This document shows positions 1-64,000 of a stretch of DNA of 64,000 bases, one piece after another. This DNA is from Vulcanimicrobiota bacterium (GTDB lineage Bacteria; Vulcanimicrobiota; Xenobia; Xenobiales; JADMJV01), in contig JBFWNU010000001.1 of assembly GCA_050250895.1 (NCBI GenBank), positions 256,001 to 320,000 of the forward strand. Direction: 5' to 3'. Position numbers and translations under genes: made by a program. Under the pieces are notes generated by a model. That model did no database searches. It was not told the DNA's origin and was given only the letters and a program-made list of their open reading frames with translations. Numbering within the stretch: position 1 is the stretch's first letter; each line of letters starts with the position of its first letter.

Positions 1-46
1 TCTGGATAAACTCTTTGGCGATCAGGGCTCGCAAGCGGCGAAACAT
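1..46 (-). CDS. ABC-2 type permease, 5' fragment (runs off window)
   Basis: ATG at 46 overlaps the upstream TGA (TGATG). It reads MFRRLRALIAKEFIQ, the typical 'R..ALI.KE..Q' start of YbhR/YbhS-type permeases. Confidence 0.75.
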   Translation of the reverse strand, partial: MFRRLRALIAKEFIQ

Positions 47-942
47 CAGGCGCCTCCCTGGGTCAGCGAGACGAAAACATCTTCGAGATTGGGCGAGGCC
101 CCACGCGGGTCGGGCAGGCCCTGCTCTTGCAGTCGCGCCTGGAGTTTGGCCCGATCGCCCTGATAAGTGAAACGCACGGTGGGGCCGCTGGGGAAGGGGT
201 GGCCAACCCCCTCGATGTCGTTGAGTACCTGCAGAGCCCGGTTGCGGTCTTTTACGGTGAGGCTGAGCATCTCGCCGCGCAGGGTCTTGCGCTTGAGCTC
301 ACCCGGGCTGCCGCGGGCGATCAACTTGCCTGAGTGGATAAAGCAAATGGTGTCGCAGCGCTCGACTTCGTCCATGTAGTGGCTGGTCACCATGATCGTC
401 TTGCCGGCCCGCGACATCTCGACGATCAGTTCCCAGAAATAGCGCCGCAAGGCCGGGTCGACAGCGCCGGTGGGCTCGTCCAAGAAGATGAGTTCGGGGT
501 CATGGACCAGGGCCACTCCCAGGGCCAGTCGTTGGCGGGCCCCACCTGGCAGACTGCGGGCGGTCTGGTCGACGTACTCACCCAGGCGCGCGGTCTCGAT
601 GGTCTGATCGACTCGTTCCGAGCCGAAAAGGCCGGCAAAGAATTCGAGGTTTTCGCGCACGGTCAGATCTTCATAGAGGCTGAACTTCTGGGCCATGTAG
701 CCGACTCGGGCCCGGATCTCGTCGGCCTGGGTGCGAATATCGCGACCCAGCACCTGGCCCTGGCCCCCGGTGGGGGGAATGATGCCCAGCAGCATGCGAA
801 TGACGGTGGACTTGCCCGCCCCGTTAGGGCCGAGAAAGCCGAAGATGCTACCACGAGGAATCTGAAAGTCGACCGAGTCGACGGCGGTGAAGTCGCCAAA
901 CTTCTTGGTCAAGCCTTCGACGTTGACACACAGCTCAGCCAC
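46..942 (-). CDS. ABC transporter ATP-binding protein (YbhF-like)
   Basis: Walker A GPNGAGKST, signature LPGGARQR, Walker B IFLDEPT, H-loop TSHYMDE. Confidence 0.95.
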   Translation of the reverse strand: MAELCVNVEGLTKKFGDFTAVDSVDFQIPRGSIFGFLGPNGAGKSTVIRMLLGIIPPTGGQGQVLGRDIRTQADEIRARVGYMAQKFSLYEDLTVRENLEFFAGLFGSERVDQTIETARLGEYVDQTARSLPGGARQRLALGVALVHDPELIFLDEPTGAVDPALRRYFWELIVEMSRAGKTIMVTSHYMDEVERCDTICFIHSGKLIARGSPGELKRKTLRGEMLSLTVKDRNRALQVLNDIEGVGHPFPSGPTVRFTYQGDRAKLQARLQEQGLPDPRGASPNLEDVFVSLTQGGA

Positions 943-1810
943 GGGCAGCCTCCGTCAGGCGTAAGAAGACGTCTTCCACCGAATACTCGGCCGGCTCGAC
1001 CTCCCACACCTCGAGCCCCTCGAGCGACCGGCGCACGGTCTCGAGCGTAGCCTGGTCGGCTTGGGGCACAAAGGCGTGCAGCCGGTCGCCAAACAGTTCG
1101 GCATCCTCCACATGGCCGGCCTTCAAAAGCCGCTGGCGAGCGGCCACCGGATCGCGACAGAACACCTCGACCACCTGGCCGTCCACCGAGGCTTTGATTT
1201 CGTCGGTGCTACCGAGGCGTAGAAAGCGCCCGCGATCGATGAGGGCCACCCGATCGAACTGCTCGGCCTCGTCCATATACGGGGTCGAGGCCACCACCGT
1301 CAGCCCCTCGGATTGCAGTTGAAAAACCAGCGCCCAGAACTCGCGGCGGCTGACCGGGTCGACCCCTACCGTGGGCTCGTCCATCAACAGCAAGCTGGGT
1401 TTGTGAATCAAAGCGCAGACCAGGGCCAGCTTCTGTTTCATGCCGCCGCTAAGCTGGCCGGCCAGCCGATCGCGAAAACGCTGCAGCCCGACGAATTCAA
1501 GCAGTCGGGCCGGCTCGTCGCTGCGCGGGTAAAGAGCCGAAAAAAAATTGACGTTCTCCTGAATGGAGAGATCGGTATAGAGCGAGAATCGCTGCGGGAT
1601 GTAGCCGATCTCTTCGCGGTTGCCGACCACGCTCAGCTCGCCCTCGTAGCTGAGCAGCCCGGCCAGCGTCTTGAGCAACGTGGTCTTGCCGGCTCCGTCA
1701 GGACCGACCAGGCCGAACAGTTCGCCCTCGGAAACTTCCAGGTCGAGGCCATCGAGAGCCACTGTCGAGCCGAAGCTCTTGCGCAGGTCGCGACAGCGAA
1801 CGGCGCTCAT
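935..1810 (-). CDS. ABC transporter ATP-binding protein
   Basis: GPDGAGKTT, LSGGMKQK, LLMDEPT; overlaps both neighbours. Confidence 0.95.
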   Translation of the reverse strand: MSAVRCRDLRKSFGSTVALDGLDLEVSEGELFGLVGPDGAGKTTLLKTLAGLLSYEGELSVVGNREEIGYIPQRFSLYTDLSIQENVNFFSALYPRSDEPARLLEFVGLQRFRDRLAGQLSGGMKQKLALVCALIHKPSLLLMDEPTVGVDPVSRREFWALVFQLQSEGLTVVASTPYMDEAEQFDRVALIDRGRFLRLGSTDEIKASVDGQVVEVFCRDPVAARQRLLKAGHVEDAELFGDRLHAFVPQADQATLETVRRSLEGLEVWEVEPAEYSVEDVFLRLTEAARG

Positions 1811-3096
1811 CGGGCCACCTTGACGTCGGCGGGCATGCCGGGCTTGAGCAGCAACTCGGGGTTGTCCACCTCGACCTCGGCGCGAAAGACTAGCAGCACT
1901 CGCTGAGCCTGGGTCTGAATCTGGCGGGGGGTGTATTCGGCCGCCGACGAGAGGAAACGCACCTTGCCGTCAAAGGTCTTGCCCGGCAACGAGTCGACCG
2001 TTACCTGGCAGGCCGCTCCCAGCTTGACGGTGGCCAGGTCCGGCTCGGGCACGAAGATGGTGACCCAGGGGTGGCCCAGGTCGGCCACTTTCAAGACCGG
2101 CACGCCCGGCCCCACCATCTCGCCTGGCTCGAAGTTGCGCAGCACCACGATGCCGTCGGTGGGAGCCACCAGCCGGGTCTTGGAAAGCTTGACTTCCAGA
2201 GCCTCGACCCTGGCTTTGGCGGCCTCGAGTCTGGCTCGAGTGGCCTCGACGGTCTGGCTGCGAGGGCCTTCCTCGACCAGAGCCAACTGGGCCGACAGGC
2301 CTTCGACCCGGGCTCGGGCCTGATCGACCTGCTCCGAGCGGGTGCCGCGCTGCAGCTCTTCATAGCGGGCCTGGGCGGTCAGATACTGCTGTTTGGCCGT
2401 TCGCTGCTCTTCCACTCGGGTCCCGGTCTCGAGCTTTTGCAACTGCTCGCGCGCTTGCTTGACCCGGGCTTGGCTCTGGTTGAGGCGGTTGACTTTTTCT
2501 TCGAGCAGGCTCTCGGGAGCGGCGCCTTCTTGAAACAGGGCTCGATAGCGAACCTCATCGGCCTGGGCCGTGGATTGGTCCGAGCGAGCCGAAGCCAGGG
2601 CCGCCCTGGCCGCCTGAATGTCTTCTTCACGGGGGCCGTTTTGAGCTAGTAGCCACTGCTGGTGGGCCGCTTCGGCTTGATGCTGAGCCTGAGCCAGTTG
2701 CTCGGCGGTGGCGCCGTTTTGGAGCAGCCTCAATTCGGCCCGGGCCTGCTCCAACGCAGCCTGAGACTGGGCGATCTCTTGAGGACGACTACCGGCTTCG
2801 AGTTCGGCCAGTTGGGCGGCCACCGCTTTCGCTTCGGCTTTGGCTCCCGCGAGTTCGGCTTCGAGATCGCGGGCATCCAGGCTAGCCACCGGCTGGCCCT
2901 TCTTGATGGCGTCCCCCTCATCAAAAGCGATCTGCTCGAGGGTGCCTCCCAGCTGAAACGACAGCTGAGTCTCGGTGGCCTCGACCACGCCGGAATAGAA
3001 ATCCGGCTTGGGGTCGGCCCGATGCGCCCCCCAGTAGAGCAGACACACGACCACCGCCAGCACCACCAGGGGCACGACCTTCTTAAGCATTTCCAT
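1807..3096 (-). CDS. HlyD-family membrane fusion protein (YbhG-like)
   Basis: N-terminal TM anchor, lipoyl half-motifs (GTLEQIAFDEGDAIKKGQ; LVAPTDGIV), long coiled coil with G.R.E.I repeats, C-terminal AEYTPRQIQT...LKPGMPA. Confidence 0.93.
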   Translation of the reverse strand: MEMLKKVVPLVVLAVVVCLLYWGAHRADPKPDFYSGVVEATETQLSFQLGGTLEQIAFDEGDAIKKGQPVASLDARDLEAELAGAKAEAKAVAAQLAELEAGSRPQEIAQSQAALEQARAELRLLQNGATAEQLAQAQHQAEAAHQQWLLAQNGPREEDIQAARAALASARSDQSTAQADEVRYRALFQEGAAPESLLEEKVNRLNQSQARVKQAREQLQKLETGTRVEEQRTAKQQYLTAQARYEELQRGTRSEQVDQARARVEGLSAQLALVEEGPRSQTVEATRARLEAAKARVEALEVKLSKTRLVAPTDGIVVLRNFEPGEMVGPGVPVLKVADLGHPWVTIFVPEPDLATVKLGAACQVTVDSLPGKTFDGKVRFLSSAAEYTPRQIQTQAQRVLLVFRAEVEVDNPELLLKPGMPADVKVAR

Positions 3097-4360
3097 CCTC
3101 CTCGCACAGGCTCTGCAAGGTCTCGGTCAGGCGACCGGTGACCCTCCCCCAGGCCACCCAGGCGGCGGCATAATCGTAGCGGGCCCGGCTGGCATCGACC
3201 CGGGCGGCGGTCAGGCTGGCCTCGGCGTCGAGCAACTCGACCAGAGTACCCAAACCGTGGCGATAGCGCAAGACCGAAATGCGGCGGGCCTCACTGGCCT
3301 GTTCGAGCTTCTCTCGACTGGCCTCGAGTTGGAGCCAGCGCGAACCGAGAGCGAGAAAAGCGTCTTCGGCCTCAAGGCGGGTGAGGCGTTCGGCTTCCCT
3401 TAATCTGGCCTCGAGCTGGTCGAGGCGACTGCCGGCCTGAGCCGCGCGGGCCTCGGTCAGCCCGCCGTCAAACAGCGGAACTTCCAGCTGGACCATCACG
3501 GTCCACTGGTGGTCCGGCGAAAACCCCGTGGCGTTACGGCGTAGATACTCGGTCTGCAGGGATACCCGGGGGTTGTCGCCGCTCTCGGCCAGACCGACCC
3601 GGGCCCGCGCCGCTTCCACCTCGGCTCTCACTCCTGCCAGGGCGGGCCTGTTTAAAGCCAGTTCGATGGCCTGTTCCAGACCAGCGGGCGGAGCCGGCAA
3701 GTTGGCCAGTTCAGCGGGCGCTAGGGGACCGCCCGTGAGTGAGGCGAGTCTCGCTTGAGCCAGACGGTGTCCATTCTCGGCCGCCAACAGGCGCTGGCGG
3801 GCAGCGGCCACTTCGGCCTGACTGCGGATCACGTCAAAGCGAGCCACCGCCCCGGTCTCGAGACGCTGTCTGGCCACTTCGAGCTGCACACCCCGACTGA
3901 CCAGCTCATCGCGGGCGACCGTGACGGCCTGCTCGGCCAGCAGCGTCTGCAAAAATACCAGCGCCGTCTCTTGAGCCAGCCCCAGCCTGCTCTCCTCGAG
4001 TTCGAACTGGCTGGCCTGGCGATGCTGTTCGGCGGCCTGGTTGGCATAGTGCACGCGGCCGAAGTCGGCCAGCGTCTGTTGCAGTCGCAAGGCCACCAGA
4101 TAGTTGTGCTCAGCCGAGATCTCTAGATTGGCGAAAGGGACAGTGACGGTGGGGTCAAGATGGGTATAGGAAGCGTTCATACCCAGTTGGGGACGGCCGG
4201 GAGCCAGTGCTTCGTCGATGGCGAAAGTGGCTTCGTCGACCCTGGCCCGGGCCTCGTCGATGCGTGGGCTCACAGCCAGCGCTCGAGCCACCGCCTCGAC
4301 CAGAGTGTCGGCGCAGACAGGAGCGCTCAAGAGCAGTATGACCAACAACCATCTCACCAC
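3083..4360 (-). CDS. TolC-family outer membrane efflux protein
   Basis: Signal peptide VVRWLLVILLLSAPVCA, two OEP repeats (LRLQQTLADFG; QLEVPLFDGG; RYRHGLGTLVELLDAE). Start is probably GTG 4360/4357 or ATG 4393; the ORF-track extension to 5017 overlaps the next gene. Confidence 0.9.
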   Translation of the reverse strand: MVRWLLVILLLSAPVCADTLVEAVARALAVSPRIDEARARVDEATFAIDEALAPGRPQLGMNASYTHLDPTVTVPFANLEISAEHNYLVALRLQQTLADFGRVHYANQAAEQHRQASQFELEESRLGLAQETALVFLQTLLAEQAVTVARDELVSRGVQLEVARQRLETGAVARFDVIRSQAEVAAARQRLLAAENGHRLAQARLASLTGGPLAPAELANLPAPPAGLEQAIELALNRPALAGVRAEVEAARARVGLAESGDNPRVSLQTEYLRRNATGFSPDHQWTVMVQLEVPLFDGGLTEARAAQAGSRLDQLEARLREAERLTRLEAEDAFLALGSRWLQLEASREKLEQASEARRISVLRYRHGLGTLVELLDAEASLTAARVDASRARYDYAAAWVAWGRVTGRLTETLQSLCEEDGNA

Positions 4361-4433
4361 CGTCAGACTAGAACAAGCCAGCCCGAAGCGCATCCCCGAC
4401 GGGTCGTAAACCCGCCTCCCCCGATCGGGGGAT

Positions 4434-5333
4434 TCAGCCCAAAAGGTGTTCGAAGAGGAGGAAAAAGACGCGGGCGTTGGGCAGGCTGTCGTACTGGAAG
4501 CGAATCTGACCGGAGCCAAAGAGGCGCCCCAGCCAACCGCTGTTCTCGAACTTCTCGCTGGTGAGAACGACGTAGCCCTTTTCGACGTCCAGCCCGCGCA
4601 AGTCGGACAGCGACCACTGCTCGGTGCCCGAGCCTTTGGTGAGGGCGAAGTGAGACTGGCCGATGTCGATGCGAATGCCGCCAGTTCGAATATTGAAGCT
4701 GACCGGCCGCCCCTGCTCGAGCTGAGCCAGGCAGCGTTTGAGATAGTGACGTGTCCAGGCGATTTCGGCTCCGTCGGCCAGGTAGAAATCGTGGCTGGTA
4801 TCGTCAGGAGGCCCATCTTTCTTAGAATATGAGCCGTTGAGCGAGAAGACATTGCGATTGGAGGCATCGTACCAGGAGTAGTCATAAGTGGTGCTGGTAT
4901 AGATACCGTTGGTGAAATGGCGCGTGGTGTTGACGCGCAGCTCCTCGGCTCTGGAAAACTCGCAGATCTGGCCTTTGGCGGTGGCCTGGCGGCTGCCCGA
5001 GAGACTGTAGGTTGCATAGCCCTCGGTGCCGATGTAGCTTAGCTTGCCACCAAAGCTCGTTCCGGCGACGCCCACCACGGTGCCCAGCCCGCCCCCGGCG
5101 AAAAAGAGCACGGTCGCCCCGGCGTCGATCCAGTTGCCGAAGACAAACCCAATCCCGGCGCAGGCCGCAGCGACCAGCGTGCTCCAGAAGAAGCGGCGCC
5201 CTGCCTCCATCGGCTCCTGGCTCTTCTTTAAAGAAGAGTAGCCCGACAACGGGTCGCCGATGGCAGGCGGTGGCGGTATGAAAAAGTCGGCCTCCGAGTC
5301 GACCGGCACGCCAGCATGGTTTACGTATGACAT
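4434..5333 (-). CDS. Hypothetical membrane protein (two TM helices, soluble beta-rich C-terminus)
   Basis: ATG 5333 (MSYVNHAG...), hydrophobic hairpin FFWSTLVAAACAGIGFVFG / VLFFAGGGLGTVVGVAG; no family recognised. Confidence 0.7.
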   Translation of the reverse strand: MSYVNHAGVPVDSEADFFIPPPPAIGDPLSGYSSLKKSQEPMEAGRRFFWSTLVAAACAGIGFVFGNWIDAGATVLFFAGGGLGTVVGVAGTSFGGKLSYIGTEGYATYSLSGSRQATAKGQICEFSRAEELRVNTTRHFTNGIYTSTTYDYSWYDASNRNVFSLNGSYSKKDGPPDDTSHDFYLADGAEIAWTRHYLKRCLAQLEQGRPVSFNIRTGGIRIDIGQSHFALTKGSGTEQWSLSDLRGLDVEKGYVVLTSEKFENSGWLGRLFGSGQIRFQYDSLPNARVFFLLFEHLLG

Positions 5334-5412
5334 ACATCCCCCTGGTGGCTGGATTCGCTCGCCCGGGTTCCAACCCTTCGCAAGCAGGGCGTTCAGGAGG
5401 GAACAGATTCGG

Positions 5413-6342
5413 ATGATCGAACGTTCGTCGCCGATGAGATTAATTTCCGATTTTTCGATCAAACAGATAGATTCCGACTTTCTCATTTTCAAGCGTTTTG
5501 GAAAGTGCGTCTGCTCACTAGAGGGCGACACCGCACGACTTTTCCAACTCTACTATGAGGGAAAGACCCGACACCAAGCCGAGTCAGAACTTGGGCTTCC
5601 ATGCCTGCAAGCGGCCGAAGAACAACTGCGCGACCAGGGGTTACTCGCCCCTGACGTGTTACCTAGAATTCCCCAGGACCAGTTGACGAGGATCGAGCTC
5701 GCAAACGAGGTGCTGGTCTATCACCCTGTGCAAGGTACAGCCATGCTCCTCAACCAGACCATCGCCGCGTTGCTACCACAATGCGATGGTGAGACTACCG
5801 TCGAACTTGCCATCGACGCACTGAGCAAGAAATTCGAGATCGCGCCCGATACGGCCGAAGAGCTGCTTTGGGCAAGCCTGAAGGCGATGCGTGACCGGGG
5901 GCTGTTCCTGGCGCCGTTGCACCACGGATTGTCGCGACGGGCGTTTCTGAGCAGGTGGGCGGCTGCCGCCGCCCTGTTCCCGGTGATCGTCTCGGCCGCC
6001 GCTCCGCACGCAGCCGTTGCTGACAGTACGACATGCATCGTCAATGGAGATGCGGGTTGCCAGGCTCTCTTTCCGGGCTCGACCAGAGTCTTCACGACCT
6101 GCTGTCCGTGCACGGCGAATGCGACTCCCCCATGCCCCGGCGATGCAAACTGTCAACGACCCTATTTGAAAGATGGCAACAACTGCCTGGATGACACCCC
6201 CGACACCGGCGGCCTGACGGGCTGCTTTGTCTACATCGACTCCGGCCACCCGTTCGCTAACGCCCAAGATTCGTGCGCGGACGCCCGCAACTCGACTCAA
6301 GCCGACACCTTTGGCGGCTATGCCTGTTGCCGATGTCCGTGA
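5413..6342 (+). CDS. Tandem PqqD/RRE domains + internal Tat-like leader + Cys-rich cargo
   Basis: AGGAGG at 5395-5400, ATG 5413 (alternative 5434). PqqD pattern EVLVYHP..G.AMLLNQT...LL..CDG..TV...LRDRGL, preceded by a more divergent copy, then SRRAFL...AVA and a 106-aa tail with 13 Cys. Confidence 0.8.
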   Translation: MIERSSPMRLISDFSIKQIDSDFLIFKRFGKCVCSLEGDTARLFQLYYEGKTRHQAESELGLPCLQAAEEQLRDQGLLAPDVLPRIPQDQLTRIELANEVLVYHPVQGTAMLLNQTIAALLPQCDGETTVELAIDALSKKFEIAPDTAEELLWASLKAMRDRGLFLAPLHHGLSRRAFLSRWAAAAALFPVIVSAAAPHAAVADSTTCIVNGDAGCQALFPGSTRVFTTCCPCTANATPPCPGDANCQRPYLKDGNNCLDDTPDTGGLTGCFVYIDSGHPFANAQDSCADARNSTQADTFGGYACCRCP

Positions 6343-7028
6343 AGACGCCCACTCCTGGCTCCGGGCGCTTTTCGAAGATTGGCCAGGGCCTCGTCGTTCA
6401 GCCGTTTTCCGACAGTATCGGCATCCTGGCTGATGAACCCTTGCTGGAGTCTATCGTGCAGGCCCTGCCGCCTGGCTGGAAAACACGAGAGACCGGCGAG
6501 TTCCTGGTCCGCATCGAACTGACCCAGGAGGGGGGTTCCTTCGTGATCAGGATCAATACTATCGTCAAGGCCAAAGCAAACAATCTCGCATCCGCACTGG
6601 CCCGGTTCCTCGAGGAGCTTCGCCTCCTGATCGTGCTACTCGAACATCAGCGCTTCTTTGTGAAAGCGCGACTATTGCGTCATCGCGAGGCAGCGGTGGT
6701 GGTGCTTGGTCAATTCGTGGCCGAGGTGGGGCTCAGCGAATGTAGCGCTGTTGCTTTTGATGTCAACGGTCGAGTCACCAGTCTAGAGGCTCCCGGGGAG
6801 CCGATGGAGGTGGTGGCCCTGGCTGAACTCGCTCCCTCGACGAGGGAGCCGTGGGAGAACCTCGGAGCGGCCAGAGCGGCGGCAAGCCTGTTCGAGGCAA
6901 AGCTGACCCCCCTGCGCGAAATCGGCCCCTGGCTTGACGTAATAGGCGACCTCGCCCAGGCTAGTCTGTGCCTTCGGATGCAACCCACGCCAGAGGCTTT
7001 CGAGCTACTCCGGCAAAGATTGGGCTGA
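6339..7028 (+). CDS. Degenerate HPr-kinase-related protein lacking the Walker A loop
   Basis: GTG 6339 overlaps the upstream stop (alternative ATG 6333). LPPGWK...LEELRLLI...RFFVKA......AVVVLG...AFDVNGRV resembles HprK-related kinases found next to PqqD genes, but there is no GxSGxGKS/T. Confidence 0.55.
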   Translation: MKTPTPGSGRFSKIGQGLVVQPFSDSIGILADEPLLESIVQALPPGWKTRETGEFLVRIELTQEGGSFVIRINTIVKAKANNLASALARFLEELRLLIVLLEHQRFFVKARLLRHREAAVVVLGQFVAEVGLSECSAVAFDVNGRVTSLEAPGEPMEVVALAELAPSTREPWENLGAARAAASLFEAKLTPLREIGPWLDVIGDLAQASLCLRMQPTPEAFELLRQRLG

Positions 7029-7085
7029 GTGCATCTCCCCCGAAAGAGGGAGGGAGAGACACATCGAGCATGAGAAGATGAAGGC

Positions 7086-7724
7086 ATGCCCATCCGTGTC
7101 TTGCTGGTCGACGATCACGCCATCGTGCGCGAGGGCCTGCGCATGCTGCTCAAGTTCGACCCTGACCTCGAGGTGGTGGGCGAAGCTTCAGACGGAGCCG
7201 AAGCCATCGAGCAAGCCCGTCAACTGACCCCCGACGTGGTCTTGATGGATCTACTCATGCCTCGGATGGACGGCATCGCCGCCACCGAGGCCATTCGCGA
7301 TGAGTTACCATCGGTGGAAGTGGTGGCCCTCACCAGCGTGCTCGAAGACGCCTCGGTGGTGGGCGCGGTCAAAGCCGGCGCCATCGGCTATCTGCTCAAG
7401 GACACCCGTGGAGACGATTTACGCCAGGCCATCAAAGCAGCCGCCGCCGGCCAGGTGCAACTGTCGCCGGCAGCCGCCAAGCGTCTGATGCGCGAACTCA
7501 AAGCCCCCTCGAGTCACGAGAGCCTGACCCCCCGCGAAGTCGAGGTCTTGCACCACCTGGCTCACGGTCTGTCCAACCGCGAGATCGCCGAACGCCTGGT
7601 GGTCGGCGAAGAAACGGTCAAATCTCACGTCTCGCACGTGCTGGCCAAGCTGGGGGCCCGCACCCGCACTCAGGCGGCCCTATTTGCCTGGCAGAAGGGG
7701 CTGGTGAGCCGCGATGCCTCTTGA
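7086..7724 (+). CDS. NarL/LuxR-family response regulator
   Basis: REC domain (VLLVDDH, DVVLMDLLMP, GYLLKD) and LuxR HTH (LTPREVEVL...SNREIAERL...TVKSHVS). Confidence 0.96.
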   Translation: MPIRVLLVDDHAIVREGLRMLLKFDPDLEVVGEASDGAEAIEQARQLTPDVVLMDLLMPRMDGIAATEAIRDELPSVEVVALTSVLEDASVVGAVKAGAIGYLLKDTRGDDLRQAIKAAAAGQVQLSPAAAKRLMRELKAPSSHESLTPREVEVLHHLAHGLSNREIAERLVVGEETVKSHVSHVLAKLGARTRTQAALFAWQKGLVSRDAS

Positions 7725-9174
7725 GCGCGCGCTCCAACTCGGCCCGACCTTCATGGCCGAATTGGCCAAGCTGACGCCAGCGGCCATGCTGTTGTTCGAC
7801 CAGCATCTCGAACCCATCGATTGCAACCCGGCCTTTGTGCGCCTGACCGGCCGCCAGCATGACAGTCAACCCTTCGAGTGCTTTAGCCGCGACGAACTCG
7901 AACGGGTGCGCGAGGCCCTGGAGCGACGCCAGGCCGATGAGCCGATCCGTTGGCCCGGGCGCGTCCAGACCCTGGACGGATACTGGCGCGAAGTCGAGAT
8001 TGTGGTCGTCTTCTTGATGGGCTACAGCCTGATGGTGATGCTCGACGTCACCGACTCGCGCCGGTTGGGGCGCAAACTCGAGGCTCTCAACCGATTCTCG
8101 AGCGCGGTGACGCTGTCCACCGGACTGGAAGCCACCCTGGATCTGCTGGCCGCCCAGGTGGTCGCGGCCACCGATGCGGTGGCGGCGGTGGTGCTGTTGC
8201 TCGACCCTGGCCCGCGAATCGATCGAGTCGGTCGAGCCGGCGTGCCCGGCGAGGTGCTAGAGGCGGCCTTTCAAATGTTCGCTAGCGGCATCAGGGTGCC
8301 CGCCTTCGAAGCCTACGAGACCGGCCAGACGCTGGTGGTGCCACCGCAGCAGCGAGAAGAGTTCTTGGCCGGCACTCGCCTGGGCGAACTGGTCGAGGCC
8401 CAGGGCTGGCAGCACCTGGTCTGCGTTCCCCTTGGCAAAGGGGTCATGAATTGCTTTTTCACCGAGCGCCTGCTGCCAACTCCCGACGACCTCTCGTTTC
8501 TCGAAACGCTGGGCCGATTCGCCACGGTGGCCATCGAGAACGCACGCCTCTTTGCCGAGGCCGAGGAGCGAGCCGTGGCCGAAGAACGCCAGCGGCTGGG
8601 AAGAGAATTGCACGACTCGGTCTCGCAGAGCCTCTACAGCATCGGCCTGGGCGCCCAGGCCGCCCTGGCCGCGCTCGAGGCCGGGTCACCCGACGAGACG
8701 CGCCAGACAATCGACTACATCCTGTCGCTGGCCCGCTCGGGTCTCGACGACATGCGCGCTCTGCTGTTCAAATTGCGACCCGAGGTCCTCGACGACGAAG
8801 GCCTGGTGGTCGCTCTCACCCGCCAGGCCGAATCGCTGCGGGTTCGTTACGGCTTGATTGTCGAGCTTGACCTGGGAGAAGAACCGCCACTTTCTCCCTC
8901 GATTCGACACGCTCTGTATCGCATCGCCAGCGAAGCCCTCCACAATGCCATCAAGCACTCGCGGGCCACCCGACTCAGAGTAAGTCTCAAGCAACGTCAA
9001 CGGCAGGTGGAACTCGAGATCGAAGACAACGGTGAGGGCTTCGTCCCTGAAGGTTGCAACGGAGGCCTGGGATTGACCACCATGCGCGAGCGAGCCGCCG
9101 AAGCCGGAGGGCAACTGCAGGTGCAGTCAGAGCCGGGTCAGGGAGCCCGGTTACTCACCACCATTCCGGTCTGA
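7714..9174 (+). CDS. PAS/GAF sensor histidine kinase (HisKA_3)
   Basis: ERQRLGRELHDSVSQ H-box, EALHNAIKHS N-box, EDNGEGF G1, GLGLTTMRER G2; AIENARLF at the GAF exit. Confidence 0.95.
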   Translation: MPLERALQLGPTFMAELAKLTPAAMLLFDQHLEPIDCNPAFVRLTGRQHDSQPFECFSRDELERVREALERRQADEPIRWPGRVQTLDGYWREVEIVVVFLMGYSLMVMLDVTDSRRLGRKLEALNRFSSAVTLSTGLEATLDLLAAQVVAATDAVAAVVLLLDPGPRIDRVGRAGVPGEVLEAAFQMFASGIRVPAFEAYETGQTLVVPPQQREEFLAGTRLGELVEAQGWQHLVCVPLGKGVMNCFFTERLLPTPDDLSFLETLGRFATVAIENARLFAEAEERAVAEERQRLGRELHDSVSQSLYSIGLGAQAALAALEAGSPDETRQTIDYILSLARSGLDDMRALLFKLRPEVLDDEGLVVALTRQAESLRVRYGLIVELDLGEEPPLSPSIRHALYRIASEALHNAIKHSRATRLRVSLKQRQRQVELEIEDNGEGFVPEGCNGGLGLTTMRERAAEAGGQLQVQSEPGQGARLLTTIPV

Positions 9175-9618
9175 GGTTCTGCCTCTAGAGGTTACAGAAT
9201 CCTGCCGGTCTGGGCGTCACGAAGGAGTCGCCGACGATGGTCGTAATATTGTTCACCGCAGTCAGCGGGCCGCCATTTAGCATATCGAAGCGCTCGACAT
9301 CACAGTTAACGAAGCCGAAGTCGATCATGTCGAAGATGCAATTGAGGATGTCAAGGCAAACCCCAGTGCGACGAGCAGTCGAACCAGGTTCTTAAGGTAA
9401 TTCATTCACAACCCTTTCGAGTAAAGTAGACACAGGGGTTATCTTAACAAGCCTACCTTAAGGGTCTGAAAGAGCCTCGGCCATGTGGCCACCATGAATA
9501 GCCACATGGCGGTTTGCGCCTGGGAGGAAGGATTATTGTCCTCATCCCGACAATGAAGAAGCGCGGCCGGAGGACACGACCTCTCAAACAAGTCGCGATA
9601 AACTATCGGGGGAACCTC

Positions 9619-10338
9619 GTGCATCTCAAAATGAAGCTGAGCCTAGCTTTGCTCTTCCTACTTACTCTTTGCAAACCTTCTGTCGCAAAAGACAAAGACT
9701 ATCTAGAGCTACGAGTTAACGAGCAAGACTCTCATCGCTATATTCGCATCGAGAGCAGCGGGGCGGTGGAATTCACTCGTAGCAACTGGTACGAAGTTCT
9801 GGAATTTCGCAAGGGTCGCATCGATCCTGACCGAGTGGCCAGCTTTCTGTCCACCTTGAGGAAGGCCGGCCTGGAGGGACTGGCCGCCACTTACGCCCCT
9901 CCCAGAGGGGGCCTTCCCAGCGTAGATCCCTCCCAGGCCCGGCTCGAATGGTCACGGGCCGGCCAGAAGAAGGTCATCGTCTACAGCCTGCGCGACTCAC
10001 CTCAGAAGCTTCAAGAGATTCACCAGAAAATTCTCAACTACGTCTACGAGTTTCCTGACGGGGCCCCGCCCGGGGACTATCTCAGAACCTATGAATTGAC
10101 CGACCATTCTTTGCTTGGCGAGAACAAGCCGGTGCACGCAACCGTGGCCCAACTGGCCAAGCACCCAGCCCTGAGAATGTCGATCGAGCAGCCGGGTCGA
10201 CTGGTCAGAGCCGGGCCTCCGGGCCAAACCTGGGAACGCAAGAAGTCGACCATCGAACCAACCGGATTCTTTCTCGAGCTGCAGGATCGAATCCACCGAG
10301 TGCTGGTCCTCGAGTATCGACCAAACAAACCGAAATAG
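9619..10338 (+). CDS. Secreted protein, DUF6438/emfourin-like N-terminal region
   Basis: Signal peptide [19 protein letters not shown] (start GTG 9619 or ATG 9631); pattern YIRI..SG.V.F...G.I.......L...L..L...Y......D....L.....G..K.I.Y....P..L.EI; ends 8 bp before the CLCA-like gene. Confidence 0.55.
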
Positions 10339-10346
10339 GGGGAAAC

Positions 10347-13193
10347 GTGAAACAAAACATATGGATTTTGCCAATCCTGCTTGGGTTGCTGGCGCTGCCA
10401 GGCTGGGCGGGAGACGGCAACATCGACAACGGAAAACTCAACCTGACCGTCTTCTTCAACTACGACGAGCAGGACAAAGCCTCTTGGGAACAGCTCTTCA
10501 AAGATGCCAACCCGGTGATGTTCAAGGCCACCGACGGGCGCCTGACCTTCGGTGAGATACGCTTCACCGACTGCCCTGGCGCTCGCGCCAAGGCCGACAT
10601 CATCATCAACGATGGCGCCGGACGCGCCTTCGCCGACGGGGGAATCCCCGGCCTGGGAACCAACGGGCGCTTCATTCAGCTCTACAAGAACTCGAACAAG
10701 AACGAGCCGAAGACTCTGGTCCACGAACTTGGCCACTACGCCTTCGGCTGCTACGACGAATACAAAGGCCGTCGCTGGGCCTGGGCCGGAATGCCGCCCG
10801 CCTGGCAAACCGAGACCACCGGAGGTTCGGTGTGGTTCGACGGCACCGGCGACCCTGCCACCAACCCCTGGTTTTGCGCCACTCAGGCCGAAGCCAACGG
10901 CACGACCTCGTGCATCATGGACTTCGCCAACGGTTGGAAGCCGGGTCGCATGAACTTCTGTCTCGACGGCGCTCACGCCGATCACCATGTGACCAGCCGC
11001 GTGTCGGGCTCCAAGCGCTATATCACCGACCAGCAACAGGTCAACGGCCATGCCTGCTGGAACGAGGTGGCCGCGGCCGTGGGCGGAAACGTTCCCGCCT
11101 CACCTCCTAACAACACCAGCGCGGTCAACGCCAACCCGACCTTCAAGACGGTGGACGGCGACGCCTACAACATCTGTATCGACCGCTCCGGCAGTATGTC
11201 CGGCGACCGCATCGTCAAAGCCCGTCTGGGCGGCACCACCGTGGTCGACCTGGCTCGCACCATGATGGGCATGATGCCTGGCGACAACCTGGGCGTCACT
11301 TCCTTTAGCTCAGGCGCCTCGACCAACTTTGCGGTGACCGAGATGACGGCCGCCACCCAGGCCGCTGCCAAAGCCGCCATCGGAACGATCAATGCTAGTG
11401 GCGGAACCGACATCGGAGCCGGTGTGCGCCAGGCCCTGGCCGACTTGATGACGGCCCAGACCAACAACGGCGAAGAGTTCTGCTCTCGCACCGTCTTTCT
11501 GCTCTCGGACGGTCAGGATAGCACCAACGTGGCCGCGCTGGTGGCCGACATCCAGGCGGCCAAGGCCACCGTCCACGCCATTGCTATCGGCTCGGGCGCC
11601 GACTCGGCCAAACTCTCGGCCATCGCCACCGGTTCCGGCGGCAACTTCTTCTTTCTGCCCCGCCAGCAAGAAGAGGTCTCGGCCCGCGGCGTGTTCTTTC
11701 GCGTAGGCGAAGAAGCTCTGCCGGGCATCATGGCCACCCTCTTCAACGAGGCGCGGGGTGGCAGCCAGGTGGCCGGTATCGACGGCCAGGCTATCGCCGG
11801 TCAATCGACCCAACACACCTTGACCGTCGACGGCTTCGTCGAGCGGGCTACCTTCTTGCTGGTGTCGGCTAACGAAGCCGATCCGCTGAGCCTGGCCCTG
11901 ACCGACCCCAACGGCAATAACATCGACCTCAACGCACCCCCAGCGGGCGTCACCGTCTCGATCCAACAGGGCGCCGTGATTGTCGACGTCGTCAATCCCG
12001 CCGGTGGCGACTGGATCGCCACCGTCGATGCCACGGCCACGGCCGCCGACCAAAACTATGACCTGCGCTTGCTGGCGATTTCGCCCGGTCTCATCGTGAC
12101 CGCCCAGGTCGACAGCGCCGCCGTCACCTTCCCGGCACCCATTCTGGTTACCGCCCGGGTTTCGGCCGGCCAGGCCCTGACCAACATCACCCATACCGTC
12201 GAGGTCTCTGACCCGTCCGGCAATATCACCAATATCACCCTGAGTGACGACGGCGACCTGTCCAATGGTGACCTGGTAGCCAACGACGGTATCTACTCAG
12301 GCTATTTCAAAGACTACACCGACAACGGAACCTATACATTCACCATCACCTACGACGGCTCGAACGCCCAGTATGCCACCGGCATCCTGCCCGCCGAGCC
12401 GGGTGGAGACCCATTCAACACCGGCAGCGTGCCCAGTTTCACCCGAGTAGCCTCGGTGGCCACCCTGGTCGACCTGGTCCCCGGCGGAGGCGGCACGGCT
12501 CTGCTGCCTCCCGCCAACGTCCGCCAAACGACCGACGACTCCGACTCGATCACCATTACCTGGGATGACACCAGCGGCGGGACGGCCTCCTTCAAGATCC
12601 AGCGCAGCTCGGACGGAGTGAACTTCCAGACCATCGACACCGTGGGTCCGGGCACGACCACCTACACCGACAACAGCCCCGGCGCAGGCAACTTCTTCTA
12701 CCAGGTCGTGGCTAACGTCACCGGCGTGGGCGACTCGCCGCCGTCCGAAGTGACCCAGGTCAACTTTGAAGACCTGGAGATGGCTCTGCAAGCCTTCCTC
12801 ACCGGGGGCGGCCAGACCGGCGGTGGAGTGAGCGGTTCGAGCGGTGGCACCAACCTCGACGACTTCTCTGGTTCGTCGTTCGGTTGCTTCATCGCCACCG
12901 CTGCTTACGGCTCGTACCTCAATCCCCATGTGGCCGCCCTGCGGGACTTCCGCGACGACTATCTCTTGACCAACCGCCCCGGCCGGGCCGTGGTCGACTT
13001 CTACTATCGCAACTCGCCGCCCATCGCCGAGAGGATCAGCCAATCGCCGATGCTGATGGGCCTGACCCGATTGGCACTCACCCCCATCGTCTACTCGGTG
13101 GAATACCCGCTGTTGCTCGTGTTGGCCCTCGGCTTCGTGCCCGCCTGCTGGCTATATCGACGCCGCCGACGCCTGGCACTTGCCAGACAGTAG
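10347..13193 (+). CDS. CLCA-like secreted zinc metalloprotease with VWA, beta-rich and FN3 domains and a CFI-box C-terminal domain
   Basis: Signal peptide; [14 protein letters not shown]; MIDAS DRSGSM...GGT...LSDG; NDGIYSGYF; FN3 (ITWDD...FKIQRS...YTD...YQV); [11 protein letters not shown]...LRDFRD...YY..SPPIA, TM helix and RRRRR. Confidence 0.88.
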
Positions 13194-13229
13194 TCGTCAG
13201 ACGGTAGTCGTCAGACGGTAGTCGTCAGA
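13184..13229 (+). repeat. Tandem 14-bp repeat (CAGACGGTAGTCGT x3.3)
   Basis: Copies at 13184 (one mismatch), 13198 and 13212, plus a partial copy at 13226; includes the stop codon of the CLCA-like gene. Confidence 0.9.
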
Positions 13230-13260
13230 GCCGCCCGCGAACGCGGGCGGCTCTTTCCTT
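13227..13260 (+). terminator. Intrinsic terminator
   Basis: AGAGCCGCCCGC-GAAC-GCGGGCGGCTCT hairpin followed by TTCCTT. Confidence 0.8.
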
Positions 13261-13486
13261 CTGGGCCCCGGAGGGCGGGCTGGGTGGGCCCGCTGGCAAC
13301 GGGGTGTGCCGAGTGGCCGGGCTAGGCCCGGCCGCCGCGGGTCGGCGCGATTCGGCTCAAGACGCCGCCGGCCAGGTGGTGCCGGATTCGGCACGTGGTA
13401 GCGCCGTCCTCGGGCGAGGTTGCTCTTCCGTGCGGAAGTGGCCCGGGCGGCGCCGGCCGCCGCGGGTTAGCCCGGCTGCGGGCCGG

Positions 13487-15685
13487 CTAGCGGGTGAGGA
13501 TACCGAGCAGGCCTACCGGCTTGCCCGCGTAGATGTGCTCGAGAAACTCGGTGGGAAGGCCTTTGGTGAAGTGGGCGCCCTGGCTGCCGAAGCCGCCGGC
13601 GTCGAGCCTGGTTCCTAGCATCGTCAAAGTCCGGCGCAGCTGGGCCAGTTCGGCTTGAGTGACGGGAGTGAGGTTGTCGTCCCAGGCCTGAGGAGCGGCA
13701 CTGCCGTCAACGCCCAGCCGATCGAGCCCCGAGCCGAACTCTCTACCCGCGATGGCGCGGGCTTGTTCGAGGCCTGAGGCAGTATAATCGCGGTGGGCTT
13801 TCTCTTTCTCGATGGGATAGTATTTCTCGCGGGCGGCCTGGCGCTCTTTGGCATAGATGCCAGGGCGCTGCTTCTCGGCCTCGGCCCAGCCCTGCGATTC
13901 CATCAGGCCGCGCCCGCCCGGGAAGGCAGCCAGCAGACCCAACAGGGGACTATTCTCGATACGTCGATCGATCTCGCTGCGGATGCGCTTGGAGGCCTCG
14001 GCCCGAAAACGCTTGTCGAACTCCTTGCCGAAGCGCTTGTCGAACTCGCCATCGAAGCGTTGGTCAAACTCCTGATCGATGCGCTTGCTGACTTCCTGGC
14101 GCAACTCGCCGTCGAGCTGACGCACGTTGTTCCCGACATCGCCGCGGTCCCAAACACCGTCTTTGCCCGCTAGCTTGCGCAGGGTGCCAAGAGCGGTCTT
14201 GACTTCTTGCCTCTCGCCAGAGTTGAGTGGTAGCGCCTTAGAGGCGGCCTGATAGAGGCCGGGCTCCTGGCCGGCGACACCGACCAGACCCAGTGGCTTT
14301 TCTTGTTGGATAGCCTTGAGGAAATCGACCGACAGCCCTTTGGCGAAGGTGCCTTTGGGCAGCCCCAGCTGGCCGCTTTGCTTCTGCAGACCGGTGAGCA
14401 CATCTTTGAGTTCGGTCATCTCCTTCTCGCTCACCTGGGGCAAGCGCTGGCCCAGGGCGCGTCGGCGCGAGGCGGGGTCGAGGGTCTGGCTGGGCTGCAT
14501 GCCCATCTGGCGAAAGCCGTCGTTGAGGTCGAACAGTGCTCGTTGCTGACCCGTGCGCACGGCCTCGTCGCCATACTGCTTGTGCGCTCCCTCGCGCTGG
14601 GACTCAGCCCCCAGACCGTAGAGGCCGCGGACCACCGGTTTGAGCAGGGGCAGGTTCCTCGACACCCAGCTCTGGTCGGCCTGGCGGCCCACTTCCTGGT
14701 CGAAGCGGCGGTCGATCTCACGATGAGCCCCCTTCTCGATGGCCCCTCGCAGTTGGACCAGGTTGTTGGCCCGGTCGCGGGTATCCCAGACACGGTCTTC
14801 CCCAGCCAACTTTTCGAGGGTCTTGATGGCCCCCGGTAGTCGCTTCTTGAGGTCGCGGGTGAGGGGCAGCGCCTGCTCGCCCTGCTTGAGAATGCGCAGG
14901 CGGTCCGCCATGGGCAACCGGGAGAGGTCCTGGGGTTGGGCGATGGGTGCGGGCTTTTGTCCGTCGGGGCCCTGGGCTTTGACGGCGGAACCCCAGCCCT
15001 GTTTGTCGCCGGGTAACGGATTGGCCAGACCGTTGAGGGCATCTCGGGTGGCCCCCTCCACCCGGCCGTTGGGCTCGAGGCCCTGTTTGGTTTGGAAGGC
15101 CTTGACGGCGGCCTCGGTGTTGCGTCCGAAGGCGCCGTCGACCTTGAGCTTCGAGCCCCCAAAGTCGTTGAGCATCTGCTGCAGATTGGCGACGTGCTCA
15201 CCCAGCCCCGGCTTGTCTTTCATGCCCGTGCGCAAGGCGGCCTCAGGCAGGTCTAGTCGGTGTTCGGGGGAAAGGCCCCGATTGAGCCGGTCGAGGGTGC
15301 GAGAACCTACCTGGCCGTTAGGCCGAATCCCGTTTTCGTGCTGAAACTCGGCCACCGCCCTCTCGGTGCGCGGGCCGAACTTGCCATCCACCTCGAGCCC
15401 GGCCTCGGCGCGTTGGTTGAGCAATTGCTGCAGACGACGAACCCTGGTTTCGTCCTGATCGCCCTGCTTGAGGTTGCGATGCGGAAGGTCTAGTTGCCGC
15501 TTCTTGTTTTCGGCCGGCTGGTTGGCCCAGGACAGGTCCAGGCCGCTGGTCGATTTTTCGCGGCTGCGGCTCTCGTCTGAAAAGGCCACCCGATCGCTCT
15601 TGGCGCTCGGCTTTTTCTTGGGCCGAGGAGCCAGCGTGGCTGGGGTATGATTGACAGCGGCGGCGGCCTGACTGGTGACCTGCAT
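13487..15685 (-). CDS. Peptidoglycan-binding domain protein (2x PG_binding_1) with a duplicated unknown C-terminal domain
   Basis: VRRLQQLLN...VDGKFGPRTERAVAEFQ...G.VG..T and a second copy VDGAFGRNTEAAVKAFQ; two copies of TL.KLAG.D.VWD..D..NN..QL and F.KGL...FL..I...KP.GL.G. Confidence 0.85.
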   Translation of the reverse strand: MQVTSQAAAAVNHTPATLAPRPKKKPSAKSDRVAFSDESRSREKSTSGLDLSWANQPAENKKRQLDLPHRNLKQGDQDETRVRRLQQLLNQRAEAGLEVDGKFGPRTERAVAEFQHENGIRPNGQVGSRTLDRLNRGLSPEHRLDLPEAALRTGMKDKPGLGEHVANLQQMLNDFGGSKLKVDGAFGRNTEAAVKAFQTKQGLEPNGRVEGATRDALNGLANPLPGDKQGWGSAVKAQGPDGQKPAPIAQPQDLSRLPMADRLRILKQGEQALPLTRDLKKRLPGAIKTLEKLAGEDRVWDTRDRANNLVQLRGAIEKGAHREIDRRFDQEVGRQADQSWVSRNLPLLKPVVRGLYGLGAESQREGAHKQYGDEAVRTGQQRALFDLNDGFRQMGMQPSQTLDPASRRRALGQRLPQVSEKEMTELKDVLTGLQKQSGQLGLPKGTFAKGLSVDFLKAIQQEKPLGLVGVAGQEPGLYQAASKALPLNSGERQEVKTALGTLRKLAGKDGVWDRGDVGNNVRQLDGELRQEVSKRIDQEFDQRFDGEFDKRFGKEFDKRFRAEASKRIRSEIDRRIENSPLLGLLAAFPGGRGLMESQGWAEAEKQRPGIYAKERQAAREKYYPIEKEKAHRDYTASGLEQARAIAGREFGSGLDRLGVDGSAAPQAWDDNLTPVTQAELAQLRRTLTMLGTRLDAGGFGSQGAHFTKGLPTEFLEHIYAGKPVGLLGILTR

Positions 15686-15741
15686 GCTCTCAGAATAGCA
15701 CCCGCTTCTTGAACGGACTTTGTAATGGCCGGTCGGGTTTG

Positions 15742-17904
15742 TTACGAATCGTGTCCAGCCTGATCAATGCGACTCAGCAGATGAAAGGCCTGACCGAGCA
15801 AGTGTCCGCGCACCACCAGAGTGCTGGCCAGGTGACGGTCCTCGAGCCGGTAAAGCTGATAGACGGCCCGGCGCCGCACGAACTGAGTGTAGACCGAGAC
15901 AGGGCCGAATTGCCGCTCGCTGACCATGGCCGCTTCGACTTTATTCAGCTGAGCCTGGACTAACGATTCATAGCCCATCAAGTCCAGGTTCGGCTCGAGT
16001 AGCTCCTCGATGGCGTCCCGCGAGGTGTCGAGCAAAGCCTTCAACTGTGCGAAGCTGGCTCGAGCCCGATACCTGGCCCACTCGTCGAGAGGCAGTCCAC
16101 CCTTCCCCTCTTGCAACAGCCATTCTAGAAAACGCCAATGAACGAACTCGTCGCGCTCAGGCAGCGGGATGGCCTGCAAAAGATAGCCCAAAGCTCGTTC
16201 TCGGGCTTGACCGGCCGGCCCTGAAAAGCGGGCGGCAAAGGCGAGCTCTTCGAGCAAGTCGCGATCGTCAGGCTGAGCCTCGAGGGCCGAGCAGAGTTGC
16301 TCGTACGCCCTCGCATCGTCGCCCTCGACCCTCAGCATCTCGGCCTCGAAGCGATGGCCCCAGGCTTTGAGGCGGTTCTCCTGCAAGCTGGCGCTCAGAG
16401 CGCTACCATGGCGTTGGCGGGCCGAAGCCAGGTCTCCTCGAGCCCGGTCGACCAGGGCCGCACGGTGCAAGACCCAGAGTCGGGCCCGAGGCTGCATAGG
16501 TCGGCCCAACAACTCTTCGAACCCGGGTCGGGCGAGCTTGTGAGGCGCTTCCAGGCTCGCTAGAATCAGCTCGAGTTCGTTGAGTTCGAGTTCAGCTTCG
16601 GGCAGTTCCAGTTTGTCCAGTAGCCCGTGAAGGGGTTGGCAAGCGCCCCGGGCCCTTTCGAACTCGAGCTTCTCCAGGTGGGTCTTGATGCCGGTTACCA
16701 TGCTCGAGCGGATGGTTAGTCGCAGATGGCGGGCCCGCCCGCTGAGTCCCATACTATCGAGGTGGTCGGCCAGGGCCAGGTTGCTGTCGAGATCTTTCTG
16801 CCTGCCGGTGGCCAACCCGTGATGAGCCAACCAGTGCTCGAGCACTCCCAGGTTCTCGGCCGCGAGTTGCTCGGGCGGCTGGGCCAGCACCGCCTGCACG
16901 TCGGCCACCAGATACTCGCGATCGCTGCCAGCGAGTGCGTCGGGATTGCGACACACCTCGACCAGCAGGTCGACGGCCCAGGCTTTCAGCTGGTCGACGA
17001 CGGCCGTATAGGTATCGTTCTCGACCAGGTCAGAATGAGACAGGTTCTTCTTCAGCTCGGGAGCTACCACCAGACCGGTCAGACAGTTGAGGCCGAGCAA
17101 CTTGTGAGGGCGACGAAACAGGATGCCCTGATGGATGAAGGCCAGGCCTCGACTGGTTCCACCCAGGGCCAGCACGGCAGCCACCGGGGCTGGCCCGGCG
17201 GGCGCCGAGGGGAAGCGACCATCGGGTAGCGCCGAAACCTTGGCCCGGGGGTCGAGGGATGGATAAATCTTGACCCCCATGCACGGAGAGGGCAACTGGA
17301 TAGGCTCGTTGAGAAGGTCACCGTCGACTTTGAGCTGCAAAGGGGCATGGCGACACACCCTCATAAGGTTGGCCAATTCGGGATGAACCTTGATCACCCG
17401 GCTGGTCAGACCAAACCCTTTGTCCACCACCACCCGATTGAGGGACAGGCCGGTGCGCGGCTCGAGGCTCTCGATTTTCTGCTGACTGCCTCGCCAGGTC
17501 AGCCGATTGGCCTGGTCGAGGCGGTAAGATTCGACGATGATCTGCTTTGGCTCGATGGCCTGAGCAGCGTGCAGCCCTACAGCCAGTTCGGTGAGGTGGC
17601 GCGGCATGCCGGTGGTGTCATAGAGAAACCCCGACAAGTGCTCGAGCTGCTCGGCGGTGGCCGCCTCGCCGTCATAGAGAAACTCGCAACGGGTGAGACT
17701 GCTTTTCACCTCGAGAAAAGTCGCCTGTCCGGCTACGGCCGCGGCCACCATCTGCACCACGTAAAGCCCTGGGTCGAGCAGCTGAAATTTGCGCAGCTTC
17801 TCGTCAGCCGCCTCGGAGCTGATGGTAAAGCGCCCCACCGATTCGAACTCGCCCCCCTGCGCAAACTCTTGTAGATACGTGTTCAGGGCATCGATCTCGG
17901 GCAT
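15742..17904 (-). CDS. GHKL/HSP90-like N-terminal domain protein with C-terminal TPR-like helices
   Basis: ATG 17904 (MPEID...). S.G.FTI..E.A.EKL.KFQL.DP..YV.Q.V.AAV...A...YDG...LAVGL.AA is a GHKL-like pattern; helical repeats C-terminally. Confidence 0.55.
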   Translation of the reverse strand: MPEIDALNTYLQEFAQGGEFESVGRFTISSEAADEKLRKFQLLDPGLYVVQMVAAAVAGQATFLEVKSSLTRCEFLYDGEAATAEQLEHLSGFLYDTTGMPRHLTELAVGLHAAQAIEPKQIIVESYRLDQANRLTWRGSQQKIESLEPRTGLSLNRVVVDKGFGLTSRVIKVHPELANLMRVCRHAPLQLKVDGDLLNEPIQLPSPCMGVKIYPSLDPRAKVSALPDGRFPSAPAGPAPVAAVLALGGTSRGLAFIHQGILFRRPHKLLGLNCLTGLVVAPELKKNLSHSDLVENDTYTAVVDQLKAWAVDLLVEVCRNPDALAGSDREYLVADVQAVLAQPPEQLAAENLGVLEHWLAHHGLATGRQKDLDSNLALADHLDSMGLSGRARHLRLTIRSSMVTGIKTHLEKLEFERARGACQPLHGLLDKLELPEAELELNELELILASLEAPHKLARPGFEELLGRPMQPRARLWVLHRAALVDRARGDLASARQRHGSALSASLQENRLKAWGHRFEAEMLRVEGDDARAYEQLCSALEAQPDDRDLLEELAFAARFSGPAGQARERALGYLLQAIPLPERDEFVHWRFLEWLLQEGKGGLPLDEWARYRARASFAQLKALLDTSRDAIEELLEPNLDLMGYESLVQAQLNKVEAAMVSERQFGPVSVYTQFVRRRAVYQLYRLEDRHLASTLVVRGHLLGQAFHLLSRIDQAGHDS

Positions 17905-18015
17905 GGCCGATGGGTTCGGCCCCGCCCGGGTGCGTCCTCCGGATGGGGTCTGCCTATCCGCCCAGGTCTCGCCTGGCGCCTCGGCTCGGGTTAGGCTGAG
18001 AGGAAGGGAGGCCTT

Positions 18016-18174
18016 ATGAATTGGCTTGCTCAACTCGGAATCTTCATCCTCGTGCTGGCGGCGCTCAAGTATTTACTGGGCCTGCCCATTTCTATCGTGG
18101 GCAGCCTGGTCCTGACCGTGCTGCTGACGCTCGTTTTCGCAGGGATCAGCAGCTTCAGTCGACGCGACACTTAG
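18016..18174 (+). CDS. Small two-TM membrane protein (52 aa), not in the ORF track
   Basis: GGGAGG RBS 5 nt upstream of ATG 18016 and TAGGCT -10 at 17992; MNWLAQLGIFILVLAALKYLLGLPISIVGSLVLTVLLTLVFAGISSFSRRDT. Confidence 0.75.
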   Translation: MNWLAQLGIFILVLAALKYLLGLPISIVGSLVLTVLLTLVFAGISSFSRRDT

Positions 18175-18216
18175 CCGTTTAAGCTCTGATTCAGCCCCGA
18201 TTGGGATAGTCCAGGT

Positions 18217-18768
18217 GTGAGGATCCCATCGGTCAAAAAAGACCAGCTGGCCGGTTATCTCCAACGGCAGCGCCAAACGTTGCAAGAGAGCGACCTGCCG
18301 GAGCCCCGTCGAGGGCAGGCGATTCGACTGGTCGAGCGCGATCTAGCCCTGCTTCAGGGCGCCCGCGGCGAGACGGTCGAGCAAATGCGCGCGAACCTGG
18401 CTCTGGGACGCAGCCTGGTTCACGGAGCCGCACTCACCATCGGCGCCGGGGCCGTGGCGGGGGCCTGCCTGGCCCTGACCGGAGCTATCTCGGGTCGCGA
18501 TTTCTCTCTCGCCTTCGCAGGGCTGGGCGCCCTGGGTGTGGCCACCATGGCCGTGGCTACCTTTGGGGTGCAAAAGCCCGCCGTGGGGGAAGTACTCGAC
18601 AGCCTGGACTCGCGCATCCAGAGCTTGCAGGCCATCGCGGTGGACTCCCGCCACCAGGTCGAAGAGCTCCTCCAACCCGCGCCCGTCGCCGATATTCAGA
18701 TCGACGACGAAGGCGTGCAGCTGGGCGATGTCTTTCTGCCCATCGAGCGCGACAACAGCTATTTCTAA
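18217..18768 (+). CDS. Orphan protein with Gly/Ala-rich TM hairpin and the shared C-terminal motif
   Basis: MRIPS start, two hydrophobic segments, C-terminal ADIQIDDEGVQLGDVFLPIERD. Confidence 0.75.
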   Translation: MRIPSVKKDQLAGYLQRQRQTLQESDLPEPRRGQAIRLVERDLALLQGARGETVEQMRANLALGRSLVHGAALTIGAGAVAGACLALTGAISGRDFSLAFAGLGALGVATMAVATFGVQKPAVGEVLDSLDSRIQSLQAIAVDSRHQVEELLQPAPVADIQIDDEGVQLGDVFLPIERDNSYF

Positions 18769-19424
18769 CAGTCGTGGGTTATCGTGGTGGTAAAGGTGTC
18801 GGTGTCGGTTGGCCCACACGGTCCCTGCACCCGGAAAGTCACGTCAGTGCTACCCGCGCTTAAGAAGGTGAAGCTGAACATCGATTGGGTGGCGCTGGAG
18901 AATTCGAAAGTCCCGTCATCACCGATGTCGACGGCATACTCGCAAATCATGCAGGTGTGGGTCGAGCCGGAGAGGTCCCAGGTATGCGTCCTGGTGCCCG
19001 TGCAGGTATCCGTGAACCCAAGGGTGGGAGGGGCGGTGGGACAGGGGCAACTCGAGGCCGAAGCGGCCGCCGCCGGAGTGGTCACTGACGCCATCAGCGG
19101 CAGGACGGCCGCAGCCGCTCCCCAGCGCCGCAAGAAATCGCGCCGACTGACCTGACTGGGAAAGCAATCCGAGACCAGTCCTCGGCCGTGCAGTTCGGTT
19201 AAAGTCATGGCCACCAACTCATCAGCGGCTTCTGAGGGCAGCCCGAGGTGGTGGGCCAATTGCCGGGCCACCTCGGCCCGGCTGCGCCGACCGTCGCTGA
19301 ATCCCCACACCAGGGCGGCGGTGGGATTGAGGTTGTGGACCTTGCCCCCATCGGGCTCCATCAACAGCACTTCTTCACCGACCTGGGTGGCCAGCACCCG
19401 GGTATTCGCTTTCGGCATCTTCAT
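18765..19424 (-). CDS. PqqD/RRE domain + internal Tat-like leader + PKD-like Cys/Thr-rich cargo
   Basis: QVGEEVLLM....KVHNLNPTAALVWGFSDGRRS...LHGRGLV is canonical PqqD; then SRRDFL...ASA; DLSGS...EYAVDIGDDG...TF.SAG..DVTFRV....G.TDT is PKD-like. RBS GGAG. Confidence 0.85.
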   Translation of the reverse strand: MKMPKANTRVLATQVGEEVLLMEPDGGKVHNLNPTAALVWGFSDGRRSRAEVARQLAHHLGLPSEAADELVAMTLTELHGRGLVSDCFPSQVSRRDFLRRWGAAAAVLPLMASVTTPAAAASASSCPCPTAPPTLGFTDTCTGTRTHTWDLSGSTHTCMICEYAVDIGDDGTFEFSSATQSMFSFTFLSAGSTDVTFRVQGPCGPTDTDTFTTTITHDC

Positions 19425-19439
19425 TCTATTGTTCTCCTA

Positions 19440-21872
19440 TTAGGGTCGAAATCTCAAGGTGGTGCCGCTGGGGACCGGGGCGGTCCATTGAGTGCCCTCG
19501 GACCCGTCGGCGTTCTCGATGCCGATGGTCATTGCTCCCCCTTCATCGGCATCGGGGTGTCCGAAGTCGGTATCGATGAAGTGGAAGAAGATATCGTTGT
19601 TGCCATTGTCGAGCATCTCGAGCTGGAAGGTGCCTTCGCCCACGGCCAGATAACCCACCTGAGAGCCGCTGACGAAAACCGGCAAGCCATAGCCGACGTT
19701 CTTCCACTCGATGGCCAGAAAAGTACCATCGCCCTCGAGACGGACCTCGGTGTTGGCCGTGGGATGCAGCGTACCCCAGAAGGGAGCGAGCAGATTGTCG
19801 GGGTTGGTGGCCGACGGCAGTTGCTGGTTGCTGAGCGTGAAGGTCGAGGTGTCAAACTGGGCGATGCCAAAGTTGGTCACCGCCAGGAGAGCGTCGGCGA
19901 TGTCGGTGCCGTAGAACTCGAAGTGGAAGCCTGAAGAGACAGTGAAGGCCGCGATCCCGAAGGGGCTGGCGCCCCCGGGATTGAGCCCGGAAAGACTGGC
20001 AATGGCGCCGGTGGTGAAGGTGCGAGGCGAGAAGGGCTGTTGGGTGACCTGATAGACGACGCCGGCCCCATTGGTGGTAAAATCGGCCGTGTTCGAGGTG
20101 TCGCTACCGGCGTTGGTGACGGCGATGGTGCCCGTTCCGGTCGCCACCCCGCTGGGGATGGTGGCCATGATCGTGTTCTCGTCCCAACTGTCGATGGTGA
20201 GGTTGACGGCCGGGTTGACTCCGATGGTCAGACTGACCGTGCCGGTGGTCGAGCCGAAACCGACCCCGGTGAGGGTGACCTGGGTGCCCTCGCTGCCGCC
20301 CTCGGGCGCGATCCCGTCGAGAAAGATGGTGTGGGTGATATCGGCCGAGAGCGCCGCATTGGCATCGAGGCGTCCACCGCTTTGACATTGGCCCGCATAG
20401 TTGCCGGCGCCTGCGTTGGCCGACTCCATCAAACGTTTGCGCACGTCAGAATAGCTGATGCCGGCGAAGTTCGCATAGAGCAGGGCGGCCGCGCCCGCCA
20501 CGTGGGGAGCGGCCTGAGAGGTGCCGACGGCTCCTCCGATGCCGGTGTCGCTGGTGTGGGAAATCCCCAGGATAAAATAACCGCTGCCACCGGTCGGTGC
20601 GGTCGCGCCCGAATCGGCGGTGTCGCCACCGGGGGCGAACAGATCGACGGCGGTAGCGCCAATATTGGAGAACTCGGCCACCGTGTCGGCCGGGCTATGG
20701 GCCCCCACGGTGACGATGTTGGGAGACTTGTAAGCGGCCGGGAAGCGAGGGCTGCTCTCGAGATCGCTGGCCTGGTTACCCGAGGCGCACACACAAAGAA
20801 TGTTGCTGTCAGCGGCCCGATCGATGGCGTCTTTGAGAGCCCGACTCGCGCTATTAGAAGACAAACTCAGGTTGATGACGTTGGCGCCATTGTCGGTAGC
20901 ATAGTCGACCGCCTTGACGACGGCCGCCAGTTCGACCGAATTGGAAGCGCCCGCCACTTTGAGAATCATCAGTTGACAATCATAGGCGAGACCTACGATT
21001 CCGGTATTGTTTCGTTCGGCCCCAATGATGCTGGCCACGTTTCCACCGTGGGAATTCTCGTCGGTGACGTCGCCGTCGTCGGTGCTGGTGAAGCGAAAGT
21101 CGGCGCCGTTGATATCGTCGACATAGCCGTTGCCGTCATCGTCGATGAGATTGCCCGCCGTCTCGCCGGGATTGACCCACAGGTTGTCATCGACCTCGAC
21201 GTGGGTGGTCCTGATCCCCGTATCGATGACGGCCACCACCACCCCCGAACCGGTCGAGGTGTTCCAGGCATCGCAGGCTCGCGAATCCACACCGGCAATT
21301 CCGGCTGGAAAGTTACTGTCTCCCGGCACATTCGAGGCCCCATCGTTGTTGAGACCCCATTGCTGCCCGAAAAAGCCATCGGTGGGCGCCACCGTATCTT
21401 CCAGTTCCATCAGATAGTTGGGCTCGACATAGTCGACATCGGGGTTAGCGCTCAAGGCGAACACAGTGGCCGGAACGGTCTGGCCCGAATTGATCTCGAG
21501 GACTCCGGCCTCGATGCCGTCGAGCACGTCGACCACGGTGGTATCCACGCCGGTCTGCTGCGCCAGCACTTCGAGGCGTTGCCCGCGCTGCAGGACAGAC
21601 ACTTCTCTGCCCAGGGCCGAGCGAGGGTTGATCCCGTTCTTGAACTTGACGATGACCTGGTTTTGGACATAGGCGCCTCGCGGCACCAGATCAGCCCGAA
21701 CGTTCGAGACGAAGGGTCCTGTCAACACAGCTGGATTGGCCACCGCAGCCGTCCCGCCCGCAGATGGCTCGGACGACGTTCCGCCTGCCGTGCCCCCGCT
21801 GCCGCCTCCGCAGCCAGCCAGAACCAGAACAAATAAGGCCGCCAAGAGCCTCGCCCAATGCCTCTCCATCAT
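19440..21872 (-). CDS. S8 (subtilase) serine peptidase lipoprotein with prodomain and IPT/TIG domain
   Basis: Lipobox VLAGC; triad VIDTG / SHGGNVA / GTSQAAPHVAG; oxyanion ASGN; IPT (P.GG..GT.VTLTG.GFG...SW....I...IP). Confidence 0.93.
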   Translation of the reverse strand: MMERHWARLLAALFVLVLAGCGGGSGGTAGGTSSEPSAGGTAAVANPAVLTGPFVSNVRADLVPRGAYVQNQVIVKFKNGINPRSALGREVSVLQRGQRLEVLAQQTGVDTTVVDVLDGIEAGVLEINSGQTVPATVFALSANPDVDYVEPNYLMELEDTVAPTDGFFGQQWGLNNDGASNVPGDSNFPAGIAGVDSRACDAWNTSTGSGVVVAVIDTGIRTTHVEVDDNLWVNPGETAGNLIDDDGNGYVDDINGADFRFTSTDDGDVTDENSHGGNVASIIGAERNNTGIVGLAYDCQLMILKVAGASNSVELAAVVKAVDYATDNGANVINLSLSSNSASRALKDAIDRAADSNILCVCASGNQASDLESSPRFPAAYKSPNIVTVGAHSPADTVAEFSNIGATAVDLFAPGGDTADSGATAPTGGSGYFILGISHTSDTGIGGAVGTSQAAPHVAGAAALLYANFAGISYSDVRKRLMESANAGAGNYAGQCQSGGRLDANAALSADITHTIFLDGIAPEGGSEGTQVTLTGVGFGSTTGTVSLTIGVNPAVNLTIDSWDENTIMATIPSGVATGTGTIAVTNAGSDTSNTADFTTNGAGVVYQVTQQPFSPRTFTTGAIASLSGLNPGGASPFGIAAFTVSSGFHFEFYGTDIADALLAVTNFGIAQFDTSTFTLSNQQLPSATNPDNLLAPFWGTLHPTANTEVRLEGDGTFLAIEWKNVGYGLPVFVSGSQVGYLAVGEGTFQLEMLDNGNNDIFFHFIDTDFGHPDADEGGAMTIGIENADGSEGTQWTAPVPSGTTLRFRP

Positions 21873-21961
21873 ACCTCCCACAGCCCCTCCAGGGTCTGCC
21901 AGAAGTGTTACTTTGTATGTTCACCGAAAAGTCCCTAGTTTGTATCTAAAATATGTAGGTT

Positions 21962-22426
21962 TTAGGAAGAGAGCCTTTCCATCAGCAGAATCCGACCTTT
22001 GGACTCGCCGGTTAGAGTGAATCCCTGGTGAGCCCAGAAGGCCAGGCCATCGTGATTGTCGCGCAGCACCCCCAGGCGCACGCGCCGACAACCCCAGGCT
22101 GCGGCCTGGGCTTTGGTGAAGTCGACGGCCTCACGACCCAATCCCAGACCCCGTCGGTCTTCGGCCAACAGCAAAAGGCCCAGAAAGGCTGCCTCGGCGT
22201 CGGGGTAGCCCTGGACCAGATCCAGGCATCCCTGCAGACCATCCTGCTCCAACCCCCAGACGAACTTCTGCTCGGGCGGTGTGCCCGGGGGCGTCTCTTG
22301 AAGCAGTTGGCGGGCGTCCTCAAGGCAGGGCGGACGTCCCTCGGCTAGCTGAAAATAGGCGGGGGCCCGCTCGAACAAGGCCAGGAGCTGGTCATACTCG
22401 TTGGTGAGCCGGCGAAAGGTGAGCAT
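21962..22426 (-). CDS. GNAT-family N-acetyltransferase
   Basis: Acetyl-CoA motif RRGLGLG and N..GLAFW...GF. Confidence 0.9.
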   Translation of the reverse strand: MLTFRRLTNEYDQLLALFERAPAYFQLAEGRPPCLEDARQLLQETPPGTPPEQKFVWGLEQDGLQGCLDLVQGYPDAEAAFLGLLLLAEDRRGLGLGREAVDFTKAQAAAWGCRRVRLGVLRDNHDGLAFWAHQGFTLTGESKGRILLMERLSS

Positions 22427-22500
22427 GCTCGAGTCTTGGACCCGACACCATCCGCCCCCTCTGCAAGAGGGATCTGCTCAGACAGACCAAAGCCGGGGCC

Positions 22501-23982
22501 ATGAAGGCGAGCAAGATCTTTCTAGGGGTGGTGGGGCTAACCACCCTCCTGCGGTTGCTGGTCATCGGCTGGTCGGGTCCGGCCTTCGAAGAGGCCTACT
22601 ATTGGAACTACGCCCAGCATCCCCAGCTGAGCTACTTTGACCATCCCCCCATGGTGGCCTGGCTCATCGGCGTTTCCACCCGCCTCGGCACCGACCACGC
22701 CTTCTTCATCCGACTGCCGGCCGTGTTGCTGTTTGTGGGCAGTAGCTGGGTCGCCTACCGACTGGCCCTGGCGACACTCGGCCAGAAAGAAGCTGACGGA
22801 ACGGTCATCCTGATGGCCTGCGTTCCCGCCTTCACGCTCTACTCGCTCGCCATGACCCCCGACCCTCCCCTCTTGTTCTTGTGGGGCCTGGGCCTGTATC
22901 TGGGCTGGCAGATGGTAGAGCAGCGACGTCCCTGGCTCTGGCTGGGAATCGGCCTTTGCACGGGTCTGGCCATGTTGAGCAAGTACACGGGAGCCCTCCT
23001 ACCCTTCGGAATCTTCGCTTACCTGGCCCAGCGTCGGGACTGGAAACTGCTGTTTTGCCCTCAGATGGCCCTGGGGGCCGGGCTGAGTTGGCTGGTCTTC
23101 TCGCCGGTGGTGATCTGGAACGCCAACAACGGCTGGGCCTCGTTTCTCTTCCAGGGGGTCGAGCGTTACGGCCAGGCCACCAGTGTGGCTGAGCGGCTGG
23201 GCTCGTGGGCCTTTCAAGCCATCCTGTGGAGCCCCTTCGGCCTGGTGGCCCTGGTGGCGGCCCTGGTCTGGGCCTGGCGTCGACGAGAAAACCCCGGCCT
23301 GCTGTATCTATGGTGGTCGTGCATGCCCCTGTTGGGACTGCTTTCTCTGGTTTCGCTCAAACGGCTGGTCCAGATCAACTGGCCGCTGCCGGCCTATCTG
23401 CCCGCGGCCATTCTGGTGGCCGCCTATTGGCGCGAAGGACTCGAGGAGGGTCGCCACCGCGGTTGGGTGACGGCCACGTTGCTGACCACCGGGTTCTTGA
23501 GCCTGATACCCTACTTCGGCACTCTGATACCCTGGGCCGCTCTCAACAGCATCGACACCGTCCACGGCTGGTCTGAGGCCGCGGTTCGCGTTGACCAGGA
23601 AAGAGAGCGCCACCGGGCGAGCTTCGTGGGCGGCTACGGCTATGAGGTTGCCAGCGAACTTGCCTTCCATCGCCGCGACCCTCGGCACACGCTCTCGCGC
23701 AATCTTTTCTGCGAAATCGCCAAGAGCTACACTTTCTGGCAAGATGTCAATGACTATCGAGGCCAGACCGGAATCATCGTAGCCATCCCCCGCGAACCCT
23801 TCGACGAGCGACTGATGACGATGTATTTCGACGGCTACGAGAAACTCGAGCCCCTGGTCGTCTATCGCGGAGGTCAACCCCTGCGGGAATACGCTCTCTA
23901 CGTGGGACACGGCTACAAAGGTGTAACCCCGGGTTCACAACTCAGGCCTGCAGGTAAGGGCTACGTCAGCTCGCCCGAGTAG
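22501..23982 (+). CDS. ArnT/PMT-family (GT-C) membrane glycosyltransferase
   Basis: EEAYYW...YFDHPPM, TPDPPL, LSKYT, P...WN....W.SF.FQ; many TM helices. Confidence 0.9.
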   Translation: MKASKIFLGVVGLTTLLRLLVIGWSGPAFEEAYYWNYAQHPQLSYFDHPPMVAWLIGVSTRLGTDHAFFIRLPAVLLFVGSSWVAYRLALATLGQKEADGTVILMACVPAFTLYSLAMTPDPPLLFLWGLGLYLGWQMVEQRRPWLWLGIGLCTGLAMLSKYTGALLPFGIFAYLAQRRDWKLLFCPQMALGAGLSWLVFSPVVIWNANNGWASFLFQGVERYGQATSVAERLGSWAFQAILWSPFGLVALVAALVWAWRRRENPGLLYLWWSCMPLLGLLSLVSLKRLVQINWPLPAYLPAAILVAAYWREGLEEGRHRGWVTATLLTTGFLSLIPYFGTLIPWAALNSIDTVHGWSEAAVRVDQERERHRASFVGGYGYEVASELAFHRRDPRHTLSRNLFCEIAKSYTFWQDVNDYRGQTGIIVAIPREPFDERLMTMYFDGYEKLEPLVVYRGGQPLREYALYVGHGYKGVTPGSQLRPAGKGYVSSPE

Positions 23983-24020
23983 ACTGAACTCACAGACCAC
24001 GGACAGATGCGTGACCTTCG

Positions 24021-24048
24021 ACCCGCCCGAATGGCGGGTTCTTTTTTT
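24021..24048 (+). terminator. Intrinsic terminator between convergent genes
   Basis: ACCCGCC-CGAAT-GGCGGGT followed by TCTTTTTTT. Confidence 0.75.
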
Positions 24049-24640
24049 AAAGATGTTCGGCGCTGGCTTGCTCGACCAACGCTTGCAGTTCGCTTTTGGG
24101 GTCCATCGGCTCGTCGGACTCTGCCTCGGACTCTTCGGCGACGGCTGGCTGCTCGACCGGTGGCTTCTTGTTGAAGAGCGAGCGCAGCTTCTCGGTGATG
24201 AAACGCGAGGCTTTGCCCAGAGAGGTCTGGTCTTGCATCCCCGCCCGAATCTGCTTGGCCGTCTCGTGACCGCCCTTGAGGCCGTCGAGGTTGTATTGCT
24301 GAACCAGCCGGGCAACTTCGCCAGCATCGAGCCAGATGCCCCGACAGATCTCACACTCGTCCACCGCAATGCCACCAACATCGATGCGGGCCAGACGCGT
24401 CTTGCTGCAGCGAGGGCAACGGCGGGCCCGCATGGTGATATCCACCGTGTTCTGCCCCTCGAAGCGATAGGCCGGCAGCATAAACTGCTTGCTTAGCCTG
24501 GCGCTAGAGAAGAACTCTCGAAGTTCGTCAGCGTCAAACCAGATACCGAAACAAGCGGTACAGTTGTCGATCTCGAGGCCGGATTGGGGATCTTTGGCCG
24601 GGCTCATGGCGATATTGCAGGCAGGACATCGTAGCGGCAT
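24047..24640 (-). CDS. Double zf-TFIIB-type zinc-ribbon protein
   Basis: ATG 24640; two CPxC...IDxC..C.GIW(F/L)DAxE units. Confidence 0.85.
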   Translation of the reverse strand: MPLRCPACNIAMSPAKDPQSGLEIDNCTACFGIWFDADELREFFSSARLSKQFMLPAYRFEGQNTVDITMRARRCPRCSKTRLARIDVGGIAVDECEICRGIWLDAGEVARLVQQYNLDGLKGGHETAKQIRAGMQDQTSLGKASRFITEKLRSLFNKKPPVEQPAVAEESEAESDEPMDPKSELQALVEQASAEHL

Positions 24641-24713
24641 TTCTATTTTTTCGCCCAGCGCGGCTAGGGACCCTCCAAGAGGACTTCGACCTTCCGCGCG
24701 CCAAGTAGTTAGA

Positions 24714-25574
24714 GTGATTTCAGGGGTTGGCAAAGCTGGCGCGGCGGGGGCAGTCCCCCAGCGACGGGCGCATGGCAGCGCCCCCAACGGCGAGCCCCCC
24801 CCTCTCGACCCCCAGGACCTGCTGGCCGAAAACCAGCGCCTGAAGGCCGAACTGGCTCAACTCAAGAGCCATCGCAGCCCGGTCAGCTTCGATCCAGACC
24901 ACAACCGCATCTCGGTCCAGGGGCTCAAGACTCGCGACTTCGAGATTTGTGCCTTCGAGGCTAGAACCGAAGCGGTCGACACCCTGCTCGAACAGACCCT
25001 CTCCTTAGATGCCCTGCTGGCCCGTCCGGGCGAGCTCGTTTTGCCCAAGCTCGACGGACTCAAAGACACTCCCTTCGAGGTCGACAGTTTCAAGCTCAAG
25101 CTGCCCGGACGCACGCTCGCCCGCTCGGCCCAGGCGATTGGCCGTGACGCCATGCGCCGCCAGGGCATCAAAGAACTCGAGGTGCAACCCATGGGTGGCG
25201 ATCGCATCCGCCTGGCCGGGTCGGTCCGCCGATTCCTGGATGTGCCCTTCGAGGTGTCGGGCAAGCTCGGGCTCGAGGGTAACAAAGTCCGCTTCTCGCT
25301 CGAGAAGGCCCACATCTTCGGTGGTCTGCCCGTGCCGCGGCTGGTGGTGGAGCTGTTCTCGGCCCTGACCGGCAAGGATCTCCAGGAGATGCATGTCCAA
25401 CAGCGCGGCCAGGACTTTCTCATCGACACCGGTGTGTTCATTCCCAAGAACTTCAAAATGGCCCTCACCCGCATCGGGACCGAGGCCGGCCAATTGGTGC
25501 TCGAGGGAGGCAAGCCGGCGCCGCCACCCGAACCCAAAGCCAATCACAATCCCACCACCCTGACGATGGAATAG
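24714..25574 (+). CDS. Hypothetical protein, possibly LmeA/DUF2993-like lipid-binding fold
   Basis: Probable GTG start at 24714; short coiled coil, then beta-rich RIRLAG.V....VPF.V.G.L...G..V.F; the family is a guess. Confidence 0.5.
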   Translation: MISGVGKAGAAGAVPQRRAHGSAPNGEPPPLDPQDLLAENQRLKAELAQLKSHRSPVSFDPDHNRISVQGLKTRDFEICAFEARTEAVDTLLEQTLSLDALLARPGELVLPKLDGLKDTPFEVDSFKLKLPGRTLARSAQAIGRDAMRRQGIKELEVQPMGGDRIRLAGSVRRFLDVPFEVSGKLGLEGNKVRFSLEKAHIFGGLPVPRLVVELFSALTGKDLQEMHVQQRGQDFLIDTGVFIPKNFKMALTRIGTEAGQLVLEGGKPAPPPEPKANHNPTTLTME

Positions 25575-25578
25575 CCCG

Positions 25579-26829
25579 ATGATCGTTCCCCCGCCTCCTC
25601 CTAACGAGGAGCAACGTCTCAAAGCGCTCCACGCCCTCAAGCTGCTCGACACCGAGCCCGAAGAACGGTTCGATCGGATCTGTCGGTTGGCTTGCGAGAC
25701 CTTCGATACCCCGGTGGCCTACGTTTCGCTGATTGCCGAAGAACGCCAATGGTATAAGGCTTCTTGCGGTATTGGTGGGCTCACCGAGACGCCCCGCAGT
25801 CTGTCCTTTTGCGCCTTCACCATCCTGGCCGACGACGCGGTGGTAGTGGCCGACACCCACGAAGACGAAAGATTTCAGGACCATCCCTTCGTCATCGGCG
25901 ACCCCAGGGTGCGTTTCTACCTGGGCTATCCCCTATCGACCCTCGACGGCCACAAAGTAGGCACCTTCTGCATCATGGACTTCAGGCCACGTTCCTCGGT
26001 CGATGACGGGTTGGTCGATCGTCTGCGCGATGTCGCTTTCATCGCTCAAACCGAACTCAACCTGCTCGATTCGCTGCACCTGCAGAAACAGCTCATGGAG
26101 CAGTCTGAACAGCTGCAAAAGCATAACGACTTCATCCGGCGGGTCTTTGGCCGCTACGTAACCCCCGAGGTGGCCGGCATGGTGCTGGCCCATCCCGAGG
26201 GCCTCAAGTTCGGGGGCTCGCGTCGCAAAGTGACGGTCTTGATGAGTGACCTGCGGGGCTTCACTGACATGTCCGAGCGCATCAGTCCCGAAGTGGTGGT
26301 CAACCTGCTCAATCGCTATCTCGAGCGCATGGTGGCCGTCATCGAGAAATACGAGGGAACCATCGACGAGATCATCGGAGACGCCTTGCTCGTGATCTTC
26401 GGCGCTCCCCTGGTGCTCTCGGACGCGGCCGGCCGCGCCGTGGCCTGTGCCATCGAGATGCAGCAGGCCATGGACGACTTCAACGACGAGAGCGAGCGGT
26501 TGGGGGCACCGCGGGTTTCCATGGGGATCGGGGTCAACACTGGCGAGGTGGTGGTCGGCAACATCGGTTGCGATCGACGAGCCAAATACGGAGTGGTCGG
26601 AAGCCCCGTCAATATGACCGCTCGCATCGAGTCGTTCACGGTCGGAGGCCAAATCCTGGCCTCGGAGGCGACGGTCAAAGAGCTGGCGGGCCGCTTGCGC
26701 GTCGACGGTCAACTGCGGGTCAAGATGAAAGGTTTCGACGGAGCCACCACCATCTACGACCTGGGCGGCATCACCGCCCCCTACAACGTCAGTCTGCCCG
26801 TGCTTGCAAATGCCCTCACCGAAGTCTGA
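25579..26829 (+). CDS. GAF-domain class III nucleotide cyclase (guanylate-type specificity residues)
   Basis: GAF (E..RL.AL..L.LLDT.PEERFD; RFYLGYPL...G..VGT.C); cyclase MSDLRGFT, IDEIIGDA, GNIG...KYGVVG..VN..ARIES. Confidence 0.92.
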   Translation: MIVPPPPPNEEQRLKALHALKLLDTEPEERFDRICRLACETFDTPVAYVSLIAEERQWYKASCGIGGLTETPRSLSFCAFTILADDAVVVADTHEDERFQDHPFVIGDPRVRFYLGYPLSTLDGHKVGTFCIMDFRPRSSVDDGLVDRLRDVAFIAQTELNLLDSLHLQKQLMEQSEQLQKHNDFIRRVFGRYVTPEVAGMVLAHPEGLKFGGSRRKVTVLMSDLRGFTDMSERISPEVVVNLLNRYLERMVAVIEKYEGTIDEIIGDALLVIFGAPLVLSDAAGRAVACAIEMQQAMDDFNDESERLGAPRVSMGIGVNTGEVVVGNIGCDRRAKYGVVGSPVNMTARIESFTVGGQILASEATVKELAGRLRVDGQLRVKMKGFDGATTIYDLGGITAPYNVSLPVLANALTEV

Positions 26830-28014
26830 TCACTTCGGCCAGGGCAGATTGTTGCGATAATAGAGCCCGTCTTCGAACTTCTGGAAGAAGTAGTTGATGA
26901 ACGGGTGACGCACCTCGTCGCTGGACGAGTCGGGCCGCAGATTCGATTCGGCCGAATACGAGACCACCGAAGAACCGTCGACCAGGATGCGATACCAGGG
27001 CTGCTGTTCCAGATTGGGGTCGCGGGCCATGCGGTCGCCATCCGGCTCGAAGGCCAGATCATAGTCGACCACCACCCCGCGAAACTTTCGCGAGCGGTGC
27101 CGCACCAGCACTCCCGGCGCGAACTGGGGCCAGTTGGGCAAGCCGCCCCCTCTCTCGAGGGCCTTGAGCAAGAAGGTGAACAGGTTGGCATCGGCCACCT
27201 CTTCAGCCTGTTGATAGGCCGAGACCAGATTCTTCAAAACCCGGGCCACCACGGCCGTGGCCTTCACCGAAGCGTTGAGCACGCCACTCATGGCATGCAG
27301 CGGCACCCGACCGGCCAGTTCGGGCACCAATCGCCCATCCATGAACCGTCCCTGGTGAAAACAGTCGACGAACCAGGTCTGCCCCTCATCGCGCACCCGA
27401 GCCAGAAAGTGCTCAGGGTAGTTGCAAGCCTCGATCCGCAGGTCAAGCCGCCGACCCACCAGCATGTAGAAGGCGCACAGACTGATCGGGATGCCGGTGC
27501 GCGATATCCAGACATCGACCAGGTTGCTGTTGCGGGGGTCGTAGTAATTCTCGGTCTCGCCTCGCAGGCCATCGCGACCGAAAAGAAACTCAGCCAGCGT
27601 GCGGACATCGGCGGGCCCGAAACGGCGACGAAAGGTCTCGGCCAGACTGTCGAGCAACTCGGGCAGGGCCGGTTGATGCAAGAACTCGCTCTGGAAACTG
27701 GCCACCAGGCTCAGGGCCGACTCGAGCCGCTCTTCGTCATCAGGTGTCTTGAGCCAGGCGGCCCAACCTTCGAGCAGTCGCCGGCTGGTATAGCCGGACT
27801 CGGCCAACAAAGACTGCACGGCTCTCCGTTGTCCGGCGGTCGGTTCGAGCTTCTCGTAACACGACTTCAGGTCGGGAATCTGCGTCAGGGCCGAGGCCAC
27901 TTCTTTGCGGACCACCGGCGAAGTGTCATCGGCCAACTGTAATAGAAACGGCAGTTGTTGTCGCACAAATTCAACTTTCTTCAGCAGGAGCCATCGTCCC
28001 TGGGAAACAACCAT
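26830..28014 (-). CDS. SirB1/transglutaminase-like domain fused to a YccV/HspQ domain
   Basis: G...NYYDPRNS.L..V...RTGIPISL, NYPEHFL, ARVLKNL; C-terminal F.PG..VRHR...RGVVV..D...QPWYRILVD....YSAESNL; real start may be near 27966. Confidence 0.85.
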   Translation of the reverse strand: MVVSQGRWLLLKKVEFVRQQLPFLLQLADDTSPVVRKEVASALTQIPDLKSCYEKLEPTAGQRRAVQSLLAESGYTSRRLLEGWAAWLKTPDDEERLESALSLVASFQSEFLHQPALPELLDSLAETFRRRFGPADVRTLAEFLFGRDGLRGETENYYDPRNSNLVDVWISRTGIPISLCAFYMLVGRRLDLRIEACNYPEHFLARVRDEGQTWFVDCFHQGRFMDGRLVPELAGRVPLHAMSGVLNASVKATAVVARVLKNLVSAYQQAEEVADANLFTFLLKALERGGGLPNWPQFAPGVLVRHRSRKFRGVVVDYDLAFEPDGDRMARDPNLEQQPWYRILVDGSSVVSYSAESNLRPDSSSDEVRHPFINYFFQKFEDGLYYRNNLPWPK

Positions 28015-28020
28015 GCCAGG

Positions 28021-28362
28021 GTGAAGAACTATCGTTACTTTCTGGCTTTAACAGCCGTTTTCACCCTGCTGCTGGCAGGAGCGGTCGAGACCGCTCAGGC
28101 TGCCTCGACCAAGAAAGCGATCATTTCGGGTTTCGTGCGCGTCGCCGAAGAAGACGCCCGCGGCAACGTTCTGGCGGTAGAGATCGTGGTGGGTGACGAA
28201 GAAGAGCCCTACCTGGTGTCCAACGCCGGCAAAGGCAAAGAGCTCTTCCTCTACATCGGCCAGTGGGTGCTGGCCGGGGGCAAGGTGAGCGAAGACGAGC
28301 TGGGTTGGAAGACCATCGAAGTCCAGACCTACGATCTGGCCGAGCAGTATCCGGACCGTTAG
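28021..28362 (+). CDS. Small secreted OB-fold-like protein
   Basis: GTG 28021, signal peptide ending AQA, Y.V....G.EL...IGQ.V...G.V pattern. Confidence 0.6.
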   Translation: MKNYRYFLALTAVFTLLLAGAVETAQAASTKKAIISGFVRVAEEDARGNVLAVEIVVGDEEEPYLVSNAGKGKELFLYIGQWVLAGGKVSEDELGWKTIEVQTYDLAEQYPDR

Positions 28363-28364
28363 CC

Positions 28365-29378
28365 ATGCAGTATGACGCTCTGTTGGTCGTCTCGTTCGGC
28401 GGCCCCGACGGACCAGATGATGTCATTCCCTTTCTCGAGAACGTCTTGCGCGGTAAACACGTGCCCCGGGAGCGAATGCTCGAGGTAGCCGACCACTATC
28501 AGCATTTCGGTGGCAAGAGTCCCATCAACGAGCAAAACCTCGCTCTGATCGCCGCTCTCGAAAAAGAGCTGGCAGCCCACGGTCCCAAACTGCCCATCTA
28601 TTTTGGCAATCGCAACTGGCATCCGCTTTTGCCCGACGCCCTGGCCCAGATGCGAGCTGACGGGGTCAAGCGGGCCCTGGCCTTCTTCACCTCGGCCTTC
28701 AGCAGCTATTCGGGCTGTCGCCAATATCGTGAAAATCTCGCCCAGGCCAGCGCGGAAGTCGGCGAAGGTGCCCCTCAAATCGACATCCTGCGCAAGTTCT
28801 ATAACCACCCCGGCTTCATCGAGCCCATGGCCGAGGCCCTCAAAGAAACCCTCACCCGCTTACCCAGGGCCGAGGTGCTTTTCACGGCCCACAGCATCCC
28901 CTCGGTGATGGCCCAGCACTGTAACTACGAATCGCAGCTGGCCGAAGCTTGCCGGTTGGTGGCCGAGCAAGCCGGAGTATCCCGCTGGGAACTCGTCTAC
29001 CAAAGCCGCAGCGGCCCGCCCCAGCAACCCTGGCTCGAGCCCGACATCTGTGACCGCATCGAAGAGCGGTGCGAGCAGGGCCTTGAACAGTTGGCCATCG
29101 TGCCCATCGGCTTTATCTCGGACCATCTCGAGGTGCTCTATGACCTCGATACCGAGGCCGTCGAGCTCTGCCACGAGAAGGGCGTAGCCGTCGAGCGGGT
29201 GCCCACGGTCGGGGTGCATCCCAAGTTCGTGTCGATGATCGCCGAGTTGATCCGCGAGCGAATGGATGGCGGCGTCCCCAAGCGCTGCCTGGGCAGCCAG
29301 GGGCCCAGCCACGACGTTTGTCCGACCGACTGCTGCCTTTACCCAGCCACCCGTCCCACCCGGGCCGCCGTCAACTAA
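28365..29378 (+). CDS. hemH: Ferrochelatase
   Basis: SFGGP, GGKSPIN, RNWHP, FTAHSIP, YQSRSG...WLEP, PIGFISDHLEVLYDLD; C-terminal Cys cluster C..DCC. Confidence 0.96.
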   Translation: MQYDALLVVSFGGPDGPDDVIPFLENVLRGKHVPRERMLEVADHYQHFGGKSPINEQNLALIAALEKELAAHGPKLPIYFGNRNWHPLLPDALAQMRADGVKRALAFFTSAFSSYSGCRQYRENLAQASAEVGEGAPQIDILRKFYNHPGFIEPMAEALKETLTRLPRAEVLFTAHSIPSVMAQHCNYESQLAEACRLVAEQAGVSRWELVYQSRSGPPQQPWLEPDICDRIEERCEQGLEQLAIVPIGFISDHLEVLYDLDTEAVELCHEKGVAVERVPTVGVHPKFVSMIAELIRERMDGGVPKRCLGSQGPSHDVCPTDCCLYPATRPTRAAVN

Positions 29379-30086
29379 ATGACCTGGGGGCAGGCTCTAG
29401 CTGACCGGGCCGAGAGCCTGTTCGCGGCGCACGCCGATGCCGAGAAGGCAACGCAGATGGCCGCCTACATGAAGGACCACTTCGCCTACTTCGGACTGCC
29501 TCAGCCAGCTCGCAAAGCCCTGGTGCGCGACCTCAAGCTGGGTCGACCCGACCGCGCCCAACTGCTGGCCAGCACCGAGGCCCTGTGGGCGAAAGAGCAA
29601 CGCGAATTGCATTATCTGGCCATCGACTTGCTGATCAAACACCAGAAGGTGCTCGAAGAGCAAGATCTGCCCTGGTTGCGAGGATTGTTGACCACCCACA
29701 GTTGGTGGGACAGCGTCGACCCTCTGGCCAGCCACGTGTTGGGGAGTCTGCTCTGGCGCTATCGCGAGCTGTGCTCGCACCTAGACGACTGGATCGCTTG
29801 CCCAAACCTCTGGTTGGCCCGTTCGGCGCTGCTCTTTCAGCTACGCTACAAAGACGAAACCGACTTCGAGCGGCTGTCGCGCTACATCCTGACGGTCTGC
29901 CACAGTGGCGAGTTCTTCTTGCGTAAAGCCATCGGTTGGGCGTTGCGCGAATATTCCAAGCACCAACCGGACCGGGTCGTCTCTTTTGTCGAAACCAACG
30001 CCGACAAACTCTCTGGACTGTCGCGGCGCGAGGCGCTTAAATGGTTGGAGCGCAAAAAAAAGTCCCGGTCGAAACCGGGAACCTAA
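29379..30086 (+). CDS. AlkD-family DNA alkylation repair protein
   Basis: M.AYMK..F.YFG, SWWDSVD, EFFLRKAIGWALREYSK, LS.LS.REALK. Confidence 0.92.
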   Translation: MTWGQALADRAESLFAAHADAEKATQMAAYMKDHFAYFGLPQPARKALVRDLKLGRPDRAQLLASTEALWAKEQRELHYLAIDLLIKHQKVLEEQDLPWLRGLLTTHSWWDSVDPLASHVLGSLLWRYRELCSHLDDWIACPNLWLARSALLFQLRYKDETDFERLSRYILTVCHSGEFFLRKAIGWALREYSKHQPDRVVSFVETNADKLSGLSRREALKWLERKKKSRSKPGT

Positions 30087-30134
30087 ACTGGAGGGTCCAC
30101 TTTGCGCGGGGATGCTCGCGCAGATGCTTGGTTG
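30054..30134 (-). ncRNA. Putative sRNA 1 (anti-SD seed)
   Basis: -10 TACACT (30140-30145, minus strand), hairpin TGCGCG..CGCGCA, seed GTGGACCCTCCAGT, terminator TCCCGGT-TTCG-ACCGGGA followed by T8; no ORF. Confidence 0.7.
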
Positions 30135-30224
30135 ACCTTAGTGTAGGCTGGAGTCCAGGGGTTCACAACCCGTCAATCCTGAACACGAAGTTACCGTTGT
30201 AAACAAGCTGTTAAATGAGACTAC

Positions 30225-30337
30225 AAAAAAAAGAGCCCGGTCTGTTCGAGCCGGACTACACTGGAGGGTCCACAACTTAGCGCTTGGCTGGGATACAAAC
30301 TTCGAGACGGGTTTGCCTCAGGAGCCGATCACCAATA
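30225..30337 (-). ncRNA. Putative sRNA 2 (paralogue of sRNA 1)
   Basis: -10 TACACT (30343-30348, minus strand), identical seed GTGGACCCTCCAGT (30260-30273), GTCCGG...CCGGGC hairpin followed by T8. Confidence 0.7.
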
Positions 30338-30438
30338 TCTAGAGTGTAGACCAGGGTGAAGCTTTGTTCGACCCGAAAACCTGAACAAGTCATTACAAAG
30401 ATTGCCATTTTGCTGCAAAATGTTACCAAAGGTCGCAC

Positions 30439-31860
30439 ATGACTGATGCCAATCGCCCCGCCGTCCTTTGGTGGGAGTTAGCCCTGGCCGTGCTGGCCTG
30501 GTTGCCAGCGGCCGCTTTATTCTACCGACCCAACATCACCTACCGCCACACCGCCGACCTGAGTCTCGATGGAGACGCCCAGACACTCGGCATCTGGCTG
30601 GTCCTGGCCTGCCTGGCGCTGGTGGCCACGCGCCCCTGGCAGAATCGCTCTCGCTACGGCACGGGAATTCGCTGGATCGGGGTCGTCAGCGCTGGCTGCG
30701 GACTTGCCCTGGTGGTCTTCTTCTTTTTGCCCTGGGGACGGTATCAGGCGATCAAGTTCGAGACCCATCGGCTCAACCTGCATGTCACCAACTACGAAGA
30801 CGGATTGCGGGGCGATCTTTCGCGTGAACTCTTCGACCCGCAGGTCGGTCCCTATCTGACTGCCGACGCGGCCCTGCTCAAGACGCTAGTCGAACGCGAC
30901 CAACTGCTCACCGAGCCTCTGGCGGCGCGGCTGGTTATGGCTAGCTTGCTCGATCAGGGTCTCGACTGGGACCAGTTGCGCGGCTTGCCGGGTGGAAAGA
31001 ATTTGCTGATGGGAGCCCTGCTGGCCGAGCCCGATGCCTGGCCCGACCAGCCGGCCACTCACCCACCGTTGCAGCCCGACCCCGAGCAGGGCCTGACCTG
31101 CGGCCTGTTCTCGCGCGAGCAGGTAGCCCGGACCCTCGCCGACTATGTCTCGACCCTCGACGGGGCCGACTGGCACGCCCTCGAACCGGCGGTGGTGGCC
31201 TGCATGCACTTTCCCGACCTGGCCACCGAGACCCAGCGAGCGCGGGTGTTCACCGCCTGGAGTAGCGCCTTTCGCGACGCCGGCCAACTGGCCGTCCAGG
31301 CGCTTTCGATGCGGGCCGAGCTGATCGACCTGCTCGGTTCAACCCGGACGGTGAGGCTGGCCGTGGTTACCAAGGGAGAGTTTCAGCAGAGCTACAAGGA
31401 GGAGCTGACCCGCGTCCTGCCACTCATGGCGGCCGGGCTGGTCCACGCCTGCGGGGTCAAGACCGTGCCCGCCCAACCCGACCAGGCCGACCTTCTGATC
31501 ACCCTCGAGCTGGGTGAGGTGCCCCACTATGACTGGTCTCGCCCCACCTATCGCTACGAGACGGTGGTGACCCAGCGCCGGGGTTACGGCCGCTATGCAA
31601 TCCCCCAGACGGTCACCGAAAGCCGGCGGGTTGCCGACGGCAGCGAGCGTATGACCGAATATGCGCCCACCGCCCGCGTTCTCTTTCGCTATGCTGGCAA
31701 AGAGATCGTGATGGGACCCTTGATCGTCCAATGGCACCGCTACTTCTACGACGCCGAGCAGCACCGCTACCCCGACTCGCCCGACGACCTCTACGGCCGC
31801 CTCTGGCCGCTGGGCGTCCACCTCGACTGGTTCCTCTTCAAGCGCCCCGACGAGTATTAG
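30439..31860 (+). CDS. Hypothetical membrane protein (three N-terminal TM helices)
   Basis: 473-aa ORF with host-like codon usage; no family recognised. Confidence 0.75.
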   Translation: MTDANRPAVLWWELALAVLAWLPAAALFYRPNITYRHTADLSLDGDAQTLGIWLVLACLALVATRPWQNRSRYGTGIRWIGVVSAGCGLALVVFFFLPWGRYQAIKFETHRLNLHVTNYEDGLRGDLSRELFDPQVGPYLTADAALLKTLVERDQLLTEPLAARLVMASLLDQGLDWDQLRGLPGGKNLLMGALLAEPDAWPDQPATHPPLQPDPEQGLTCGLFSREQVARTLADYVSTLDGADWHALEPAVVACMHFPDLATETQRARVFTAWSSAFRDAGQLAVQALSMRAELIDLLGSTRTVRLAVVTKGEFQQSYKEELTRVLPLMAAGLVHACGVKTVPAQPDQADLLITLELGEVPHYDWSRPTYRYETVVTQRRGYGRYAIPQTVTESRRVADGSERMTEYAPTARVLFRYAGKEIVMGPLIVQWHRYFYDAEQHRYPDSPDDLYGRLWPLGVHLDWFLFKRPDEY

Positions 31861-31866
31861 CCAGGC

Positions 31867-32751
31867 TCAGCGGGTGAACCAACCGCCCGGCAATCGCCAG
31901 CTATGGCCAGGTCCGGAAGACTCGTTACGCCAACGTTGGCGGGCGTTTTCAACCTCGGCGTCGCTGGAATACTCGGACGGCTCTTCTCGCACGCCATCAG
32001 GCCCGAAGATGCGATAGGCTATGTGGAATCGGCGAGGCAGTGTGTTCAAGGCAGACAGGCGAGCGATGTGGGCGAACTCCGCTTTGACCCTGGCTACCTC
32101 CTCGGCATCTCCTTCGACAGTGAGCAGGTTGCGAGACCCGTCGAGAGCGCAGCGAGAACCTGGCACAAACGTCCAGAGATACTGGGCCATTTCCTCCATA
32201 TTGGGGTCCCAGACTCTGTCAGTGAACGGAGATGGCGGAGGCACGCAATCCAGGTAAGGCAGGTCTTGCCCCATTCCTTTCAGGCTCTCGAGTGGACCCG
32301 AGACGTAGAACCCATTGTGTGTCTCGTGGGGCAAGAATCGCAGCTCAGGATACCGCTGACCCAGCAACTCCCTCACTCGTCGATGATAAGCCCTATCGAG
32401 CAAAACCTCGATAGGTTGCTCGCCCGGAGCGATTCTGAGGTCCCGGCAACCTGAACAGACACCGGTGCTGATATACAAGGTGTCGCCATACTGCCTGGAC
32501 CAGCCGCCGCAGACTCGCAGGACCTGTTCCAACGCCCGTTCCACCGGAGCATTCTCGACTCTGAGCGACACGGTGCCGCGAAATCGATCAGAGACCACCA
32601 CCGGGCGATCAAGCTGGTTCGCCAGTGTCTCCACCACGAACCGAAGGTCGACCTCGATGAAGTCGTAGGACACGCGCTTTCCCTCTTGGGCAACGGCGGG
32701 CAACAAGCAAAGAGCCAGCAGTAGACCCGCTTGAAAAAGCCTGGCGAGCAT
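31867..32751 (-). CDS. Secretin N-terminal (STN/N-domain) protein without the secretin barrel
   Basis: Signal peptide; VSYDF..VDLR.V...LA......VVV.....G.VSL.V.N.P...AL..VL; N-domain D..RN.L.V.G..EEV..V; ATG 32751 overlaps the upstream TGA. Confidence 0.7.
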   Translation of the reverse strand: MLARLFQAGLLLALCLLPAVAQEGKRVSYDFIEVDLRFVVETLANQLDRPVVVSDRFRGTVSLRVENAPVERALEQVLRVCGGWSRQYGDTLYISTGVCSGCRDLRIAPGEQPIEVLLDRAYHRRVRELLGQRYPELRFLPHETHNGFYVSGPLESLKGMGQDLPYLDCVPPPSPFTDRVWDPNMEEMAQYLWTFVPGSRCALDGSRNLLTVEGDAEEVARVKAEFAHIARLSALNTLPRRFHIAYRIFGPDGVREEPSEYSSDAEVENARQRWRNESSGPGHSWRLPGGWFTR

Positions 32752-34223
32752 CAGCGGAAACGCCACTCGGGATGGTAGCCGCGGACGTAGACGAAGGCAT
32801 TGGGGAAGAAGTCGGTGTAACCGCCATCGAGATTGTTCTCTGCTACACCCTGCAAAACCATGTAGGGTCCATGGACCGCCTCTTCCACGTCCACCAGCTT
32901 GAAAAGGTAGGTCCTCTCCCAGGTTGGCAATGGCTCGCTGCTGATGGTCCGACCATCGTCGCCGAGTTCGCGCTGGGTACCACCCTGCCCGTGCAAGGTC
33001 AGCCGATTTTCACTCACCGAATAAGTGCCCCTCTCCTCTAGGGCCCAATACTGTCCCGAGTTCACTTTGGCCTCGCGTAGAAAGAGATAGGTGCCATCGC
33101 GGCCCAGCGCCAGGATTCTGCTGTCATAGCCGCCTTCACTCAACGGGATCCATTCTCCATGGAGGTAACGCGGGGAGCTGTAGTCCGCAGCGGCCCATTC
33201 GCCGCGGAGAGCGCCCTGGAGCTGGATCGAGTCGACAAAGTCATCGAGGTGGGGAAGCAGTGACTGGTCGTTGAACAAGGCCACGATACTCGACTGTTTG
33301 CCGTAACCACAAAAAAGGACGAGCATCAGGCGCGCCGGCTGCCCCTCTCGTTCAATTTCAGCGTTGCCAACTCTCACTTGCCAGCCTTCTCGGGTAGACT
33401 TCGCTTCTGGCATTGGGGCTGGACCAGCGCCGAAGGTGCGTTGGGCCAGATCCGCCCAGGCCGCCTCGTAATCGGCCCCTGGATTCCCCTCGCTCACCTT
33501 CAAGGCGTAGACTGCGATCACACCATAGGCCTTCCCCTCGGCACGACTATAAACCGTCACATCAGGCTCTCTGGTCAGCAACTTCCAGCCCTCCGTCCGT
33601 GTCCATCGAACGTCTGGAGGATTCCCATTGGCAAGACGAATTCGTCGCGCGGTCGAACAGGCCAGATAGACCCCAGAGTCCGGCCCGAAGTACCGAAACG
33701 ACTTCACCACCTCCTCAAAAGGCCTGGCGCCTTTGTCAAGACTGGTTTGGTCAGGAGCTGACAAAATCACGTAGCCGTAAACCTCAGGCGCGTCGATGTA
33801 GGCCACTCGTCTAACCTTCCCGGCCCCGTCTCCTCTAAACTCTCGCACTCTAGCCGCTCGGCCGTCACTCGTGCGAATGACAGGGAGGTCGATGTGGGGC
33901 ACTTCCGAGACGCTTGACCCAGCGCGCCGAATGGGGTCGTCGGCCATAACATCGTCGAGCGCTCGCCCCCACTTGTTCTTTATCGATGCGAAGATGACGG
34001 TCGAGTCGGTCCCGTTCCGTGCCTCTCCAGATGGATAGATGACAGCGGAAGACGCCCCACCTCGACGGCTCTCTGGCTCGAAGGTCCAACCGGTAGGTGC
34101 AGCGACTTGAAAAGCCGCCTCGCGACCGAGGATGACCTCGGTGTCTCGTTGCTCGTCCGCAGCTAAGAGGGGCCCAACGCGGAGCAAGACCAAGAGTAGG
34201 AACATTTGTCGACGGAGAACCAT
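32751..34223 (-). CDS. Hypothetical secreted multidomain protein (PsbP/Mog1-like beta domains possible)
   Basis: ATG 34223 with GAGGGG RBS, signal peptide, F....P.GW...FEEVVKSF repeats; lower-GC codon usage. Confidence 0.6.
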   Translation of the reverse strand: MVLRRQMFLLLVLLRVGPLLAADEQRDTEVILGREAAFQVAAPTGWTFEPESRRGGASSAVIYPSGEARNGTDSTVIFASIKNKWGRALDDVMADDPIRRAGSSVSEVPHIDLPVIRTSDGRAARVREFRGDGAGKVRRVAYIDAPEVYGYVILSAPDQTSLDKGARPFEEVVKSFRYFGPDSGVYLACSTARRIRLANGNPPDVRWTRTEGWKLLTREPDVTVYSRAEGKAYGVIAVYALKVSEGNPGADYEAAWADLAQRTFGAGPAPMPEAKSTREGWQVRVGNAEIEREGQPARLMLVLFCGYGKQSSIVALFNDQSLLPHLDDFVDSIQLQGALRGEWAAADYSSPRYLHGEWIPLSEGGYDSRILALGRDGTYLFLREAKVNSGQYWALEERGTYSVSENRLTLHGQGGTQRELGDDGRTISSEPLPTWERTYLFKLVDVEEAVHGPYMVLQGVAENNLDGGYTDFFPNAFVYVRGYHPEWRFR

Positions 34224-34411
34224 AGCCCCTCGTTTTTTGCAAATGCAGGTCAATTGCCTTTGAGGAAGTTCGGAGGAAGCTAAATTCGGTTGGCTCGAAA
34301 GAGACTCGGCCCCGATAGAGTCCCTCACGAGCGGAACAGGTCCGCCTCTTCCCAGTAGCCGATCCTAGAACTTCGTCCCCGTTTCGGTGAGGATCCCGAG
34401 GCCGTGTTCCT

Positions 34412-35539
34412 CTAGCCGCGGCGCCCAATCTCGTGAGCAAGCTCAGGGGGTAGTCTATCGCCCTGGCGGGCGGCCCAGTCGGCCAGAGGGGTGGGTACCT
34501 GGTCGCCCACCCAAACGAAGCGTTTCAGGGCGTCCACCGCTTCGCGCAGCTCGAGATAGGGAGCCAGCCCCTCGACGGCCAGAGCCACCTCGTCATCGCC
34601 GCACGGGTAGGGCGGCTCGATGTAGGTGCAGAGGGTTCGACGGCTGCGTTCGTGGGTCAGCCAGCGCAGGGCCTCCAGGCGACCCTCGAGGTCATCGCGG
34701 TCTTTAGGGCGGCGGCAGGGTCGCAGGGCCGACTCGAGCATGCCGACCAGCTCGTTGGCCCCTTTCGAGAGGCAGTCTTCGAAAAGCTCGAGATGGTCGA
34801 GCAAGTGGTCGGTGTAGCCCACATCGAACTGGCTGCGCAGGAAGTCGGCCACGAACACCTGCACCTCGTGGGTCAGCTCGAGAAAGCGATAGATCAGCAC
34901 CCGGGTGCAAAGGGCCCGGCGCTTGGACTCACGCCCGATGGCCGTGCGCACGCCGATCATGGCCTGCTTGGCATACTCCTCCACGGCCTGGCGCGACGCC
35001 TGGTCGGCCACTTCGAGCAGCAGCTTGACGGTGGCCGCATCGCCCAGCGAGAGCGAGAACAACAGGCCGGCAGTGCCGCCCGGCCAGAAAGCGTTCTCGT
35101 TGCCAAAGTCGAGCACGGCCCGGCGCAGCTCGAGATCGTCGCTGCAGATCATCTTGCCAATGAGGCCGGCCAGGGCCTTGTCGAGTTCGGGCGAGGCCGC
35201 TCGCATGCGCTCGAGCAAAGCCGGCAGCCAGACCACGTTCTCCAGGCGGGCGTGGGGCCAGCCGTCCATGGCCCTGGCAATGGCCAGACGGTCGGCCGGA
35301 TTTTCGTCATAAGCGGTCAGCAACTGCTCGACCCCTAGCTTTTCGTAGGGCCCTTCGGCGCGGCGGGTGGGCTGGCGGTGCTCGAAAGTCAAGCTCGGCT
35401 CGATGCGTCGCAGGCGCACGAAGATACGGCTGGGAGTGCCGCAAAACTCGCAGGTCACGATGGCTTCGCTGGCCTCGAGTTGTAGAGCCGCTCCGCAGCC
35501 CGGACAGATGGCCCGCTCGGCCCGCGGCGTGTAGCGCAT
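34412..35539 (-). CDS. Zinc-ribbon + helical-repeat protein
   Basis: ATG 35539 coupled to the E1 stop; CPGCGA.L......VTCEFCG, then HEAT-like helices. Confidence 0.75.
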   Translation of the reverse strand: MRYTPRAERAICPGCGAALQLEASEAIVTCEFCGTPSRIFVRLRRIEPSLTFEHRQPTRRAEGPYEKLGVEQLLTAYDENPADRLAIARAMDGWPHARLENVVWLPALLERMRAASPELDKALAGLIGKMICSDDLELRRAVLDFGNENAFWPGGTAGLLFSLSLGDAATVKLLLEVADQASRQAVEEYAKQAMIGVRTAIGRESKRRALCTRVLIYRFLELTHEVQVFVADFLRSQFDVGYTDHLLDHLELFEDCLSKGANELVGMLESALRPCRRPKDRDDLEGRLEALRWLTHERSRRTLCTYIEPPYPCGDDEVALAVEGLAPYLELREAVDALKRFVWVGDQVPTPLADWAARQGDRLPPELAHEIGRRG

Positions 35540-37416
35540 CAGTAGGCCACCAGCCGCTCCAGGGTTGCCTCCAGCCGGCTCTCGGCCAAAAACTCGCGCT
35601 CGAGCTCTTTGTGGAAGGGCACGGGGGTGTCCAGCGAAGCGCAGCGCATGACCGGGGCGTCGAGGTATTCGAAGCACTCTTCGCCGATGCGAGCGGCCAA
35701 CTCGGCCCCGAACCCTCCCGTCAGAGTGTCTTCGTGCAACACCAGCACCTTGCCCGTGTGGCGGCACTGCTTGGATACCGTTTCGAAGTCCAGCGGAACC
35801 AGGCTGCGCAGGTCGACCACTCCGACCTGGAGTTCGGGACGGCGGGCTAGCAGGTCAAGAGCCCAGTGGACTCCCAGGCCATAGGTGACGATGGTGGCTT
35901 GCGAGCCGCTCTTGACCACCCTGGCCTGGCCCAGGGGGCAACGATAGCTGCCCTCGGGCACCGGGCCTTTGAGGCGGCGATAGAGGGCTTTGTGCTCGAA
36001 AAACAAGACCGGGTTGGGGTCGTCCACGGCCGCCAGCAACATGCCCTTGGCCTCGTGAGGAAAAGCCGGGTAGACCACTTTCAGGCCGGGCACGTGGGTG
36101 AAAAATGCCTCGAGCGACTGGGAGTGGAAGGGACCGGCCCCCACTCCCCCACCGGTGGGAAAGCGGATCACCACGGGCACGGTCTGACCCCAGCGGTAGT
36201 GAGCCTTGGCCAGGTTATTGATGAGCTGGTTGAAGGCGCAACTGGCGAAATCGGCAAACTGCATCTCGACGATGCTGGGCCGGCCGCGGATGGCCAGTCC
36301 CAGGGCCGCGCCGACCACCGCCGACTCGCACAGGGGAGTGTTGCGCACGCGCCCCGGGAAGCGGTGACAGAGGCCTTCGGTAATCTTGAACACCCCGCCG
36401 TATTCGGCCACATCCTGACCCATGATGACCAGGCCGGGGTGCTCCTCGAGGGCGATACGATGGGCCTCGGTCAGAGCGTCGATGTATCGTCGCTCGGGGC
36501 CCGCCGCGACCGGCTCGGGATAGATTGGCGCGGGAGCCAACACCTCGGGACCCGGACCCGGCAAAGGGGCCTCGAGAGCTTTTTCCCAGGCCGTGGCAAT
36601 CTGCTGACGAAGGTCGGTGTGGTCGAGGTCGACGCCGGCCACCGCCAGGGGATCACGCTCGGCCCAGTGCGCCAGCAAAGCCTCGGGTACATAGGCGGTT
36701 CCCGAGGCCTCTTCGTGCCCGCGCATGCGAAAGGTCAAAGCCTCGACCAGGGCCGGGCGGGGTTGCTCGCGCCGCTCATCAGCCAGTCGCTTGATCAGGT
36801 GGTAAACGGCCTGCACATCGTTGCCGTCCACCTGATGAGCCTCGATGCCATAGCCGATTCCCTTGTCGACCAGGTGGCGGCAGCGGAACTGCTGGTCGAT
36901 GGGGGTCGAGAGAGCGTAGCCGTTGTTCTCGATCAGGAAGATGACGGGCAGATCCCAGACGGCGGCCAGGTTGAGGGCTTCGTGAAAGTCTCCCTCGCTG
37001 GTCCCTCCCTCTCCGCTGAAGGCCAGTACCACCCGTCCAGAACCGTCGAGTTTTTCGGCCAGGGCGATGCCATCGGCTACGCCCAACTGGGCGCCCAGGT
37101 GCGAAATCATCCCCACGATGTGGTACTCGGGAGCCCCAAAATGAAACGAGCGGTCGCGACCCCAGGTGAAGCCGCCGTCGCGCCCCAGGATCTGGGCAAA
37201 GATGCGCTCGAGGGGGACGGCCCGCGAGGTGAAGACTCCCAGGTTGCGATGCAGTGGCAGAATGAAGTCGTGGGGCTCGAGCGCCAGGGTGGCTCCCACC
37301 GCGATGGCCTCCTGGCCGATACCGGAGAACCACTTCGAAAGCTGCCCCTGACGCAGGGCCAGCAGCATGCGCTCTTCCACCAGGCGGGGCAGCACCAGGC
37401 CCTCTCGCACGTCCAT
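35539..37416 (-). CDS. Fused 2-oxoacid (probably branched-chain) dehydrogenase E1 alpha/beta
   Basis: GQEA, TPP motif GEGGTSEGDFHEALN...ENNGYA, RMRGHEE; beta part GQDVAEYGGVF, EMQFADF, GPFHSQ. Confidence 0.93.
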   Translation of the reverse strand: MDVREGLVLPRLVEERMLLALRQGQLSKWFSGIGQEAIAVGATLALEPHDFILPLHRNLGVFTSRAVPLERIFAQILGRDGGFTWGRDRSFHFGAPEYHIVGMISHLGAQLGVADGIALAEKLDGSGRVVLAFSGEGGTSEGDFHEALNLAAVWDLPVIFLIENNGYALSTPIDQQFRCRHLVDKGIGYGIEAHQVDGNDVQAVYHLIKRLADERREQPRPALVEALTFRMRGHEEASGTAYVPEALLAHWAERDPLAVAGVDLDHTDLRQQIATAWEKALEAPLPGPGPEVLAPAPIYPEPVAAGPERRYIDALTEAHRIALEEHPGLVIMGQDVAEYGGVFKITEGLCHRFPGRVRNTPLCESAVVGAALGLAIRGRPSIVEMQFADFASCAFNQLINNLAKAHYRWGQTVPVVIRFPTGGGVGAGPFHSQSLEAFFTHVPGLKVVYPAFPHEAKGMLLAAVDDPNPVLFFEHKALYRRLKGPVPEGSYRCPLGQARVVKSGSQATIVTYGLGVHWALDLLARRPELQVGVVDLRSLVPLDFETVSKQCRHTGKVLVLHEDTLTGGFGAELAARIGEECFEYLDAPVMRCASLDTPVPFHKELEREFLAESRLEATLERLVAY

Positions 37417-37476
37417 CCGAGGGCGTTTGTCGAGAGCCAACCAGGTTCCTTTGCCTGCTTGACGAACAGGCCGTTA

Positions 37477-39048
37477 GTGACCTGGCTGCAGGCGGAAACG
37501 GTTCGACTGGGGGATCTCTTGCGGGGCAAAAGCTTCGTCATCCCCGCCTTTCAGCGTGGCTACGCCTGGGGCTCCGAGCAGGTTCAGGCCCTGCTCGACG
37601 ATATATTCTCGCCGCGCTACTCTGATTTGGGCAACTATTTTCTGGGGGCGGTGGTGCTCGAGCAAGAGAGCCCCAATCGCTTTCGGGTGGTCGATGGGCA
37701 ACAGCGTCTGGTCACGGCCTCGTTGTTGCTGGCCGCCCTGGCCGTCAAAAATGCCGCCCTAAAGACCTTTCTCTGGCAAGCATCAGGTGAGCCCGTGCTG
37801 CAACTGCGCAATCGCGATCTCGAGGTCTATGCCCGGCTTCTGAAAGAGCCCGCCAAAGCCCGCAAATCAACCCCCCTCGGCCAGGCCATGGTGGTCCTCT
37901 GCAACTTTCTCGATAACCAGCCCGCCAAGAAGCAAAAAAGACTGGCTTTCACTCTGCTCGAGCAGTGCGAAATGGTCCGCATCGTGGCCCCTGACGGAGG
38001 CCGCGCTTTCCAGATCTTCGAGACCCTCAATCAGCGCGGCCTCGAGCTCTCCTCTCCTGACCTGACCAAGAACAAGTTTCTGTGGAGCGCCACCGACGAG
38101 GCCCTACCTGAAGTCACCCGGCTGTGGGGCCAGTTAGAAGACTTGCTGGGCGACGAGCTCCCCCGCTTTTTGCGCCATTTCTGGTGCGCCTTCGTAGAGC
38201 CGGTCTCGCAGGCCCAGCTGTATGAAGCCGTGCGACGCCATCTGGACGCCCGCGCCCCCGACCAGGTGCTCGAGCTCACCCGGGCTTTGTGGACCTCGGC
38301 CCAGCACTATCAGGTGCTGCTCAACCCCGACGACCCCAAGGTGAGCTGCCCGGCCCGAGCCCGTCGCCCGCTCGAGTTGCTCAAAGCTTTCGGAGCCAAG
38401 ACCTGCCGGCCGCTGCTACTGCTCGGCTGGCGTCTCTATCCGCAAGAGCTGTCCTGGCTGGCCCGCCTGTGCGAAGTCATCACGGTACGCTCGCGGTTGT
38501 TGACCGGGTCGGTCACGCCGGCCGCCCTCGAATCGGCCTATGCGCGCACCTGTCGATTGGTGCGCGAGCGCCTGGCCTTAGAGCTGGGGGTCTCCGACTT
38601 CGATGCCTTCGGAGTGACGGCCCTGATGGCCCTCAACTCGGCGGTGCTGGCCGAGCTGGGCCCGCTGGTGGTGGAGGACAAGAAGCTGCTGTCGGGCTTT
38701 AAAGACCTGCGCCTCAACCGGCTGGACCAGCGCTGGAGGACCTTCCTCAGCCAGCTGCTCGACCTCGAGCAGGCCGACCAGCTCGAGGTCAAACACCTGC
38801 TGGCCACCGACTTGCCCAACTCGCACCTCAAAGCCCTGGGCATTTCGCGGGCTCAGAGCCAGCGCTGGCTGCACAGCCCGGCCAATATGACTTTCGTCGA
38901 GACGGGCGGATCGCTCGAGCAGTCGAGCCTCGAGATCAATCACTCGTTGACCAAGGACTGGGACCTCGAGTCGCTCAAGGCGCGCCAGGCTGAACTGGCC
39001 GAACGGCTGCTGCGACGCTGGCCCAACCTCAAAGACCTGGGCTTGTAG
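37477..39048 (+). CDS. GmrSD-like protein: DUF262 + eroded DUF1524/HNH
   Basis: IPAFQRGYAW, VVDGQQRL, FETLNQRG..LS..DL.KN; the C-terminal HNH region reads EVKHLL...SPANM. Confidence 0.8.
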   Translation: MTWLQAETVRLGDLLRGKSFVIPAFQRGYAWGSEQVQALLDDIFSPRYSDLGNYFLGAVVLEQESPNRFRVVDGQQRLVTASLLLAALAVKNAALKTFLWQASGEPVLQLRNRDLEVYARLLKEPAKARKSTPLGQAMVVLCNFLDNQPAKKQKRLAFTLLEQCEMVRIVAPDGGRAFQIFETLNQRGLELSSPDLTKNKFLWSATDEALPEVTRLWGQLEDLLGDELPRFLRHFWCAFVEPVSQAQLYEAVRRHLDARAPDQVLELTRALWTSAQHYQVLLNPDDPKVSCPARARRPLELLKAFGAKTCRPLLLLGWRLYPQELSWLARLCEVITVRSRLLTGSVTPAALESAYARTCRLVRERLALELGVSDFDAFGVTALMALNSAVLAELGPLVVEDKKLLSGFKDLRLNRLDQRWRTFLSQLLDLEQADQLEVKHLLATDLPNSHLKALGISRAQSQRWLHSPANMTFVETGGSLEQSSLEINHSLTKDWDLESLKARQAELAERLLRRWPNLKDLGL

Positions 39049-39082
39049 GAAGATCTCGCCACGGCCTGCGACCAGAGGACGT

Positions 39083-39763
39083 ATGCGGCGTACTCAAAAC
39101 CTTCTCTGGCTTCTCGGCCTGCTCAGCCTGTTGGCGGTGTCCTTCTGGGCCACCGCCGAGACAAAACCCCCGGCAAGCTTTCGCATCGTGCTCGGCGAGG
39201 ATTATCCACCCACTCTCCCCGAGAATCTACCCGTGCGGCTGGCCTCGTTTAGCCAGTCAGGCCCGGTCCTCGAACTAAAGCTCGACGGCAGCCCTTACCG
39301 GGCGGCCAGGTTTCGGGTCGAATATGGCCAGGGAGAGCTCCAGGCCTGGACGGTCAACATCGGCGACTCGGTCAGCAACAACGGTTACGGCGGTGACGGG
39401 GCCACCCAGAGTCGCGACTGCGAGCTGCAGGTGGCCGGAGACACGCTGGCCATCTATGGCTCGGACGCGATGGGTGGACAGGAGCGTCTGCTCAAGAAGG
39501 TGGTCGGCTTCGCCCACTCCGGTCAGACGGTCGATTTCGTGGTGGCCAATGAGTATCTGAGTTGGACCAACTCTCGGGGAACCGACTCGATGAACTCGCC
39601 CTATCTCTTCGCTCTGGCCGGCCAAAGCGATCAGGAAGGGGAACCCAACCACACCATCTACGCCGCCTTCAACCGCACCATCTCGGACGACAGTCGCTCC
39701 GGCAGCGGAGCCACCGCCGTCACTGTCGAGCTGCTAGTTGGCGGCGAGGCTGGCAGCCGCTAG
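39083..39763 (+). CDS. Secreted beta-sandwich hypothetical protein
   Basis: GAGG RBS, signal peptide, WTVNIGDS..NNGYGGDG motif. Confidence 0.7.
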   Translation: MRRTQNLLWLLGLLSLLAVSFWATAETKPPASFRIVLGEDYPPTLPENLPVRLASFSQSGPVLELKLDGSPYRAARFRVEYGQGELQAWTVNIGDSVSNNGYGGDGATQSRDCELQVAGDTLAIYGSDAMGGQERLLKKVVGFAHSGQTVDFVVANEYLSWTNSRGTDSMNSPYLFALAGQSDQEGEPNHTIYAAFNRTISDDSRSGSGATAVTVELLVGGEAGSR

Positions 39764-40240
39764 TTCGGGGGTCACTTCCTTGAGGGCTTCGGGATTTGCC
39801 ACCAGTTGGGAAAGCGTCATACCGGTAGCTTCTCGCAGAAAGGCCAGGGGCCAGTTGCCGGGCAGCCCGGCCGCAAAATCCAGTCCGTAATTCTTGCGCA
39901 GGGTGTCGATGTGGGTATCGCCCCGCTTGGCCCGGATCTGGCCGTTGGCGTTGCGGCTGCGCTCACCCGGCGCGGTTTCGGGAGCCTTCCACTCAGAGAG
40001 CTCGGGTCGGGCTTTGTCGATGGCCTCGGGCTGCTTGAGCAGCTGGGTCAAGGACAGCCCGGTGGCCGCCCGCAACACTTGCAGGGGCATATTGCCGGGC
40101 AGCCCGGCGGCGAAGTTGGCTCCGTACTGCTCGCGTAGAGTCTCGAGTTGAGTGCGGCCGCTTTTGACCCGAAAGCGACCGTCGGCGTTGCGAGTATTGT
40201 GAGTCCTTTGGGCGTCGAGTTCACGGGCAAAATCTTGCAT
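39734..40240 (-). CDS. Two-repeat small protein (R..DG..R.K..T...TLR..YG..FA family); possibly the 3' part of a frameshifted gene starting at 40449
   Basis: Two ~50-aa copies: RNADGRFRVKSGRTQLETLREQYGANFAAGLPGN and RNANGQIRAKRGDTHIDTLRKNYGLDFAAGLPGN. Confidence 0.8.
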   Translation of the reverse strand: MQDFARELDAQRTHNTRNADGRFRVKSGRTQLETLREQYGANFAAGLPGNMPLQVLRAATGLSLTQLLKQPEAIDKARPELSEWKAPETAPGERSRNANGQIRAKRGDTHIDTLRKNYGLDFAAGLPGNWPLAFLREATGMTLSQLVANPEALKEVTPELAAASLAAN

Positions 40241-40584
40241 AAACCTGCGAGAGGCCTCGATGCCCTGCCGGTCGTCAGGGCCCCCCCGACCACTCCGCCC
40301 ATCAAAAGCGGCACCGGGCCGGCCTCGACCAGGTCGGAAAGAGCGGGTCCAGCCGCTAGCAGGGCGGTGCTGACATCCTCAGCCGCCCGCTCCTCAGGGG
40401 TGTTTTTGTATCGAAGGGCGATAGGCGTGAAATTTACGGACTTTACCATCGTCCTCAGTGTAGTGGCCCGAACTGAAGTTTTCCTGAAAGAATTCCTTCG
40501 CTGGATGCGAAACGACTCGCCGGCCCGCCTGGCAAGTTCTCCGAGGGTCACGAGCCCAGCCTAAACCCTGACGCAGGGTTAGGG

Positions 40585-40944
40585 TCAATGCCTGTTCTTG
40601 AGATCGCAGCGCTGGTAATCGGGGTCGGCCAGGCGATCCTTGCGCTTGCGGTCACAACGAGTGTGATAAGAATCGACCTCCGGGTCGCGATAGCCGGGGC
40701 GGCCGTAGTTGTAGGTGTCGTAGCCCAACGACGGATAACCGCCGCCCACGTAGGAGCCCTGACGAGCCCGACCGCTGCCGTAGTAGTAGTCGAGCCCTGC
40801 GCAAATGTTGGGGTTGTTAACGACCCCCTGGACGCGGTTGGGCACGGGCGGCCGCTGGGACACGGGCGGGACGATGACCTTGCCGAAATCCTGGGCGCAA
40901 AGCGGCGCGGTCAAAACAAAGAAAAGAAAAATCCAGCGTTTCAC
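40585..40944 (-). CDS. Small secreted Tyr/Gly-rich protein
   Basis: Signal peptide MKRWIFLFFVLTAPLCA; TAAGCT 6 nt before the GTG start. Confidence 0.75.
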   Translation of the reverse strand: MKRWIFLFFVLTAPLCAQDFGKVIVPPVSQRPPVPNRVQGVVNNPNICAGLDYYYGSGRARQGSYVGGGYPSLGYDTYNYGRPGYRDPEVDSYHTRCDRKRKDRLADPDYQRCDLKNRH

Positions 40945-40990
40945 GGCCTCAGCTTAGCCGCAAAACGCCGGATGAGCTATGAACAGGAGG

Positions 40991-42433
40991 TTAACGACAA
41001 CCGGTGGCAGGCAAATAGGTGCCGGGCCGAACCGACGGGCGGACGGGGCTCACCTCGGCTTTGGTGGCCCCCTCGCCGGTCGCTTCGACCGAACCCGAAA
41101 CGGGCTCGACGGTATAGTCGGCACGATGCACGAACTCGAACTTCTGGCCGCTATAGTCGATTGTATAGTGGGCGAACAGCACCCGACCGCCGGCCGGGCA
41201 GGGCACGGTGCGCGCATAGCGCACCAACTTTTCTTCAAACAATCGAGGGTGATATTTCTGGGCCGTGAAGACCGAGGTCAGCGCAATCGACTCGGCCACA
41301 TGCAGGTAGCGTCCCAGGTTGCGGGCGTCGACCTTGCCGGTATACTCGTCTCGCTGTCCGTGCTGGTCGACGATGTAGACGCGCACGAAGAAGTCGATCA
41401 CATCCACCGAGAAGACGCGCCAGATGATGATGCCAAAGGCGCTGGCCCAGCGCTCGAGAAAGGCTTGCCAGGGTCGAGCCAGCGGTCGCCCCTCGATGAA
41501 GTTATACCACTGGCAGAACTTGGCCGGACCGAGCAATACCAGATACATCAGCAAGAAGCCGGTCAGGCCGGCGGCCAGCCAGGCCGGCAGGATGGGCAGG
41601 CTCTGGTGCACCTGAGTCTGATGGACGAACTGAGCCAACCACAGGTCAAAGCGACTGCCGGCGGGCACAAAAAGCAGACCGGCCGTCATGACCATCGGCA
41701 GCAAGAAGGCCAGGCGAATCTGGGTCATCACGAACAAGAACGAAAGCGCGATGGCCAGCGCGCCCACCCAGCGGGTGGGAGGATAGAGCATCAGCAGGCC
41801 AGCCGCAATCTGCACCCGGAATGCGCTCTGATTAAGAAAGCGATAGATGGGGTGACCCGGGTCGGTGTGACGATAGAGCTTCCAGAAGCGGCCCCAGAAG
41901 GGATTGGCCAGGCCCAGTTGCATACCGGCGTTGCCGGCATAACCGCAGACCGACTTGTAGCTGCCGGCACACATCTGGATGACGGCGTAGTCGACCTGGA
42001 AGACCAGCACGGTGGCGGCCAGGACCCAGCCGTTGAGGTCGAGATAACGACCCACTTCCAGGCAGAAGACGCAGGCGGCCAACCAGTAGCAGAAGAATCC
42101 CGGTGCGCCCATTCCCCGTAGCAGACTGCTCCAGCGGGTATGAACGTAGTAATACCAGCAGATGCCCAGATTGACGGCGGCGAAGACCACCGTATCCACG
42201 CCGCGGATGAGCATGGCTGCCGAGACCAACCACAGGCCCGTGAGCAACGTGTGCGCGAAAGGGTTCTCCAGTAGCTCGGTGTTGCGATCCCCATAGCCAC
42301 CCCAGCGGGTGCTGCGATAGAACCATCGCCCCGGCAGGGCCGTCCATAGGATGGTACCGACCAGCAGCCAGCCGTAGGCCATTCTGATGACGGCCTGGGT
42401 GGTCGGTGAGAGAACGGGCAGCAAATCAGACAT
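40991..42433 (-). CDS. HTTM-like multi-TM membrane protein
   Basis: ATG 42433; ...IRMAYG.LL, AGSYK..G..G.AGM, many TM helices; family inferred from a weak pattern. Confidence 0.55.
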   Translation of the reverse strand: MSDLLPVLSPTTQAVIRMAYGWLLVGTILWTALPGRWFYRSTRWGGYGDRNTELLENPFAHTLLTGLWLVSAAMLIRGVDTVVFAAVNLGICWYYYVHTRWSSLLRGMGAPGFFCYWLAACVFCLEVGRYLDLNGWVLAATVLVFQVDYAVIQMCAGSYKSVCGYAGNAGMQLGLANPFWGRFWKLYRHTDPGHPIYRFLNQSAFRVQIAAGLLMLYPPTRWVGALAIALSFLFVMTQIRLAFLLPMVMTAGLLFVPAGSRFDLWLAQFVHQTQVHQSLPILPAWLAAGLTGFLLMYLVLLGPAKFCQWYNFIEGRPLARPWQAFLERWASAFGIIIWRVFSVDVIDFFVRVYIVDQHGQRDEYTGKVDARNLGRYLHVAESIALTSVFTAQKYHPRLFEEKLVRYARTVPCPAGGRVLFAHYTIDYSGQKFEFVHRADYTVEPVSGSVEATGEGATKAEVSPVRPSVRPGTYLPATGCR

Positions 42434-42947
42434 GGGTGTCCTCCGGTTCGGGGGGAATCTTTTCGAAGGAAAAGGTACCAAAGAGCAGGTCGCCCAGGGG
42501 GCAGACTACGTTGTAGTTGACGCGGGCCCGGCGATGGTGGCGGCGGTGATGCTCGCACAGAAAGCGAAAAAGAGCCACGTTGCCCAGCCGCGAGGCCGAA
42601 TGCATCGCCCAATGGAGCAGCTCATAGGTGATGATATAACCGGCCGTGCCGATCACGGCGCCCAGAGCCCCCGCCTGCCCGCCCAGCCAGAACCAGAGCA
42701 GATAGTAGGGAGTGTTGGCCAAAAAGACCACGGGCATGTAGGAAGTCTCGAACAGGTGGTACTCGCGCTCGGCCTCACACTTGGCGTAGTACTGGCCGGG
42801 AGCACGGCGATGGGAGTGGTGCTCGAGAGTGTGGCGGCGAAAGGCCAGTTTGAAGCGCGGGTCGTGCATGATGTGACGGTGGATGATCCACTCCAGCACG
42901 CTTCCGAAGACGCCGGTGGCCAGCAGGGCGAGTAGAAATTCCTTCAT
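42426..42947 (-). CDS. Fatty acid hydroxylase/sterol desaturase family protein
   Basis: His boxes EW.IHR.IMH, HTLEHH, YE.LH..MH, HHRRHH, NYNV..PL.D.LFGT. Confidence 0.9.
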   Translation of the reverse strand: MKEFLLALLATGVFGSVLEWIIHRHIMHDPRFKLAFRRHTLEHHSHRRAPGQYYAKCEAEREYHLFETSYMPVVFLANTPYYLLWFWLGGQAGALGAVIGTAGYIITYELLHWAMHSASRLGNVALFRFLCEHHRRHHRRARVNYNVVCPLGDLLFGTFSFEKIPPEPEDTHV

Positions 42948-42992
42948 TGCTCGACCCTAGCCGGTGGTCGGCCGGGTTGTATTTGATCGCGG

Positions 42993-45155
42993 TCAAGTGG
43001 CCAGGCGCTGCTCGAGATGCTCGCGGATGCTGGCCGGAGGGTCGAGCGCCAGCAGCTTCCGGCAACACTCGGCCAGGCCTGCCTTGCGTCCCTGGCTATG
43101 GAGAATTTCGACGGCCGTCATCATCAGGGGCACGCTCTCGCCATCCTCGGGCAGATGCTCTTCCAGCACATCGGCCGCCTCGGGCCCACGGTTGAGATAA
43201 TCGAGCAGGCCAGCCAGCTCGTGGAGAGCCCCTCGGTGAGCCGGGTTCAGTGCCAGGGCCTTACGGTAATGCTCGACCGCCAACTCGTCGCGATCGTGCC
43301 GATTGTATAGTCGCCCCAGCCGAAAATGGAGCGTGTCTGACTCGGTGTTGGCCAGTCGGGCCTCGAGCCGCTCGATGTCGAGCAGTTCGCCCTCGGAGGC
43401 CCGCATCGCCACCGGCAAGGTGATCTCCCAACGCTCGGCTACGGGGCCCAGGGCCCGCGCCCGCACCCTCTCGTAGTCGTCAACCAGAGACGAAGCCGGG
43501 TGCTCCGGCTGCAGGTCCAACTCTATCCGCTCGGGCGGTTGGATGCCCAGGATCGCGAGCTGTTCACTCAGCACGGGATGGGTGTCGAGCCAGGTCTGCT
43601 CCTGCTCGAGGGCCCGCCGATAGGCCTTCTGCACGGCTTCGTCCGAAGCCTGACCCACCTCGCGCAGGGCCAACCTCACCAGATCGCGCTCGCTCTCGGC
43701 CTGGCGTATCTGCCGGCGCATCACCGTCCCGATAGCCTCGCCAAACATCCGGCTCACCACCGCCAGCTTGATCAACAGGCGGGCTTCTATCTGCGGATCT
43801 ACTTGCTGATGGGCCCGGGCGTCGGCGGCCCGTTCGCAGTGGCGAATATAGACCTGGGCCCGCACCAGAAAGCGCGGGATGTACCACTGGGCAAAGGAAG
43901 CGAAAGAGCCGAACCCGCCTTCTCCTCCGACCGAAGCCCCAACCCGGGACCAGGATTGGACGGTTCGATAGATACGTAGCGACCTGGGATCGTCGTGACG
44001 CAAGTGAGCCAGTTCATGGGCCATCACCGCCTCGAACTCCTCCACATCGGCGATCTCGAGCAGAGGCACCCCGGCCATCACGACGCGCCGATAGTCTCCT
44101 CGACCTAACTGGCGCTCGGTGGCGGCAGCGTTGACCTCGTCGTTGATCACGAACAGATCCACCCTGGGGGCCCCGACCTTGTGCCCCAGCTCGTCGAGCC
44201 AGGCATACAACCTGGGCGCCTGATCGCGAGTGAGGCGAACGGGAGGCAGATCGTCGCCTTTGGGAATGCGAAACCACGAGGTCACGCTGTTCCATAGCGC
44301 CGCCATCAGGCCCAGCCCAACCACCAGCAATTTGGCTCCTTTGGCCAGAAAGAGTTTGAGGGCGATCCAGATGGCGACCCCCGAGTGGGCCTTGGCCGCC
44401 GCCACCACCAGGCCGACCGCCCCCGTTATCACGGCCAGCAGAATCAGCAATCCTCCGGCCATGGCCAGCTGCCCCAGGAAGACCCATCCTAGCAACATGC
44501 GCCAGTAGCCCGCCGGGTTGCGCTCGAGGCTGGCCTGTAGGTCTCGGGATTGCGCGAGCATCGCCTTCGGGCTCAGCTGGTGATCAAACTCGATGCCTTC
44601 CTCGGCTTGTTCGCCGGCTTGGCCCGCGTCGAGAGCCTCGAGGTCCTGGCGCTGCTTGGCCAGCAACTGGGCGCACTCCGGGCACAGACGCTCGGGACCA
44701 TCGTGATACTCAAGCCGCGCCTCGACCTTTCGACACAGTTTGCAGAAGCGGTCCCCCGCCGGGGCCCCGGCCAGGATGGCGGCGCTCAGTTGCCGCATCA
44801 GGCCCGCCAGGGCGGGGGCTTTGGGCGGTTTCTCACTCCAGGTGTCGGGTAGCACCAGTTGTAGCGCTCCGTCTTCCAACTGAAAGCGATTCAGATCGAA
44901 CTCGCCTTTCGCCTGGCGCAGGCTGGCGGCCAGTTCTAAGTCCTGGTCGAGTCGCCGGCGACACTGGTAGATGCACTCTCCCTCGGGGAAGACTCCGATC
45001 ACGATGGCCGGACCGGTCGTGCTACCGAACACCGCGAAATCGAAGTAGCCCAGTTCGCCCCAGACGACCTTGACCCCGGCCGTCTGTCCGTCGGTGACGG
45101 TAGCGCCCAATTCGCTGGCCAGACCTTCATACCAGCTCTTACCAAAGACTCCCAT
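42993..45155 (-). CDS. M48-family membrane zinc metalloprotease with N-terminal extension and C-terminal TPR
   Basis: EVNAAA, AVMAHELAH, E..AD, DTHP...; CxxC...CPEC linker; TPR (HFRLG.LY...AVEHYRKALALNP). Confidence 0.88.
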   Translation of the reverse strand: MGVFGKSWYEGLASELGATVTDGQTAGVKVVWGELGYFDFAVFGSTTGPAIVIGVFPEGECIYQCRRRLDQDLELAASLRQAKGEFDLNRFQLEDGALQLVLPDTWSEKPPKAPALAGLMRQLSAAILAGAPAGDRFCKLCRKVEARLEYHDGPERLCPECAQLLAKQRQDLEALDAGQAGEQAEEGIEFDHQLSPKAMLAQSRDLQASLERNPAGYWRMLLGWVFLGQLAMAGGLLILLAVITGAVGLVVAAAKAHSGVAIWIALKLFLAKGAKLLVVGLGLMAALWNSVTSWFRIPKGDDLPPVRLTRDQAPRLYAWLDELGHKVGAPRVDLFVINDEVNAAATERQLGRGDYRRVVMAGVPLLEIADVEEFEAVMAHELAHLRHDDPRSLRIYRTVQSWSRVGASVGGEGGFGSFASFAQWYIPRFLVRAQVYIRHCERAADARAHQQVDPQIEARLLIKLAVVSRMFGEAIGTVMRRQIRQAESERDLVRLALREVGQASDEAVQKAYRRALEQEQTWLDTHPVLSEQLAILGIQPPERIELDLQPEHPASSLVDDYERVRARALGPVAERWEITLPVAMRASEGELLDIERLEARLANTESDTLHFRLGRLYNRHDRDELAVEHYRKALALNPAHRGALHELAGLLDYLNRGPEAADVLEEHLPEDGESVPLMMTAVEILHSQGRKAGLAECCRKLLALDPPASIREHLEQRLAT

Positions 45156-45215
45156 CCCCGGCAATTCGCGCTAACGGACCTTTCCCCCGCCCAGCCAGCC
45201 GCTCAGCTCCGCGCG

Positions 45216-46913
45216 TCAGAAACCATTTTGGCGCAGCCAGGCACCCAGATCATCAGAGACCGACTCCATGTAGCGCGCTTCGCCACGAAAGACGTTCTTC
45301 TCGAGAAACTCCGCCGTTTGGGGGTCATTCTTCCTAATGGCCAGGCCTCTCAATTGGTCGCGGGTGGGCCAGGTGGAGGCCACCTGCAACCAGGATTCGA
45401 AGGCCGGCAACTCCTTCCACTTCTGGTTCAGGCAATCCATGAAAGCCTCACGGTTGGGCTCACTGACCCCATGAACCAATCCCCACAGAGCCATGCCCGT
45501 TGTATCCTCGTCGCTTTCGGCCAGCACCTTCACCAGACGCCGGGCCACGCCAGGGTCGCCGTTGTTGGATAGATCGACCAACAACTCACGGGCGCGGTCT
45601 TTGCCTGGTCGCGTTTCAAGCTCGCTGATCAACTCCTCGGCCTTGCCCTCCAGAACGGCTTTGAACGGGCCCGGCTTTACACTTTCCAGGGCTGCTCGGT
45701 CACCGTTGCGGGCCAGCAGGCGGGTGGTCTGCTCGGCCAGATGCGGACGGTGGAGAGCCGGCCCAGCCGCCTCGAGACGCTCGAGCCCGGGTCGCAAAAG
45801 GGTCCTGGCGAAAGCCTGAAAGGCCTCTCGGTCCGCCGGTCTCACCCGGCAGCGACCCAGGTAGTCCGATTCGGTGTTCAAAAATCCGAGGGTGCTGTCG
45901 TCGGCCTGCCTTGACAGCTTGAGGGCCAGGTCGAGAAAGGTGCCGACCTTCGCCTCGCCGTGGCGAACCAGGCGCCACTGGTTGGCGGTCAGGGCGAATT
46001 GCTCCTCGTTCTCTAGCTTGTCGAAGTCCTGCTCGCAAAGCTGAGTGTCGGTGCGATACACCCCTTTGCCCCCGGCGTTGGGATAGGCCCACTTGACCTG
46101 GCCCACCGCCGGTAGCTCGACCCTGGCCTGCGGCTCGCAGAGCATTACCCGGTGGGTCTTGACGCCCTGCGAATCCTCATAGCGAATAGCCACGGGAATG
46201 ATCCAGCGCTGGTCGTAGGTGCCCTTCGAATCGGGATAGAGCTTGAAGGCTTCCTGACTCAAATCGAGACTACCATCGGGCTCTAGCTTCGAGCGCACCA
46301 TGGGCAAGTGAGGTTGGGCGAGCCAACCGTCCATCACCTTGCTCCAGTCGCCCGGGAGGCTGGCGAACAGGTCACCGGGGGTGGCCGGACGGCCGTCATG
46401 AGCGGCCACGAACCTGTCGATGGCCCGAGCTAGCCGGTCCGGCCCCAGGTAGTCGTCGACCATGTCGAGCAAAGCGCGTGTCTTTGCCGCCGCGAAATCG
46501 GGCCACTGGTTCCACGTGTCTTCAACCAGCGAATCGGTCACCGCGAAGGGCTCCTCGGCGATTCTCCAAAGGGTACCGGCGGTGCGGCGGGTCTCCATGG
46601 CGCGGGTGTGCCAGTCGGGACGAAGGTCGCCGATGGCCCGGTCAGCTCGCCAGTCGGCCACGGCCTTCCAGAAGTGCTCGTGCTTGGGTTGGGAGGGAGT
46701 CACCTGGTTGGCCACCCAGCTCTCGACTGCCTGACGAGACTGCTCGATTGCTACCGCCGGGACAACCCCCGGAACGAGCAAGTGGGCGCGAAGGTCGGGG
46801 AATGCGACCTCACGGACAGCCTGCAACCGAGCACTGTCGGGCGAGTTGGGGGCGCCAACGGAAGGTCTGGTCGGGAAAAGGGAACGAGGCGTGAGAGCTG
46901 GACCAATCTGCAT
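45216..46913 (-). CDS. Degenerate M1-aminopeptidase-like protein (ERAP1-like C-terminus), no HExxH
   Basis: SWVANQVT, K...LLDMV.DYLG, MDGWL.QP..P, W.IPV.I, NAGGKGVYR; MQIG start. Confidence 0.8.
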   Translation of the reverse strand: MQIGPALTPRSLFPTRPSVGAPNSPDSARLQAVREVAFPDLRAHLLVPGVVPAVAIEQSRQAVESWVANQVTPSQPKHEHFWKAVADWRADRAIGDLRPDWHTRAMETRRTAGTLWRIAEEPFAVTDSLVEDTWNQWPDFAAAKTRALLDMVDDYLGPDRLARAIDRFVAAHDGRPATPGDLFASLPGDWSKVMDGWLAQPHLPMVRSKLEPDGSLDLSQEAFKLYPDSKGTYDQRWIIPVAIRYEDSQGVKTHRVMLCEPQARVELPAVGQVKWAYPNAGGKGVYRTDTQLCEQDFDKLENEEQFALTANQWRLVRHGEAKVGTFLDLALKLSRQADDSTLGFLNTESDYLGRCRVRPADREAFQAFARTLLRPGLERLEAAGPALHRPHLAEQTTRLLARNGDRAALESVKPGPFKAVLEGKAEELISELETRPGKDRARELLVDLSNNGDPGVARRLVKVLAESDEDTTGMALWGLVHGVSEPNREAFMDCLNQKWKELPAFESWLQVASTWPTRDQLRGLAIRKNDPQTAEFLEKNVFRGEARYMESVSDDLGAWLRQNGF

Positions 46914-46933
46914 CGGTCAAGGCTAGTCGCAAT

Positions 46934-48649
46934 TCATGAAAAGAAGCTGAAACTGGCCGACGCCCCGCTCAGCCAGGCGCCCAGGTCGCCGGCTACCGGG
47001 TCCATATAGCGAATCTCGTTCCGAAAGACTTCCTGGTCGAGAAACTCCAAAGCCTGGGCGTCATTCTTCGCTTGGGCCAGTTCGCGCAAATGGCCACGAG
47101 CGGGCCAGCCCGCGGCCACTCGCAACCAGGATTCAAAGGCCGGCAATTCTCTCCAGTTCTGGCTCAGACTCTCCATGAAGGCCTCACGGTTGGGCTCGCT
47201 GACGCCAAACGCCAACCCCCAGACGGCATTTGCGGCCGTATCCTCCGGGCAATCGGCCAGCACCCTCACCAGTCGCCTGGCCACCTCAGGCTCAGCGGTG
47301 TTGGACAGATTGACCACCAGCTCGCGAGCCCGGTCCTTGTCGGGATGAGTTTCCAGTTCGCCGATCAGGGCCTCGGCCTTGCCTTCGAGAACCGCCTTGA
47401 AGGGGCCCGGCTTGACCTGTTCCAGGGCTTGCTGGTCGCCGTTGAGAGCCAACAGGTCCGTGGTTTGCTCGGCCAGGCGGGGGCGGTGGAGAGCGGGTCC
47501 GGCCGCCTCGAGACGCTCGAGCCCGGGGCGCAACAGGGTCCTGGCCAGAGCCTGAAAGGCCTCTCGATCCTGGGGGTTCACACGACAGCGTCCCAGGTAG
47601 TCTATCTCGGTATTGAGCAAACCCAGAGTGCTGTCGTCGGCCTGCTTTGACATCTTGACGGCCAGGTCGAGAAAGGTGCCGACCTTCACCTCGCCGTGGC
47701 GAACCAGGCGCCACTGGTTGGCGGTGATGGCAAACCGCTCGTCGTTCTCTAGCTTGTCGAAGTCCTGATCGCAAAGCTGAGTATCGGTGCGATAGACCCC
47801 TTTGCCTCCGGCGTTGGGATAGGCCCACTTGACCTGACCCACGGCCGGCAGTTCGATTCTGGCCTGCGGCTCGGAAAGCATTACCCGGTGGGTCTTAAGG
47901 CCCTGCGAATCCTCATAACGAATCGCCACGGGAATGGTCCAGCTCTGGTCGTAGCTCCCGTCTGAATCGGGGTAGAGCTTGAAGGCCTCCTGGCTTAAAG
48001 CGAGGCTACCATCGGGCTCTAGCTTCGACCGCACCATGGGCAGGTGAGGTTGAGCAAGCCAACCGTCCATCACCTTGCTCCAGTCGCCGGGCAGGCTGGC
48101 GAACAGGTCACCAGGGGTGGCCGAATGGCCCTCCTGGGCGGCCACGAATTTGTCGATGGCCCGGGCCACCTGGTCGGCACCCAGGTAGTTGTCGACCATG
48201 TCGAGCAGCACGCAGGTCTTTTTTTCGGCAAACTCGGGCCAGAGGTTCCACTTGTCCTCAACCAGCGAATCGGTCACCGTGAAGGGGTCCTCGGCGATAT
48301 CCCAGAGGGTGCCCGCGGTCTGTCGATTCTCCATGGCGCGGGTGTGCCAATCGGGACGAAGGTCGTCGATAGCCCGGGTGGCGCGCCACTGAGCGACCCC
48401 CTTCCAGAAGTGTTGATGCTTGGGGTCGGCGGGAACCACCTGGTTGCTCACCCAGCTCTCGACCGCCTGACGGGCTTGCTCGATGGCGACGGTGGGAGCC
48501 ACCCCGGGCTTTAGCAGGGTGGCTCGAAGGTCTGGGAATTCTTTTGCCAGATCGGCCTGCAGCTCGGCCCTGTCAGGGGAAACCGTGGTAGCGACCGAGG
48601 GCCTGGAGAGAAAAGGCGAACGAAGCGAGAGAACCGGACCGATCTGCAT
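46934..48649 (-). CDS. Degenerate M1-aminopeptidase-like protein, tandem paralogue
   Basis: Colinear with and highly similar to 45216..46913, including long identical peptide blocks. Confidence 0.8.
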   Translation of the reverse strand: MQIGPVLSLRSPFLSRPSVATTVSPDRAELQADLAKEFPDLRATLLKPGVAPTVAIEQARQAVESWVSNQVVPADPKHQHFWKGVAQWRATRAIDDLRPDWHTRAMENRQTAGTLWDIAEDPFTVTDSLVEDKWNLWPEFAEKKTCVLLDMVDNYLGADQVARAIDKFVAAQEGHSATPGDLFASLPGDWSKVMDGWLAQPHLPMVRSKLEPDGSLALSQEAFKLYPDSDGSYDQSWTIPVAIRYEDSQGLKTHRVMLSEPQARIELPAVGQVKWAYPNAGGKGVYRTDTQLCDQDFDKLENDERFAITANQWRLVRHGEVKVGTFLDLAVKMSKQADDSTLGLLNTEIDYLGRCRVNPQDREAFQALARTLLRPGLERLEAAGPALHRPRLAEQTTDLLALNGDQQALEQVKPGPFKAVLEGKAEALIGELETHPDKDRARELVVNLSNTAEPEVARRLVRVLADCPEDTAANAVWGLAFGVSEPNREAFMESLSQNWRELPAFESWLRVAAGWPARGHLRELAQAKNDAQALEFLDQEVFRNEIRYMDPVAGDLGAWLSGASASFSFFS

Positions 48650-48683
48650 ATGTTGAGATTAGTCGGCGCTCGTTATCAGGATG

Positions 48684-49892
48684 TTAAATCAAAGGTCCAG
48701 CAAGATCCGCTTGAACCTCGAGCTGGTGGTCTCCGATGGTGACCACCTCTTCGCTCACGTCCAGGGCGGCCTCGGCCGCAGGGCGGGACCGGCGGCTCCA
48801 CACCTCGGAAAGAAGCTTGATTTCTTGAGGCTTGAGCTCGGCTCGCCAGGCCGCCTCACCCAGCCCAAGACGGGGCGAGACCCTCTCTAGCTTGGTCAGC
48901 ACGGGCTCCAGGGCCGCCGTCTGGCCCGCGTCAAGACCCAACGATTCGGCCTTGAGTTGCCGCAGAGCCGCGGCCAACGCGAATTGCGAGGCCTCGGGGT
49001 TGGCGGCATACTCCAGGCGGTCGAGGCGTTGTTCCCAGTTGGGATGCACGTACTTCCACTGCTCGAAGCGGCTGTGTCCTATCCGTCCCAACACCGCTCC
49101 GGCCGCTGCCGTGCCGGCCCCGGCTAAACCGGCGCCCAGCCAACCGGCGCCTAGAAGATGCGTGCCCACGCCCACGGCCAAACCGGCCCCCAGCGACAGT
49201 GGCCAGGTGTATTCGGCCAGCTTGCCCAGGGTCTCGATGCGGCGCTGCTCGACTTGCAGTCCGCTACGCAGACGCTCGAGCGGCCTCTGGGCCAACCCGC
49301 GCTGTTGAAACCATTGAAAGTCTTGCTCGAGCAGGCCAGCCTGGCGAGTATGATAAGGGCTGTTGTGAGCGCGGGCCGATTCGGCCAACTCAGCCACCGT
49401 GCCCGAGGTCTTGGACTTGACCGGCGGCCCTGGCGCGCCGGGGTGGTCGGCCAACACTTGCTCGACCTCGCCCAGAGCCTTCAGCTCCACCTCGGCCAAC
49501 TCGGCTGAATTCTTAGCCAGAACCGAAGCCCCCAGGCCGGCCATTGCGCCCACCCCAAACCCGGCAGTCCAAATCTCGGGTGCCCCCACGGCCCCGACGC
49601 CGTGGGGAAAGGCCGCAAAGGCCGCCAAAGAGCAGAGCCCCGCACCCACCATCATGGGCCAGCCGGGCTGGGTGGCCAGCACCTTGCCCAACCCCACCTT
49701 GAGGTTGCCAAGCCGGCGCATGGCTTGCAGGTCCTTGCCCGAATAGCTATCGAGCAGCAGGCTATTGACCACCAGGTCACGGGCCTGGCGAATCTGGCCG
49801 CGGTCTTCTAGAGCGGCCACCGAGGCCGCCAGACGCCGCTGGAAATCGGGCGCCTTGCGCTTAGCGTAGTATGGCTTGCTCGGAATCTGCAT
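48684..49892 (-). CDS. Orphan protein with two Gly-zipper-like TM hairpins and the shared C-terminal motif
   Basis: MQIPS start; GxxxG-rich hydrophobic segments; C-terminal AALDVSEEVVTIGDHQLEVQAD. Confidence 0.75.
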   Translation of the reverse strand: MQIPSKPYYAKRKAPDFQRRLAASVAALEDRGQIRQARDLVVNSLLLDSYSGKDLQAMRRLGNLKVGLGKVLATQPGWPMMVGAGLCSLAAFAAFPHGVGAVGAPEIWTAGFGVGAMAGLGASVLAKNSAELAEVELKALGEVEQVLADHPGAPGPPVKSKTSGTVAELAESARAHNSPYHTRQAGLLEQDFQWFQQRGLAQRPLERLRSGLQVEQRRIETLGKLAEYTWPLSLGAGLAVGVGTHLLGAGWLGAGLAGAGTAAAGAVLGRIGHSRFEQWKYVHPNWEQRLDRLEYAANPEASQFALAAALRQLKAESLGLDAGQTAALEPVLTKLERVSPRLGLGEAAWRAELKPQEIKLLSEVWSRRSRPAAEAALDVSEEVVTIGDHQLEVQADLAGPLI

Positions 49893-49950
49893 AGGGTTCG
49901 AGCAAGATGAGCCTTTTCAGACTAGCCGAGACCGCCTAAAAAACCTGACA

Positions 49951-50208
49951 TCATTTGCCGAACATCCTGGCCAAAAAGCCGCTCAGGCGCTGCCAGAAAG
50001 AGAGCGGTGCCTGGGCGGCCAGGGCTGCGTCGCGCTGGGCGATGAGGCGCTTGAGCAGGGTCTCGGGTACCCGCATGAAGTGCCCGCAGAACAAGCACTG
50101 GTGCTCAGCCCCACCGGCTAGTTCATCGAGGTCGAGGTCGGTGACGCGCTGACGGCAGTTGGGGCAGGCGGGTGCGGCCGCCAGATCCACTCGGGCGAGG
50201 CGTTCCAT
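49951..50208 (-). CDS. Small zinc-ribbon protein
   Basis: CPNC...CLFCG; GAGG RBS; amphipathic C-terminus SFWQRLSGFLARMFGK. Confidence 0.75.
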   Translation of the reverse strand: MERLARVDLAAAPACPNCRQRVTDLDLDELAGGAEHQCLFCGHFMRVPETLLKRLIAQRDAALAAQAPLSFWQRLSGFLARMFGK

Positions 50209-50230
50209 ACCTCTTTCTTCGCGATAGGCG

Positions 50231-51625
50231 CTAAGATTCCTGACCGACCATGGCCAGCAGGCGGTCGGCTACCCGCACGCCCGACTCGAGCGCCCCCTCC
50301 ATGAAGCCAGTGAAAGCCCGACTGGTATGCTCACCGGCGAAAAAAAGCCGGTCGAAAAGCCCATGATGGAGCACCGGTCCACAGGTGGTAACCTCTCCCA
50401 GGGCTCCCAGGGAATAGGCGCCGCCGGTGTAGCGGGCGGCCGGCCAGTTCATGAAACGACCTGCCCGCAACTTCGAGCCCAAATCAGCAAAGCGCGTGGC
50501 CAGCTGCTCGAGGTAGTACTCATCCAAGCTGGCCCGTCCAGCCGAGAGCACCCCGCTGGCGGCGGGGCCGCCTGAGAAGCAAACCATCGCTCCCGAGCGC
50601 CCCCAGGTGTAGGCAACCGGCCCGTCGCTCAGGCTGGTGGGATTGTCGATCTTGCCCTCGACATCGGCCAGATATTTGACCCCGGCTCCCAGTCGTGGAG
50701 CCAGTCCGGCCGGCAGGGCGGGGGCAAAGTCGATGGCGCTCCAGGTGGGCGGCGGCAAGGTCAGCACCACCTGTTCGCCTTCGAAGTTGCCGCGGCGCGT
50801 CTGGACCCGGCAGCCCCCCGAGGCGATCTGCACCTTCTCGACCACCGCGCCGGTGACCACTTTCAACTCGCGGGCCAGGGCCAGAGACAGGGCCTGAGTG
50901 CCCTGGCGACAGACATGGGTTTCGCTGTCGGTGTGAAAGCTCTCGAGGCCTCCACCTTTGATCAGAGCCAGCATCTGCAGCAAGCTCAGCTCCTCGAGCG
51001 AGCCGACATCGTCGCTCTCGAGGCTGGCTTTGAGAATAGCGCGAGCCAGCGGAGAAAGCTCGTGCTGATCAAGCCAGGCACCCACGCTGCGGTGGTCAAG
51101 CTCGTGGGCCTGAGGCGAGCGCCAGGGCTCGATCGCGTCGATACCGGCGGCCAGGGGATAGAGCCCCGCCAGCACCTCGTCTGCCTCTTCATAGGCCGCC
51201 TCTGCCTCTTTGTCCTCGAGAATGCGCCCCTGAAACTCGAAGCGCTCGGCTTCTTCGCTCAACTCGTCGAGGTCTAAACCGAATCGGCGGGCATACTGCC
51301 ACCAGTGAGGATGATTGAGCCCAACCAGCTCGGCGCCCCCTTCGACCACGCCGCCCCGCGCAAAGTTCGTGAACGACCAGGTGCGCCCGCCCAACCGCTG
51401 GCGCGCTTCGAGCACGGTGACCTCGAAGCCGGCCTGCTGCAGCCGGTCGGCGCAGGCCAGACCCGACAGGCCGGCACCCAGCACCAACACTTTGCGACGC
51501 TTGGCGGCCCGGGCCGGGGCCCGCACCAGGAGGCCCGCTCCCAGGCCCAAAGAAAGCTGTAGAAAGCGTCGACGGGTGAAGCGGCGATGGCGGCATTCGA
51601 ACCGCTGGGCCAGACGGCTGAACAT
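50231..51625 (-). CDS. Flavin monoamine/amino-acid oxidase family, Tat-exported
   Basis: TRRRFLQ signal; GAGLSGL, EAR.RLGGR, EGGAE, FAGEHT...GFMEGALESG. Confidence 0.92.
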   Translation of the reverse strand: MFSRLAQRFECRHRRFTRRRFLQLSLGLGAGLLVRAPARAAKRRKVLVLGAGLSGLACADRLQQAGFEVTVLEARQRLGGRTWSFTNFARGGVVEGGAELVGLNHPHWWQYARRFGLDLDELSEEAERFEFQGRILEDKEAEAAYEEADEVLAGLYPLAAGIDAIEPWRSPQAHELDHRSVGAWLDQHELSPLARAILKASLESDDVGSLEELSLLQMLALIKGGGLESFHTDSETHVCRQGTQALSLALARELKVVTGAVVEKVQIASGGCRVQTRRGNFEGEQVVLTLPPPTWSAIDFAPALPAGLAPRLGAGVKYLADVEGKIDNPTSLSDGPVAYTWGRSGAMVCFSGGPAASGVLSAGRASLDEYYLEQLATRFADLGSKLRAGRFMNWPAARYTGGAYSLGALGEVTTCGPVLHHGLFDRLFFAGEHTSRAFTGFMEGALESGVRVADRLLAMVGQES

Positions 51626-51679
51626 GGACTACCCTTCGTGCTCAGCCGGAAAAACCCCATCCCTGTGGAACAGTTGCCT

Positions 51680-52477
51680 ATGGGACTCGACGCCACCGTG
51701 ATGTGTCGCTGCTATCAAGACGGCCTGTGCCAGCCGTTTCCCGGGGCCTTCTTCGATGAGGAGGGTTATCTCACCGTGCCCGAGGGCGACTTCGCGGCCT
51801 TTGATGATTGGCTATCCTCGGCTTGTCCCCACCCCGGCATGGAGCTGGTCTGCGAGCGCGTCTCGAACTGGGCAGGCTACCGCTGCTTTCAACAGGCTCT
51901 CGGGCGCACCGGGTGGGAGAACTATCCCACCCTGGCCGAACATCTGCCCAACGCCAACGGCGGTCAACTGCCGGCCCGGGCAGCCCGAGCCGCGCTCGAA
52001 GAGCTCCTCTACTTTCGCGATCTGCCCGAGGTGGGCCTCAACGTGTGCCTGTTCGAGACCGCCAGCGATGAGGTCATTCAGGAACGCGTGGTCGGTTATG
52101 ACGGCAAATTCGTGCTGGGGGGCCGCACCGGCTATGACATCGGCCTCGATAACGAAACCGTCTTCATCGAGCGACGCGAGACCGGCGAGGTGGTCTTTCA
52201 GGCCGCCCGGGTCGGCCAGAAGGTCAAGACCGATCGCAACGGTGAGGTCGTCTCGGCCGAACTGACCGACCTGGGCAGCGGCACGGTCTGGCGGGGCCCG
52301 CTGGCCATCCCGGGGTTCGTGCGCCAGATCGGCAAGCTCTGGCGCAGCACCTATCCCGAAGCCCTCCATGTGGAGCGTCGCCTGGAGGTGCCGGCCGACT
52401 ATGCCTACGCCACCGACGCCCTGGTGCGCCTCTTCGAGGCCTCGATCCAGACCAGCAACCCCGTCCGCTGGTGCTAG
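51680..52477 (+). CDS. Conserved-looking hypothetical protein (Cys-containing)
   Basis: MGLDATVMCRC...ACPHPGM...LP.ANGG...NPVRWC; strong GC3 bias. Confidence 0.75.
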   Translation: MGLDATVMCRCYQDGLCQPFPGAFFDEEGYLTVPEGDFAAFDDWLSSACPHPGMELVCERVSNWAGYRCFQQALGRTGWENYPTLAEHLPNANGGQLPARAARAALEELLYFRDLPEVGLNVCLFETASDEVIQERVVGYDGKFVLGGRTGYDIGLDNETVFIERRETGEVVFQAARVGQKVKTDRNGEVVSAELTDLGSGTVWRGPLAIPGFVRQIGKLWRSTYPEALHVERRLEVPADYAYATDALVRLFEASIQTSNPVRWC

Positions 52478-52553
52478 TCGAAAGTTAACATTCCGCTAAC
52501 ACAATCAGGCCGATTTCCAATTCTGTCCATCGGCTGTGGGTTAGGCTGGGAGT

Positions 52554-52640
52554 ATGAAAAGTCACCACGAAGCCCTCAAAGATCTCGCTCTAGCCCTCGA
52601 ACAGCTCTTCGGAACGATCCCCGAAGACAGCGTTCTTTAG
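52554..52640 (+). CDS. Putative 28-aa leaderless small protein
   Basis: TAGGCT-N6-ATG; MKSHHEALKDLALALEQLFGTIPEDSVL. Confidence 0.5.
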   Translation: MKSHHEALKDLALALEQLFGTIPEDSVL

Positions 52641-52795
52641 ATATACGATATACCCGGCCGGCTCGACCGGCCGCGACCACCAAGCCCGCACGGAGCCAGC
52701 CCGTGCGGGCTCGACTTTGTACGGGGGTTGGGCCAACCGCGGGGTTCCGGCAGAGGTCACGGATGGACCAAGGCGATCAGGAGAGGGGTGCCCTT

Positions 52796-53089
52796 GGCGC
52801 TCTCGATGATTGAAACCGCCGAGCCGCGAAGGCGCCGAGGGGGACGTGTCTCTCGAGGGGTGAGCACTCCAATGGGGAACGAGGGGGGCGGAATTTTTTG
52901 GAAGCGGACGGGGGAGGCCAGCGCGGCATCGTGCGAGCCCCACCTGGACCCACCACGCGCCTCCATCCCAAATTCGACCAGCCAGCCGTTCCAGGCCGCG
53001 CCCACCGACCTTCAGCACGCCACTACGCAGCAGCGCCAGATAAGAATCTCCGCGTCTCGGCGACCTCGGCGGTTTTTACGACGAGCGCC
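52796..53089. repeat. Imperfect inverted repeat pair (REP/MITE-like)
   Basis: GGCGCTC (52796) and AAACCGCCGAG (52813-52823) pair with CTCGGCGGTTT (53065-53075) and GAGCGCC (53083-53089). Confidence 0.55.
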
Positions 53090-53338
53090 TCTCGAGATGC
53101 ATTTGCTTATCTCAGGCTTTGGACCGAATCGCAGGGCTGGACCGGCGGGCGAGCAGGCCGGGGTGAGGCCGCCCGGGTGGCGCAGCCGCCCCAGAGTTAC
53201 GACGCGGAGCGTCGACTAACCCAAGACCTCGAGGTGAGCCTAAGCGAACCTCGCCCCCTGTCGGCCGCAGGCCGAAGTCTCCGCGGCGAAGCCACGCGGC
53301 TTCTTCTCCCGACGACGCAGTCGTCGCTCCCCCAAGCC

Positions 53339-54319
53339 TCAAGCTGCTTTCGAGCCAGAGCCTTTGGAAAGCTCGTTGTAGGCCCGACCGACTCCGCTGT
53401 GCCAGTTGGGATCGGTGGCCCAGCCGGCCTTGTTGACCGCCGACAACTGCGAAGCGATGGGAGCCTTGGCGTTCGAGCCGCCCTTCTCGCGAAGGTTGGC
53501 GAAGGTTTCGGCCCCGGCGTAAATCTGCTGGACGGCGCCATCCCACTGCCTGGGCGTGCTGGGGCTACTGTCGTAGGCGCCCACGCCGAGCATCTTGTCG
53601 AGACCCACGCCCAGGGCGCCAAAGCCGGTCTCGTGCTTGCCAATGGCGGCCAGCGCCAGCGGATCCACGTCGTATTTGCGACCGGCCGCGACAAACTGGG
53701 CCCCCAGACCTTTACCGGCCGCCGGCGTTCCGGCTAGCTTGCCCTCAATGAACTGAGCCAGCTTTTTGTCGTCCCCGGCTAGCTTGGGCGGCAGAGCGTT
53801 GACCTGACCCCCAGACGAGGAAGGCGCCGAACCACCCGAGTCGGGAGTCGAACCGCCCCCGGAAGGAGCCGCTCCACCCCCGGAGGGAGCCGACCCGCCA
53901 CCACTCGAGGGAGCATAGCCGCCACCCGAGCCTGCGCCCGAAGAAGGCGAATAACCGCCGCCCGAACCGGCTCCGGCCGAGGGCGTCTGACCGCCGGTCA
54001 TCTGAGCCAGTTGGGCCAGCAGCGCCTCGATCTCTTGAGTGAGAGACTTCATGGCTCCGCGGTCACCCGAGGCCTGGGCCTGGGCCAGTTGTGAGAGCAC
54101 TTGCTCGATTTCTTTCTGGAGCTGCTCGAGTGGGTCCTGGCTCAGCCAATCGCTAAGCGCGTTGACCAATGGAACCTGAGGAGTCTCCAGTTCGGTCGCC
54201 TCGGGCGAGAGGGTAGCCAGGTCCCCCATCGGGGTGGCAGCCAGTGGATTGGCGAACGGCCCGGGGTTGGTCGGGTCTAACAAATTCGAGAAGCTGGGTG
54301 AGGTAAGCGGGTTCATCAT
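53339..54319 (-). CDS. Protein with coiled coil, Gly/Ser linker and C-terminal lysozyme-like (glucosaminidase/SLT-type) domain
   Basis: KY.VDP..LAAI..HETGFG (catalytic Glu helix) and WATDPNW..GV; repeated GGG(Y/S)(A/S)PS linker. Confidence 0.75.
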   Translation of the reverse strand: MMNPLTSPSFSNLLDPTNPGPFANPLAATPMGDLATLSPEATELETPQVPLVNALSDWLSQDPLEQLQKEIEQVLSQLAQAQASGDRGAMKSLTQEIEALLAQLAQMTGGQTPSAGAGSGGGYSPSSGAGSGGGYAPSSGGGSAPSGGGAAPSGGGSTPDSGGSAPSSSGGQVNALPPKLAGDDKKLAQFIEGKLAGTPAAGKGLGAQFVAAGRKYDVDPLALAAIGKHETGFGALGVGLDKMLGVGAYDSSPSTPRQWDGAVQQIYAGAETFANLREKGGSNAKAPIASQLSAVNKAGWATDPNWHSGVGRAYNELSKGSGSKAA

Positions 54320-54442
54320 GCTCTCAGTCTATTAAGGAACTCTAAAGTGAGAGCGGAGAGAAGCTTGGAATTGTTACAGTAGCATTAAATCCGTGTTACC
54401 GATTTAGGCAACCTGAAAGGCCTTGGCCCGGCGCCGCCTGCC

Positions 54443-54496
54443 AAAAGGAAGAGGGCCGCCGCAGCGACCCTCTACCGTCTGACGACCACCGTCTGA
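54443..54496 (-). terminator. Terminator of pruA preceded by the TCAGACGGT tandem motif
   Basis: Minus strand: TCAGACGGTGGTCG-TCAGACGGT-AGAGGGTCGC-TGCG-GCGGCCCTCT-TCCTTTT. Confidence 0.75.
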
Positions 54497-54499
54497 AGG

Positions 54500-56182
54500 C
54501 TACTCTTCGTCGAGGAAAGAGTAACGATAGTTGGTGACCGGCGTGAAGGTCTCTTTGACGGTGCGGGGCGAGACCCAGCGCAGCAAGTTGAGGATGCTGC
54601 CGGCCTTGTCGTTGGTGCCAGAGCCGCGGGCGCCGCCGAAGGGTTGCTGCCCGACCACCGCGCCGGTCGGCTTGTCGTTGATGTAGAAGTTGCCGGCCGC
54701 GTTGCGAAGCACATTGGAAGCCTGGAGAATGGCCGTGCGCTCGCGAGCGAAGATGGCTCCGGTCAGGGCGTAGGGGCTGGTCTGGTCGCACAACTGCAGC
54801 ACCTCGTCGAACTGGTTGTCGGGGTAGACATAGACGGTCAGGACCGGGCCGAAGATCTCCTCTTCCATCAACTTGAAGCGAGGATTGCTGGTCTTGATCA
54901 GGGTGGGCTCGACGAAGTAGCCCTCCGAGTCGTCACACTTGCCGCCGGCCAGAATCTCGGCTTCGTTGGACGAGCGAGCGAACTCGATGTAGCCTTTGAT
55001 ACGGTCGAAGGCCGAGCGGTCGATGACCGCGCCCATGAAGTTGCGGAAGTCGCGAACATCGCCCATCTTGATGGTCTTGATCTCGTCCACCAGGCGGTCG
55101 CCCATGGCTTTCCAGACGCTCTCGGCGATGTAGGCGCGCGAGGCGGCCGAGCACTTCTGACCCTGGAACTCGAAGGCTCCCCGGACCAGGTTGGCGGTCA
55201 GTGCCTCGACCTCGGCCGTCGGGTGAGCCACCACGAAGTCCTTGCCGCCCGTCTCGCCGACGATGCGGGGATAGGTGCGATAGTTGGCGATGTTGGCGCC
55301 AATCTGGCCCCACATCGACTGGAAGACTTCGGTCGAGCCGGTGAAGTGCAGGCCGGCCAGGTTGCGGTTGGCGATGGCCGGGTCTCCCACGTTCGAGCCC
55401 GAGCCGGGAACCAGGTTGATCACCCCGGCCGGCAGACCCGCTTCTTCGAGGATCTGCATGATGTAGTGAGCCGAATAGATGGCGCTCGAGGCCGGCTTCC
55501 ACACCACCACGTTGCCGAGCATGGCCGGACAGGTAGGCAGATTGCCGGCGATGGCGGTGAAGTTGAAGGGAGTCACCGCGAACACGAATCCCTCCAGCGG
55601 ACGATGCTCGAGGCGGTTCCACATGCCGGCCGACGACATCGGCTGCTCCTGGAACAGGCGACCCATGAAGCTGACGTTGAAGCGCAAGAAGTCGATCAGC
55701 TCGCAAGCCGAGTCGATTTCGGCCTGGTGGGCCGTCTTGCTCTGACCGAGCATAGTGGCTCCGTTGAGCACCGGGCGCATCCGGGTCGAGAGAATCTCGG
55801 CCGCGCGCAGGAAGATGGCCGCGCGCTCGCCCCAGGGCATAGCCGCCCAGGCGGGTTGGGCCGCCATGGCTGCCTCGACGGCCTGGTCGACGTGCTCCTT
55901 GCTGGCTTTGTGATAGCGACCGAGCAGATGGCCGTGGGCGTGGGGCATCCGCATGTCGCCGGTGCTGCCGGTGGTAACCTTCTTGCCGCCGATCACCAGC
56001 GGAACCTCGATCTCTTCGCCCGCCATGCGCTTGAGGGCGGCTTTGAGTTCCTTCTTGGCAGCCGTGCCGGGGGCGTAAGTATTCACGGTCTCGTTGTGGG
56101 GGTTGGGGGTCATGAACACCCCGTTGCCGGCTGGAAAGGTGGACACGGCGGCACCCTGGGTGGGAGCAGTCATGGTTTGCAT
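54500..56182 (-). CDS. pruA: L-glutamate gamma-semialdehyde (P5C) dehydrogenase
   Basis: QAEIDSACELIDF, TPFNFTAI, FTGST, GETGGKDF, FEFQGQKCSA, EEIFGP, GNFYINDKPTGAVVGQQPFGG. Confidence 0.96.
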   Translation of the reverse strand: MQTMTAPTQGAAVSTFPAGNGVFMTPNPHNETVNTYAPGTAAKKELKAALKRMAGEEIEVPLVIGGKKVTTGSTGDMRMPHAHGHLLGRYHKASKEHVDQAVEAAMAAQPAWAAMPWGERAAIFLRAAEILSTRMRPVLNGATMLGQSKTAHQAEIDSACELIDFLRFNVSFMGRLFQEQPMSSAGMWNRLEHRPLEGFVFAVTPFNFTAIAGNLPTCPAMLGNVVVWKPASSAIYSAHYIMQILEEAGLPAGVINLVPGSGSNVGDPAIANRNLAGLHFTGSTEVFQSMWGQIGANIANYRTYPRIVGETGGKDFVVAHPTAEVEALTANLVRGAFEFQGQKCSAASRAYIAESVWKAMGDRLVDEIKTIKMGDVRDFRNFMGAVIDRSAFDRIKGYIEFARSSNEAEILAGGKCDDSEGYFVEPTLIKTSNPRFKLMEEEIFGPVLTVYVYPDNQFDEVLQLCDQTSPYALTGAIFARERTAILQASNVLRNAAGNFYINDKPTGAVVGQQPFGGARGSGTNDKAGSILNLLRWVSPRTVKETFTPVTNYRYSFLDEE

Positions 56183-56268
56183 TAAGATCCTCCGAAAGCT
56201 TTGTCTCTAGTGGTTCTACCCGACACGAACCGGTCCAAACGGAGGAGCCGGATCAACTGGGGGCAGAG

Positions 56269-57411
56269 TTAACCCCACTGCTGGGCCCACAGCCGGGAAT
56301 TGGCGGGGAAGCGAGTCTGAAACTCTCTCTCGAAGTCTTCGAAGGTCGGGTCGTTGTGGGCTTTATAGACCGCCTGGAGCATCTGGATGAGCTCACCATG
56401 GCCAACCGCCTCGCCCAGTTGATGAAGGACGAGAGGTCCCTGATAATAGGCGCCCAGCGGATTCTCTTCGAGAGTGGCGTGAGCCACGGGTTTCGAGTTC
56501 GCCCTGGCCATACGTTCAAAGAACGCCAACAGGACCGGGGCCTGGATGGGGAACTCCTCGGCCACGACTCGCCAGGCGAGATATTGAGGAATCCCCTCCA
56601 CCATCCAGCCATCGTGGCCCAAATACCGCAGGCCAAACCAGAAGTGGCTGATTTCGTGGGCAATCACGAGGCGCCGGAGGGGTTCTACCAGTTCGGGGCC
56701 GCTTTCCGGACCCAGGGCGCGGTGGTCGACCGCGGCTCCCAGGGCTGTGCGCGAGTAGAGAATCAAGTTCCCGCTAGGAGTGCCCGAGATCTGGGTGTTT
56801 CCTCCCCGCCCGATGGCTCCAACCTTGATGGTCTCCAATCCCAACGGACCGAACCGTTCTTCCAACCAGCTGGTGGAGTCGACGATCCAATCCAAATACT
56901 TCGGCTCGTAGTCGAAGTCCAATGGAAAGACAAACTGGAACCGGCCCCTGGCGAAGGGTGGAGCCAGGCGCGCGACCTGAAAGACCAGGCCTTGAGATTG
57001 TGGAACGGTTGGATCCGAGATGAGTGCCGCGTAGCCGTCGGGCAACTCGAAGTCAACCTCGTAGAGAGCAGCCGGAACCTCAAGCTCTGGTTGAAGACCC
57101 ACCCGGGTCAGGCAATAGATTTCGTCGCCGGTCGCCTGGCAGCGAGGGTGGTCGACCCGGCTGGTCCCAGCCAACGAGAACTCCCTGAGGTCGGCCGGTA
57201 GCACCTCGGGGAGTCCATACTCCTGTCCCTCTTGCGTCAGCAGCCGGAGAGGTGGATGATGGGCTGGCAAGACGACGGTTCCCCGAATCGCAAAGGTCGT
57301 CGTCGCGAGACTTTGGGGCCGGACTCTCAGCCTGAAAATCGGCCACTCGTCAGCCACCCCGGAACCCACCAACACCAAAACGAGACAAAACGTCGCGAGC
57401 CACCTGTTCAT
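56269..57411 (-). CDS. Secreted M1-like (gluzincin) zinc peptidase, short form
   Basis: Signal peptide from ATG 57411; IAHEISHFWFG...WMVEG; YYQGPLVL..L. Confidence 0.82.
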   Translation of the reverse strand: MNRWLATFCLVLVLVGSGVADEWPIFRLRVRPQSLATTTFAIRGTVVLPAHHPPLRLLTQEGQEYGLPEVLPADLREFSLAGTSRVDHPRCQATGDEIYCLTRVGLQPELEVPAALYEVDFELPDGYAALISDPTVPQSQGLVFQVARLAPPFARGRFQFVFPLDFDYEPKYLDWIVDSTSWLEERFGPLGLETIKVGAIGRGGNTQISGTPSGNLILYSRTALGAAVDHRALGPESGPELVEPLRRLVIAHEISHFWFGLRYLGHDGWMVEGIPQYLAWRVVAEEFPIQAPVLLAFFERMARANSKPVAHATLEENPLGAYYQGPLVLHQLGEAVGHGELIQMLQAVYKAHNDPTFEDFEREFQTRFPANSRLWAQQWG

Positions 57412-57496
57412 CGCCACGGCTTCGCCGTGCGGAGCCTGTGTCCCCAGGCAAAAAGCGGGAAGGAAAGATTTACCGACCGCTGGCGACGGGTGGCCT

Positions 57497-60454
57497 ATGA
57501 AAGTTCGCCTGGCGCAGTTCGTGCTACTGTTCGTTGTCTGCGGCTGTGGTCCCAATCCCGGCCCGCCCGCAAATCCGACTCCCCCACCCGGCCCGCCCCA
57601 GAAGGTCGAGGGTCGTTTCGTGCCCACCGACCGCAAGGCCGCCCCGATGCGACTGACGGCCGCCGACGGAACGGGACTGAGGTTGGTGTCGCTGAGCGCC
57701 AGCGCCGTCGTCGATGGACCGTTGGCCTTCACCGAGCTGCACTTGATCTTCGAAAACCCCGAGGACCGGGTCCTCGAGGGAACCTTCGAAATCACCATGC
57801 CCGATGGTGCCGCCATCAGCCGATTGGCGATGCTGGGCGAACTGGGCTGGCAAGAGGCCGAAGTGGTCGAGCGCCAGGCGGCCCGCCAGGCCTACGAGGA
57901 TTTTCTCCACCGCCGCCAGGACCCGGCTTTGATGGAAAAGCAAGCCGGCAACCAGTTCCAGGCCCGCGTCTTTCCCATCCCTGCCAAAGGCCGCAAAGAG
58001 CTCAAAATCTCCTACTCGCAAGAGATGAGTGCATCGTCCCAACCCTACCGGCTACCGCTCCAGGGGCTGCCCAGGATGAGCCAGCTCGACCTCAAAATCC
58101 TGGTCGGCCGCCAATCGGGCTCAGGGCTCAAGAACGAGGTCGTCAAGACCAGCCGACAGGACTACGCTCCCGAAGGAGACTTCGAAGTCCCTCAGCAGAG
58201 CGCCATCGCCGGGCTGGTGAGCCAGGGCCTGATAGTGGCCCGCGTCAGCCCCCAGCCCAAAGGCCAGAGCGACCCGGTCGAAAGCCTGCTGGTGCTGGTG
58301 GATACCAGCGCTTCCCGCGGGCCGGGCTTTGATGCCCAGATGGATAGAGTAGTCAAGGTCCTGGCCGCTCTGGGCGAAAAGGTGCCGATTCGTGTCGCCT
58401 GCTTTGACCAGGAAGTGGTCCAGGTGTTCGACGGCCCAGCCGGTCAACTCACCAGTGACGTTTTGACTAAACGGCGGCCGGGCGGAGCCACCGACTTCGA
58501 GAAGGCCCTGAAGTGGGCGGCCGGCCAGAAGGGCTTCGACAGGCTGTTGCTGGTGAGCGACGCTCTCCCCACCGCCGGCGAGACGGCTCTCGCCGCCCGG
58601 GTGAAATCGCTACCCCTAAAGCGGCTCGACCTGATCCTGGTAGGGGGCATTCGCGACCGAGAAAGCGCCCTGGCGCTGGTCGGAGGCAACCTCGACCGCG
58701 AAGGGATGGTGCTCGACGGCGACTTGACTGTCGACGAGCTGGCTCACCGTCTGACCCTGGCCGCCGCTTCCGGCTTGTCGGTGAGCGTGGAAGGCGCTGA
58801 TTGGGTGTGGCCCGAGCGACTCGACAATCTGCAGGCCGGCGATGAGCGGCTGATCTATGCCAAGCTGCGCCAGACCAGTCAATCCGTGCGCATCACCATC
58901 GACGGGCAGACCAGCGAGGTTGCCCTCAGTTCTGCTGCCCAGCCGCTGCTCGATCGGGCTGCCGCCCTGGCCCGGGTGGCCCGCCTCGAAAGTCAGCTGC
59001 GCAACGCTTCGAATTCGGCCGAACGCGAAAAGCTGCGGAACCAGATCGTCGAGCTCTCGACCAGCAAACGGGTCTTGAGCGAGCACACCGCTTTGCTGGT
59101 GCTCGAAACCGAGGATGATTACGCCCGCTTCAACATCGACCGCAAAGCGCTCACCGACATTCTGGTGGTCGGTCAGCAGGGGCTCGAGCTGCACCAGCGC
59201 ACGCCTGTGCAATTCGCCCAGAGGCCGGTCGAGATGATGGAGAAGAACAAAGAAAGCGACCTCGGCCTCGACAAAGCGACCGCCGACGGTGGCGAAACGA
59301 GCACCGACACGCTCTATGTCCTCACGCCAGCGGCTGACGATACCGTGGTAACGGCGCGGCAGGCCCGGCTGGCGGAGGCGCCGGCCGGGGCGGCCGGCGC
59401 CCAGACCGAGTATCGCCGCGCCCAGGATGCGCCGGGCCCGGCGGCGCAAACGAGAGCCAGGTCCAATGACGGCTTTCGCTCGGGCGGCAACGAGCAGCCC
59501 TCGGTCGAAGAAGAGGCGGCCGCCGAAGACATCGAAAAGAGACCGGCCCTGACCGGACGGCTGGCCGAGGTCATGAAACTGATCAAGGTCGGAAAGCTCG
59601 ATGCCGCCCTGGCTCAGGCCATGAAGTGGCACGAGCAGTCTCCCGGCGATGTGCTGGCTCTGGTGGCCCTGGGCGAGTGCTTCGAGGCTCGCGGCCAGAA
59701 AGACGAGGCGGCCCGGGCTTACGGTTCGATTATCGATCTCTACCCCTCGCGAGCCGACCTGCGACGCTTTGCCGGCTGCCGTCTCGACCGACTCGCCCAC
59801 CCTCTGGCAGTGGACACCTATCGCAAGGCCGTCGAACAGCGCCCTGACCACGTCAGCGGCCACCGCATGTTAGCCTACGCTCTGGTGCGCCAGGGCGATC
59901 TGCCCGCCGCTTTTGCGGCCATCTCGGCCGGGCTACAGCGCGACTACCCTGACAACCGCTTTCTGTCGTGGGAGCGGATCTTGCGCGACGACGCCGGCCT
60001 GATCGCGGCCGCCTGGCTGGCGCGCGACCCTTCCCGCCGCCCGGAAGTAGAGAAAAAACTCAAAGCTCTGGGAACCCAGCTGGCCACCAAACCCTCCTTG
60101 CGGTTCGTGCTCACCTGGGAGACCGACGCCAACGATGTCGACTTTCACATCCACGACAGCCGGGGTGGGCACGCCTACTACAGCGATCCCAAGCTGCCCT
60201 CGGGTGGAGAACTCTATGGCGACGTGACCACCGGCTACGGACCCGAGTGCTTCAACATCCCGACCCAGCCAGCTGCCTTTCCCTACAAGCTCGCGATCCA
60301 CTACTATAGCCGTGGCCCGATGGGCTACGGCATGGGCAAGGTCGAGATCTGCCAGCACGACGGCAAGGGCAACCTGCGCTTTGAACAACGGCCCTATGTC
60401 GTGATGCAAGACCAGGCCTTCGTCGAACTGGGCACTGTGCCCAAACCGCTTTAG
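57497..60454 (+). CDS. VIT-VWA-TPR-YfaP(DUF2135)-type lipoprotein
   Basis: Lipobox VCGC; VIT (LAFTELHL.F.N...LEG.F...P; AR..YE....R.DPAL); VWA DTSAS, GATD; T.LLVLE; TPRs; LTW..D.NDVD.H...DVTTGYGPE.F. Confidence 0.88.
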   Translation: MKVRLAQFVLLFVVCGCGPNPGPPANPTPPPGPPQKVEGRFVPTDRKAAPMRLTAADGTGLRLVSLSASAVVDGPLAFTELHLIFENPEDRVLEGTFEITMPDGAAISRLAMLGELGWQEAEVVERQAARQAYEDFLHRRQDPALMEKQAGNQFQARVFPIPAKGRKELKISYSQEMSASSQPYRLPLQGLPRMSQLDLKILVGRQSGSGLKNEVVKTSRQDYAPEGDFEVPQQSAIAGLVSQGLIVARVSPQPKGQSDPVESLLVLVDTSASRGPGFDAQMDRVVKVLAALGEKVPIRVACFDQEVVQVFDGPAGQLTSDVLTKRRPGGATDFEKALKWAAGQKGFDRLLLVSDALPTAGETALAARVKSLPLKRLDLILVGGIRDRESALALVGGNLDREGMVLDGDLTVDELAHRLTLAAASGLSVSVEGADWVWPERLDNLQAGDERLIYAKLRQTSQSVRITIDGQTSEVALSSAAQPLLDRAAALARVARLESQLRNASNSAEREKLRNQIVELSTSKRVLSEHTALLVLETEDDYARFNIDRKALTDILVVGQQGLELHQRTPVQFAQRPVEMMEKNKESDLGLDKATADGGETSTDTLYVLTPAADDTVVTARQARLAEAPAGAAGAQTEYRRAQDAPGPAAQTRARSNDGFRSGGNEQPSVEEEAAAEDIEKRPALTGRLAEVMKLIKVGKLDAALAQAMKWHEQSPGDVLALVALGECFEARGQKDEAARAYGSIIDLYPSRADLRRFAGCRLDRLAHPLAVDTYRKAVEQRPDHVSGHRMLAYALVRQGDLPAAFAAISAGLQRDYPDNRFLSWERILRDDAGLIAAAWLARDPSRRPEVEKKLKALGTQLATKPSLRFVLTWETDANDVDFHIHDSRGGHAYYSDPKLPSGGELYGDVTTGYGPECFNIPTQPAAFPYKLAIHYYSRGPMGYGMGKVEICQHDGKGNLRFEQRPYVVMQDQAFVELGTVPKPL

Positions 60455-60488
60455 GAGACCTTGTGGACGAAAGGAACTCAGACTGATC

Positions 60489-60917
60489 TCAGGCTATGGG
60501 ATGACGCCAGCGAAGGCCCGGAAACCGGCTATAGTCTCGGTCGGTCGTGACCCACTCACAGCCCGCCTCAATGGCCAGGGCGGCGTGGTAGGCATCTGCC
60601 GCCAAGTTCCCCCGAACCCCAGCCTGCTCGCACAGGCGTAGGAAGATACCCCAATGCCTGGCCCCCGGCAAAATCACGCGTGCCCGTGGGGTGCGCCGCA
60701 GGGCGTTGACAAACTCCAGCGCTTCGGGCAGGCCCTCGGGTGGGTCAAAGACTCGTGGATGGGTGACGACACGCAGGAAGCCACTCAACACCAACTCGGA
60801 AAGCCCGAAAGCCTCTTGACCGTTGACGAGTTCGTGTAACCAACAACGATAGGCCTGGTGGTTCGGCGTGTCTGGGCGAAAGGCGTAGACCAGCACATTC
60901 ACATCTGGAAGTAGCAC
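60489..60917 (-). CDS. vapC: PIN-domain toxin
   Basis: LPDVNVLVYA, E...F.R.VT.P, GNL..DA..AALA.E...T.DRD...F.GL.W..P. Confidence 0.92.
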   Translation of the reverse strand: MLLPDVNVLVYAFRPDTPNHQAYRCWLHELVNGQEAFGLSELVLSGFLRVVTHPRVFDPPEGLPEALEFVNALRRTPRARVILPGARHWGIFLRLCEQAGVRGNLAADAYHAALAIEAGCEWVTTDRDYSRFPGLRWRHPIA

Positions 60918-61159
60918 TACCGGTCCATCCGGTCGAGCAAGTCAACAGTATCGTCAAGATCAACCCCTGCTTGGAGCCCACGACCTCCCTTGGAAACGGG
61001 CAAATCGATCGTCTCATCCGCCATTTGCTTCGGCGTGCACGCCATCGCCTGGCGCAAGCTGTCCTGGATCAGGGCCGTCAGGGTGCGTCCTGTGGCCGAC
61101 GCAAACCTGCGGGCTTCGTCGAGCAGTTCTTCATCCATCCTGATGGTCGTTCTCTTCAT
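60917..61159 (-). CDS. vapB: Ribbon-helix-helix antitoxin
   Basis: MKRTTI.MD..LL..A...A...G.TL..LI...LR; its stop overlaps the vapC start. Confidence 0.88.
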   Translation of the reverse strand: MKRTTIRMDEELLDEARRFASATGRTLTALIQDSLRQAMACTPKQMADETIDLPVSKGGRGLQAGVDLDDTVDLLDRMDR

Positions 61160-61168
61160 ATATGCTAG

Positions 61169-61197
61169 ATCATATCAGCGGCATGTCAATATGTCAA
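61169..61197 (-). promoter_or_regulatory. Sigma70 promoter of vapBC with a direct-repeat operator candidate
   Basis: TTGACA-17 nt-TATGAT on the minus strand; ATGTCAA repeated at 61183 and 61191. Confidence 0.8.
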
Positions 61198-61254
61198 AGC
61201 CTCTCGTGCCCGCGGGGTTTCAGGGCTTTTTCGGCTGGTTCGGCTAGTCTCGCC

Positions 61255-63753
61255 ATGGGCATGGAACCGCTCCGAATCAAATCCTCATATTCGCCCCCCC
61301 ACGTAGCTCGGGCGAGCAGCCAGGAGCAAGGCGTCTCTCGCGAAACTGTCGAGCAGCTCGAGCGGGACGGCTTTGCTTTCAGCTGGCGGTCGAAGTGGCA
61401 CATGCCCTGGAGCGACCCCATCCGCCCGATGTCGGCCGAAGAGGTGGTGTCGACCCTGGCCCGGGGCGAGACCGAGCGCCTCAGCGTGTCGGCGCCCGAG
61501 CAGCTGACCCTGCCGGTACGCAGCCGCCAAGACCTGCATGAGCTGGCCAGCCTGGCCGGACACGGCGATCAGGCCGCCAAGCTGCAGCAAGACCTGAGGT
61601 TTCTAGCCGAGCAGGGCTTTCGCTTCTGGGCCCACCGGGGCGAGGAGCAGGGTGAAGTCGGGCTGTATGGAGCCTACAACGCTCTCACCGACCCCAATCA
61701 CGGCCTGAGCAAACTCACCGCCCGGCGCGGCGAGCTGTCGCTGCCGGTCGGTCAGACCACCCCCCGGGCCCTGCGCGAGCGAATCGAAGAGCTGGGCGAC
61801 CTGGCCTCGGTCCAGGCTCTGATGGCGCTCGGCCAGAAGACCGGCGAACGGGCCGCCCTGCTGGACCTGGCTCTAGAGAAGACCTCGGTCGAGCCTCTGG
61901 GCAAGATTGACCCCAGCCTGTCGAGCCAGGCGAGAGTGGCCCTGGCTGACCGGCTCTTTGCCAACCCCAAAGCCGATTTGAGCGAGCTCTCTCAAGCCCC
62001 CCTGCCCGCAGCCGACGAGCTAAAAGTGGCTCAGAAAGCCCTCCAGGAGCGCCGGACCGATCCGTTGACCGAAAGGCTGCTGGCCGACGACCAGATTCAC
62101 CAGTCGACCCGGCTGATGGTGGCCCGAGCCACCCTGGCCGGCACGGTCGAGCCAGACCTGGCCAAACGGGCCAGCGGCTGGATGCAGAGCCTGTGCGACA
62201 GCAACACCAACCAGGGCTGGTCCGACGCCGCCCGAGTCGGCCAGGCCGCCTGCGAGTGCCTGCCTGACAATCTTTCGGCTCAGGTGGCCCTGAGCGTCGA
62301 ACCGCTCAAGCATCCGGGGTCGCAAGTCAGGCTCTATCGGGCCGCCCTGGACCAGCCAGCGGCTACGGGCCCGGAGCTGGCTGCTCAGGGACACGAGCTG
62401 TCCGAAGGGTTACGGGGCACCGGCTACGACCACGCCTGGAGTGACGCCGCCAAGGTGGGCCGGGCCTTCGTCAAAGAGCTGGCTCAGCGGCCTGAGTTCG
62501 CTTTGAGCGCCCAGGCTGCCCTGGGGGCCGAAGCAATGAAGGCCCCGGGCTCGTTCACCCGCGTCTACGAGGCGGTCATGGCAGCCCCCGGCCGGTCGCC
62601 CGAACAAGTGGCCGCGCTAGGACGCGAGCTGTCGGTGACTTTGCGCGGGACGACTTATGAGAGCGCCTGGCAAGACGCCGACAAGCTGGGCCGGGCCTTT
62701 GTCGAGACACTGGCCAACTGTCCCGAAACCGCCCCGGTCATGGGGGTGGCCCTGCGGGCCCAGGGCCTGGAGGCGCCCGGCTCGCGGACCCGCCTCTATG
62801 AAGCCGTGCTGGGGGCTCCCCTGGCCAGCACCCCCGAAGAACTGGGTAAACTGGGCCGCGACTTGAGCATCGAGCTGCGCGGCACCACCTACAAATGCGC
62901 CTGGCAAGACGCCGATCGGGCCGGGCGAGCTTTCGTCGAAGCGCTGGCCGAGCTGCCCGAGGGGGTGGCCGCCAGGGCCGCGCTGCGGCCCGAGCTGGCA
63001 GCCCCTGGTTCGCGCACCCGCACCTACGAAGCGGTGCTGGCCCAGCCCACCGTCAACGACCCGGTCGCTCTCGGAGCGTTGGGAAACAGCATCAGCGTCG
63101 AGTTGCGCGGCACCACCTACGACTGCGCCTGGAAAGACTCCCGCAAAGCCGGTCTGGCCTTTGTGGAAGGGCTGCAGGAGTTTCCCGCCACCCGCAACCT
63201 GGCCCTGGCTGTAGCCTCGGCCGCCCCCACGGCAGCTCCGGGCTCGGACGTGCGACTCTATGAAGCGGTCCTGGCCGACCCCCTCTGCACCGATCTGGCC
63301 GCCATGGGCCAGCGAGTGGCCGATTCGATCCCGGCCAGCTACAGCAGCCGGGTGGCCGACCAGGCTGCCGTGCGCGCCACCCTCCAAAGCGCCGCCAGCA
63401 CGGCCGGGTTGGATGAGCAGAACCTCGAGTTTTTAGCCAGCGTCACCCTGGGCACTGGTCCGGGCGCTCGCAAAGCCCTGGGCAAAGCCCTCTCCCAGTT
63501 CTCGACCCGACCCGGCCAGGCCGCCGTCAGTGCGGTCAACACTTTGCGTCAGGCCGGCGACGAAAGTTGGAGAGAACTGGCCGTCAACTGCCTGGCCAGG
63601 CTCCAGCCCGAGAAAGCCATCGCCGACCCCGAGAAGGCAGCCGCCCTGCTCGAGGTCACCAATCTTCTTGAGCCCACCTCGACTGGCGAACTCAAGACCG
63701 AACAAGAGCAGGTCGTCATCAACGACTACGCCGTGGCCGTCCGTCAAGACTGA
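61255..63753 (+). CDS. Large orphan repeat protein (five 73-78-aa repeats) with the shared C-terminal motif
   Basis: Start ATG 61255/61261; repeats W.DA...G.AF...L...APGS..R.YEAVL..P...LG..LS..LRGTTY; ends GELKTEQEQVVINDYAVAVRQD. Confidence 0.82.
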   Translation: MGMEPLRIKSSYSPPHVARASSQEQGVSRETVEQLERDGFAFSWRSKWHMPWSDPIRPMSAEEVVSTLARGETERLSVSAPEQLTLPVRSRQDLHELASLAGHGDQAAKLQQDLRFLAEQGFRFWAHRGEEQGEVGLYGAYNALTDPNHGLSKLTARRGELSLPVGQTTPRALRERIEELGDLASVQALMALGQKTGERAALLDLALEKTSVEPLGKIDPSLSSQARVALADRLFANPKADLSELSQAPLPAADELKVAQKALQERRTDPLTERLLADDQIHQSTRLMVARATLAGTVEPDLAKRASGWMQSLCDSNTNQGWSDAARVGQAACECLPDNLSAQVALSVEPLKHPGSQVRLYRAALDQPAATGPELAAQGHELSEGLRGTGYDHAWSDAAKVGRAFVKELAQRPEFALSAQAALGAEAMKAPGSFTRVYEAVMAAPGRSPEQVAALGRELSVTLRGTTYESAWQDADKLGRAFVETLANCPETAPVMGVALRAQGLEAPGSRTRLYEAVLGAPLASTPEELGKLGRDLSIELRGTTYKCAWQDADRAGRAFVEALAELPEGVAARAALRPELAAPGSRTRTYEAVLAQPTVNDPVALGALGNSISVELRGTTYDCAWKDSRKAGLAFVEGLQEFPATRNLALAVASAAPTAAPGSDVRLYEAVLADPLCTDLAAMGQRVADSIPASYSSRVADQAAVRATLQSAASTAGLDEQNLEFLASVTLGTGPGARKALGKALSQFSTRPGQAAVSAVNTLRQAGDESWRELAVNCLARLQPEKAIADPEKAAALLEVTNLLEPTSTGELKTEQEQVVINDYAVAVRQD

Positions 63754-63840
63754 CCCTCCCGGAGTTTAACAAACAGCCAACTCTTCGTTCGCCGCGTGTT
63801 CAGCTGGATTGAGCTATGCTCTTGGCGAGAGGAGCGACCG

Positions 63841-64000
63841 ATGAGCTATCCTGATTGTCTGCGCGAGGGGGCGCCACGCCCCCGGGAGCGACTACTGAGT
63901 GAGGGGCCCGCCAGCCTGACCGACCAGGAACTGGTGGCCGTGCTGCTGGGGCACGGGGTCAAGGACCATCCGGTCAGTCGAGTGGCCGGGCTACTGGTGG
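63841..64000 (+). CDS. radC: RadC-family (JAB) protein, 5' fragment
   Basis: GAGGAG RBS; RPRERLL..G..SLTD.EL.A.LLG.G is the RadC N-terminal signature. Confidence 0.85.

Follow-up and report, generated by a model that had tools for sequence, protein, structure and literature searches.

Paralogous bacterial precursor proteins with an RRE domain in front of a putative internal Tat signal

Introduction

RREs are leader-binding domains of RiPP pathways and serve as class-independent markers in RiPP genome mining. Two genes in the window considered here, a 64,000-nucleotide stretch of a Vulcanimicrobiota genome (contig JBFWNU010000001.1), encode such a domain in front of an apparent export signal and a variable, presumably exported part, which is an unusual build for a secreted protein. 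What, then, is an RRE doing upstream of an export signal in the same polypeptide? A family of this kind lacking a nearby maturase would be a source of systematically misleading hits in RiPP mining, or else would point to a new RRE function.

Domain structure of the two genes

Gene 1 (5413..6342, plus strand) and gene 2 (18765..19424, minus strand) are both present as described in an earlier sequence-only reading. Gene 1 encodes 309 amino acids counted from the ATG at 5413, which has a Shine–Dalgarno-like motif just 5′ of it and lies in a frame open from 5260 (360-aa frame). All on the plus strand, its parts are a degenerate RRE-like winged-helix domain (5440..5637, residues ~10–75; a second stretch matched by the family HMM), an RRE/PqqD domain (5674..5907, residues ~88–165; identified by PF05402 and Foldseek), a Tat-like linker (5932..6027, residues 174–205) consisting of S-R-R-x-F-L, an h-region and P-x-x-A-x-A-x-S, and a Cys-rich tail domain of 104 amino acids (6028..6339) with 13 Cys and the C-terminal end Y-x-C-C-x-C-x. 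Gene 2, of 219 amino acids, has on the minus strand a single RRE/PqqD domain (19161..19391, residues ~12–88; PF05402), a Tat-like linker (19053..19148, residues 93–124), again with S-R-R-x-F-L and recognized by the linker HMM and a sub-cut-off match to TIGR01409, and a 95-aa tail with seven Cys (18768..19052, residues 125–219), which is beta-rich and weakly PKD-like.

The assignment of a PqqD/RRE domain to both genes is borne out by PF05402, which scores 34.7 bits in gene 1 (E 2.2e-8, residues 150–215 of the 360-aa frame) and 43.1 bits in gene 2 (E 5.2e-11, residues 18–84), both above the Pfam gathering threshold of 23.4 bits. The AF2 model of gene 1 has a mean pLDDT of 87.5, with both RRE units above 90. 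In Foldseek, the second RRE of gene 1 matches the lasso B1 protein TbiB1 (5v1u_B, TM 0.80 on the target, rmsd 2.2 Å), and the list of matches also includes the PqqD NMR structure 5sxy, while the first RRE-like domain matches ThcOx, a protein of tandem-RRE architecture. The specific NCBIfam PqqD models all score below their own cut-offs; TIGR04353 (HPr-rel-A system PqqD chaperone, cut-off 35 bits) yields only 20.2 and 21.2 bits for the window genes and matches 14 out of 17 family members at E ≤ 1, the one displayed score, 21.1 bits, again being below the cut-off. PqqD and TbiB1 (PDB 5v1u) thus share the PF05402 family and fold with our proteins, but they are ~90-aa stand-alone or enzyme-fused proteins that bind the leader in trans within a biosynthetic cluster, whereas here the RRE is fused upstream of the putative export signal and cargo, and a nearby conserved maturase is absent.

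The linkers of the two genes had been called nearly identical. Their homology is clear, as BLASTP aligns the RRE and linker with 32% identity over 101 residues (E 2e-12), but near-identity does not hold, with 16 out of 30 positions the same (counted on the quoted strings). The tails, claimed to be unrelated, show no significant similarity (BLASTP best E 1.8).

A large family with a conserved linker

The idea of a modular prefix, RRE plus RR-linker, is supported outside the two genes: there are 28 paralogues in the 9.5 Mb genome, window genes included, and thousands of cluster representatives elsewhere. Counted as such representatives, public data contain 8,423 (E ≤ 1e-3), 4,815 (E ≤ 1e-10) and 56 (E ≤ 1e-30) matches to the family profile. 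Run over the genome's complete set of 85,839 stop-to-stop ORFs, an HMM of the linker only retrieved 23 RRE-bearing members and three RRE-less relatives at E ≤ 0.0052 (gene 2 linker, E 1.5e-13), the best unrelated ORF having E 1.5. Genes 1 and 2 belong to a large, paralogous bacterial family that is unstudied, and its proteins are fairly probably precursors built of three parts.

The linker is conserved among homologues, as had been expected of it, and is in fact the best-conserved part of the proteins, with a mean pairwise identity of 0.44, whereas the RRE averages 0.31 and the tail 0.285 (0.168 with Cys left out). Its consensus consists of the twin arginine in S/T-R-R-x-F/L-L-K/R, followed by a short h-region with L-P-x-I/V-x-S and then a Pro-rich c-region, P-x-P-A-A-A-x-S. 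Among 104 aligned rows, the first Arg is present in 104 and the second in 102, with S/T before the pair in 76, F/L two positions after it in 81, and L at the next position in 79. In the c-region of the 101 distinct sequences, numbered relative to Ser of the A-x-S motif, this Ser is found in all 101, Ala at −2 in 100, and Pro at −7 in 94; the Ala would occupy the peptidase position −3 if the cut comes after Ser. The distance from RR to Ser is 31 residues in 48 of these sequences. Among the best 150 of the 4,815 representatives, the linker is reached in all 150, A-x-S is retained in 142, and RR in 148. The invariance seen in all these motif counts is partly due to ascertainment, since the 150 sequences behind them were chosen by means of a profile derived from paralogues that have RR.

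Tat or Sec, cleaved signal or membrane anchor

The linker had been read as a Tat-type signal, and its consensus fits this. The curated TAT_signal model TIGR01409 (cut-off 16.7 bits) gives 15.9 bits for gene 2 (residues 92–119) and 10 bits for gene 1, and with E ≤ 1 it matches eight out of 17 members, the best at 5.8e-5; the genome encodes the corresponding machinery, with one TatC and three TatA-like genes. Sec/SRP-dependent insertion, where the hydrophobic segment is a generic internal signal, the arginines serve the positive-inside rule and Tat is uninvolved, would be in line with a subfamily from another family of the same phylum in which T-R-A-x-L takes the place of RR while RRE, h-region and an A-K-A site are kept; the genomes of this subfamily have TatC, and the prefix overall can thus do without a twin arginine. 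It also fits the cargo, as Sec normally handles reduced, unfolded Cys-rich proteins, and the fact that the linker-only HMM does not pick up the other Tat signals of the genome, which makes the linker family-specific rather than generic. A rule based on charge, however, predicts that Lys and Arg interchange, and Lys occupies just two of 208 RR positions; the residues around the pair (S/T, F/L, L and K/R) also agree with what is typical of Tat signals. Given this and the TIGR01409 matches, we regard the Sec/SRP explanation as very unlikely.

In neither window gene is the twin-arginine signal N-terminal: RR is at residue 94 in gene 2 and 175 in gene 1 (counted from 5413), with one or two folded domains ahead of it. 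The fusion is not accounted for by a separate internal start, since 10 out of 27 members have no ATG, GTG or TTG in the 15 codons before RR. The internal position had been presented as unusual, and this stands for the position itself but not for the lack of a precedent. In the passages dealing with it in a recent review, FecR is the named example of ‘Class V’ Tat substrates, in which a folded N-domain precedes an internal signal described as non-cleaved (Bruser & Sanders 2026, PMC13673990, citing Passmore et al. 2020). According to sequence and model, the proteins studied here likewise have a folded, presumably cis-side N-domain, an internal RR signal and a C-terminal domain. They differ from FecR in that PqqD/RRE stands in the place of the FecR sigma-regulator domain, most cargoes are a new Cys-rich mini-domain, and a conserved sigma-factor or TonB-receptor neighbourhood is absent from the 28 loci.

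This precedent bears directly on the possibility of an uncleaved signal-anchor, that is, a bitopic N-in/C-out membrane protein whose cytoplasmic RRE binds a peptide or protein and whose Cys-rich part acts outside as a sensor or adhesin, with FecR-like signalling. As presented in the same passages, Class V is the only documented class with such a topology, and it is uncleaved (PMC13673990). The h-region is borderline: the best 19-residue Kyte–Doolittle window reaches 1.6, the usual membrane-helix threshold, in 66 out of 101 sequences, so that a membrane anchor is possible. Further, one homologue from a relative (L060) is located downstream of genes for an ECF sigma factor and for an uncharacterized 748-aa protein, and LuxR-type response regulators are found near five of the 28 paralogue loci, gene 1 among them. 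On the other hand, no regulator is conserved beside the paralogues across the 28 loci, a Thr-rich tail of just 12–24 amino acids, as in some members, would make a poor sensor, and a Pfam scan (E ≤ 1) of both window proteins lists only PqqD and a weak PKD match, with no FecR homology. The uncharged stretch has a median length of 21 residues (101 sequences) including the c-region, and subtraction of the ~7 c-region residues leaves ~14 for a weakly hydrophobic h-region, which is short for a membrane helix. Finally, the small invariant residues at −3/−1 and Pro at −5/−7 are typical of cleaved signals: A-x-S looks like a signal-peptidase site, and its invariance together with the upstream Pro argues for cleavage, as opposed to the Class V signals described as non-cleaved in that source (PMC13673990). 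The signal-anchor hence appears unlikely, and we consider it probable that these proteins carry a cytoplasmic RRE ahead of an internal Tat-type signal and are exported, the signal probably being cleaved.

Cargo and genomic context

The commonest tail is a new Cys-rich domain of 80–150 amino acids with a fixed Cys framework. Tails contain 14% Cys, with many G/A/T/S/N and few hydrophobic residues. Most tails have an even number of Cys (92 of 101 sequences, p 1.8e-18; 122 of 133; and, within this genome, 21 of 24 paralogues), a sign of extracytoplasmic disulfides; the window genes, with their odd counts of 13 and seven, depart from most relatives. Other cargoes behind the prefix are vWF_A+VWA+YfbK_C, MsrA, Gly-rich tails and Thr-rich stubs, and in our reading the VWA/YfbK and MsrA cargoes could work outside the cytoplasm. 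The gene 2 tail has a PF00801 (PKD) match below the cut-off (E 0.068), and a structural lead in the Atlas points to PKD domains of S8 peptidases (TM 0.37). Gene 2 is preceded at a distance of 15 bp, also on the minus strand, by the gene of an S8 subtilase with a lipoprotein-type N-terminus (19440..21881; L-A-G-C), which is a possible co-transcribed extracytoplasmic partner of gene 2, although S8 proteases occur near only three of the 28 loci and are not a conserved neighbour of the family. The suggestion that the cargo diversifies freely is right as regards the divergent cargoes, but the gene 1 tail is no free-form sequence, being the conserved Cys-rich domain of most paralogues.

Another explanation is a RiPP-like precursor, with the RRE fused in cis to its leader and the tail as a core that undergoes cytoplasmic modification and is later exported; modifying enzymes encoded elsewhere would recognize the RRE:leader unit, which is compatible with the preferred explanation, export by an internal Tat-type signal. 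RREs are known leader binders, the structural match is TbiB1 bound to a leader peptide, and many scattered precursors with a conserved prefix and variable tails, as observed here, are a feature of multi-precursor RiPP systems. Some relatives have Cys-rich tails of 28–32 amino acids resembling cores, and the Thr-rich-tail members C1:897351, C1:897834 and C1:499816 lie in same-strand runs with methyltransferase, P-loop kinase-like and Sulfotransfer_3 proteins. An RRE system with an export signal in place of the classical leader is also known from DUF2282 RiPP precursors and their DUF2063 RRE partners, although, as described in the relevant passages, the RRE there belongs to a separate MNIO-enzyme partner and the signal is Sec (PMC12710340). 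The single MNIO+DUF2063 pair of this genome is on another contig, which has no family member, and is unlinked to the RRE–Tat family.

The neighbourhoods speak against the RiPP-like explanation. As anticipated, Pfam annotation of positions 46 to 29378 of the window shows no radical SAM, YcaO or lasso cyclase within ~10 kb of either gene, and of the 28 paralogue loci no more than six have any maturase family in common. The commonest neighbours are ABC ATPases (six loci), an unannotated family (five), LuxR-type regulators (five) and S8 (three), and ABC ATPases, LuxR-type regulators and S8 are abundant families anyway. Of the short-Cys-tail homologues, L075 is surrounded by leucine-catabolism-type genes, and two ORFs near L076 are an esterase and a protein without a family match. 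The sulfotransferase/kinase context of the Thr-rich-tail subgroup is the sole exception to the absence of a conserved nearby maturase. Moreover, instead of hypervariable cores, most tails are domains homologous to one another whose Cys framework is fixed, and the VWA/YfbK and MsrA cargoes are ordinary proteins. Altogether, a RiPP-like precursor seems quite improbable.

Discussion

For export by an internal Tat-type signal, we propose the following course of events. One or two PqqD-type RREs with an acidic winged-helix fold would be translated first and remain cytoplasmic; TatBC would bind the RR motif, and the signal would insert as a hairpin that leaves the N-terminal RRE in cis, the arrangement of Class V substrates (FecR, for example). 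The cargo, small, hydrophilic and still reduced, would cross the membrane, signal peptidase I would cut after the invariant A-x-S, and the cysteines would pair outside. Disulfide-rich cargo is atypical for Tat. Small unfolded hydrophilic substrates are, however, tolerated by Tat according to the passages cited above (PMC13673990).

The role of the RRE most likely precedes export. In the least-supported step, the RRE may bind in cis the stretch of its signal that tends to form a beta-strand, or alternatively a partner enzyme may be presented with a ready-made ‘RRE:leader’ unit. AF2 models the linker of gene 1 as a helix (175–188) and a five-residue strand (192–196) with pLDDT 66–77. We tentatively suggest that such proteins might be a widespread, undescribed class of ‘self-chaperoned’ export precursors, whose RRE would grip in cis the strand-forming part of the Tat signal and, as long as the cargo is not ready, gate Tat targeting or pass the precursor to tailoring enzymes, although this is rather doubtful at present. 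The functional analogy, limited here to candidate binding, is with TorD, DmsD and NapD, proofreading chaperones that bind Tat signals in the cytoplasm before export; these have unrelated folds, act in trans and serve cofactor enzymes.

If true, self-chaperoning would be the first RRE role beyond classical RiPP biosynthesis, the precursors would be a cleaved counterpart of Class V Tat substrates, and the prefix would constitute a portable cassette by which cargoes, disulfide-rich mini-proteins among them, are matured and exported. For the Tat field, the family would supply many natural examples of an internal signal preceded by a folded domain, as well as a natural system for asking if reduced, disulfide-rich mini-proteins are exported by Tat. 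The Cys-rich domain itself, for which neither Pfam nor the PDB sequences offer a match and which has expanded to ~24 copies in this one genome, suggests a diversifying extracellular function.

Domain architecture and paralogues of the two window genes

The host genome comprises 9.5 Mb in 17 contigs (~63% GC), and the window spans positions 256001-320000 of its contig C1. Gene 1 (5413..6342, plus strand) occupies the open frame 5260-6342, and a Shine-Dalgarno-like motif precedes its ATG at 5413; gene 2 is the ORF 18765..19424 on the minus strand. Both match PqqD (PF05402), with 34.7 and 43.1 bits, respectively, against a Pfam cut-off of 23.4, while none of the specific NCBIfam PqqD models (HPr-rel-A, ScmD, lasso, PQQ) exceeds its own cut-off for either gene. 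According to BLASTP, the RRE and linker of the two proteins align with 32% identity (E 2e-12), and thus the shared architecture proposed in the sequence-only reading is real; its tails, described there as unrelated, indeed show no significant alignment within this pair. The linkers had been called nearly identical, which was too strong, as by our own count 16 of 30 residues coincide.

A genome-wide count of paralogues with a family HMM, also suggested there, yielded 28 ORFs with both RRE and linker (iterated search of all 85,839 stop-to-stop ORFs); a profile search gave 31 matches at E<=1e-5, RRE-less remnants included. The linker alone, used as an HMM, retrieved at E<=0.0052 three RRE-less relatives in addition to 23 family members, whereas no unrelated ORF did better than E 1.5. 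By tail type, the 28 paralogues fall into 24 with at least four cysteines (7 to 22 Cys in 53 to 151 aa), three that are Thr-rich and Cys-free (12 to 24 aa), and one degenerate. The upstream DNA of the 28 genes yielded no convincing common motif, the best 7-mer occurring in 7/28 (p 0.001 before multiple testing).

Several ORFs of the host genome carry parts of this architecture. Two near-duplicates on contig C1 (3776587-3777177 and 3779151-3779762) combine the h- and c-regions of the family with a Cys-rich tail but have no RRE; their N-terminus is acidic, and D-I-D-F-L stands where the family has R-R-x-F-L. Either decay of former family members or a form that does without the RRE may account for them. 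On contig C2, the ORF 177841-178338, directly downstream of the tandem paralogues at 173738 and 176013, has a good linker (T-R-R-x-x-L ... A-A-A-S), no RRE and a tail of 12 residues, and is probably a gene remnant.

The linker as a probable internal Tat-type signal

The best-supported reading, which we consider probable, is that the members of the family are exported and carry, behind a cytoplasmic RRE, a predicted internal signal of the Tat type, which is probably cleaved. Three rival readings, discussed below, overlap with it in part.

The linker is the best-conserved region of the family, with mean pairwise identity of 0.44, while the RRE reaches 0.31 and the tail 0.285. Its anatomy was analyzed in 101 distinct sequences (104 aligned rows). 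Of the twin arginines, the first occurs in all 104 rows and the second in 102/104, counts to be read bearing in mind that the sequences were picked with a profile from RR-bearing paralogues. Ser or Thr precedes RR in 76/104 rows, Phe or Leu stands two positions after it in 81/104, and Leu one further on in 79/104, commonly followed by Lys or Arg. The uncharged stretch has a median length of 21 residues, c-region included. In the c-region, Pro occupies position -7 in 94/101 and -5 in 71/101 sequences, Ala position -2 in 100/101, and Ser position 0 in all 101, with a variable residue in between; the distance from RR to this Ser is 31 residues in 48/101 linkers. Signal peptidase I requires small residues at -3 and -1, and the invariant Ala and Ser would occupy exactly these positions if the cut comes after Ser. 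The curated TAT_signal model matches 8/17 paralogues at E<=1 (best 5.8e-5), and gene 2 scores 15.9 bits against its cut-off of 16.7. Genes for TatC and three TatA-like proteins are present in the host genome. Translation from an internal start just before RR was rejected as a general explanation, as 10/27 members have no start codon there.

According to a 2026 review (PMC13673990), Tat substrates form five classes; in Class V, exemplified by FecR, the signal is internal and not cleaved, and the N-terminal domain before it is folded and lies on the cis side. The same review states that Tat tolerates small unfolded hydrophilic substrates. An uncleaved FecR-like anchor would share the order of a folded domain followed by an internal signal, whereas the A-x-S end of the linker, if cut as described, would belong to a cleaved one, and we regard such an anchor as unlikely.

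The invariance of RR has a counter-example in another family of the same phylum, namely, the subfamily at loci L061, L065, L066, L068, and L069 (genomes G046, G062, and G107). It retains the RRE, the h-region, and an A-K-A site, but has T-R-A-x-L for RR; its conserved P-L-V-T-S-I-V-A-P-T-A-A-K-A is followed by Y-G. Two of its tails, of ~160 aa with G-C-V-L at the start and S-H-N at the end, are reminiscent of a Hint/intein-type domain; they matched no Pfam family. TatC is encoded in 10/10 genomes examined, including those of the RR-less subfamily, and thus its presence does not discriminate between the RR and RR-less forms. Sec-dependent insertion, to be weighed against the twin arginine of most members and alongside these RR-less ones, seems to us the least probable of the three rivals.

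Properties of the RRE

The AF2 model of gene 1 (309 aa, alignment of 104 rows) has mean pLDDT 87.5 and pTM 0.67. Its linker forms a helix (175-188) and a five-residue strand (192-196) with pLDDT 66-77, and its tail is small and mixed (pLDDT 73-91). In a Foldseek search with the full model, no known structure matched outside the RRE, which resembles the leader-bound lasso B1 protein TbiB1 (TM 0.80 on target). ThcOx, a protein with tandem RREs, also matched over 215 columns. For the RRE, cis binding of the signal or its presentation to tailoring enzymes are both plausible putative roles; the predicted complex of the gene 1 RRE (86-168) with the linker (169-208), with a score of 0.02 and a mark of 0.32, favours neither binding nor non-binding.

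The RRE is acidic, with a median pI of 4.8 and values above 7.5 in 2/101 sequences, which argues against a role in DNA binding; a ToxR-type DNA-binding membrane regulator is therefore unlikely.

In a 2025 survey of RREs (PMC12710340), 21% of PF05402 proteins exceed the length of a discrete RRE and lack any further Pfam domain; the survey leaves these proteins uncharacterised. In full-text searches for PqqD or RRE together with Tat or signal-peptide terms, we found no description of an RRE placed before a signal, and a literature search found no paper with both PqqD and Eremiobacterota.

Tails and cargoes

Most of the Cys-rich tails share homology. An alignment of 15 of them shows ten invariant cysteines and one invariant tyrosine, a nearly invariant C-x-x-A-R, and Y-x-C-C-x-C at the C-terminus. 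The tail of gene 1 belongs to this common domain; that of gene 2 lies outside it, being beta-rich with seven cysteines and a weak PKD-like lead as the sole hint of its nature. The tails contain 14% Cys, are high in Gly, Ala, Thr, Ser, and Asn, and low in hydrophobic residues and Lys. The number of cysteines is even in 92/101 tails (p 1.8e-18), in 122/133 tails within the best-150 set of outside matches, and in 21/24 paralogues of the host, gene 1 (13 Cys) and gene 2 (7 Cys) being two of the three exceptions. Counts of 14, 18, or 22, none of them divisible by four, are common; disulfide pairing fits these better than four-Cys metal sites, and the cysteines were rejected as Fe-S ligands. The even counts and the composition would suit an extracytoplasmic function of the tail. 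A profile of the tails had no match among PDB sequences at E<=1, the 15 tails gave nothing meaningful against Pfam, and an AF2 model of the tail alone from 15 sequences (pLDDT 54.7) was too poor for a fold search.

Other cargoes occur behind the same prefix. At locus L055 (contig C11 of genome G002), the RR linker of the 655-aa ORF L055:1279-3243, itself preceded by two RRE-like stretches, leads into a complete protein of vWF_A, VWA, and YfbK_C domains (480 aa), and hence the prefix is able to carry a large, ordinary folded cargo. MsrA follows the prefix in the matched protein P0167; further cargoes are Gly-rich tails of ~190 aa and several tails to which no family was assigned.

Gene neighbourhoods

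Upstream of gene 1 and divergent from it lies an operon of two ABC ATPases, an HlyD-type adaptor, and a TolC-like outer-membrane factor (OEP) (46..5017, minus strand). Directly downstream is a 251-aa ORF without a Pfam match (6273..7028, plus strand); the downstream side also holds genes for a LuxR-type response regulator and a histidine kinase. A gap of 15 bp separates gene 2 from the S8 subtilase upstream of it, whose N-terminus is of the lipoprotein type, and a 763-aa ORF without a Pfam match directly follows gene 2 (15742..18033, minus strand). Among the 28 paralogue loci, no neighbour family is common to more than six: the most frequent are ABC ATPases (6), an unannotated family (5), LuxR-type regulators (5), and S8 (3), which, by a rough estimate, would be about the chance level for abundant families. 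The ABC ATPases like those at gene 1, found near 6/28 paralogues, may be there by chance. Beyond the window, the only regulator-type context was seen in a relative (L060:4888-7745), where a family member is preceded on the same strand by genes for an ECF sigma factor and an uncharacterised protein of 748 aa.

The Thr-rich subgroup, with tailoring-type genes alongside, is the exception. Two members (C1:897351 and C1:897834; C1:897351-898277, L073:8367-9281) stand in a same-strand run after a SAM methyltransferase and before two Sulfotransfer_3 genes. The third (C1:499816-500277, L074:7862-8281), also in a same-strand run, has a P-loop kinase-like gene (AAA_33/Zeta_toxin Pfam matches) on one side and a weak Sulfotransfer_3 match on the other. 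These surroundings look like a RiPP-like tailoring context, and sulfation or phosphorylation of Ser/Thr is possible. For this subgroup, a RiPP-like precursor is the strongest reading; for the family as a whole, with the neighbour counts described, we consider it rather improbable, less so than Sec-dependent insertion and more so than the FecR-like anchor. A link to an MNIO/bufferin-type pathway was rejected, the sole MNIO+DUF2063 pair of the genome being unlinked to the family.

Sulfotransfer_3 also lies within ~5 kb of four further PF05402 matches in the host genome (C1:2165323-2166130, C1:3477173-3482356, C4:127917-129097, and C5:244080-248404). Three of these matches are ORFs of stand-alone size (113-119 aa), while the one on C4 is part of a 353-aa ORF. 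The arrangement suggests a putative gene pairing of PqqD with sulfotransferases in this genome.

Distribution outside the host genome

In a search of 1.84 billion cluster representatives with a profile built from 17 paralogues, 8,423 matched at E<=1e-3; the number falls to 4,815 at E<=1e-10 and to 56 at E<=1e-30. Conservation of the linker among homologues, on which the sequence-only reading depended, is borne out in the best 150 matches listed: all 150 reach the linker, 148 have RR, and 142 the A-x-S end. Cys-rich tails occur in 133 of these 150 and two RRE-like domains in 16. Word-indexed protein searches returned 4 and 17 matches, with "hypothetical protein" among the source names and uninformative cluster names. 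A related-locus search with gene 1 as query found none; that with the matched protein P0171 found one locus, and over linker and tail its family protein does not differ from the one in G009, a relative from the same family as the host.

Similar PqqD-family clusters, as Atlas leads only, appear in Acidobacteriota, Verrucomicrobiota, Thermomicrobiota, and Actinomycetota; in one such cluster, again as a lead, part of the members carry AhpC-TSA/Redoxin. Phylum-wide, the family is present in 21/151 genomes, and in the sample of relatives, in 15/31, the host included. The other 14 carriers have 1 to 6 copies each versus ~28 in the host, pointing to a lineage-specific expansion.
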